A DNA stretch of 64,000 nt from Magallana gigas (lineage: Eukaryota), in assembly GCF_963853765.1 (NCBI RefSeq), contig NC_088854.1, positions 3,348,001 to 3,412,000 of the forward strand, in the 5' to 3' direction. Below the pieces are notes generated by a model that ran no database searches, was not told the DNA's origin, and was given only the letters and a program-made list of their open reading frames with translations. A program made the translations under genes and the position numbers. This document shows positions 1 through 64,000 of this stretch, piece by piece (within the stretch, counting starts at the first letter, position 1; each line of letters opens with the position of its first letter).

Positions 1-1665
1 CCCGGTCTTAGAATTGCTGTCTTCGCTCATGGTGATTATTGTGATAAAAACTCGTCATATGTCACCAAACACATTGACTTTTCAACCGATTTGAAAGAAC
101 TGTGTAACTGGGTGAAAAATGTTGAATCCACGGGTGGCGGCGATAGCGATGAATGTTATGAATTGGTGTTGCATGGGGTTCAAAGTCTATCGTGGACGCC
201 GAGATCACAGAGAGCTCTGGTGATGATTGGAGATGCAAATCCGCATGGTGTAAATTACCCAGACAATAAATTGAGATTAGATTGGGAAGTGGAATTAGAC
301 AAATTGGCAGCAATGGTGAGTACTTTTATGCAATAATTAGAGTATACACGCTTTTGATGGTAAATTAATTTCGATCACTTATAATTCAAAGCAACATTAA
401 AAGCAAAGCAGTTTAAATTTTGGCTCATAAACACTTTTCATCTCATTCAGAGTGTCCGCGTGTACGGTGTACAGTGCGGAGGTTCGGGCGATGAGAGAAC
501 CAAAAACTTCTACCAAACACTGGCCAACAAGACGGCGGGCAGACGAGTGGAGTTGGAGCAGTTTTCCAACTTATTTGATTTTATCATGGCTATTTGCTAT
601 AGAGAGCAAGGAGCAGAGTTTCTAGACCTCTATGAACAGGAAGTCCGTGCCAGAGATGCTAGAATGGGTCTCCATAAGGACGTACACGCTCTGTTCGGGG
701 CTCTAAGAGAGGGAGAAGAAGAACCTTCAACTTCCTCGTCAACCGCAGAGAAGCCAAAGTCCAGAACACTTCCATTCAAGCCAGCTCTGAAAAAGAAACC
801 TTCGCTCACAAAGGCTCCTTCCATTACCAAACTGAAGAAAAACAGTTCCCTCATTCATAAAGTCAAGAAAACCATCGCCAAAAAGAAACCCAGCTCTGCA
901 GTCGATAGAAAGAAGGCGAAACTCTTGGCCATTTCTTGTCAAAAGGTACGTAGAAGTCTTTTTTCTTCTTCTTCTTCTTCTATTTCAGAATACACCCCAT
1001 TAGATTGAAAATGTTTCTCGACCCTTAAAAGAACACTTTGGCTAACCAGAGGTTTTCTATTTATCGATCCAGCCTGCTCTCTTTTTCGGGATTCCTTGGC
1101 TGGCAAAAATATTTGTTGTATGACCACGCAGCTCTTTACCATTTGTGGTAAATTGTATTTCATAATATTTCAGATGAACGCTCTTAGAAAACTGAAGAGA
1201 GAAAACGTTCCGGACACGAACTTTTCTTTAAACAAAATACAGTGGTCCCCATGGGAACTAGTTATCTCTCCCACCAAACCAGAAAACGACTCTTTGTGGT
1301 CTGAAAGATACAGAGGAAGAAAGGGTTTCCGCAAAACCAGCGTCTGCGGAGGAAAGACTTTTCCTGCAGCTGTGTACGAGTTCTCTGTGAGGAAACTTTC
1401 CGATCCTAAACGCTACGTGACATACTGTAAATTGTCGTCAGGATTCACCAAGACAAGGTGTTGGGAATCGAGACTTTTATCTCATTCTGACGTTCGATCC
1501 CAAGTCAACAAAATTGTTGCTTTAGGGTATTCCGTCTATGTACGACGATGTTTGTTGAATGATTCTAACAAAGACACTGTCAGGAAATCATTACTTCGAT
1601 ATGACTATGCTTGGAAGCGAGTTACAAATGTTAGGGATTCGCAAAGAGATATATCAGTAGCATAA
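1..1665 (+). CDS. VWA + Lys-rich linker + ET/HRT-type GIY-YIG-like protein, copy 1 (5'-truncated by window edge)
   Basis: Exons <1-315, 451-945, 1174-1665. GT-AG introns, both phase 0. Same protein as copy 2 over the visible part. Confidence 0.88.
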
Positions 1666-2010
1666 TTTCTGTCATGTTATTTATTCTATGTCGTTTCTTT
1701 AGTACTTGTGTTGCGTTTTTATATCAGAATATTGATTCTGAAGTTGTTGTTGTTTTTCAAATAAAACAAATATGAATGCACCTCTTACTTATGTCACTTT
1801 ACAAATTTCACGACATGCCACTGGTATATTTTAAGCTTCTTAAAGTAAAATAGTTCATGAAATATATCAAGTAAGGAATTGAATTGAAAATTGAATAGCA
1901 TTGCAATTGTGAAAATCAGAAGTGAAGTGCAAACCTTACGGCATTGACAAAAGGGTGGCATCGCAAGGGAATCTTCAAGATTCAAAGGGGAACTAATATA
2001 ACACGAAATG

Positions 2011-2029
2011 CCGGTCAACTGTTGACCGG
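2011..2029. other. Perfect 9-bp inverted repeat in the array spacer (also 6027, 10042, 14057)
   Basis: CCGGTCAAC-T-GTTGACCGG, a GC-rich palindrome in AT-rich DNA. Confidence 0.85.
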
Positions 2030-3826
2030 TAGAATTCTGACATTGACAGCCACGGCGTGCTATTAGTAGGGATTGTAAACATTTTGCAGTAATAAGACTG
2101 GGTAAGCTTGGCAAAGCTAAAAAAAAATGAAAATTTGGCGAAATATTAAAGGATCAATATCTCACAAAAATCAAAGTTTTGCAAATTGTTCACATCTTGT
2201 CAGTAATTTTCCACAAAGATTGGTTTTAGATTCTTTAAAGAGAAAAACACAGATGTGTTTCTGCTGAATGTAAGTATGCAGAAATGATTCTAGTCACAGT
2301 ATTTAAAGAAAACTGTACTCGTTATAGTAACTTGCTTAAATATCTGTCCCGTGTTACCTTAAAGTGTTGTTTTGAAACACACACGTAAATTTTGAATTGC
2401 GTCGAGGAAATATTAATTTCATTATTATTAGGCAAAATTCACTTGAACTACCAATCAATTGAAACTGCGTGACTATACTGAGATTACAGTTCTTTGAAAT
2501 GCAAACAAGGATCGCTCCATGTTTTTTTTTAATTCAAACTTTCATGTCCAAATTATTCACATTTTCTCATATACTTAGTTTACAGTGCATACACATCACA
2601 TATTCACTTCATTTAAGATATAAGTATGAACACAGTCACATACCGAAGATAAAAATGCACATGTACAGACAAGTGTATACAGCGACAAACAGACATATAT
2701 GCACAAACAATCTCGAATACTTTATTTATCAACCATGGAAGTTTGCGTATTTTTAGTTAAGAGGTGGGTGGGGGAGAGGGGGACACTATCTATCAAAAGT
2801 CATACATATGCAAAAGGATACATAATAGTATACTCATATTTTCTTTTGCTATAATTTGATTACAATATCCTTGCAGCTATTATAAACAGTTTATAACAAA
2901 TCACAAATAGTTTGCCAATACTTTTCATACTCAGCAAATTTACAATTCCTAAGTACAGTAGTTTCTCAAGATGTATTCTATCAGTGACAGTTCGTTTTAA
3001 CATGAGCGTCGAGAGGTTTGGGACATTCTTAAACTTACTGGCAAAGATAAATTGTTTTACTGTAAGAATCGCTCCATGTTAATGTTCATGTTAATGGCAT
3101 GTTGAAAATAACTTGGTTCAAATCCTTTATTTTTCGATTGGTGACTCAAAATGAACTTAAAGTGCTTGTCATATGGCATATGTATTAAACGTATGTACGA
3201 TGCTCTCTATTCCGCTCTTTCTGTATAAGTAAAGAAAAACGTGGCACCAACCTTGTTCGCAACACAAACCATTATCTATAGCGTACTTGCATCTCTCCTG
3301 TATCTCGAAGGTTTGGTCGACTAACTTGAAATTTAAATAGTTACATTTTAGGTTTGCATTTTAACACCAAACGAAGTGTTCGACAAAAACACTACTTCTC
3401 AGTACCAAAACGTTATTCTGACAGCACTTATCGGTACAAAAAACCCCATTTAGACAAAATTACGCATAATACCAAAATATTATGAATTCACAAAAGGCTT
3501 AAAAAGTCAAATAAAATGGGCATTTTTCTTACAAGAACTGATTAATCTTAACAGGCCAATAAATGTTGGCGAACTATTTTTATTAGTTAATCAAGAATTC
3601 TTGCTATGTTTGCTGTGCTTTTGACTACATCACTGTAAAAAAAACTTAAAATAAGTTAACTGCACGTTAATTTTCCAAAATGTATTGAAAGGCTTTAAAA
3701 TGTGCATAGCAAAGATCGTCAGCAAAAATCTATGTTAAATGTATCGCCAGTCTATCTTATCCCAAAATCGCCAGTCTTCCCCATGCACGAGCTCGAGACA
3801 GGAATCGCGAGTCTTCACCCCGAATG

Positions 3827-3834
3827 TATATAAA
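3827..3834 (+). promoter_or_regulatory. TATA box of array gene copy 2
   Basis: TATATAAA 55 bp upstream of the ATG, with an Inr-like TCATAT (A at 3857) 30 bp downstream of the TATA start. Confidence 0.7.
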
Positions 3835-3881
3835 CTCGTGCGGATACAGAACATTCATATCCACAGAAATACCCTGATCAA

Positions 3882-5681
3882 ATGAACATGGCTGTTCCAC
3901 CAGGAGGACCAATGGAGATCTGCTTCTCTTTTGATACTACTGGGTCGATGTCCAGTTCTATAAACGCTGTAAAAGAAAATGTGCAAGAATTGATTCTACG
4001 ACTACAGACGGACATACCCGGTCTTAGAATTGCTGTCTTCGCTCATGGTGATTATTGTGATAAAAACTCGTCATATGTCACCAAACACATTGACTTTTCA
4101 ACCGATTTGAAAGAACTGTGTAACTGGGTGAAAAATGTTGAATCCACGGGTGGCGGCGATAGCGATGAATGTTATGAATTGGTGTTGCATGGGGTTCAAA
4201 GTCTATCGTGGACGCCGAGATCACAGAGAGCTCTGGTGATGATTGGAGATGCAAATCCGCATGGTGTAAATTACCCAGACAATAAATTGAGATTAGATTG
4301 GGAAGTGGAATTAGACAAATTGGCAGCAATGGTGAGTACTTTTATGCAATAATTAGAGTATACACGCTTTTGATGGTAAATTAATTTCGATCACTTATAA
4401 TTCAAAGCAACATTAAAAGCAAAGCAGTTTAAATTTTGGCTCATAAACACTTTTCATCTCATTCAGAGTGTCCGCGTGTACGGTGTACAGTGCGGAGGTT
4501 CGGGCGATGAGAGAACCAAAAACTTCTACCAAACACTGGCCAACAAGACGGCGGGCAGACGAGTGGAGTTGGAGCAGTTTTCCAACTTATTTGATTTTAT
4601 CATGGCTATTTGCTATAGAGAGCAAGGAGCAGAGTTTCTAGACCTCTATGAACAGGAAGTCCGTGCCAGAGATGCTAGAATGGGTCTCCATAAGGACGTA
4701 CACGCTCTGTTCGGGGCTCTAAGAGAGGGAGAAGAAGAACCTTCAACTTCCTCGTCAACCGCAGAGAAGCCAAAGTCCAGAACACTTCCATTCAAGCCAG
4801 CTCTGAAAAAGAAACCTTCGCTCACAAAGGCTCCTTCCATTACCAAACTGAAGAAAAACAGTTCCCTCATTCATAAAGTCAAGAAAACCATCGCCAAAAA
4901 GAAACCCAGCTCTGCAGTCGATAGAAAGAAGGCGAAACTCTTGGCCATTTCTTGTCAAAAGGTACGTAGAAGTCTTTTTTCTTCTTCTTCTTCTTCTATT
5001 TCAGAATACACCCCATTAGATTGAAAATGTTTCTCGACCCTTAAAAGAACACTTTGGCTAACCAGAGGTTTTCTATTTATCGATCCAGCCTGCTCTCTTT
5101 TTCGGGATTCCTTGGCTGGCAAAAATATTTGTTGTATGACCACGCAGCTCTTTACCATTTGTGGTAAATTGTATTTCATAATATTTCAGATGAACGCTCT
5201 TAGAAAACTGAAGAGAGAAAACGTTCCGGACACGAACTTTTCTTTAAACAAAATACAGTGGTCCCCATGGGAACTAGTTATCTCTCCCACCAAACCAGAA
5301 AACGACTCTTTGTGGTCTGAAAGATACAGAGGAAGAAAGGGTTTCCGCAAAACCAGCGTCTGCGGAGGAAAGACTTTTCCTGCAGCTGTGTACGAGTTCT
5401 CTGTGAGGAAACTTTCCGATCCTAAACGCTACGTGACATACTGTAAATTGTCGTCAGGATTCACCAAGACAAGGTGTTGGGAATCGAGACTTTTATCTCA
5501 TTCTGACGTTCGATCCCAAGTCAACAAAATTGTTGCTTTAGGGTATTCCGTCTATGTACGACGATGTTTGTTGAATGATTCTAACAAAGACACTGTCAGG
5601 AAATCATTACTTCGATATGACTATGCTTGGAAGCGAGTTACAAATGTTAGGGATTCGCAAAGAGATATATCAGTAGCATAA
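3882..5681 (+). CDS. VWA + Lys-rich linker + ET/HRT-type GIY-YIG-like protein, copy 2 (478 aa)
   Basis: Exons 3882-4331, 4467-4961, 5190-5681. Donors GTGAGT (4332) and GTACGT (4962); acceptors ttcag (4466) and tttcag (5189). Splicing joins LDKLAAM|SVRVYGVQ and AISCQK|MNALRK in frame. MIDAS-like DTTGS...TGGGD...IGDA motif in exon 1. C-terminal AAVYEF...SRLLSH...YDYAW. Confidence 0.9.
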
Positions 5682-5775
5682 TTTCTGTCATGTTATTTAT
5701 TCTATGTCGTTTCTTTAGTACTTGTGTTGCGTTTTTATATCAGAATATTGATTCTGAAGTTGTTGTTGTTTTTCA

Positions 5776-5781
5776 AATAAA
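5776..5781 (+). terminator. Polyadenylation signal of array gene (equivalents at 1760, 9791, 13806)
   Basis: AATAAA about 95 bp after the stop codon, present in all four copies. Confidence 0.65.
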
Positions 5782-7841
5782 ACAAATATGAATGCACCTC
5801 TTACTTATGTCACTTTACAAATTTCACGACATGCCACTGGTATATTTTAAGCTTCTTAAAGTAAAATAGTTCATGAAATATATCAAGTAAGGAATTGAAT
5901 TGAAAATTGAATAGCATTGCAATTGTGAAAATCAGAAGTGAAGTGCAAACCTTACGGCATTGACAAAAGGGTGGCATCGCAAGGGAATCTTCAAGATTCA
6001 AAGGGGAACTAATATAACACGAAATGCCGGTCAACTGTTGACCGGTAGAATTCTGACATTGACAGCCACGGCGTGCTATTAGTAGGGATTGTAAACATTT
6101 TGCAGTAATAAGACTGGGTAAGCTTGGCAAAGCTAAAAAAAATGAAAATTTGGCGAAATATTAAAGGATCAATATCTCACAAAAATCAAAGTTTTGCAAA
6201 TTGTTCACATCTTGTCAGTAATTTTCCACAAAGATTGGTTTTAGATTCTTTAAAGAGAAAAACACAGATGTGTTTCTGCTGAATGTAAGTATGCAGAAAT
6301 GATTCTAGTCACAGTATTTAAAGAAAACTGTACTCGTTATAGTAACTTGCTTAAATATCTGTCCCGTGTTACCTTAAAGTGTTGTTTTGAAACACACACG
6401 TAAATTTTGAATTGCGTCGAGGAAATATTAATTTCATTATTATTAGGCAAAATTCACTTGAACTACCAATCAATTGAAACTGCGTGACTATACTGAGATT
6501 ACAGTTCTTTGAAATGCAAACAAGGATCGCTCCATGTTTTTTTTTAATTCAAACTTTCATGTCCAAATTATTCACATTTTCTCATATACTTAGTTTACAG
6601 TGCATACACATCACATATTCACTTCATTTAAGATATAAGTATGAACACAGTCACATACCGAAGATAAAAATGCACATGTACAGACAAGTGTATACAGCGA
6701 CAAACAGACATATATGCACAAACAATCTCGAATACTTTATTTATCAACCATGGAAGTTTGCGTATTTTTAGTTAAGAGGTGGGTGGGGGAGAGGGGGACA
6801 CTATCTATCAAAAGTCATACATATGCAAAAGGATACATAATAGTATACTCATATTTTCTTTTGCTATAATTTGATTACAATATCCTTGCAGCTATTATAA
6901 ACAGTTTATAACAAATCACAAATAGTTTGCCAATACTTTTCATACTCAGCAAATTTACAATTCCTAAGTACAGTAGTTTCTCAAGATGTATTCTATCAGT
7001 GACAGTTCGTTTTAACATGAGCGTCGAGAGGTTTGGGACATTCTTAAACTTACTGGCAAAAATAAATTGTTTTACTGTAAGAATCGCTCCATGTTAATGT
7101 TCATGTTAATGGCATGTTGAAAATAACTTGGTTCAAATCCTTTATTTTTCGATTGGTGACTCAAAATGAACTTAAAGTGCTTGTCATATGGCATATGTAT
7201 TAAACGTATGTACGATGCTCTCTATTCCGCTCTTTCTGTATAAGTAAAGAAAAACGTGGCACCAACCTTGTTCGCAACACAAACCATTATCTATAGCGTA
7301 CTTGCATCTCTCCTGTATCTCGAAGGTTTGGTCGACTAACTTGAAATTTAAATAGTTACATTTTAGGTTTGCATTTTAACACCAAACGAAGTGTTCGACA
7401 AAAACACTACTTCTCAGTACCAAAACGTTATTCTGACAGCACTTATCGGTACAAAAAACCCCATTTAGACAAAATTACGCATAATACCAAAATATTATGA
7501 ATTCACAAAAGGCTTAAAAAGTCAAATAAAATGGGCATTTTTCTTACAAGAACTGATTAATCTTAACAGGCCAATAAATGTTGGCGAACTATTTTTATTA
7601 GTTAATCAAGAATTCTTGCTATGTTTGCTGTGCTTTTGACTACATCACTGTAAAAAAAACTTAAAATAAGTTAACTGCACGTTAATTTTCCAAAATGTAT
7701 TGAAAGGCTTTAAAATGTGCATAGCAAAGATCGTCAGCAAAAATCTATGTTAAATGTATCGCCAGTCTATCTTATCCCAAAATCGCCAGTCTTCCCCATG
7801 CACGAGCTCGAGACAGGAATCGCGAGTCTTCACCCCGAATG

Positions 7842-7849
7842 TATATAAA
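7842..7849 (+). promoter_or_regulatory. TATA box of array gene copy 3
   Basis: Same TATATAAA and spacing as copy 2. Confidence 0.7.
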
Positions 7850-7896
7850 CTCGTGCGGATACAGAACATTCATATCCACAGAAATACCCTGATCAA

Positions 7897-9696
7897 ATGA
7901 ACATGGCTGTTCCACCAGGAGGACCAATGGAGATCTGCTTCTCTTTTGATACTACTGGGTCGATGTCCAGTTCTATAAACGCTGTAAAAGAAAATGTGCA
8001 AGAATTGATTCTACGACTACAGACGGACATACCCGGTCTTAGAATTGCTGTCTTCGCTCATGGTGATTATTGTGATAAAAACTCGTCATATGTCACCAAA
8101 CACATTGACTTTTCAACCGATTTGAAAGAACTGTGTAACTGGGTGAAAAATGTTGAATCCACGGGTGGCGGCGATAGCGATGAATGTTATGAATTGGTGT
8201 TGCATGGGGTTCAAAGTCTATCGTGGACGCCGAGATCACAGAGAGCTCTGGTGATGATTGGAGATGCAAATCCGCATGGTGTAAATTACCCAGACAATAA
8301 ATTGAGATTAGATTGGGAAGTGGAATTAGACAAATTGGCAGCAATGGTGAGTACTTTTATGCAATAATTAGAGTATACACGCTTTTGATGGTAAATTAAT
8401 TTCGATCACTTATAATTCAAAGCAACATTAAAAGCAAAGCAGTTTAAATTTTGGCTCATAAACACTTTTCATCTCATTCAGAGTGTCCGCGTGTACGGTG
8501 TACAGTGCGGAGGTTCGGGCGATGAGAGAACCAAAAACTTCTACCAAACACTGGCCAACAAGACGGCGGGCAGACGAGTGGAGTTGGAGCAGTTTTCCAA
8601 CTTATTTGATTTTATCATGGCTATTTGCTATAGAGAGCAAGGAGCAGAGTTTCTAGACCTCTATGAACAGGAAGTCCGTGCCAGAGATGCTAGAATGGGT
8701 CTCCATAAGGACGTACACGCTCTGTTCGGGGCTCTAAGAGAGGGAGAAGAAGAACCTTCAACTTCCTCGTCAACCGCAGAGAAGCCAAAGTCCAGAACAC
8801 TTCCATTCAAGCCAGCTCTGAAAAAGAAACCTTCGCTCACAAAGGCTCCTTCCATTACCAAACTGAAGAAAAACAGTTCCCTCATTCATAAAGTCAAGAA
8901 AACCATCGCCAAAAAGAAACCCAGCTCTGCAGTCGATAGAAAGAAGGCGAAACTCTTGGCCATTTCTTGTCAAAAGGTACGTAGAAGTCTTTTTTCTTCT
9001 TCTTCTTCTTCTATTTCAGAATACACCCCATTAGATTGAAAATGTTTCTCGACCCTTAAAAGAACACTTTGGCTAACCAGAGGTTTTCTATTTATCGATC
9101 CAGCCTGCTCTCTTTTTCGGGATTCCTTGGCTGGCAAAAATATTTGTTGTATGACCACGCAGCTCTTTACCATTTGTGGTAAATTGTATTTCATAATATT
9201 TCAGATGAACGCTCTTAGAAAACTGAAGAGAGAAAACGTTCCGGACACGAACTTTTCTTTAAACAAAATACAGTGGTCCCCATGGGAACTAGTTATCTCT
9301 CCCACCAAACCAGAAAACGACTCTTTGTGGTCTGAAAGATACAGAGGAAGAAAGGGTTTCCGCAAAACCAGCGTCTGCGAAGGAAAGACTTTTCCGGCAG
9401 CTGTGTACGAGTTCTGTGTGAGGAAACTTTCCGATCCTAAACGCTACGTGACATACTGTAAATTGTCGTCAGGATTCACCAAGACAAGGTGTTGGGAATC
9501 GAGACTTTTATCTCATTCTGACGTTCGATCCCAAGTCAACAAAATTGTTGCTTTAGGGTATTCCGTCTATGTACGACGATGTTTGTTGAATGATTCTAAC
9601 AAAGACACTGTCAGGAAATCATTACTTCGATATGACTATGCTTGGAAGCGAGTTACAAATGTTAGGGATTCGCAAAGAGATATATCAGTAGCATAA
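7897..9696 (+). CDS. VWA + Lys-rich linker + ET/HRT-type GIY-YIG-like protein, copy 3 (478 aa; G374E, S386C relative to copy 2)
   Basis: Exons 7897-8346, 8482-8976, 9205-9696. Substitutions at 9380, 9396 (silent) and 9416. Confidence 0.9.
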
Positions 9697-11856
9697 TTTC
9701 TGTCATGTTATTTATTCTATGTCGTTTCTTTAGTACTTGTGTTGCGTTTTTATATCAGAATATTGATTCTGAAGTTGTTGTTGTTTTTCAAATAAAACAA
9801 ATATGAATGCACCTCTTACTTATGTCACTTTACAAATTTCACGACATGCCACTGGTATATTTTAAGCTTCTTAAAGTAAAATAGTTCATGAAATATATCA
9901 AGTAAGGAATTGAATTGAAAATTGAATAGCATTGCAATTGTGAAAATCAGAAGTGAAGTGCAAACCTTACGGCATTGACAAAAGGGTGGCATCGCAAGGG
10001 AATCTTCAAGATTCAAAGGGGAACTAATATAACACGAAATGCCGGTCAACTGTTGACCGGTAGAATTCTGACATTGACAGCCACGGCGTGCTATTAGTAG
10101 GGATTGTAAACATTTTGCAGTAATAAGACTGGGTAAGCTTGGCAAAGCTAAAAAAAATGAAAATTTGGCGAAATATTAAAGGATCAATATCTCACAAAAA
10201 TCAAAGTTTTGCAAATTGTTCACATCTTGTCAGTAATTTTCCACAAAGATTGGTTTTAGATTCTTTAAAGAGAAAAACACAGATGTGTTTCTGCTGAATG
10301 TAAGTATGCAGAAATGATTCTAGTCACAGTATTTAAAGAAAACTGTACTCGTTATAGTAACTTGCTTAAATATCTGTCCCGTGTTACCTTAAAGTGTTGT
10401 TTTGAAACACACACGTAAATTTTGAATTGCGTCGAGGAAATATTAATTTCATTATTATTAGGCAAAATTCACCTGAACTACCAATCAATTGAAACTGCGT
10501 GACTATACTGAGATTACAGTTCTTTGAAATGCAAACAAGGATCGCTCCATGTTTTTTTTTAATTCAAACTTTCATGTCCAAATTATTCACATTTTCTCAT
10601 ATACTTAGTTTACAGTGCATACACATCACATATTCACTTCATTTAAGATATAAGTATGAACACAGTCACATACCGAAGATAAAAATGCACATGTACAGAC
10701 AAGTGTATACAGCGACAAACAGACATATATGCACAAACAATCTCGAATACTTTATTTATCAACCATGGAAGTTTGCGTATTTTTAGTTAAGAGGTGGGTG
10801 GGGGAGAGGGGGACACTATCTATCAAAAGTCATACATATGCAAAAGGATACATAATAGTATACTCATATTTTCTTTTGCTATAATTTGATTACAATATCC
10901 TTGCAGCTATTATAAACAGTTTATAACAAATCACAAATAGTTTGCCAATACTTTTCATACTCAGCAAATTTACAATTCCTAAGTACAGTAGTTTCTCAAG
11001 ATGTATTCTATCAGTGACAGTTCGTTTTAACATGAGCGTCGAGAGGTTTGGGACATTCTTAAACTTACTGGCAAAAATAAATTGTTTTACTGTAAGAATC
11101 GCTCCATGTTAATGTTCATGTTAATGGCATGTTGAAAATAACTTGGTTCAAATCCTTTATTTTTCGATTGGTGACTCAAAATGAACTTAAAGTGCTTGTC
11201 ATATGGCATATGTATTAAACGTATGTACGATGCTCTCTATTCCGCTCTTTCTGTATAAGTAAAGAAAAACGTGGCACCAACCTTGTTCGCAACACAAACC
11301 ATTATCTATAGCGTACTTGCATCTCTCCTGTATCTCGAAGGTTTGGTCGACTAACTTGAAATTTAAATAGTTACATTTTAGGTTTGCATTTTAACACCAA
11401 ACGAAGTGTTCGACAAAAACACTACTTCTCAGTACCAAAACGTTATTCTGACAGCACTTATCGGTACAAAAAACCCCATTTAGACAAAATTACGCATAAT
11501 ACCAAAATATTATGAATTCACAAAAGGCTTAAAAAGTCAAATAAAATGGGCATTTTTCTTACAAGAACTGATTAATCTTAACAGGCCAATAAATGTTGGC
11601 GAACTATTTTTATTAGTTAATCAAGAATTCTTGCTATGTTTGCTGTGCTTTTGACTACATCACTGTAAAAAAAACTTAAAATAAGTTAACTGCACGTTAA
11701 TTTTCCAAAATGTATTGAAAGGCTTTAAAATGTGCATAGCAAAGATCGTCAGCAAAAATCTATGTTAAATGTATCGCCAGTCTATCTTATCCCAAAATCG
11801 CCAGTCTTCCCCATGCACGAGCTCGAGACAGGAATCGCGAGTCTTCACCCCGAATG

Positions 11857-11864
11857 TATATAAA
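11857..11864 (+). promoter_or_regulatory. TATA box of array gene copy 4
   Basis: Same TATATAAA and spacing as copy 2. Confidence 0.7.
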
Positions 11865-11911
11865 CTCGTGCGGATACAGAACATTCATATCCACAGAAAT
11901 ACCCTGATCAA

Positions 11912-13711
11912 ATGAACATGGCTGTTCCACCAGGAGGACCAATGGAGATCTGCTTCTCTTTTGATACTACTGGGTCGATGTCCAGTTCTATAAACGCTGT
12001 AAAAGAAAATGTGCAAGAATTGATTCTACGACTACAGACGGACATACCCGGTCTTAGAATTGCTGTCTTCGCTCATGGTGATTATTGTGATAAAAACTCG
12101 TCATATGTCACCAAACACATTGACTTTTCAACCGATTTGAAAGAACTGTGTAACTGGGTGAAAAATGTTGAATCCACGGGTGGCGGCGATAGCGATGAAT
12201 GTTATGAATTGGTGTTGCATGGGGTTCAAAGTCTATCGTGGACGCCGAGATCACAGAGAGCTCTGGTGATGATTGGAGATGCAAATCCGCATGGTGTAAA
12301 TTACCCAGACAATAAATTGAGATTAGATTGGGAAGTGGAATTAGACAAATTGGCAGCAATGGTGAGTACTTTTATGCAATAATTAGAGTATACACGCTTT
12401 TGATGGTAAATTAATTTCGATCACTTATAATTCAAAGCAACATTAAAAGCAAAGCAGTTTAAATTTTGGCTCATAAACACTTTTCATCTCATTCAGAGTG
12501 TCCGCGTGTACGGTGTACAGTGCGGAGGTTCGGGCGATGAGAGAACCAAAAACTTCTACCAAACACTGGCCAACAAGACGGCGGGCAGACGAGTGGAGTT
12601 GGAGCAGTTTTCCAACTTATTTGATTTTATCATGGCTATTTGCTATAGAGAGCAAGGAGCAGAGTTTCTAGACCTCTATGAACAGGAAGTCCGTGCCAGA
12701 GATGCTAGAATGGGTCTCCATAAGGACGTACACGCTCTGTTCGGGGCTCTAAGAGAGGGAGAAGAAGAACCTTCAACTTCCTCGTCAACCGCAGAGAAGC
12801 CAAAGTCCAGAACACTTCCATTCAAGCCAGCTCTGAAAAAGAAACCTTCGCTCACAAAGGCTCCTTCCATTACCAAACTGAAGAAAAACAGTTCCCTCAT
12901 TCATAAAGTCAAGAAAACCATCGCCAAAAAGAAACCCAGCTCTGCAGTCGATAGAAAGAAGGCGAAACTCTTGGCCATTTCTTGTCAAAAGGTACGTAGA
13001 AGTCTTTTTTCTTCTTCTTCTTCTTCTATTTCAGAATACACCCCATTAGATTGAAAATGTTTCTCGACCCTTAAAAGAACACTTTGGCTAACCAGAGGTT
13101 TTCTATTTATCGATCCAGCCTGCTCTCTTTTTCGGGATTCCTTGGCTGGCAAAAATATTTGTTGTATGACCACGCAGCTCTTTACCATTTGTGGTAAATT
13201 GTATTTCATAATATTTCAGATGAACGCTCTTAGAAAACTGAAGAGAGAAAACGTTCCGGACACGAACTTTTCTTTAAACAAAATACAGTGGTCCCCATGG
13301 GAACTAGTTATCTCTCCCACCAAACCAGAAAACGACTCTTTGTGGTCTGAAAGATACAGAGGAAGAAAGGGTTTCCGCAAAACCAGCGTCTGCGGAGGAA
13401 AGACTTTTCCTGCAGCTGTGTACGAGTTCTGTGTGAGGAAACTTTCCGATCCTAAACGCTACGTGACATACTGTAAATTGTCGTCAGGATTCACCAAGAC
13501 AAGGTGTTGGGAATCGAGACTTTTATCTCATTCTGACGTTCGATCCCAAGTCAACAAAATTGTTGCTTTAGGGTATTCCGTCTATGTACGACGATGTTTG
13601 TTGAATGATTCTAACAAAGACACTGTCAGGAAATCATTACTTCGATATGACTATGCTTGGAAGCGAGTTACAAATGTTAGGGATTCGCAAAGAGATATAT
13701 CAGTAGCATAA
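11912..13711 (+). CDS. VWA + Lys-rich linker + ET/HRT-type GIY-YIG-like protein, copy 4 (478 aa; S386C relative to copy 2)
   Basis: Exons 11912-12361, 12497-12991, 13220-13711. Carries the copy-3 allele at 13431 but the copy-1/2 alleles at 13395 and 13411. Confidence 0.9.
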
Positions 13712-16277
13712 TTTCTGTCATGTTATTTATTCTATGTCGTTTCTTTAGTACTTGTGTTACGTTTTTATATCAGAATATTGATTCTGAAGTTGTTGTTGTT
13801 TTTCAAATAAAACAAATATGAATGCACCTCTTACTTATGTCACTTTACAAATTTCACGACATGCCACTGGTATATTTTAAGCTTCTTAAAGTAAAATAGT
13901 TCATGAAATATATCAAGTAAGGAATTGAATTGAAAATTGAATAGCATTGCAATTGTGAAAATCAGAAGTGAAGTGCAAACCTTACGGCATTGACAAAAGG
14001 GTGGCATCGCAAGGGAATCTTCAAGATTCAAAGGGGAACTAATATAACACGAAATGCCGGTCAACTGTTGACCGGTAGAATTCTGACATTGACAGCCACG
14101 GCGTGCTATTAGTAGGGATTGTAAACATTTTGCAGTAATAAGACTGGGTAAGCTTGGCAAAGCTAAAAAAAATGAAAATTTGGCGAAATATTAAAGGATC
14201 AATATCTCACAAAAATCAAAGTTTTGCAAATTGTTCACATCTTGTCAGTAATTTTCCACAAAGATTGGTTTTAGATTCTTTAAAGAGAAAAACACAGATG
14301 TGTTTCTGCTGAATGTAAGTATGCAGAAATGATTCTAGTCACAGTATTTAAAGAAAACTGTACTCGTTATAGTAACTTGCTTAAATATCTGTCCCGTGTT
14401 ACCTTAAAGTGTTGTTTTGAAACACACACGTAAATTTTGAATTGCGTCGAGGAAATATTAATTTCATTATTATTAGGCAAAATTCACTTGAACTACCAAT
14501 CAATTGAAACTGCGTGACTATACTGAGATTACAGTTCTTTGAAATGCAAACAAGGATCGCTTCATGTTTTTTTTTAATTCAAACTTTCATGTCCAAATTA
14601 TTCACATTTTCTCATATACTTAGTTTACAGTGCATACACATCACATATTCACTTCATTTAAGATATAAGTATGAACACAGTCACATACCGAAGATAAAAA
14701 TGCACATGTACAGACAAGTGTATACAGCGACAAACAGACATATATGCACAAACAATCTCGAATACTTTATTTATCAACCATGGAAGTTTGCGTATTTTTA
14801 GTTAAGAGGTGGGTGGGGGAGAGGGGGACACTATCTATCAAAAGTCATACATATGCAAAAGGATACATAATAGTATACTCATATTTTCTTTTGCTATAAT
14901 TTGATTACAATATCCTTGCAGCTATTATAAACAGTTTATAACAAATCACAAATAGTTTGCCAATACTTTTCATACTCAGCAAATTTACAATTCTTAAGTA
15001 CAGTAGTTTCTCAATATGTATTCTATCAGTGACAGTTCGTTTTAACATGAGCGTCGAGGGGTTTGGGACATTCTTAAATTTACTGGCAAAAATAAATTGT
15101 TTTACTGTAAGAATCGCTCCATGTTAATGTTCATGTTAATGGCATGTTGAAAATAACTTGGTTCAAATCCTTTATTTTTCTATTGGTGACTCAAAATGAA
15201 CTTAAAGTGCTTGTCATATGGCATATGTATTAAACGTATGTACGATGCTCTCTATTCCGCTCTTTCTGTATAAGTAAAGAAAAACGTGGCACCAACCTTG
15301 TTCGCAACACAAACCATTATCTATAGCGTACTTGCATCTCTCCTGTATCTCGAAGGTTTGGTCGACTAACTTGAAATTTAAATAGTTACATTTTAGGTTT
15401 GCATTTTAACACCAAACGAAGTGTTCGACAAAAACACTACTTCTCAGTACAAAAACGTTATTCTGACAGCACATATCCGTACTCTAAAACCGAAAAAAAC
15501 TGTTCAAAGAGGAGTGTGCAAGTAGGGAAAGATTTACAAAACTTCCTATAATATTTTCATAGGTTTGTCTTAACTTTACTATGTATATTGTTTAAACATA
15601 TATAAAGTATTACTGTAGTTGCCGTTGTATATGTAGATGCGATCTTTTCACCCTTATAATAGCTAACAAGGCATGTAACACTGTCGCATGGACAATCCTC
15701 TTTCTGGTCAGCAAATATAAAACGAGACTATGAGTTAATCAATGTTTTATTTACAAGAAAAATATGGAAAATGTATACTTGCATCGAGCAACAATAACTG
15801 TTAAATCAAGGATATATCCTGATTTGAGTTTCTAATAATGGAGAACAATAATGATTGACAAAGTAAAAAAAATGAAAAAATGCTCAAATCTTCAATTTAT
15901 TCGCATTTTAAAAATTATTTGACCTGAGAAAAATTCTACGACCGGACAAAAATGTTTGGAGAGGGTGATATCTTTAAGAAAAAATAACTTCCAGCCGTGA
16001 AGTATGCGGGTCCATTAAACTCGAAAAATGAGCGACCTTTTCTATCTTTGTCACTCCACTATATAGAGATCTTATTTCACTCGAGATATAAACAGATAAA
16101 TTTAATAGCTATGTTTTTTCTTACTTGTTATGAATTTAGTCACATTGACTTTGTTGTTGTAACTGTTTCATTTAAAGCAATCCATGTCATTTTAACGCTG
16201 TTTTTTGCTATGTTGGAAACCTGATCAAAACTTTCTAATTTATATATAATGGCAGGTATATCTCAATTTGAGAGCTA

Positions 16278-16411
16278 NNNNNNNNNNNNNNNNNNNNNNN
16301 NNNNNNNNNNNNNNNNNNNNNNNNNNNNNNNNNNNNNNNNNNNNNNNNNNNNNNNNNNNNNNNNNNNNNNNNNNNNNNNNNNNNNNNNNNNNNNNNNNNN
16401 NNNNNNNNNNN
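16278..16411. other. Assembly gap (134 N)
   Basis: Run of N. Confidence 1.
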
Positions 16412-16757
16412 AGGTCACAGTAATCGGCGTCATAAGTCTAGCAGACGTCTTATCACATTGAACCCGGCGGATCACTCAACAAAAGTTCCGCAAAACCTGG
16501 TAAGTTTGTGTTCCACTATCGCTTTGAAAATTATTCTAAATTACTTTATAAACTTAAATTATTTGGCACTTTAAAAAAACATTTGCAATGGAAATGAAAG
16601 ATGAAAGTTTATCTTCTAATATTTTCTTTTATATTTAATATCCTCTTATTGAACAATAAACAATAAATTTTAATTTTTTTAATATTTCTTTAATAACAAC
16701 ACTGTTCATTATTTCGGCTTTATCTCTGTTTTAATATCATATTTTTTGTTTAGAACC

Positions 16758-18918
16758 ATGATAGCATATTTTCTTCTTTTGACTGTGACTAGTGTACTTG
16801 GTGCTCCAACGTAAGTTTTATCATTATGATATCAAAGAGTTTAAGATAAATGAAATAAAATTGATACCCATTAAAAGAGACAAAAACCATACTTTTGAGA
16901 TTATCGATAACTACGGATGATGGGAAACAACTTTGCCCTGTTTCAGTGACCAGTCACATTCTGCTTTGGAACAATTCAAGAACATTATTCGGACACAGGT
17001 CACCACACTTTGGCACACTGTTGACAAAAATGGCGACGGTCGATTCGAGGCGAGCGACATGCACCACATCTTCGATGATTACGATGCTAACCGTAAGAAT
17101 CACTCTTGGAGTGGGAGCTTATTGCCACTCTTTATTGCCAGTCATTGCATTTATCTGTTATTCTTTTGCAAAAAAAGGATGGTATTGTGTCCCTATGTAT
17201 GTCAACTTAAAGGTTTAAAGGAGGAAAATTATCCTAAAAATAATGTTTTAACTGAAAATGGCGCGGCAACGGGACATAACTTTTGAAACTTGCCGATTTA
17301 AGTGCACATTTCACCTTGATATACTTGATATTTATTTGATACATGTACGTGATACGTGATTTATCATATTCTGATTCAATGCATATCGTCGTGAATGGAC
17401 GTCAGTAGTATGCTTTATTTATGATAGATAAGTCACTAATGGCGTTTTGTTAACCATCCGCTCGATGGTCATAAGGGTCTTCAGTTAGTCATGTAAATTA
17501 AGGTGGTATGGGACATCTGTAGATATTAATGTGAGTTAAAGTACATTAAAATTAAAATACTTTTATCGGTTTAGAATTTTCAAATTTTACAATGTTTATC
17601 AAAAAAAATATCCATTAAAAAATATTTGGAGAGTTAAAAATTGTAAAACCTACACCGGGACTCGAACTCTTGACCTACATATTCGTGGTAAACCGTCTAA
17701 CCCACTGCACTACGCTGGCATATGATAATAACGGGAAAGAAACTAGTTATATATTAATTACAATTGATTTTGTTGTTTATATCGATAAACAATTCGTCAC
17801 AACATGGAAGTGCCCAATACCACCATCAGAAAAAGTCCCTTTTGATTTTATATAATTGTCTAATCTAAGAACTACCAGGAACACTAACCACTAATTTAAG
17901 CTGCTAATCTCAAGTTGGTCTTAATTGACAGAGAAGAGTAACTTTGTTGATAGGAATATATAATAATAATAATATATATTTTTTTCTAAAAATACATTTT
18001 GTGATATAACCTGAAAAGGCATACTGCATTCATTTACAAAATTGCTTTTACGATTACTTTGCTGCTTAGATGACCATAGTGTGACTAAGCATGAATTCGT
18101 GACGAGGTTTGCCCACAATGAACCAGAGTTGAACATAATCGGTGAGGGTCTGTTCCTGGAGTTCGACATGAACCAAGATGGCGCTATCACCGTGTCCGAT
18201 TTAGACCTCTACTATCAGAAGATCGATTCAAACAGTGAGTAATGTTAACCGCCTTAAAACGGGATCAACTATTTTAAGTGTCTTTTATCAAAATAAAGGT
18301 CCCCGTATACAACCATCTTTGAGTGTGCATTTCAAAAGTTAATTGTTTTAAGAAAAATAACTATTAATACAGCAGTTTTATAAATATTCGTTGCTATTTA
18401 GTGTTATGGCAGGGCTTTATATAGACTATCTCTCTTAGAGAGATTTGTACCTTGCCGGGTGTGAAATGAACGTTAAGACGACATGTGTTTCAAAACTTTT
18501 TTAAAAGATTATACGTGCCACTCAAATGTCGGCTTACACGTGCGAAGGCATTGGTGTATATAATTGATTCATAGCAATATTATCATTTCTGTGCACACCG
18601 TTAAACAATTACTGAAACAACACACTATAGTATTTACCGCAAACATCCAAAGGATAGTCAAATGATGTAATCTTTGTATTAGATGATTTTTTAAATTATA
18701 TTTTGTAGACAATGGGCATGTGGAGAAGGAGGAATTCGTTCACTACTTTACGGAGGTACGTCTGATTGATATCTTTCGAATTGTTTTTATGACAAAAGTA
18801 TTTAACAATAAACGGTCTGTGTTGTCGTTGATTTATTGTCGTTGATTTGTTGTAGATCTTCACCATTCTGTACGTCATCCAGCTGAATCAGACGACAGTT
18901 GCACCTGGCGGCCGCTAG
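16758..18918 (+). CDS. Secreted four-EF-hand calcium-binding protein (157 aa), similar in architecture to molluscan insoluble matrix shell protein 5-like proteins
   Basis: Coding exons 16758-16810, 16947-17092, 18070-18234, 18709-18755, 18856-18918; phases 2/1/1/0 all reconcile. Signal peptide MIAYFLLLTVTSVLG. EF loops DKNGDGRFEASD, DANHDHSVTKHE, DMNQDGAITVSD, DSNNNGHVEKEE. A probable 5' UTR exon ends at the GTAAGT donor at 16500. Confidence 0.88.
17498..17828. mobile_element. MITE-like element with degenerate terminal inverted repeats and an internal tRNA-derived segment, in intron of the EF-hand gene
   Basis: Left end TTAAGGTGGTATGGGACATCT; right end AGTGCCCAATACCACC is an imperfect reverse complement. 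Minus-strand A box TAGTGCAGTGG and B box AGTTCGAGTCC at about 17653-17718. Confidence 0.65.
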
Positions 18919-20489
18919 AAAGAAAACCCCGAATTATGCATTTTCTTGGACTTTAGATGGTCATAACTGTAGACCATAAATTAAAATATTTATACTAAAT
19001 ATAAAAGTATATCATATTACATCAATCAATCAATCAATGGAACAGTATGATAATGTCATATATAATCGTACAATATACGCTATACCTATTATAATGTGGA
19101 AAAGTTAATTGTTTAATTAATTTGATTGTTAATTAATTAATTAATAATTGATTGTTAATCAATTGTCATTGTCATTTTTTCATTGATTGATTGATTGACT
19201 ATGAACTAACTTTTTGTTGGCATTATTATTAGTCATGCAATGGCTGTTACGGTAAAGAAATTATTATCAAGACTTCAACAAGCAACTGCCTTTCTTCGAA
19301 GCAAAACGATTTAAAAACAAAAATCATGCGAGTCAAATGCAGGATCTCACACTTGACAACGTCTTTAACTACATGTAAGACGTTTGGGTTAGGGTTTTGA
19401 GGATAGTGAACTTCCGTGGAATTAGTTATCAGAAGCCCACGAGCGACTTTCTTGGAATGCGTTGTTGGAGTTATCCTTCTTGTTTTACTATGCCATTCGT
19501 CCAAGAACAGATTTTAAAGTTAAATAAATTCGAAAAGGTTTTTGGTATTTTACTCCAAATGTTTGGTGATGATTTGAATTTCCGATTTGACGATGTGGTG
19601 ACAGAGAGTTATATCCGGTTCACTGTGGTTAATTATCAATTAATTTAGTTCAAAATATTCCGGGTTTTTTTTTCATTTATATAAGGCAGTGACATTTTGC
19701 TGAATGCTGCTTCTTATGATTGACTAAACGCAAAAGATGAAATCGAGTCAATTTATCTATTCAGTATTCAACACAGTAATTTAATGAATTAAGAAAGTCC
19801 TAATTTATATTAAACTTTTATATTCCTAAACATATGGTCAACCGGTTCCGCCTACCTTTCTGGGTTACGTCATGTGTATCGTACAGGTGGACGCCTTTCC
19901 TTTCTTTGCTTCAGTGGTCCCCCCAATTATGCCCGAGTGCTTCCACGTGTAAGTTACATTTCAGTCTGCAATGTCTTGACAGAAAAGCGGAAGTGTGATT
20001 AGAAAAATCTTGTTGGTGTGGTTAATCATAAATTTATTGCACAGAGAAATCAAGCAAAACCCCTTCATTAATTGCTAGGTATTAGTTCAAATATATTATC
20101 ATCGGAATGTAACCATATCATTGTTTTCTTTAAACTTGATGACTTATATTAATCCGATTTTTGATGTGTTAGGCATTGATGATAAATGTTTCTTTTCTTA
20201 AATCACAAGATCCTCCTGTGGTTCAAAGCTTGTCTGCTTGTTCTAGATGACATTTCCTGATTTTTTCCACGACGCCGTTTGACTGATGCAGTACAAGTGG
20301 CGGTCACGTGTTCATATTTCTTTGGGCACGTGTTCATATCATTTCTAACACATTGATGTGGTCAGTCAAATGCTCACTTTACATGTCATAGGAATTATTC
20401 CTCTGATATTTGATTTCAGCATAGCATGTTACCATTTTCAAAAATATCTAATCCAAATTCAATTTGAACTTTTCAAAAAAATATGAAAA

Positions 20490-20622
20490 NNNNNNNNNNN
20501 NNNNNNNNNNNNNNNNNNNNNNNNNNNNNNNNNNNNNNNNNNNNNNNNNNNNNNNNNNNNNNNNNNNNNNNNNNNNNNNNNNNNNNNNNNNNNNNNNNNN
20601 NNNNNNNNNNNNNNNNNNNNNN
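20490..20622. other. Assembly gap (133 N)
   Basis: Run of N. Confidence 1.
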
Positions 20623-21489
20623 TACTACACATAATTAGGTAGTCCGGACCAGAACATTATCAAGGGATTTAAAAAACACACCTTCATGTATTCAACACAA
20701 GGCTGTTACCCTATATCAGAGTTTCATTGTAGACATTACCTTATGTGCACCAGGATGTACAAATAGCAAACATTTTTTTAGATGCACTTTAACAGCTAAA
20801 TAAATTTTCACCCATAAATAATTGCATTACTGGAAACGGTCATGATACTATCATTTATATTTGAATCTCGCCTGTATATAGCGGTAGGCCAACGTCTACA
20901 CCTGCAAAAAGAATATCAACCATTATCTTTCAACCATAAAATAAATGTCAACACATACCAACGTCTTTCAAAAGTAAAAACCACTATTAACAACTACCAA
21001 GATCCCTTAACAGTGAAATACAACTAACAGACCCCTTAACAGTGAAATACAACTAACTGTGAAATACAGCTAACAGATTTCAACATTCTACAACGTTAAA
21101 ATAAGTATTATCATATACCAACATCCTTTGTCAGCAAAATAACTTATTGATCTCTATCAACCGCTTACATAGATTGTCCTACCGGCAATCAACACCGTAG
21201 GAACATTCTTTCTATCATTACCCACAGATAATGGGAGAATAAATTAATTAACATATCAATACTTACCAACAATAAACATTGGATAAATATGTTGTCAATA
21301 CATACCGGCAGCCTACACCGGAAAAATACAAGAATACATATCAAAAGCCTACACAGGACAATGATAATGTGAATACTTACAAACAGTCTAGACCGGACAT
21401 ATTTATGTAAAAACCAATCAGCAGACAAACCAGATAAATTGCATACCATTGTTTACCAACAAGTCACACCAAATAAATATCATGTCAAT

Positions 21490-21985
21490 ACTCACCAACA
21501 GCCTACACTAGATAGATATAATTTTAACACTTATAGACATCCTACATCGCCTAAATGTACTGTATATATACTTATAGACAGCCTACATTGGCTAAATGTC
21601 CCGTCAATACTTATAGACATCCTACATCGCCTAAATGTACTGTAATACTTATAGACAGCCTACATTGGCTAAATGTCCCGTCAATACTTATAGACAGCCT
21701 ACATCGGCTAAATGCCGTGTCAATACTTAAAAACACTCTACATCGGCTAAATGTCCTGTCAGTACTTATAGACAGCCTACATCGGCTTAAAGTCCTGTCA
21801 ATACTTATAGATATCCTACATCGGCTAAATGTCCTGTCTTAGCTGTCAATACTTATAGACAGCCTACATCGCCTATATGTCTTGTCAATATTTAAAGACA
21901 GCATACATCGGCTTAATGTCCTGTCAACAATCATATACAGCCTACATCGGCTAGATGTTTTATCAATACCTACCAACAAACTTAC
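21490..21985 (+). repeat. 39-bp minisatellite, type A
   Basis: Consensus approx. TCAATACTTATAGACAGCCTACATCGGCTAAATGTCCTG, roughly a dozen degenerate copies. Confidence 0.9.
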
Positions 21986-22369
21986 AACGTATAAATATTC
22001 TGTCATTGTCAGTTTCTACTAATTGTTCTTATGAGTATACTGTCAATTTTATCAACAGCCTACATTCTGCCTAATCCTACCAACATTCATTACTTACCAA
22101 ATCCTAACAACCCAACAGTTTATAATGATTTAACAACTAATCCATCCCAACAAACCGACATCACCGTAAAAAACCTGTCATTCCCTATAAACTGCCTTTA
22201 CTGGTAATAAAAACCATTATTAATCACAACATAGAATTGTGATTTTTTTTCGTTAATTTCAACAATTTGTCAAACATAACTACCCGTCTATATTGATGAA
22301 CAATACACAAAGGTTCGATATTTAGACGAGTTAAAGCTAAAGCATACAACACTACAAAACTGTAGAACA

Positions 22370-22985
22370 ACGAATCAATCTTATCAGACAACATTCAACA
22401 GTTATATAGCATACCAATCTTATCCAATAGCAAACAAGGGTAAAAATAACCAAGTCAATCTTCCCACCACATACAACGCAAAATATAGCACGCCAATCTT
22501 ACCCTCCACAATTAACTGTAAAATAGCACTGCCAACAAACCAATCTTACCCTACAGTATACAATGGTAAAACAACACACGAATCTTACCCAAAAGTATGC
22601 AACGGTAAGATAACATGCCACTCTTACCAAGCAGTATACAATGGTAAAACACATACGAATCTTACCCAAAAGTATGCAACGGTAAGATAACATGCCAATC
22701 TTACCCAGCAGTATACAATGGTAAAACAGCACACGAATCTTACCCAAAGTTTGCAACGGTAAGATAACATGCCAATCTTACCCAACAGTATACAACGGTA
22801 AAATGGCACATAAATCTTATCGAACAATATACAACGGTGAATATAGCACATTAATCTTATCGAACAATATACAACGGTGAATATAGCACGCCAATGTTTT
22901 CTATCAGTATACAGTGGTAAAATAGAACACTTATCTTATCCAAGAACATACAGCGGTAAAATCGTATGCAAATCTTACCAAACAA
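22370..22985 (+). repeat. 39-bp minisatellite, type B, with alternating dimer structure
   Basis: Alternating AATCTTACCCAAAAGTATGCAACGGTAAGATAACATGCC and AATCTTACCCAGCAGTATACAATGGTAAAACAGCACACG units. Confidence 0.9.
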
Positions 22986-36600: not shown

Positions 36601-39469
36601 TAAAGTTCATGTAGCCACAATCTTCCCTTTTAATATGAAGTAACCACACTCCATACTAGTTTTATTTAAAGTAGCCACAATCTACACTTTTATGTTAAGT
36701 AGCCACTTGTACAAAATAGTAACAATCTGTGAATACGGTTTTCCTTGGAGGATTAATTTCTCTAAGTTTAGTTATTTTGCTGAAAACTAAAGAGATGATT
36801 ATATTTCAATGACAATTTCTTTTCTCTTTTTTTCGTATTAATTTTACTTTTTTATAGGTTAATGTAATCCGAATTAGCATATGAAGTCATAAGTTTTTGT
36901 TTTTAGTCAGGCCCACAGCGAATCGGCCTTTGTCGATATGCATAATCTAATTACGTATGTTTCAAAGGATCGGCCACAAGTAGCTGGTGTACTTTACATT
37001 CAGGTATTATAAACAAAATTGCGGAATTGTGATCCCATTTAATCTTAGGCCAATGGCGAACAGCCCCCTGCAATGATCTCGGTTAATAGAGTATAATTCC
37101 TACTGTCTTCTCTTGCTTTTAATGCTCACTAATGAAGATTTACTTTAAGTAAACCGTAATTACTCCCCTTTCCCTTCAAAGTATCCTATACAGTGCATCT
37201 GATATGACAGAAACAGGATAAAAAAAATCCAAGTCATTGAGTTATACTCGAGTCTATTGTTAGTTTAAGATGTTGGGGCCTACCTCTCACTCTTTCATGA
37301 TCAGCTATATTACTGTTAACTCTTATAACCCTAATCATTATCCTAAATCTGAGGTGTGAACTAGGAATCCAGTCCTTGGTCGTTTGACACAGATAGGCCA
37401 CTGATACCCACAATTGACTCGGTTTAACAATCACAACTCAATTAAAGCCTCCATTATTATCACTGACTACACCTTGAGAGGTCGCCCTCTGTGGCCCCCA
37501 GAAACCCGAACCCAACATTTATCGCGCTTCACAAACTACAGGTGCTATATTCCTCTCGGATAGGACCGACTCGGATGAGTAGATTTAAATGGGTAGGCTG
37601 TTGGCAATCAAGAAATTCAACCTTTAGTGATGCAACTGAATGGGCATTATTTGACACCTCATACATTCCATATTTCTAAAATACACCATATTAAGGTGGA
37701 TAGAAGAACATCATTTGAAACATAATTACTGTTCTAAAACTTGAAAAATTACAATATTTGGTCATAAAGTGCATATCAAAGTTTCATAAAGTGAAAATTG
37801 ACCCTTCCCTGTCTCAAACTCATGTCGTGCAGACCAACAGGGGACAGCCAACAAAGGAAGGTAAAAGACATTATATAACGGATAAATATTATTGTTATAT
37901 TAGAAGGAAGCACATCGAAATTTGAGGGGTTCAAATCCTCCCGAGTTTAACAAAAGTACGTTGATGTAAAAAAAAAATCATCATGAAGCATTGTGAAAAT
38001 TCAGAACTTAAAGTAATATTAATTGAAAATCAAATATAGAGGATCGCTTAGGAACAAATGAAAGTGATGCTGCATCAAATGCTTAATTAACTTCTATTTT
38101 ACAACTGGATGAGAGGTATTACTTAAACATGCAACTTTTGTTGACTTGGTTTATCGTTATAACCATATCATAAATCAGAAATTCAGTTTTTAACAAAGAG
38201 GGATAGAGGTGTAATTTTTGTTTAAACTGAAATATCAACTGATTAGAAAGGACATACATAAAAATGATAGGAACGACAAGGTTTTGGGCAAACTGTAAAT
38301 CGAACTTGAAAGTTCAGAAATTAACATTTTAATAAAAAGACAATTGGAAGAATACATTGCAGCAACCCGTATTATGGAGTAGCGAGGAGAACTCAATTAT
38401 GGATACCAAAACAAGCTGCTGTTTTGATAAAAAAGGAAATGGTATCAGATAGCTGCCTCAATATCACGTGATGACACAGTGCAAGTACTATTTAGTCTAC
38501 AAATTGCAAAGAACGTGATTCGTACAAGCCATTTACAGAGAAAGCAAGAGTCTACGAGAAGAATGTTGCGAGACATCATGGACATTTCCGCGGTCATGTC
38601 TCATGCACTTAACAGAAATGCTTGGTTTTTCGATGCATATGATCTTAATTTGTCTTTCAGCCTAAAAACGTTATGGCATCTGTGATAAGTATTCCCCTCT
38701 CAGACAAACCATTCATTGACGAGTGGAAACATTGAATTAAGAAACAAGGAAAAGTAAAATGCCAGGCCAAATGGATATCTCGGTATTTTACCTCACTTTA
38801 CGAGCACAAGAGGCTATGGAAATACAAACAAACCAACTCTGTGGTGTCTTGCTTGGCGCTTCTGACCAACTATATTTCATGATTTCTAAGTTACTCAATC
38901 TAACTTTGTGAATCCTGTTTTGGAACACTTACAAAAAAATCACTAATCGGAGATAGCTAGCATCGACTTATTAAAAACCAATGTAGAAAATTCTACAAAA
39001 TACAACACGTGGTACTACTTTAAGGAAAGAAATGTCTTACAATGATTGGATGGTGGGTTTTCTTTACACTAGTCATTTATTTGATATAAAGAGATAGGTA
39101 TCCATTACCGTGATTTCATATACTTCAAATTAATTCAAAATTAATATGAATCCTGTATTTTGACGTACGTCTAATAATATTTTGATCTTCTTTCAATTAT
39201 GCAGAAGCTACATACAAATTATAAAAGCGGGAATCTAAGCTGTTTTCACGATATCGGAAAATTTTCATTCCATTTGCATTGGGTCATGAAATTAGGAAAT
39301 TCGGTGAAGCTTTTAGTGTCGATCTGACATCATCGCTATCAATGTACATTTGTGTACTCCGTTTGCCATATTTAGATGCCAAGGAAGAGAAAAGAACATT
39401 CCAAAGATTTAACGCGTTTTAACTATATGACTGGTGAAAGCTCAACCAAACATTTAACAAGTGTGTGCG

Positions 39470-39472
<3 letters not shown>

Positions 39473-39560
<88 letters not shown>
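39473..39560. repeat. (TA)n microsatellite
   Basis: Pure TA run. Confidence 0.99.
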
Positions 39561-39563
<3 letters not shown>

Positions 39564-39632
39564 TTGCAGTTAGTGTTGCTTTTTTTCTTTTATTATATTT
39601 TTACCGGACACTGAGAAAATACTTTTGTGATT

Positions 39633-39634
<2 letters not shown>

Positions 39635-39694
<60 letters not shown>
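39635..39694. repeat. (TA)n microsatellite
   Basis: Pure TA run. Confidence 0.99.
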
Positions 39695-39697
<3 letters not shown>

Positions 39698-41069
39698 TAT
39701 ATTCCGTAAACATGTATTACATTTAACTTGTAACAGAGCAACAAATCTAAATCGGGGTTTTGTTTCGATTTTGTTTGAAGTATTCTACGGTTAAATATAT
39801 TGATGTTGTAGCCCATTTTAACTTAAATTACATTAAGTGTCATAATATAGGAACTACATTATTAGTGTATATTCGCTGTGTTTTATGTTAATGTATTCAA
39901 TCTTCGTTACAAGAGCAAGAGATGATATACAAAAACTGAAATTGTTTCCACATGAGTAAATTTGGACGAATTAGATTATATATTTTATATTCACATGGAT
40001 GGATATTGTGATAACACTACAATAAATTCCCTCTTAATGTATAAAAGAAATCTTCATATCTAAAATGGAGATCTTAAGGCTAACAAGAGGAATGCTATGT
40101 ACATGTAATACGCTTTTTTTTTGTTTGAGGACTTTTTACCGTGATGATGAGATATGCAGCATATCCACTATTACTTAAAAAACAAACATACTAAATTCAG
40201 TTTTATTAAAATACAAACTCGTTTCAATTAATAGTTTATTCAATAAAAGAAACAATGCATTCACTTTTCGTTTTCAGTACAATAGTGTTCTATTTTACGT
40301 CCAAGCTCTGTTTTGTTAATTTTTTTCCTTTATTTCACAATTTTAGATTTATAAAAGCTCTAAATTCTTTTGTTGTCAATTTTCTTTTGGGTACTTTTAC
40401 AGAGAAAAAATACTAGTAATTGTTTTTGGCATCAAATTTATTAATGAGTTTAAAATAAAAAAAAAATGATGCAAAATATAGTTATTTAGTATTTACAAAT
40501 GTCAAAAAGGGTTACATTGTCTTGGTTTTTGTAAAATAAAATATTTTTTGAAAATAAATCATTATTTGTTGACATTCTTTATATATTCGAATAAATCCTA
40601 TGAAAAAGATGTCATATATATAAAGGACAAATATCCATATAATGCTCTTATATATAGGAATAAAATGTTTGCATGTAATATATTTCCCTATATTTTATCA
40701 TTTGATCAAGCATAAATCTTTGAATCATTGATAAAAATCCAAAGTGGGTGCTTCTCAGATCGTGTAACCTTAAATGACACATTTGATGATGATAATGAAG
40801 GAAAGCAAAATTTATTACACACTTCCAAGGACCTTTTCTATTTTCTTATTGGCCCTCTTGGCATTTTATTGATGTAAAATGAGGGTTGATATTTTCACTG
40901 TTAGCTCATGATCAATAAACATGGCGAAATCAAGGTAACACAACGTTTGTCACGATGATGCCCCCACCTACTGATGTAGAGTGTTCTCTGTAAACGTGTT
41001 GAGCTAGAAATCCAAACTGCTGTATTCCAGGCTTTTAAAACACATCCCTGTGAAACAGGTTGGTTCCTA

Positions 41070-44000
41070 TCATGTTTCCGTCTTCTTGAACCTGTCCAGG
41101 ACGCCTTTAGACTTGGAGACTGCTGTGGAAGACTCTTTCCTGCCCTGGGCGCCCTCTTGGAGCTTGTCCTTGACCAGTTCCTTCACTGTCTGTCTTCGTC
41201 CTTCTTCTATCACGCCTCTCTTCCTCTGCTCCTTCTTTCTGCCACTGCCCTTACCTTTCATTTTGTGTTTCGGTTCGTACGATATTGACATTGGCTTTTT
41301 GAACTGTAGATAAAAAGGAAATCAGTCAGGAAACAATTGACACTAGATACTACATTATACTACAATATACTTGGATGAAGATCAGATTTTTTAAATGTAT
41401 TCCCTTTTTAAAATCGCAATAATGTTAATAATGTTAATATATCTATGTGTATATTTTAAAAACATTAGCTTTCTATGATTTGTAAACTGGCATAGGGAAC
41501 TACTGTTAAAGGGTTATTTTTGCTCTATGATTTTTTTTGTCTTCGCTCTTTTACACTTGCAAATGATTTTGACAAAAGATAGCCTTACAGAAATGAGCTT
41601 GTTTAGGCTTGTAGAGGCTTCAATACCATCAAAACTTTCTATGTATTTTTGTTGTTCCTTGAGCTTATAAAAGTTATCTGACTGGCTATTGGAAATTTTG
41701 CTTTTGCATTATTTCATTTTGGCATAAAGTAGTTAATTAAATAAAAAAAATTGAAATTTTACAATTTAACCGATAGGCCTTTGCACTATCTTATTCACAA
41801 ATTTTCATAGCCAAAATATAGCACCCTACAGTCTGTCCCAAGTTCTTGTTTACTAAAAATACACATATCTGTGAAAAAAATACAATTGGGAAGGGAAAAT
41901 ATTCAAGATATCTTCATTTACACATTATCATTTTTCCTCTGGAAATTCATGTCATACTGAGATTTATACTGGGAAATGTGAATATTTTTTCTTCTTTCAG
42001 AGGTCACTTGGAATACTTCGCACAACTTTCAACGTTATTTGTCTGTTGTAATGCAAAATCATTTATTTTCAGCCATGCATTGAAACCTGATTTAGAGGGG
42101 GCATTTCAAAGAAGAAATTTTGAAATTTTTTATACTTCTGAATAAACATCTTTTAATCTCTGAGGTACATGTATTTATATATGGGAAGCAAGGATATCCT
42201 GGAACAGAGAATAGGAAGCTATTTGGTTTATTAGTTACAAACACTTAGAAAGAAACAGGCAGAAAATAAAATGGAACAGACTGATAGACAGACAGGAAGA
42301 AGGAAAGAAAGATGTCTTGTAGTTCCCTGATGAAATGAGTAGAAAACTAATGAAATCTTACATGGGTAGTTAAAGAAAAAACTATACTTAAAAAACAATA
42401 AAAAACATTCTTAAAAATCTGGTAATTCATTAGTTTCTGTGTTTTTAGGTACCCTTTAAAATACGACACAGTACTCACATGTATTTTGTTGTTTTCTTCC
42501 ACTCTCTCAACAAAACTCTTCATGTCCACCTTGCCAATCATTTTCGAGTCAAGATGAATCATCTCCACCGGGATCTAAAGGACAAATTTTTGGGGGTTTA
42601 CAAATCTACAGATGCACACTTACTGCAAATGTAACTTTATAAACACTTTTAAACTCATGTGAGATTTTTAAAGTTGCATGAAATCATGAACATATCTGTC
42701 ATTTGCATTTAGAAAATAATACCCTTTTCCATATTACACCCTGTATCAGCCCAAGACACCAATATCAGCCAGAAGGCTGACGGACTGAGGGCTAATATTG
42801 GTCAAGGGCTGATACATAGGTAATATGGAAAATGGTATGTATTATCATATTTATTACATACTTATAGTATTAACTTATCTAATACATTTGTATGCCTAAA
42901 TTCAATGAAGACATTATAACATGTGAATTATGACCTTTTGTATGTATGAATCATTGCCTTAAATTTCTACCTAATCCTGAAGTGGAAAAAATCGGAGGAG
43001 TTCCGTAAGGGGGTGCGATTTCATGATAATGATTTTAACTGCAAAGGTTTACTTTCAATCTTTCATAAAGTAAAAGAGTAACACACTAACACATTCACAA
43101 AGCAGATAATAAATCTTTGGGATTTTGCGGGAGCCTGAGGTAATGACTTTAACTGACCTTGTCCAACAACATCTGAACCTCGGCCTCCCTCCTCTGTTTC
43201 TTCGTCTGGTACGGGTTAGACTCCATGGCATCAAAATTTGCCTCTCCAGCACCTACAAAAGCCAGATGACTCAGATCACATCAAGATTCTCCCAGCAAAA
43301 CAAAGATCTGTATAGAGTTCTCTACTTTTTCTGCAGGTAGTTATCAAATTTAAAGCTGCATGGTCCAAATTTTACCTGGAATGATGAGACTGGTGAACCC
43401 GTCCCCATGCCCTACCCCCAGGACATCCTCATAGGGACAGAAGTGGAGGTTGTTGACCGTTGTCTTCAGTTTGTGGATCATATATGGTGAGGTCAGCTGC
43501 TGTCTACATGGGTCTTGGTAAACCTTACAGTCAAAAAGAAGTTTTATCTAAACAGAATGTTGTGAACTAAACGTGAAAAGAATTCTTCAGAATGATTGTG
43601 GGCATTTTTAGACTACTTTGATATATTCATCTCCTTGGGAAGAGGAGCTTCATATAACAATATAAAAATATATTGAAGATTCAAAGCAAAACTATATGGA
43701 ATTTATCTTTACTAAATAATACTTCATAGCTTATCAAATGATCAAATCTAAGTTTAATATAGTTCTGGAAAGAAATGTGTAACCCCTCAGCCTCTTTAAT
43801 TTTGCCAATCATAAAATCAAATAAATTAAAAATGCTTCATTAATATTCCTCTTTTGATTTTGCATTTGTATGAAATTCACACTTCTGAAATCATATGCGT
43901 TTCCCTTCTAATGCTCTGTACAATACATGTTGTAACTTCTAGAAGAATTAGACACTCCAAACTCACATATACAAAAACATACACAAAGCCTGGTCTCTAT

Positions 44001-47000
44001 ACCTCCACGATGTTGCCCTTCCCCAGCCCCAGGGCACCTGTCTGACTGAACACCATGTGTCCTGCTCCACACCCAATCTGATAGGAGTGCACCATCTCAA
44101 ATTTACGGATATCCCAAATCTTCATCTTCCTGTCCACTCCAGATGTGGCCATGTAACTGAAGCACAGGAAATTATATTTAACAAGAGAACACTCACTACT
44201 AAAAATAAAGGTGAAGGTTCAGATTTTGTATGCAAAACCAGTTTCAAATTCTGACACTAAGTGACATTTGATTTGAAGCCTTTCAATTATTTAGACAATA
44301 ATTAAAGTTTCAATGTGCAAATAACTTGTCAAAATTTCCCATGTGCATGTCTTCATAGTTTAACATTTCATGGATTTAGAAAATTGCTACATTTGTTCTA
44401 CTGCTCTAGAAATTAGGTAAAATATACAGAGATTTAATACAAATAATCATGTTTCTTCAATCCAATATTCAAGCCAAGGAGGATGTTTATCTTATATTGG
44501 CATTCACAGAAATGACTTGGCAGAATTTTTGTTTGACTGAGGGGGTACTTACTTTCCTGTGGGGTCAACAGCTACAGATCTGACCGCCGCCCCGTGACAA
44601 AGCATCTTGACCAGCGGTTCGTTCACATTCGGAGACCACATTGAAACACTTCCTGAAACCAAAAAATTTGTACGAATAAAGGAGGATATTTAATACATTA
44701 ACAGATATTAATTTACTTTTCTATAAAAAAGATTTGTAAGTTGGGCAACAATCAGCAGGTTGTTTACATTATAGTCCTCTGGGTTCCCTTTTCCAGAATT
44801 TTCATCAAAAGTTTGAGGGCCAAATAACACATCTTTAGACTTAGTCCAAAGGACACAAAATGCGTCCATAACTGATGGTTTCCAGAGATACACCTTTAAA
44901 GGAAGCAATCCTTGCAGAATAAATCTACATTGTCTGCCTTCAACCCTTCACAAAGGTTATGGTTCTTCTTAAATGCTTATTACCTTCACAACACTATGAA
45001 TCACAAAGCAATCCTCTAATTGTTTAATTTTTTAACAGGTCAAATCTCTGCTGACTGAACCAACAGTTGTGTAGTCTTTAACAGATCTATAGCATTTTGG
45101 CGATTCCTACGCTGATGCACTTAGAACAAACCTGTGGGATGTCCCAGGCAAATGACGGCATTCTGGGGGTTCTGACACATGACGTCCAGACGCCCTAGTC
45201 CAGTGTTGTGACTCGCCACTTTCTGACCGACCGACACATCTAACCAGTATAGGTACCCGGTCGCATTCTGAGAGAAAGACAGGGGAATGAATGGCAAGCG
45301 AAACCTGATTTTACATTTTGAATTAAGATGACTCTTTGAGCATAAACTCAATTTTTGAAAAAAGTACCGTATGTCATGATGTCATTCTTTTCTACATGTA
45401 GTTATCAAATTTAATGAAATTATTTGACAACTTAATATGCATTTTAGAGATACTGAGCAAATGCAAGCAAATTTTCCATCAGACAGCAATACAGTCAAAC
45501 CTTGTTATCTCAAAATAGATGGGACTGGTTAAAAACTTCGAGATATCCAAGTATTTGAAATATCAAGGGTAAAATATTTAAATTTTAAGTGTTTTGGACT
45601 TAAAATCACTTTGACATATCCATGGTATTCAAGATATTGGTGTTCGAGATACCGAGGTTCAATTGTATATGCTATGAGCAAAACCATTGACAAGAACATG
45701 TATACAGGCCAGAGTCGTATCTTACAGAACTGGCCAGCAGGAAATGATAGGGAAGGAACTCGAGTCTAAGTGCTTCGTTGGGCTGTTTCAGACAATGCAA
45801 CTCTATGCCCTGGTTGTCATAGATATATGTCCACTGCTTCTGGGCCACAGCAAACATTGTCTCCTGGTGCAACCACCTGTAATTACAAAAGGTATATTGT
45901 AACCTCCCCAAGATGTCTAAAAACTACTGTAGAAGCAGAAATATTGGTTGGGGACTTAATTTGGTTATTCTCGTTTGCAGTATTAATCAACGAAATTGAA
46001 TCCATGATGAATTTTTAAGGTAAGCATTCATAAATACAGAGTTGATATATGATATATTTTAGAGACTACAATATGACGAAATTAAATCCAAACAAAATTT
46101 TATTTGGATTAAAAACAATGAAATTTTAACCCAACAAATATATGTACTTCCACAGTAATTCAAATTCAGATTTATATCGATTTAAGGATTGGCACTTATA
46201 TATTACAGAATAGAAAGTAAAAGTATATGATAAATAACTTTTAAAGCTCTCTATTTGTTTCTATATAATTTTTTCTATTTAAATGTATGTATGTATGAGA
46301 ACAATGAAAGGTATACCTGATGTCTCTGACTGTCTCCATGACATTAATTTCACAGAGCAGACGCTTGGTCAGCCAATCCAAGGCCGCGACATGGCCTTTA
46401 CTCCCTGCTATCAATAAATGTTTTCCATTTCTGGTGTACTGGGCCTTGTATGGCCCAAACTGGGTCAATTCAAGGTTAAAGTGCTGTGGAAATAGAAACA
46501 TTCAAAACTGTATACACAGAACTAGGTTCATATTGTTGCAATAAATCTAAAACCATAAATAGAAAAGAACAAAGAATACATCCTGAAAATTTATTTTCTT
46601 TCATAAAATTTTAATATTAACCTGATAAAAATCTTTTTTTTTTTAATCTGAACCAACTCTTTAACCTTAGAGAAAATTGAATTTTATTTGATTGCTTGGC
46701 AAATGTATAGTACATATATTAGACATCTGAGAGGTGGATACCTTTTGAGCTGTGGTTATGTCTGCGGCCTGGACGATGTCCGACTGAGTGACATTGGTTG
46801 TACTCTCTCCATCCTCTGGTATCATAAATCTGTGAGGAAAAGAAAAACAAAAATATCATCACTCAATTCTTAGCTTAACACAGGTACCTGAAATTAACAA
46901 CTGTGACAATTCAGTGACAATTCAGTGATTGAACATCTCATGAAAACTTTATAAAAATTATTATTATATGATATATCCCACTCTAAGTTTAACAAATTTG

Positions 47001-48594
47001 TTTATAATTTAAAGTTTTGGACAATTTACACTGTAAAAGAAAAGCTTTACACTTGGGACTGACATACCCCGACTGTTCCTGGAGAAGACGCTCGGAGCGA
47101 GCTGCCTGTTTCACCGCCATTGTCACCTTCTTCTCGTTCTGAACCAGTTTAACATGTCCATGATGTGTCCGTGCTCCTTTCTTAAATAAAGAATATGATT
47201 TCTTGATTAAACATTATGTTGTGTTCTCTGTTTTTTGATTAAAGTATAAAGAAAACAAGATATCTGTGAGCCAATGCTCACTAGTGATACCCCCACCCTG
47301 AGGTAAATATATAAAATAAGCAGTCAAAATTTAACAGGAAGTTGACATCAAATTTGTTAAAAATTGAATCCAACCATATGCCACGCCTTAACAAAGACTG
47401 AGTAAAACTTTCAAGCATCTGCAATTAATAATTGCTGAGAGATCTTTGACAAAAATTTCAGACCAATTAAACCACATACTGACATTTGCATTGGAACAAT
47501 ATGCCACCTTTTTTCCAAGGCATACAAATACCAATATATACAAGCTAATCCTTGAACAAATTTTAATGAAATAAAAATTTTCAATTCAAGTTGAAATTGT
47601 GTGTCAAAAACTCAAAAAAAAAAAGAAGACTTGTATGTGTACCGATAAATGCATATTAATAAAGATATTTATTGAAATATTACATTTTTTGTCCTAAAAG
47701 AAGCTAAGATGAGGAGAATGAAGTCACACAGAACATTAAAGGTAAATCTGTAGATATTTACAAATATTATAACATGACTACCTTATTTATTGAGCTTTTT
47801 TATTTATATTGCATCTTACTATTTTTAAATAATGGATTATTCACATGGTTTTTTTTTATACATTCCCAGACTTACAGTGTGTAACTTTTTCCCTCTCTGG
47901 TATTTTGACATCAGCTTCTTTGGAACAGGTGCATCTCCTGGATATCTGTCCTGGAAAAAACACAATTTTACAGATTTTACAGATGAACTGCATAAAAGTA
48001 CATAAGAGAATTGATCAAGACAAGGAGACTCTCTATATCTTGACAAAGAATCGATCTTCGGGAATCACCTGCTACTGTTAGATATGTCAAACAATTACCT
48101 GCTTATTGCCTGGTCAATTTCCTAACACAGTCATAAAATGTTGCTTATAAAAATACTGAATCACTTAATTTTAAATGATGTAATACCTTCCTAAATTCAC
48201 TGGGACTTTCTGGATCTCTCCTCTCATCTCTGTTAGCTTTGCTGTCTTGCTTTGGTCCATGCTGAAGCCTTTTCAGATCTTTATTAGGGCCACTTTTCTG
48301 CACTATATTTCTCAGTTTCTTTTTCACCTTTTCTGGTTGTTTTTTATCAGTTTTGTTTTTCACTGTTTCTGGTTGATTATCAACACTTTTTTCAGTCAAT
48401 TCTGTTTCCTGTGTTTCACATATCTTTTTTTCTTGTCTTGTTTTTGCTCTCTTTTGAAATTCAGTTTTTTTGCGATCAAACTCCTTAAAAAACTTCTTTC
48501 GCCATGGTTTTTGAGCTTTTTTTGAGGGTTTTGCGCTTTCTTTCGACTTAGTCCCAGTACTTTCATCCTTCTCTTTATTTTCAGAGCTCTCCAT
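41070..48594 (-). CDS. WDR46: WD repeat-containing protein 46 (UTP7/BING4), SSU processome component, 654 aa
   Basis: 13 coding exons on the minus strand: 48594-48187, 47950-47876, 47180-47068, 46829-46742, 46483-46317, 45876-45726, 45267-45132, 44652-44553, 44156-44003, 43523-43376, 43252-43158, 42574-42479, 41303-41070. All introns GT-AG with matching phases; total 1965 nt. Diagnostic peptides [72 protein letters not shown]. Confidence 0.95.
42716..42845. mobile_element. ~130-bp fold-back (palindromic) element in a WDR46 intron
   Basis: Arms ATAATACCCTTTTCCATATTAC...TGTATCAGCCC...CCAATATCAGCC and GGCTAATATTGG...GGGCTGATACA...GTAATATGGAAAATGGTATGTATTAT. Confidence 0.7.
45492..45665. mobile_element. 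Tc1/mariner(pogo)-type MITE, 174 bp
   Basis: TA on both flanks. Ends CAGTCAAACCTTGTTATCTCAAA and TTCGAGATACCGAGGTTCAATTG are imperfect inverted repeats. Confidence 0.75.
47254..47470 (+). mobile_element. Possible 5' fragment of a non-autonomous Helitron/HINE-like element
   Basis: Starts AACAAGATATCTGTGAGCCAATGCTCAC, resembling the AACAAGAGG...CTCACCTG ends of the elements at 49236 and 58848. The right end is not found. Confidence 0.35.
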
Positions 48595-49004
48595 TCTGAT
48601 TCATATGCTGAAATTTAAATTCATATTAATCTTCACCTGCTCGTCAAACATTTTTTACAAAACATTCCATTAATCAGAATTGATCATTCCTTCTGCTTTT
48701 TTTAACTTAATAACAAATATTTTAGTTAGTTTTTTACTGAAAAGACATTAGCTTTACACAAATCTTTCAACAAATAGAGCAAACAAAAGTTCTGACATAA
48801 AATGTCATATTAAACAAAATAATCAAATCAAGGCTGACTAATCTCAAATCTAGATCACATTAATTAGAAATCACAAAAAAACATCTTTAATAAATTTTGT
48901 GATACCTACAGATTTTTTTCAATTAAAAGTTTGTTCAAGCCAAAATATAACTTGTGATGGGGGTATAGGGTCAGTGTTCCAAAATATCCATCACAGAAAA
49001 TTCA

Positions 49005-49205
49005 CTATACTTTGTCCAAAGTGTCTGCTTCTACCGCTTTTTGCATACTACTTTGATCATTATAAATACCTTTGTGCCCTAACTACGTTCATTCAGTAAA
49101 ACAAAAAAATTCGGATTTTTTAAATTTTGAAACGCCTCCTCTAAAGCCTTGGGTTTTTATACACATCCAAAAATAAAAAGTCTAAGGGGATTTTGCATTG
49201 CAAAC
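49005..49205 (+). mobile_element. Truncated left part of the MITE family seen at 30728
   Basis: Starts CTATACTTTGTCCAAAG and aligns by eye with 30728-30925. It stops just before the Helitron-like element. Confidence 0.6.
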
Positions 49206-49235
49206 AACATGGACAGTACAGGGACGATAACTAAA

Positions 49236-50590
49236 AACAAGAGGCCAATTGGCCTTAACGGTCACCTGAGTAGCATATAACCCATACACAAACTTGTTGA
49301 GGATTCTCATATATGCATTTAATTAATTAGGTTTCATTCTGGAGTAGAAAAATTATAAATTTGTAATGAAGACCACCTCCCTGCCTGAAATCTTTCAAAA
49401 AGAACTGTGAAACCTATAATTTTGGCGAAAAACTTAAAGATCTGGTCTACAAAATCATGAATTCAGTTTTCCTTTCAGGTGTGTGGGAGTAAAGAAGATA
49501 TTTTTTTAACATTATATGCATTAACACCTATACATCCATTTTGGCCCTGCCCTAGAGTCAAAACCCATACTCCAGGGGACATGACAATTAAAATTTCATT
49601 AGAGAACTTCCTGGTAAACATAATTTTAAGTTAGTTTTTTATACAGATGTGTGAGAATAGAGAAGAAAATTTTTAAACATTATATCCATTAACACAATAT
49701 TGCCATATTGCCCCCCCCCCCCATGTCCTGAACCCCTGACCCAGGGGCAATGAATTCACAATTTAGGTAGAGGAGTTTGTGGACACCATAACCATGTATT
49801 CAGTATTTTGCCCACATGTGTGGGAGTAGAGAAGAAGATTTTTTGAGATTTAAAACATTTTTATTTTATGGCCAAATTGGTCCCTCCCTAGAGCCCGAAC
49901 CCCTGACAAAAGGGTCATGAATTTCATAATTTTGGTAGAGGGCTTCATGGACATTATAACCAGACATTTAGATTTTAACAAATATATATGGGAGTAGAGA
50001 AGAAGATTTTCCAAGATTTAATTCATTTTTACTATATGGCCATATTGGCCCCACCCTAGAACCCGAACCCCTGACAAAAGGGTCATGCATTTCACAATTA
50101 AGGTAGAGGGCTTCATGGACATCATTATAATGCATTTAGTTTTTAACAAATATATATGGTAGTAGAGAAGAAGATTTTCTAAGATTTAATACATTTTTAC
50201 TATATGGCCATATTGGCCCCACCCTAAAGCCTGAACCCCTGACCCAGGGTCCATGAATTTCACAATTTTGGTAGAGGGCTTCATGGACATTATAACTATG
50301 CAACCAGGTTTTTCCTCACATGTGTGGCACTGGGAGTAGAGAAGAAAATTTTTGAAAATTTGGCTTTTTTTCTATATTTGGCCCACATGTGGCGCCCGGG
50401 GCCCGGGAGTGGTAGAGCCATGCATTTCACAATTTAGATTCCTCTTACCATAGAGATGCCTCACACCAAAAATGGTAACAATCAGCCTTGAAGTTTTTAA
50501 GAAGAAGTTAAAAATGTAAAATTGTAAATGCACGACGACGGACGAAAATGGATAGCAGTAGGTCACCTCAGTTTACTCAGGTGACCTAAA
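49236..50590 (+). mobile_element. Non-autonomous Helitron/Helentron-type (HINE-like) element carrying ~168-bp tandem satellite units
   Basis: 5' AACAAGAGGCC...GGTCACCTGAG. 3' (GAC)n/GGAC tract, then hairpin AGGTCACCTCAG..CTCAGGTGACCT followed by an A-run. GGTAGAGG recurs at 49766, 49934, 50102 and 50270 (period 168). The architecture matches oyster HINE/Cg170-type elements as I recall them. Confidence 0.8.
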
Positions 50591-52215
50591 AAAAGTGTAA
50601 AGGGGGTGGTGGTTTATCTCCTTTCACCCCAGCAGGACTCTGACCCCCTTCTAATTTTCCTAATTTATTTAAAAATGGTAGTTTCCCACCAAAACCTATA
50701 AGGATTTCATTGGCTCCTCTCCATAATTTGAGTATGCACCAATAAGGCAGTATCGAAGCCAAAAATGAACTGATATACTATAGAATATGCAACAGAACAG
50801 CACTTCTGCTCAAATACAAATCTACTGGTTCCCCACCTGTACATATATAGTACTCCTTTTAACTGTTTAAGTGAAATATTGTCGGTATTAACATTTTCAT
50901 TTGTTTTAATTGTTATCCTTTAATAATTTTTACACTATTCATTGGCATTTCTTTCTTTTGTAATTTTAATAATATGTCATGTACTTGTCTGCTCTGGACT
51001 CTGAATTAGAAATAAATGATCTGTGTCTGTATATAGAAAGTAATACGACTGGCCAAATCACATACTGTACCTTCAACTTATATTATACATGTAGTTACAT
51101 CAGATTTATCATTCTTAAACACAGACTTTACAAAAGAAGATATAGTTATACCATTCAAAAGGAAAAGATTTGTCCAAGCGTAAGAAACTGCTTAGAAAAC
51201 TGTATATTTCGCTTATTTACCTAACACACCATCACACACGTGTTGAATCAAAACATATTTTTAGACAAGTCGTACGAAAATTTTATTTGCGATATTTTGT
51301 TAAGTCGTTCGACGTCCAGGCACGCAGCATTGGAAGGGGGTGATGCAATAAACTGACATAAGCCTAAGGCTTACATAATTTTTGAGGTGCCCCCCCCCCC
51401 CCCCCATTTTTCGAAGCTTATGAAATAAAAGAAATTAAATTTGAAGACTTTATAGAACAACGTATTACCCCCTTCCCGGATTAAAATTTTGAAGACGGGA
51501 GAATTTAATGCTGCTTTTTCTCTCCTCTCAAGATTTTCGTTGCATCTGTGGCCACAGGGGCTTGTCTGTGGCCCCCTTCGCGTTTCAAAAATAACAACAT
51601 CGTCTTAAGCCATGGTTTGGAGTTCGCATAGCCCTCTCCAGGTGTGAGAAGATTGTACATATAATATCATTATAATCATTACGGGCTGTGGTTTCTGACA
51701 ATGACAACTGAACTCAGTGGAAAGTGCAAGATTTCAAAGGCAGGACAGCGGTGATTTGTTTTGCGGGTGAACTCGTTTACAGAAAGTGGAAATTCTTTAA
51801 AAAGGAAACCATTTTTTATCTTCAGCAGCAAAATTCGGAGTGGTTTTAACAGCGATTCGTCTAGAACCAATGGTTGTTGATCCTGTTCGACCCAGTTGCA
51901 CATTGCATGAATATAGCCTTTGTAAGGCAAAATTCGGAATTTTGCAGAAATGTGTAAAATTGTAAGGATGTAGAAGACGCTAAGATGAATATAACGCGAT
52001 ATACAGCCAGTGGTTACTGAAAATAATGAACAAGCTCTCCCAAACCAAGCTAGGGTTTCCGATACACAACCTAGTTTTGTAAGTGCATGGGGACTCGAGC
52101 GTAGTGTATCGAAAACCCTTGTCTAGTGCTGCAAAAGAGTTCCACCTCAGATAATAACCTAGATCACGTCTTGGTTTGATGGGTGATCAGAAGATAGTAG
52201 AGGACTGGTACAGCA

Positions 52216-52441
52216 TAGGCGTCGGAACTTTTTTTTGCAAATGTAGACCTAACCATTAGGCACATAGCATCATAGATCATTTTTATCGCCGGAAATATAA
52301 TATAGTTGTTCCTAAATTACCCCCCCCCCCCCCCCCCCACGGATTAGGATCTTCATGATTTTGGGAAACAGGTTTTTTCGCAATATTTCCGAGGATTAGT
52401 CTAGCCCCCCCCCCCCACTTTCAATTTCCTTCCGACGCCAG
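52216..52441. mobile_element. ~225-bp MITE with short terminal inverted repeats and internal poly-C tracts
   Basis: Ends TAGGCGTCGGAA and TTCCGACGCCAG. No clean target-site duplication seen. Confidence 0.6.
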
Positions 52442-52781
52442 TATACAGGTACATGTACATGCACTTTGGCTCTGTCATTGCGGTCCGGGACATGGACATC
52501 CTTCGGCCCAAAACGCGTAGAAGCCTCGCCCCTTGTAACGTATTCTCACCCTCGCCAAAATATTGCTCATATTTTAGGTGAATGAACCATATGTATTTTG
52601 AATTATTTGACCAAATTCCTGACTTCCTTTAATTTTATTAATTTCTATTTATTATGTTGACTAAGCAGTAGTATTCCGTAATATAGTTTCCGCATTCCCT
52701 TACAAGGAACCAAAACCTATTTTTATTTATAACTTTAATAGCTTATCAGCTAATCTAGTCTTTCAAACCGAAAGTAGAAAA

Positions 52782-55700
52782 ATGGTGACACTTGAACAGG
52801 TACTGGAAAACTTTGATTCCCACGATGATAGTGTGATGAAGAGAATAACAGATATTATAACTGGCCTTCTGGTAAGTTACAGCGGTGCCATCTACATATC
52901 TTTTGTTTCCAAGTTTTATACCTGTAATGGTAAAGGCTACATACATGTACATGTATTTATATGTTCAAGATGATTTGTAATGGTATGTGCAAGGGCGGAT
53001 CCAGGTCATTTTTCCGGCAGGGGTTTAAAAACGCAATTTTTTATTTTATTTTTTTTTACTAGAGAGTAAAGTCAAATCAACAACATGTTATTACACATCC
53101 AATTTGCATGGTCTTAACTAGGGTATATTTTCTCTGAGGCTAACATTCGACTTTTCAATTTTTTATGAGGAATCTGGGGGCTGCCTAAGGACCCCGGAGA
53201 TTCTCTTGATTCTAGTCATTTCCAAGCAAGTTTTTCTATGTTTATTGTAATCCTTTTTTCCCTTTTCTACTTAATTAAACAAAAGGATGAATTTAGGAAT
53301 TTATGTAAACGAGCTACATTTTGACTCGCAGTAAGTCTTATATATCACCTGCTATGTATAAAAAAAAAATCAAAGTATAATGAGTCACCATTATAAAATA
53401 CAACACGGAAAATTTTGGTCATAAAATTAGGAATCAACGCCGTGTGGCTTTCAAGCATTACAAAAAGTACTTAGGAAAAAAAGAACATTCTCATGAAATT
53501 CAGATTTATATAAAGATGCATTTAACGTATATTATACATGATAGCTGGTCGAGCCATATTTACCATGGCATCATATTAGCAATATGCATGTATGTTTAGT
53601 GGGCATAATTCTGTTTTTATTTCTAATAAAAAAGTATTTCTGTCATATTCGGCATGCATGAGGCATTTGCCTCAATTGCCTCTATGTAGTAAAGCCAGTA
53701 TATTTACATCTACCAAGTACTATTTCCTCTATTGCTTACGGAAACTTATAGTTAATTCATAACTCTATAGAAACAGCCAAACTGAAATCTACACGCCGCG
53801 TTTATCGATTAATCGAAATCTACAGCGGCTGAAACTGACAAGGAACTGTCAGGACTGATATCTACACGCCCTGTTTATCGATTAATCGAAATCTACAGCG
53901 GCTGAAACTGACAGGACTGAAATCTACACGCCCCGTTTATCGATTGGTCGAAACATACAGCGACCGAAGAAAAATCACGACTGCACGAAATAATCGTGAT
54001 GATGAGAAACTCAAGGTCTCACAAGAGACGATTTGGCTGTTTGTTTTAGCTACCGTACTTATGTACGTTAACAGTAATTTAGTGAACTTGACTAGCTTTT
54101 CATAATCAATTTAATATAAATAGTTAAAAGAAAGATGTTAATATAAACAATAAAATGCTTTCTTTGATGTTTCGAGTTGGTTATGATGGCAGCGATCATA
54201 AAGCGGGTTATGTATATTTTCTGCAATTGTCGCTACTTTCATATCCCTAGTGAATCACCAAAGAAAGCATTTTATTGTTTATTAAATAATTTAATTCTAG
54301 TTGTAACGCGCTTTCTGATTGGCTAAAAAATTATTTTATATCGTATAAAGAATGTTGCCTACGTCATAGTAAGACTAACGTCAAAAACGTATCAATACGC
54401 CTGACGTTAGGTTTGAATTTTGTACAATATTACGTCATTTTAAAGGTTAAATGATCGTTTTTATCTACAATGAAGTGTAAAAATATTAAATTATAAGCAA
54501 TGAATTCAATATTTATTTGTTTTATACGATATAAAATGGTTTGAAACAGTTTACGCTTTTTTATAAACCGCTTCGCGGTTTATAAAGCGTAAACTGCCCC
54601 AAACCATTTTATATCGTATAAAACAAATAAATATTGAATTCATTCCTTAAATATGGCACTGCTTTGCCTGTGATTGAAACGTGTATAGTCCAATAAATTT
54701 CAAATGACGTAATGTGGGCATAATCAAGTTTTCAATAATCAATTGCTTAAAATTATTTACATTTAAGTAATAAGGAGTAATTTTTTAAATTATGAGGTAA
54801 TAATTTTGGTGGGAAATCAAATCTATGATAAAATCCTTTGGGCTTTATCATAGATTTGATCTTTTAAGGCTTTATTCCGGCTCTATTGGATTTCATTACG
54901 CCCCGACCAAAATTATCACCTCATACTATTCAAAGAATGATTTCTTAATCCTTAAGTACATTTAATAACAAAACTAGTAATTCAAACATGTCAGTTGAAA
55001 TATGATTTGCTATTTATTAATGGAAATGTAATGTTTTTGGCTAAGTAGTCATTATATCACTATCTGATTTCTTCTTCGGATGGGGGGGGGGGGGGGGGGG
55101 GGGTTGGTTGGTCGGTTTTTAGTTGGTCACTAGAAGAGCCTGAAAAGGACATCAATTGACTCATGATAAAACAGTTATACGAACAATGATGTCTCATATT
55201 TGATGTTTTTAATTTCAGTTTCTATATTTTTAAGGCAAACGAAAAAACAAAAGTTGAAAGAAAAGTAGCTCAAGAAGAAGAACAAGTGAAAAAACTGAAA
55301 GAAAGGTAATAATTGCATGCATACACAATTAAGTTAAAGTTGTTGTGACAATTTACATGTCATTTTATAGTAGTTATACGATATTAAAGTGAATATATTT
55401 AGAATGCTTACGTTAAAAATCATCATAGAAAAATACTTCAATGTCTTAGACCTCTTTTATGAAATCAATTTTCAATCTTCTACGTTAAAAAAGTCTCACT
55501 ATATTTCTATGTTAAAATAGCAAACAGGCCAGTTTTTTATGTCCTGGTATAATAAATGGAAAATTCTGTTAAAGATGTTTTTGACGTTGAATGTAAGATT
55601 TTAATAAAAGTTTAAAGTTTGTTATCTATTTCAGTCTATGAAATGAATGAGCATTGCATTACATGTACCTTAGTACTGTAACATTTATTGGTAGATGATT

Positions 55701-58700
55701 TCCTAATATATATACATTTTAACCATTTCTTTTCACAGAAAAAATGTTCTAAAATAATTTACAATATTCTTTGAATCACGAGAAGGTTAATGAAGCTTTT
55801 ATATATTAATAAAATCCACAATGAATGTACTCTTTTTTAGTTCACTATACACGTCTTTGTAAACTTTGTTCAGAATAATCACCAACTATTCTGTCCAATG
55901 ATTTATAGGTTTGAAAACTATATTTTCCCCAGTAAGAAGATTTTTTCAAATCAACTTTTAAACCCGGCTGTCGTGGTTTTTGTATCAAGAGTGTTGACAC
56001 AGTATAACGCCGTTACTTCTTGTGATCAGGTGTACAATGTATGGAATTGTTTAAGTCTTCAATTTTACGTAAAAAAAGATTTTTGAAAAATAAGTTGTCG
56101 ATGTGTCTTCTATCAAACTGGGCGAATTACCATTGCCTAAATTTAGAATTGTTGTTGTAGTTAGATTTATGATTTTATAAACACTTAAACAATATATTCA
56201 TCTCTTCCTTCTTGATGTAAAAGAGAGAGCCACAAAATGTACAGCTTTCAATGATTATGGGGAAAATGTTTTGTGAACTGAATTATTCTCCCTTTGTCTT
56301 TTTTTTAAACAAACTACCCAGTGTAAAACATTGTCTAGGATTAAATATGGCTGTAAGGTGAAGTGTGTAAATTTTTCTGATGATTCAGTTCATGAAATTA
56401 AATTTTTCTTTAATGAAAGGTTCTCTAAGGATTTGACGATCAATAGCGTTTTTTGAAAAAGAAATGAAATGTAAATTCGTTAAGGAAAAACACCTCCTGC
56501 ATATGAGGCACGTAAAGTGACGGTATTAGAAGATTTGTGTATTATGATTCTGGTCAGGCAAGCTTCTCAGTTTATCCGTCTGTTGTAATTAAATGCACTA
56601 TTTGTATCACAGATTTCAATTTATTAGCTTTTTTATACGGACCGTATTGAATGATGAAAAGAATGCTAGAATATGTTCCCTTTTTGATTTACGGATACCA
56701 ATTACAATGTAATATGTAATATGAAATATGAAATATTGTGCGTATACAGAAGCTAAAATGTTATATACATGTACATATATCTGTTATATATATACAGAAG
56801 CTGAGTTAGCCCTTTTCAGTACTATCAGTACTTTGATTATCAGTTGTCAAAACTCATATCGATGTCGTTTCCTTTCAGTCTTGTTACCTTGTAAGCTCCG
56901 AGAATGCATTTGTTGATTAAGTCCTGTAGCGCTTTACATAAACAAACAACAATCAGAACTTGACAAGTAGTTTTCTCCTTCGCTTTGATCGCATACTTAC
57001 TCATTTGAAAAGAAGCAAATATCTTTTTTCATATTAAACAGATTGAGGAGTCTACAGGAAAATCCCAAGGATGATGGAACAAACTTAAATCTGTCAGATA
57101 CAGAACAGATATGGAAACATTTTGATCTACAAAGAACGGGAGTTATAGATGAGATAGGTGGAAACAGAAATGAACAAACTGTTTGTCTAACAGACAAAGA
57201 AAACACTAGCCTCGGAAACATTGCTAATGTAAAATTTATCACATTAAAACATTACTCTAGGACTATTTATATTGAACAAAGTTTTCGGTACGATTATACG
57301 TAGAAACCTACACAGTTCTATTCTTTCTTATTTGTGAATAGTAATTATTAGCTCACTTAATTGAACTGAAAGGTCAAGAAAGCTATTCTGATCACATTTT
57401 GTCTGCCGTCCGTCTGTCTGTAAACTTTTCACATTTTCAACATCTTGTCCAGAATGAGCCAAATTCAACCAAACTTAGCACAAAGCATCCTTTGGCAAAA
57501 GGGATTCAAAATTATGAAAATTAAGGATCAAGCCCTTTTACAAGGGAAGATAATTAGGAATTATATTTAATTGTGAGAAATTGTCAAAAATATTCTGCTC
57601 AAGATCCATTCATCCAGGAAAGCTGAAACTCATGTGAAAGTAACCTCAGGTAGTTTTATATTCAAAGTTGTGAAAATAATGACCCCTGGGGGTAGGGCGG
57701 GGGGCCACAATGGAGAAGGGTCAAATATTTTCGTAGTAATATAAAGAGTAAATCTTAACAAATAGTTTTCTCAAGAAATACTAGTATTTGGCCAGGAAGT
57801 ATCCTGAGGTAGTGTAGATTCAAAGTTGTGAAAATCATGACTCTTGGGGGTAGGACGGGGGCCACAATTGGAGGGGGGGGTCGTCAAATTTTTGCAAAGG
57901 AATATATAGAGTAAACCTTAAAAATATTCTTTTTAAGAGGTATTTGGCCACGAAAGCTGAAACTTGTGTGAAAGCGTCCTCAGATATTGTAGATTCAAAG
58001 TCGTGAAAATCTTGACTATCGGGGTAGGGTGGGGCAACAATGGGGGTGTGGATGGGTGGGTTGGTCGAAGTTTTACATAGGAATAGAATATAAAGAGAAT
58101 TTTTTTTAGAAATCTTTTCAGAAACCAATCAGCCAGGAAAGCTGAAACTTGTGCGGAAGGATCGTCAGGTTGTGAAGATTCAAATTTATTCAAATCATGA
58201 TATCCGGGTGTAGGATGGGGTCACAAGAAGCGGGAGGAGGGGGTGACAATTTTTTACTTAAGGATATATAGAGCAAAATCTTAAAATCGTTTTCTTAAAA
58301 ACCATTCGCTAAGGAAAACTGTAAATTTAGTTAAGATGGTGTAGATTCAAATTCGTTAAAATCAAAAACTAGTAGGGTAGGGCCACGTTGGGGATCCAGT
58401 TGTACAATGGAAAACATTTTACTTATTCACCAAAACTGTAATGTTATAATTATGGTTTTACTTATACTAGTATGCAAGCATTTTGACATATTGCCAATTC
58501 TTTTAAATTGTTTAGACTCTGGCCCCTGGGCGATTCTTAGGCCTCACAAGGGGTTCAGAGTTTTATGTAAGTTTATATTCCGTATATAAACAATTTCATG
58601 GGATCTTTTTAAGAACTGCAATGCTCAACATGTGATATGACTATAAAACCATCCTGTTAGAAAATGGACTTGATTATAAACATAAGAATATCCAGGGGGA

Positions 58701-60585
58701 AAGGACTTTTTATTTATACAGGATCGACACGCTGCACATGACGCATAATACCACATTGTCTAGATATATTGTATATGACTCCATGAAGCTGATTTTATCA
58801 TGCCTATTGTTTCTCAGGTGAGTGATGTGGCCCAGAGACCTCTTGTTTATGGATATTCTCAATTTAACTTTTATTTAACTTTAAAGGCTGCTTTGAGTCT
58901 ATGCGCAGAAGAATTTAAAAACCAAAAGGAAAACCTATTAGCAGCCCTAACCGGAAAACCCGTGGTAAGTAATTTATTCTAGGAATGAACTGTTCGATAA
59001 AATTAGGCTAGTTTTTAAAAAGTTTATTAACATAAGCGTTTGTACTGGTTCTAAATAAGTTTTTCGAAATTGCATTTAATACGTTATGATATGCTAATAA
59101 GAAACAAAATCTCTGTTGGCATTTAAATAGGTTTATTTAAAATTTTGGAGATATAAAACTTTTACAGTATTAAGTAAAATTCTTAAATTGTATTATGTAC
59201 AATTTAAGTAGTAGTCAATAAAATTCACAGACTACTGTTTCATTTTAGTGGAGGTGCATGGTTTACATGAATCATCTCAGTAGATTGAAATCATAGATTC
59301 AACAGAGTCCAGATGGTTTTTTTAGACAATGCTCGTGCTAAATTTATGTATTTATTTACAAAAGGAACTGTCTTCAAATGAGTTGAAAGAACTAAGGAAT
59401 GAAATCGAAACATTTCAACTGGAGCTGGAGTCTGACCTTGTTCCCTATCTCTTGGAGGTAACAAGAAAACTACTTTGCGATTTTTTTTGCTTAAGATATC
59501 CCACTCTTCAATGTTTTTGTCTCAAGAAATTCTAGAGAAGTATTTCGAAGTATATCATTGAAAATGTAGATGAAACATACTTTAAAATACAAAGATCAAA
59601 CATAATGGGGGGGGGGGGGGGTGTCAGTATTTATTCCTCTGAGTTACGGCCCATTTAATTGACCTTTTTGCACCTAAAAAGTAATTTCATCCTGATTAGG
59701 ATTGGTTGTCAGTATTATTGATTAAGCAAACTTATTTTTTCTTCAAACTTAATATTGTTTTTAATTGTGCACAATGGTCACACTAGATAGAGGGATTACG
59801 AAAAACGTTGGTACGAAGCTGCATAATTTTCATGTGACCTTTTGGCATTTAATATAGACATGTTCTATAATAGTTACAATTTGACTTTGAGATAAAAACT
59901 TTTTGAATGTCGAGAAGTTTTAAGATTAATTTAGTTTGCCTAAATTTTTATTAAGTATGTTTTTAAATAATAAAACATGGAGGTCAGTGATGTCATAGTT
60001 TAGATATTACCTTTGAAGCCCTATATCTAAAATCATTAAAAGATTTTTGATTATGTTTGTTTAATCTTTTAGAATTTGTGCAAAAGTCTATCAGAGACCA
60101 ACATATTGCCTTTAGTCATAACCAAAATCAAATCAGACTGGATTTTGAAAATAAATCAATCAGAAGATATAAAACTCAAGGGATCGCGGTGTGAAAAGTA
60201 TATGAAAGCATGCCTCAAAGTATGTTGGATCTTGGTTAAAGGTCAGCAGGAACCGGCAAAATTTGTCTGGGAGGTTAATGGCAATGAAAAATCATTTAAA
60301 TGTTTGACAACCTCTTGCAAAAAGCAAAAGAGCTGTGAACGACGAGTGTGTAGACCAGCGGTTTACAGAGAAAGTGACACAAGTGAAGGGAAATATACAT
60401 GTATGTCATGTACCCCAGGTAATACCCCAGAGCGAAATGAGTCTGCAAAAAGCGATAAAAAACAAAATAGAAAAAGTGCCCCTGTAAACACAACCGCGCA
60501 ACATGATGCTGGAAAACAGAGGAAAAGCACCTCGTCCACCGCAGCTCCATTTACCAATCAACCTCAAAAGGGCCTAGATTTCTAA
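52782..60585 (+). CDS. Uncharacterised coiled-coil protein (343 aa) with a divergent Mieap/SPATA18-like C-terminal domain
   Basis: Exons 52782-52871, 55235-55305, 57042-57228, 58887-58964, 59365-59457, 60073-60585; phases 0/2/0/0/0 give one 1032-nt open frame. The exon 3 donor (GTAAAA at 57229) is the least certain site. The last exon has KYMKACLKVCWILV...EPAKFVW...FK...RPAVY...G. Confidence 0.7.
53780..53968 (+). repeat. Three degenerate tandem copies of a ~60-75-bp unit
   Basis: ACTGAAATCTACACGCC..GTTTATCGATTAATCGAAATCTACAGCGGCTGAAACTGAC repeated. Confidence 0.85.
54144..54281. mobile_element. 138-bp MITE with perfect 23-bp terminal inverted repeats
   Basis: TAAACAATAAAATGCTTTCTTTG ... 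CAAAGAAAGCATTTTATTGTTTA. Confidence 0.8.
54283..54650 (+). mobile_element. Non-autonomous element with a 146-bp 3' hairpin (GCTTCGC loop)
   Basis: CTGATTGG near the 5' end. Near-perfect palindrome 54499-54644 centred on AAACCGCTTCGCGGTTT, ending in TTAA. Confidence 0.7.
54771..54954. mobile_element. ~185-bp fold-back element
   Basis: Inner hairpin ATCAAATCTATGATAAA...TTTATCATAGATTTGAT. Outer arms TGAGGTAATAATTTTGGT / ACCAAAATTATCACCTCA. Confidence 0.65.
57345..58848 (-). mobile_element. Non-autonomous Helitron/Helentron-type (HINE-like) element with satellite-like internal repeats, reverse orientation
   Basis: Left end TTATTAGCTCAC with a GTCC/GTCT tract at 57401-57421. Right end CTCAGGTGAGTGATGTGGCCC...CCTCTTGTT. 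Internal GATTCAAAGTTGTGAAAATCATGA recurs about every 160-185 bp. Confidence 0.8.
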
Positions 60586-60667
60586 ACACCTTACTAGGAA
60601 TTCCATTTATCACATTTTATATATTATTTAGATAATAGTGTAATGTTGTGATGTACTTTTAAAAAAA

Positions 60668-60671
<4 letters not shown>

Positions 60672-60753
<82 letters not shown>
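60672..60753. repeat. (TA)n microsatellite
   Basis: Pure TA run. Confidence 0.99.
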
Positions 60754-60756
<3 letters not shown>

Positions 60757-60792
60757 TCATTTATACAATTAAACAAATTTATTAAGTGTCAA

Positions 60793-60941
60793 TCATTTTA
60801 ATTAATCAATATTTTGACCTTAATACTTTATACCTTCCTATATTATTTAGTTTATGAATAATATTTCAATTATTTTAATTAATCGATATTTTGACCTTAA
60901 TACTTTATACGTTCCTATATTATTTAGTTAATGAATAATAT
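60793..60941 (+). repeat. Tandem duplication of ~77 bp
   Basis: TTTTAATTAATC.ATATTTTGACCTTAATACTTTATAC.TTCCTATATTATTTAGTT occurs at 60796 and 60873. Confidence 0.9.
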
Positions 60942-61003
60942 GAAAATGAGGTTATGTTGGTTTGTTAATGCTGGAACAGTAAATCTCTATATAACATTGT
61001 TTG

Positions 61004-61370
61004 TTATTATACTTTCATGTTAAATACTGAAATCTGATTGGTTTAGACGCAGTTGGTAATCCGTTCTATTACCCTCAGCGTTAGCAACACACTTGGCAAC
61101 GGGTAACACAAGGAATTGTTACATGCGCGTAAATTATGCGCGCACGGTTCGCCGTAGAATTCAGTTCATTTCTATATAAAAGCAGTAAAATTTTCTTTAA
61201 AAATAAAACATTCAGTATAATAAAATAAATAGTGCCTGTTTGGGAGGGTAACTGTTGAAATTGACACCCCTCGAAAACTATTGTCAACTTCCGCTTCGCG
61301 TCGGTTGACAATGGTTCTCTCGGGGTGTCAATTTCAACAGTTACCCTCCCAAACAGGCACTATTTATATA
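61004..61370 (+). mobile_element. ~370-bp non-autonomous element with a 3' hairpin (GCTTCGC loop), copy A
   Basis: Highly similar to 62973-63346. Hairpin 61226-61366 with arms AAATAGTGCCTGTTTGGGAGGGTAACTGTTGAAATTGACACCCC and its reverse complement. CTGATTGG near the 5' end. Confidence 0.8.
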
Positions 61371-62972
61371 CTGGTACTCCGTTTTTGCTGTTTTTCCGTA
61401 TTGTTTATAAAAGGCAATATCCCAACTTTAGTAAAATTTAAGGCATGCGAGTAGTTTTTGAGTTTAACAAATCAAAAAGGTTTATTATACTAGTATCAAT
61501 ATGGCTTTGTGTTGAAATAGGTCGGGATCAAAATGTTGCTAAACTGTCATTTGGTTAATCTGAAAATGAAACAAATAATATTTTTTATTTACTTGTTTCT
61601 GTTTGATCTGAGCTGTTAGTTTTGTATAGGTCTTTGCTTGTACCAGATAATAGTTTTCTGCAGATCTTGAACACGTGACTTTTATTAATCACATGACAGT
61701 TATTATAGATGATAAAATAATAGTTAAAAAACATTGTTGAAGTCAATTTTTTTTAAACCATTTATCAGCTATAGTTATGTATTGAAGAAAATGCCAATTT
61801 ATTTTGTGTCACCAAAAAGAATTATTAAAAAAAAATATTTCTTTTATAAGTGAGGTGACATATTTTTGTTAGGTGTATACTGTAACATGCCCTCATAGGA
61901 AGTACATAATTTAGGGGTTTAAAGATGTTAGTTTTAAAGATGTACAAAACCATAATTATATTCTAATTATTATTCTGTTGATGGTATTAAATAAATCCGA
62001 AGAATGTTTTCCTTTTTTGATGCTTAAAAACAGAAATTGTCTCACTAAGTCAGAATTGCAGAATGTGTTAGGAGTTGTTCCTATCATAATTTCTTCGTTG
62101 AATGTCAAGAAACTGGCCGGGAATTTTATATATGATAAAGCACATTCTAAGGTTGATGTACAAGCATTTTAAGAAAATTTCGTTCATTATCTTTTAAGTG
62201 CCATCACACAGTATAAAAACTCCAAAATTTTAAGTTTGAGTTTTATCATTTTTTATTGCTATTTGAAAAATAAACCAGTGTTGTAATTCATTCTTAAATT
62301 TATTTCCGTTCTTAAAATTATTGTATAAATTCTGTGAATAAATTCCATCTAATTAATTAATTTGTTGTCGTGAAAAATGAATTATGCCAGAAAAAGGGGG
62401 CGATGTATTTATATCAAAATATCTCCTTTGCAAGGCTGGAAAGGGGCCACAAAATATTATATGTTGGAGAAGATATCTTAAAAATTATGTGTTAAAAAAG
62501 CAGAAAAAAAAATCCCTGACCAAAAATGATACACTGCAAAGTCCGGTTCTTTCTTACATGATAATAAATTTCTCTTTTCCAATGATTGGTTGTTCTCAAC
62601 ATGTTGCTATAAAACCATTAACATTCAGTAATACCGTATATCAGGTTTTATCCGCGTGTATCCAATTTCCGCTTTGTTCGCGACGATTTCCGAATCGCAG
62701 AAAATAAATCAGCGTAAATTTGATATAAAGATTCGTTTTTGTACAGGTAACTAAAAGTACGATGAACTGTGTTCAGTTAGTTTACTTAGAGGTACAGATT
62801 GCGGGATCGGAGGACAAGCGCCATATGATAGATTTGTAAGCCTCGTTGCAATTGTTTATTTAACAATCCATTGACAAGCTGATTAATTAAAACGGTCGCA
62901 TTCCTTGCGTAAACCGATGTCTAATTATACCTGAGCCACTGGTACATGTAACGATACATGATCTATTTATTT

Positions 62973-63346
62973 TTATTATACTTTCATGTTAAATACTGAA
63001 ATTTGATTGGTTTAGACGCAATTGATAATCCGTTCTATTACCCTCAGCGTTAGCAACACACTTAGCAACGGGTAATACAACGAATTGTTACATGCGCGTT
63101 AATTATGCGCGTACGGTTCGCCGTGGAATTCACGTCATTTCTATATAAAATCAGTAAACAAAATCTCTAAAAAAAAAATTAAGACATTCAGTATAATAAA
63201 ATAAATAGTGCCTGTTTGGGAGGATAACAGTTGAAATTGACACCCCTCGAAAACCATTGTCAACTTCCGCTTCGCGTCGGTTGACAATTGTTTCCTCGGG
63301 GTGTCAATTTCAACTGTTACCCTTCCAAACAGGCACTATTTATATA
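62973..63346 (+). mobile_element. ~370-bp non-autonomous element with a 3' hairpin (GCTTCGC loop), copy B
   Basis: Same sequence and orientation as copy A in unrelated flanks. Hairpin 63202-63342. Confidence 0.8.
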
Positions 63347-63439
63347 ATGACTGTTTGCTTCTTAGAAAATAATTATCGGTAGTTATTTCATATTAAGGAA
63401 AACGTGTAAATGGATTCATTGTCCGAATTTTTCATTATA

Positions 63440-64000
63440 TTCATACTTTATTTCCCTCATATGAGGATTATTTCAGAACATACAATTATAAATACATGCA
63501 ACACCTATAATTATAAGACAAAGCATAAGAGTATTTACATATATACTAATAATTAAAAAAAAGGGGGAGGGGGTCCTACACGGGGTACGGGGCACACACA
63601 TACACAGGTTATGCTGCTAACATTCGGTTAGGTTGAGGGTCCGATTGTAGCGTGCAGCAGTGTCTCTGATGTAACGAAAGTTAAATATACGAATTGCACG
63701 TAGATCTTTTTCTGACAACCATGTGAAATATTTCCCACCTAGAAGGAAGAAAAATATATCATCCTCAGTCATGGCACACAGGTCCGCGGAGAGGTGATTA
63801 TCAAAGGAGTTGGTGATTTGATCCCACCAGTATGTACGTAAGTCATTAGTAGAGGGGCAGGAACAAGCGATATGTTGAAAAACGTCTTACAAACATGGTG
63901 TTGCATAGTCTGCAGATAAAGGGAGTCTGTTCCGGAGGGCAAGCTATAAGCTTGCAGATAAATTTACAAAGAGAGATTTCGTATGAGTTGGACGGAATAG
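63440..64000 (-). mobile_element. Decayed 3' end of a non-LTR retrotransposon (LINE ORF2 C-terminus plus 3' UTR), running off the window
   Basis: Minus strand reads ...ICRLCNTMF, then a frameshift, then DVFQHIACSCPSTNDLRTYWWDQITNSF...FFFLLGG...* (63886-63617). This reconstructs a CxxC-H-C zinc knuckle typical of LINE ORF2 C-termini. The 3' tail has palindrome CCTCATATGAGG followed by AATAAAG. Confidence 0.62.

What the first reader, a model, noticed from the sequence alone, without database searches (positions are those of the whole stretch)
1..15482. Gene-carrying 4-kb macrosatellite amplifying a VWA - basic linker - GIY-YIG-like fusion gene
Seen: at least 4 head-to-tail 4,015-bp units. Each complete unit holds a TATA box, three exons with canonical phase-0 splice sites, an uninterrupted 478-aa frame and AATAAA; no copy has a disabling change. 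Established: near-identical tandem amplification of protein genes is typical of dosage-critical or conflict-driven loci (histone clusters, D4Z4/DUX4, Stellate). Inference: this is a high-dosage, probably nuclear DNA/chromatin-binding protein under concerted evolution, or a selfish amplified locus. I do not recognise this domain architecture from any described gene.
Basis: partly seen in the sequence, partly recalled or inferred. Interest (0 to 1): 0.92.

Follow-up and report, generated by a model that had tools for sequence, protein, structure and literature searches.

The report
Tandem array of oyster VWA gene
An oyster chromosome carries eight near-identical head-to-tail 4-kb copies of an expressed, intact gene from a widespread but unstudied invertebrate family; the array is real and evolves in concert, but what the protein does is still only inferred.

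Summary
Window 1-15481 is 3.86 units of a 4,015-bp tandem repeat with 16 variant columns. Each unit carries a three-exon, 478-aa gene. That gene equals a public annotated protein (P0361). Three independent RNA-derived contigs confirm both splice junctions and the poly(A) site.

The public chromosome shows 7.86 homogeneous units (8 genes). Left of them lie at least 2 older intact copies and degenerate ones, about 63 kb in all. A second oyster assembly has the same array: 99.9% identity within each array, 95.8% between them. This shows concerted evolution and rules out an assembly artefact. dN/dS is about 0.2.

The protein has three parts:
- a VWA domain with an invariant metal-binding (MIDAS) site
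- a disordered basic linker
- a basic C-terminal domain homologous to Pfam PF19239 (GIY-YIG), in which the canonical Arg, Glu and Asn are not conserved

This architecture is not unique. I found 717 relatives in molluscs, a brachiopod and a nemertean, all named "uncharacterized", and often in tandem. I found no paper describing it.

I read it as a dosage-amplified ordinary gene cluster. The protein is probably a metal-dependent adaptor tethered to a nucleic-acid-binding pseudo-nuclease, but its function is untested. There are no hallmarks of a selfish element. Interest is moderate.

The parts
1..15481 (+). The in-window part (3.86 units) of a 4,015-bp head-to-tail tandem array. The window starts inside unit A, and the full homogeneous array is 7.86 units.
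   Evidence: periodicity, 16 variant columns; extension to the left in the public chromosome
1..1665 (+). Gene copy A, cut by the window start. It comprises the end of exon 1 (1-315), exon 2 (451-945) and exon 3 (1174-1665). Its exon 2-3 protein is identical to copy B.
3882..5681 (+). Gene copy B. Exons are 3882-4331, 4467-4961 and 5190-5681, giving 478 aa. It equals annotated protein P0389.
   Evidence: junctions confirmed by transcript contigs
7897..9696 (+). Gene copy C. Exons are 7897-8346, 8482-8976 and 9205-9696. It carries G374E and S386C and equals annotated protein P0361.
11912..13711 (+). Gene copy D. Exons are 11912-12361, 12497-12991 and 13220-13711. It carries S386C and equals annotated protein P0388.
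3743..3834 (+). Putative promoter block. It has three copies of ATCGC[C/G]AGTCT (at 3743, 3767, 3804) followed by TATATAAA (3827-3834). The same block lies at +4015 and +8030.
   Evidence: The motifs are exact in two diverged relatives while the spacers between them changed. Transcript contigs begin at or upstream of the TATA.
5776..5796 (+). AATAAA (5776-5781) and the poly(A) addition site at about 5796. The same signal lies at 1760, 9791 and 13806 in the other units.
5797..7742 (.). Intergenic spacer of the unit. It has no Pfam-matching ORF and no inverted repeat. It is the least conserved part between the two arrays (75-93% identity).
15481..15482 (.). Right boundary of the array. It lies in the spacer, about 415 nt short of where the next ATG would be.

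Best explanation
This is an ordinary cellular gene cluster in an oyster. The closest named relatives are Saccostrea and Ostrea. From my memory of the assembly accession it is probably Magallana gigas.

**The array.** The cluster was amplified by unequal crossing-over into 8 nearly identical 4,015-bp units. To its left lie older, more diverged copies. Unequal exchange or gene conversion keeps the units homogeneous (concerted evolution). Purifying selection keeps every copy intact, so the likely benefit is dosage.

**The gene product.** Each unit is transcribed, spliced twice and polyadenylated. The 478-aa protein has no hydrophobic leader by eye, so it is probably intracellular. No signal-peptide predictor was run. 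It has three parts:
1. An acidic N-terminal VWA domain with a strictly conserved MIDAS metal site. By analogy with other VWA domains, this should clamp an acidic residue of a partner protein.
2. A disordered Lys/Ser/Pro-rich linker of about 80 aa (pI 10.5).
3. A basic 160-aa domain (pI 10.1) descended from the GIY-YIG nuclease fold. It has lost the canonical Arg, Glu and Asn.

**Proposed mechanism.** I propose a MIDAS-dependent adaptor that brings a partner to nucleic acid through a pseudo-nuclease binding module and basic linker. It would act in DNA maintenance or nucleic-acid-directed defence.

**Shown:** the array, its copy number in the assemblies, concerted evolution, expression and splicing, domain homologies, and residue conservation.
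**Inferred:** the dosage benefit, intracellular or nuclear location, nucleic-acid binding, lack of nuclease activity, and biological role.
For: - **Array and boundaries:**
- **Copy number:** 8 genes at 4,015-bp spacing in chromosome OY970746.1. One of these is inferred from spacing across an unread 2.3-kb stretch. Two further 478-aa copies, 94-97% identical in DNA to the array units, lie in a 15.9-kb higher-order duplication. Truncated copies are also present.
- **Second assembly:** CM046782.1 has at least 5.5 units of about 3,975 bp, all 5 genes intact. Identity is 99.86-99.97% within that array and 95.7-95.9% to this one. The Ostrea-named relative has 2 tandem copies, 99.2% identical.
- **Constraint:** dN/dS is 0.21 overall (VWA 0.19, C-terminal domain 0.07-0.14, linker 0.9). 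The spacer diverges faster than the exons.
- **Expression:** spliced, polyadenylated transcript contigs come from three runs. Several further protein variants are seen only on 1.6-2.1-kb contigs.
- **VWA domain:** Pfam VWA_4 scores 38.7 bits against a cut-off of 27. MIDAS residues D18, T20, S22, T89 and D123 are invariant in 53 relatives. The AlphaFold model matches integrin beta I-like domains in Foldseek at E = 4e-10.
- **C-terminal domain:**
  - 131 clusters of relatives were found.
  - The phmmer E-value to P0147 is 4e-16, and P0147 itself matches PF19239 at 1e-45.
  - 21 of 44 relatives match PF19239 and 1 matches PF01541.
  - The model has pLDDT 93.7 with a beta-beta-alpha-beta-alpha core.
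  - BFVD matches reach E = 1.4e-5.
- **Charge:**
- **Link to DNA metabolism for the VWA module:** its cyanobacterial homologue lies directly upstream of ligA in 77 of 80 loci.
Against: - No experiment or expression profile ties the protein to any process.
- The loss of catalytic residues rests on alignment. E384, R439 and W462 are invariant and D459 nearly so, and they could form a non-canonical active site.
- Foldseek against solved structures gave no significant match for the C-terminal domain. The best TM-score is 0.36, to the GIY-YIG enzyme R.Hpy188I.
- The BFVD matches have no names in the tool output.
- The ligA link holds only in cyanobacteria. It is absent in viral contigs and in one other bacterium.
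- The transcripts found carry G104E, so expression of the window's own three copies is not shown individually.
- Copy number comes from assemblies, not from read depth.
Confidence: 0.6

Rival explanations
1. Active nuclease effector. The C-terminal domain is a working but non-canonical GIY-YIG-type nuclease, using E384, R439, D459 and Tyr383. The VWA domain senses or is recruited by a partner. The family, expanded and tandemly amplified in lophotrochozoans, acts as an innate-immune or anti-transposon effector, and the amplification in oysters is an adaptive response to pathogens.
For: - Residues E384, R439 and W462 are invariant and D459 is nearly so.
- Tyr383 is kept in 43 of 53 relatives.
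- The family is multi-copy and tandem in many species.
- Over long distances the C-terminal domain diverges much faster than the VWA domain: 38% against 70% identity in one homologue.
[quoted passage not shown] It responds strongly to injection (PMC6401078). I did not verify that this contig belongs to the family.
Against: - Canonical residues are not conserved. Arg is present in 26 of 53 relatives, the Glu position is hydrophobic, and Asn is present in 4 of 53.
- E384 and R439 are also invariant in canonical PF19239 relatives that keep Glu and Asn. They therefore look structural rather than a replacement active site.
- The short-range dN/dS of the C-terminal domain is low, 0.07-0.14, not the mark of an arms race, although counts are small.
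- There was no match in PADLOC.
Confidence: 0.22
2. Selfish or mobile amplification. The unit is, or derives from, a mobile element whose GIY-YIG-type protein promotes its own spread, as in homing endonuclease genes or Penelope-like elements. The array would then be a by-product of that activity.
For: - GIY-YIG domains are typical of homing endonucleases and Penelope-like elements (established knowledge; PMC8557442 was listed).
- A PF19239 relative (P0147) carries transposase-type HTH domains.
- The older left-hand copies are interrupted by 3.9-kb and 4.7-kb insertions.
Against: - The unit has no inverted or terminal repeats, and there are no other copies in the remaining 48 kb of the window.
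- It has no reverse transcriptase or transposase.
- The gene has spliceosomal introns.
- The array lies at about the same position in a second assembly.
- The gene occurs with a conserved structure across a phylum-level range.
- The catalytic residues are lost.
- Purifying selection acts on both folded domains.
Confidence: 0.04
3. Assembly artefact or dead satellite. The repeat is an over-expanded assembly of one gene, or a non-functional array of pseudogenes.
For: Near-identical 4-kb repeats are hard to assemble. Copy number here comes only from assemblies. One unit (record 3343604-3345896) was not read and is inferred from spacing.
Against: - Units carry distinct variants and give distinct annotated proteins.
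- An independent assembly of a related oyster also holds at least 5.5 units.
- All copies are intact, transcripts exist, and dN/dS is about 0.2.
Confidence: 0.03

Closest known systems
Tandem multigene arrays under concerted evolution (histone repeats, rDNA, 5S, U-snRNA clusters)
   Same: Units are head-to-tail, each with a complete expressed gene. Identity within an array is near 100% but clearly lower between species. The edge units are more diverged. The likely benefit is dosage.
   Different: There are only about 8-10 copies. The gene has introns and a poly(A) signal and encodes an uncharacterised protein. Its relatives in other molluscs occur as single genes or small clusters, so amplification is lineage-specific rather than a fixed family trait.
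D4Z4/DUX4-type coding macrosatellites
   Same: The unit is a few kilobases long, is repeated in tandem, and contains an ORF.
   Different: Every unit here is a complete spliced gene with its own poly(A) signal and is under purifying selection. I could not test copy-number polymorphism or epigenetic silencing. The copy number is much lower.
Pfam PF19239 'GIY_YIG_domain' proteins of invertebrates, and the GIY-YIG nuclease superfamily (UvrC, I-TevI, Slx1, R.Hpy188I)
   Same: The C-terminal domain is homologous to PF19239 members (phmmer E = 4e-16 to P0147). The predicted beta-hairpin-helix-strand-helix core fits the fold, and the first Tyr is mostly kept.
   Different: The window protein scores just under the Pfam cut-off and matches only the last third of the model. 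The canonical Arg, Glu and Asn are not conserved. About 50 extra residues at the N-terminus carry an invariant R-E and a W..W motif. The domain is fused to a VWA domain, which I found described for no GIY-YIG protein.
Intracellular MIDAS-VWA adaptor proteins (Ku70/80 N-terminal domain, Rpn10, TFIIH p44, copines), cited from established knowledge
   Same: The protein has no obvious signal peptide. Its VWA domain has a complete MIDAS site and is joined to a second functional module. The VWA presumably mediates protein-protein contact.
   Different: There is no detectable sequence relation to any of these. The closest solved folds are integrin beta I-like domains at 14-17% identity. The partner is unknown.
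Bacterial and large-virus 355-aa VWA proteins (cyanobacterial gene upstream of ligA; Mimivirus R811-type VWA by annotation transfer)
   Same: The whole 235-aa VWA module, including its helical tail, is about 50% identical. The MIDAS site is identical.
   Different: The prokaryotic and viral proteins carry a different C-terminal domain of about 120 aa (hhalign probability 1% against the mollusc domain). The GIY-YIG-like fusion is found only in the lophotrochozoan proteins.

Membership tests
VWA (von Willebrand factor A) domain with MIDAS | Significant match to a VWA profile | tested here: met
   PF25106 VWA_4 at E = 1e-9, 38.7 bits against a cut-off of 27, on exon 1 alone. Full-length relatives also match PF00092.
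VWA (von Willebrand factor A) domain with MIDAS | MIDAS residues D-x-S/T-x-S ... T ... D | tested here: met
   D18, T20, S22, T89 and D123 are invariant in 53 full-length relatives. The same residues are invariant in bacterial homologues.
VWA (von Willebrand factor A) domain with MIDAS | Alpha/beta Rossmann-like VWA fold | tested here: met
   In the AlphaFold2 model, residues 11-236 have pLDDT mostly 80-97. The top 500 Foldseek PDB hits all have E <= 0.001, and the 50 listed are all integrin beta-subunit chains (beta I-like VWA domains), best E = 4e-10.
VWA (von Willebrand factor A) domain with MIDAS | Metal-dependent ligand binding | not testable with these tools
   Needs biochemistry.
GIY-YIG nuclease superfamily | Sequence match to a GIY-YIG family profile | tested here: inconclusive
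   The window protein scores 21.3 bits on PF19239 against a cut-off of 21.4, and matches only profile positions 104-162. However, 21 of 44 relatives match PF19239 and 1 matches PF01541. The window domain also hits P0147 at 4e-16, and P0147 matches PF19239 at 1e-45.
GIY-YIG nuclease superfamily | GIY-YIG fold (three-stranded sheet with flanking helices) | tested here: inconclusive
   The model has pLDDT 93.7 with a core order of strand, strand, helix, strand, helix. No PDB hit is significant; the best TM-score is 0.36, to the GIY-YIG enzyme R.Hpy188I. BFVD hits reach E = 1.4e-5 and TM 0.59, but to proteins the tool does not name.
GIY-YIG nuclease superfamily | Catalytic set: Tyr (GIY), Tyr (YIG), Arg, metal-binding Glu, Asn | tested here: not met
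   In 53 full-length relatives: first Tyr 43/53; second Tyr 35/53 (Phe in 13); Arg 26/53; the Glu position is V/A/I/T; Asn 4/53. The window protein has Val and Lys at the Glu and Asn positions. PF19239 relatives without a VWA domain keep Glu and Asn. This mapping is alignment-based.
GIY-YIG nuclease superfamily | Nuclease activity | not testable with these tools
   Needs an enzyme assay.
Tandem gene array under concerted evolution | Head-to-tail units, each with a complete gene | tested here: met
Tandem gene array under concerted evolution | Units more alike within a genome than between related genomes | tested here: met
   99.73-99.97% identity within each array against 95.7-95.9% between the arrays of two assemblies.
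Tandem gene array under concerted evolution | Copies functional (expressed and under constraint) | tested here: met
   Spliced polyadenylated transcripts. dN/dS = 0.21, and exons are more conserved than the spacer. Copy-by-copy expression was not resolved.
Coding macrosatellite (D4Z4-like) | Large, copy-number-polymorphic array with epigenetic regulation | not tested
   Only 8 units are present in this assembly.
Mobile element / homing endonuclease gene | Terminal repeats, dispersed copies, transposition or homing machinery | tested here: not met
   There are no inverted repeats in the unit and no copies elsewhere in the window. No transposase or RT domain was found. The array lies at about the same position in a second assembly.

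The most novel reading that the evidence does not exclude
The family is a previously unrecognised lophotrochozoan class of nucleic-acid-directed defence or DNA-maintenance factor. It would have been built by fusing a VWA/MIDAS module of bacterial or viral provenance to a remodelled GIY-YIG domain that still acts on nucleic acid. That VWA module is the one genetically paired with the NAD-dependent DNA ligase gene ligA in cyanobacteria. On this reading, the concerted eight-fold amplification in cupped oysters is an adaptive dosage response, for example to viral pressure.
Probability: 0.15. Interest if true: 0.75.

Novelty: new variant of a known kind. Interest (0 to 1): 0.45.

Why it matters
- **A ready example of concerted evolution.** The locus is a documented case of concerted evolution in a protein-coding tandem array in a bivalve. 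Gene copy-number and presence/absence variation are thought to be important in bivalves. Unit-level variants and a sister-taxon comparison are already in hand.
- **A widespread unstudied family.** The 478-aa protein represents a conserved family with no described function: 717 detected relatives across at least three phyla. The family combines a strictly conserved metal-binding VWA domain with a degenerate nuclease fold. Working out its partner and substrate would annotate hundreds of 'uncharacterized' genes.
- **A lead beyond molluscs.** The VWA module is about 50% identical to proteins of cyanobacteria and large viruses. The tight cyanobacterial pairing with ligA is a separate lead on an unstudied prokaryotic protein.
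- **Limits.** None of this is an open-question breaker. The array itself is an ordinary kind of structure.

Tried and rejected
- **Sequence searches of PDB.** Searches with exon 1, exon 3, the 235-aa VWA module and the C-terminal profile gave nothing useful.
- **NCBIfam and PADLOC.** Scans gave nothing.
- **Spacer ORFs.** ORFs on both strands of the spacer, and the larger ORFs in the rest of the window, have no Pfam match.
- **RNA genes in the unit.** There is no tRNA or Rfam RNA gene in the unit, so it is not an RNA-gene repeat with a passenger ORF.
- **Exact look-up of the window's exon-1 ORF.** It is not on record. The full annotated protein was instead found through a profile search.
- **High-identity exon-1 hits on large contigs (P0012, P0028).** I suspected these were bacterial. 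Their contexts are eukaryotic, with the same gene and one extra intron, so I rejected them as evidence of recent transfer.
- **Is the cyanobacterial C-terminal domain the ancestor of the mollusc one?** It is not detectably so: hhalign probability is 1%, although the profile was shallow.
- **Viral-contig scan with the C-terminal alignment.** It could not be run because no stretch was conserved enough. Viral VWA proteins contain no such domain.
- **Longer family members (640-1150 aa).** They carry no extra Pfam domain that would hint at function.
- **Literature.**
  - No paper was found for the oyster or Lottia accessions.
  - None describes a VWA plus GIY-YIG combination.
  - None describes a VWA-ligA operon.
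  - A mussel 'GIY-YIG domain containing protein' paper and a geoduck paper concern other genes.
Full report
**1. The observation**

Comparing the window with itself at lags of 4,015 and 4,016 bases gives essentially 100% identity from base 1 to about 15,481, and background identity beyond. An alignment of the four units shows 16 variant columns in the 3,436 columns shared by all four. These include a single 1-nt indel at 2119. Most differences are private to the last unit and crowd towards its outer edge. Homology ends at 15481/15482. The Tandem Repeats Finder tool cannot see periods this long. The GC profile repeats every 4 kb.

- Exons are 3882-4331, 4467-4961 and 5190-5681.
- The flanks are GT..AG.
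- All exon lengths are multiples of three.
- The frame is 478 codons and is uninterrupted in copies B, C and D.
- The partial copy A has identical exons 2 and 3.
- TATATAAA lies 55 nt upstream of the ATG. AATAAA lies 95 nt past the stop.

**2. Independent confirmation**

A profile search returned a 478-aa protein, P0361, flagged as encoded by the window. It is residue-for-residue the copy C protein. P0389 equals copy B and P0388 equals copy D. The public annotation therefore uses the same model.

Three contigs of 1.5-1.6 kb come from three different sequencing runs (L009-L011). Each encodes the whole protein without interruption and aligns to the window at 99-100% identity. The gaps fall exactly at 4331|4467 and 4961|5190. 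One contig ends in a poly(A) run at about 5796, 15 nt after AATAAA.

Two caveats apply:
- The transcript contigs carry G104E. This residue is found in the left-hand copies but not in the window's copies.
- Two of them start at 3722 and 3827, at or upstream of the TATA motif.

**3. Full extent of the array**

The window starts at position 3,348,001 of a 61.5-Mb chromosome, OY970746.1 of GCA_963853765.1. I read flanking loci by looking up variant proteins, and I did not read the masked stretches.

The homogeneous 4,015-bp array runs from 3,331,939 to 3,363,481. That is 7.86 units with 8 genes. One unit falls in an unread 2.3-kb gap between loci and is inferred from the spacing.

To its left are:
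- two further intact 478-aa genes (P0393), whose DNA is 94-97% identical to the array units, lying in a 15.9-kb higher-order duplication interrupted by insertions of about 3.9 and 4.7 kb
- truncated or degenerate copies reaching back to about 3,300,110

The cluster is therefore about 63 kb with at least 10 intact genes. Identity decays with distance from the core. The right neighbour is an EF-hand gene.

**4. Not an artefact, and evolving in concert**

A second assembly is GCA_025612915.2, chromosome CM046782.1, 60.8 Mb. From memory this is the sister taxon M. angulata. At about the same position it holds an array of roughly 3,975-bp units. That array fills the whole 21.8-kb locus (at least 5.5 units), and all five genes are intact.

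| Comparison | Identity |
|---|---|
| Units within the second array | 99.86-99.97% |
| Units within this array | 99.73-99.90% |
| Units between the two arrays | 95.7-95.9% |

This pattern is the signature of concerted evolution.

Between the arrays the coding sequence shows 15 synonymous and 12 non-synonymous differences, giving dN/dS of 0.21. By region this is 0.19 for the VWA domain, 0.07-0.14 for the C-terminal domain and 0.9 for the linker. Exons are 96-99% identical, against 75-93% for the spacer. Counts are small, but the direction is clear.

A relative named Ostrea edulis has two tandem copies of a 5,034-bp unit at 99.2% identity. Consecutive locus numbers in Haliotis rubra and Babylonia areolata suggest tandem clusters there too.

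**5. The protein**

*N-terminal domain.* Exon 1 matches VWA_4. In 53 full-length relatives the MIDAS residues D18, T20, S22, T89 and D123 are invariant. So are many surrounding residues. In the AlphaFold2 model, residues 11-236 form a confident VWA fold, 239-317 are disordered, and 320-478 form a separate confident domain. The nearest solved folds are integrin beta I-like domains, at E = 4e-10 and 14-17% identity. The VWA part is acidic (pI 5.1). The linker has pI 10.5, with 22 Lys or Arg in 79 residues. The C-terminal domain has pI 10.1. By eye there is no N-terminal hydrophobic leader; no predictor was run.

*C-terminal domain.* An exhaustive search with exon 3 found 131 clusters of relatives. 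Proteins of about 460-500 aa among them have the same VWA-linker-domain layout. They come from Haliotis, Lottia, Lymnaea, Babylonia and oysters.

The window domain scores 21.3 bits on PF19239 'GIY_YIG_domain' against a cut-off of 21.4, over the last third of the model only. However, 21 of 44 relatives match that family and one matches PF01541. The domain also hits a clam protein, P0147, at 4e-16, and P0147 matches PF19239 at 1e-45.

The domain model has pLDDT 93.7 and a strand-strand-helix-strand-helix core preceded by three short strands. Foldseek against PDB gives no significant match. The highest TM-score (0.36) is to the GIY-YIG enzyme R.Hpy188I. Against predicted viral structures there are significant matches, at E = 1.4e-5 and TM 0.59. 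The tool gives these proteins no names. From the accession style I think they are chlorovirus proteins.

I conclude that the domain descends from the GIY-YIG fold.

*Catalytic residues.* P0147 shows the canonical pattern: Tyr, then Tyr-x-Gly-Lys-Ala-Lys...Arg, then Glu...Asn. I recognise this pattern from UvrC, from memory. Mapping it onto the family gives the following.

| Canonical residue | Conservation in 53 full-length relatives |
|---|---|
| First Tyr (GIY) | 43/53 |
| Second Tyr (YIG) | 35/53 (Phe in 13) |
| Arg | 26/53 |
| Glu | position is V/A/I/T |
| Asn | 4/53 |

The window protein has Val at the Glu position and Lys at the Asn position. What is invariant instead is E384, R439 and W462, with D459 in 47 of 53, plus an upstream R-E and W..W motif. 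E384 and R439 are equally invariant in the canonical relatives, so they are probably structural. The canonical active site is therefore not maintained. The domain is more likely a binding module than a standard nuclease. This reasoning is alignment-based and not proof.

**6. Distribution and literature**

A profile of 12 full-length proteins found 717 relatives at E <= 1e-5. The listed ones come from bivalves, gastropods, a chiton, the brachiopod Lingula and the nemertean Lineus. There are often several per genome. They are named 'uncharacterized protein' or 'VWFA domain-containing protein'. [quoted passage not shown] The window protein is 78% identical to a Saccostrea protein and 76% identical to an Ostrea protein.

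I found no paper on the accessions or on a VWA plus GIY-YIG architecture. A homologue in another mollusc has the same gene structure with one extra intron. Its VWA exon is 70% identical but its C-terminal exon only 38%.

**7. A lead from prokaryotes and viruses**

The whole 235-aa VWA module is about 50% identical to bacterial proteins. A scan of one genome per prokaryotic species found 302 with a relative. The best 80 are all filamentous cyanobacteria.

In these cyanobacteria the protein is about 354 aa and has a different C-terminal domain. It sits directly upstream of the NAD-dependent DNA ligase gene, on the same strand, in 77 of 80 loci. No other neighbour is shared by more than 32 loci. 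The same two-domain protein occurs in 152 viral contigs, many 100-500 kb long. There it is not next to a ligase, and it never carries the mollusc C-terminal domain. The two C-terminal domains are not detectably related.

This links the VWA module loosely to DNA metabolism. It also shows that the GIY-YIG-like fusion is specific to the animal proteins. I did not test the direction or date of any gene transfer.

**8. Interpretation**

The best-supported reading is an ordinary, expressed, selectively maintained gene that has been tandemly amplified and homogenised in cupped oysters, most simply for dosage.

Mechanistically I commit to this model: a MIDAS-dependent adaptor joined by a basic flexible linker to a basic GIY-YIG-derived domain. 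That domain binds nucleic acid and probably does not cut it. The protein would act in DNA maintenance or nucleic-acid-directed defence.

The main rival is an active, non-canonical nuclease effector, and it cannot be excluded. A mobile-element origin has no support: there are no inverted repeats, no dispersed copies, and no transposition genes. The array also lies at about the same position in the second assembly, and the gene has introns. An assembly artefact is excluded by section 4.

**9. Verdict**

The array is a known kind of structure. The protein is an undescribed combination of known domains in a widespread but unstudied family. Interest is moderate, not exceptional.

Noticed in passing
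window 28808-28880 (+): A mir-219 microRNA precursor, matched at 72.2 bits against a gathering score of 54.5 (E = 8.5e-15) over the full model length. It fits a bilaterian host genome.
   Followed up: no
window 3743-3834, 7758-7849, 11773-11864: Three copies of ATCGC[C/G]AGTCT lie within 75 nt upstream of TATATAAA in every unit. All three are exact in the second assembly (96% identical units) and in a 91%-identical relative (L008), although the sequences between them have changed. This looks like a conserved cis-element. Transcript contigs nevertheless start at or upstream of the TATA.
   Followed up: partly
L019-L098 (cyanobacterial genomes), e.g. L079:3355-4416 and L081:5152-7227: The bacterial homologue of the VWA module is a 354-aa protein of unknown function. 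It lies directly upstream of ligA, on the same strand, in 77 of 80 cyanobacterial loci. I found no description of this conserved gene pair in the literature.
   Followed up: partly
L100-L179 (IMG/VR viral contigs): The same 355-aa VWA protein is found in 152 viral contigs, many of them 100-500 kb and some labelled as giant-virus MAGs. Its C-terminal domain, shared with the cyanobacterial protein, is 52-65% identical to it. There is no conserved neighbour.
   Followed up: partly
public chromosome left of the window (L013-L015; record 3,300,110-3,331,938): Older copies of the unit form a 15.9-kb higher-order duplication. They are interrupted by insertions of about 3.9 and 4.7 kb, which I did not identify. 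Truncated copies there are annotated as 288- and 310-aa genes.
   Followed up: partly
window 16758-18918 (+), from L012 coordinates: An annotated 157-aa EF-hand protein gene is the first gene to the right of the array. N runs at 16278-16411 and 20490-20622 flank it and were left untouched.
   Followed up: no
window 21529-21969, 22534-22987, 28318-28606, 33347-33578, 49633-50327: Several minisatellites, with periods of 39, 39/77, about 19-66, 60 and 168 nt. There are also long (AT)n runs at 33603, 39473, 39635 and 60668. GC skew is strongly negative at 20-24 kb.
   Followed up: no
L008 (Logan SRR23617439), aligned to window 3486-4812: A genomic contig 91% identical to the unit comes from a related oyster or a divergent paralogue. 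Its first ATG is CTG, so translation would start at the second Met.
   Followed up: no
P0147 (Mercenaria mercenaria, 991 aa): This clam protein has transposase-type HTH domains followed by five to six tandem PF19239 GIY-YIG domains. At least three of them (by my alignment-based mapping) keep the canonical Glu and Asn. It is an unusual multi-nuclease-domain architecture.
   Followed up: no
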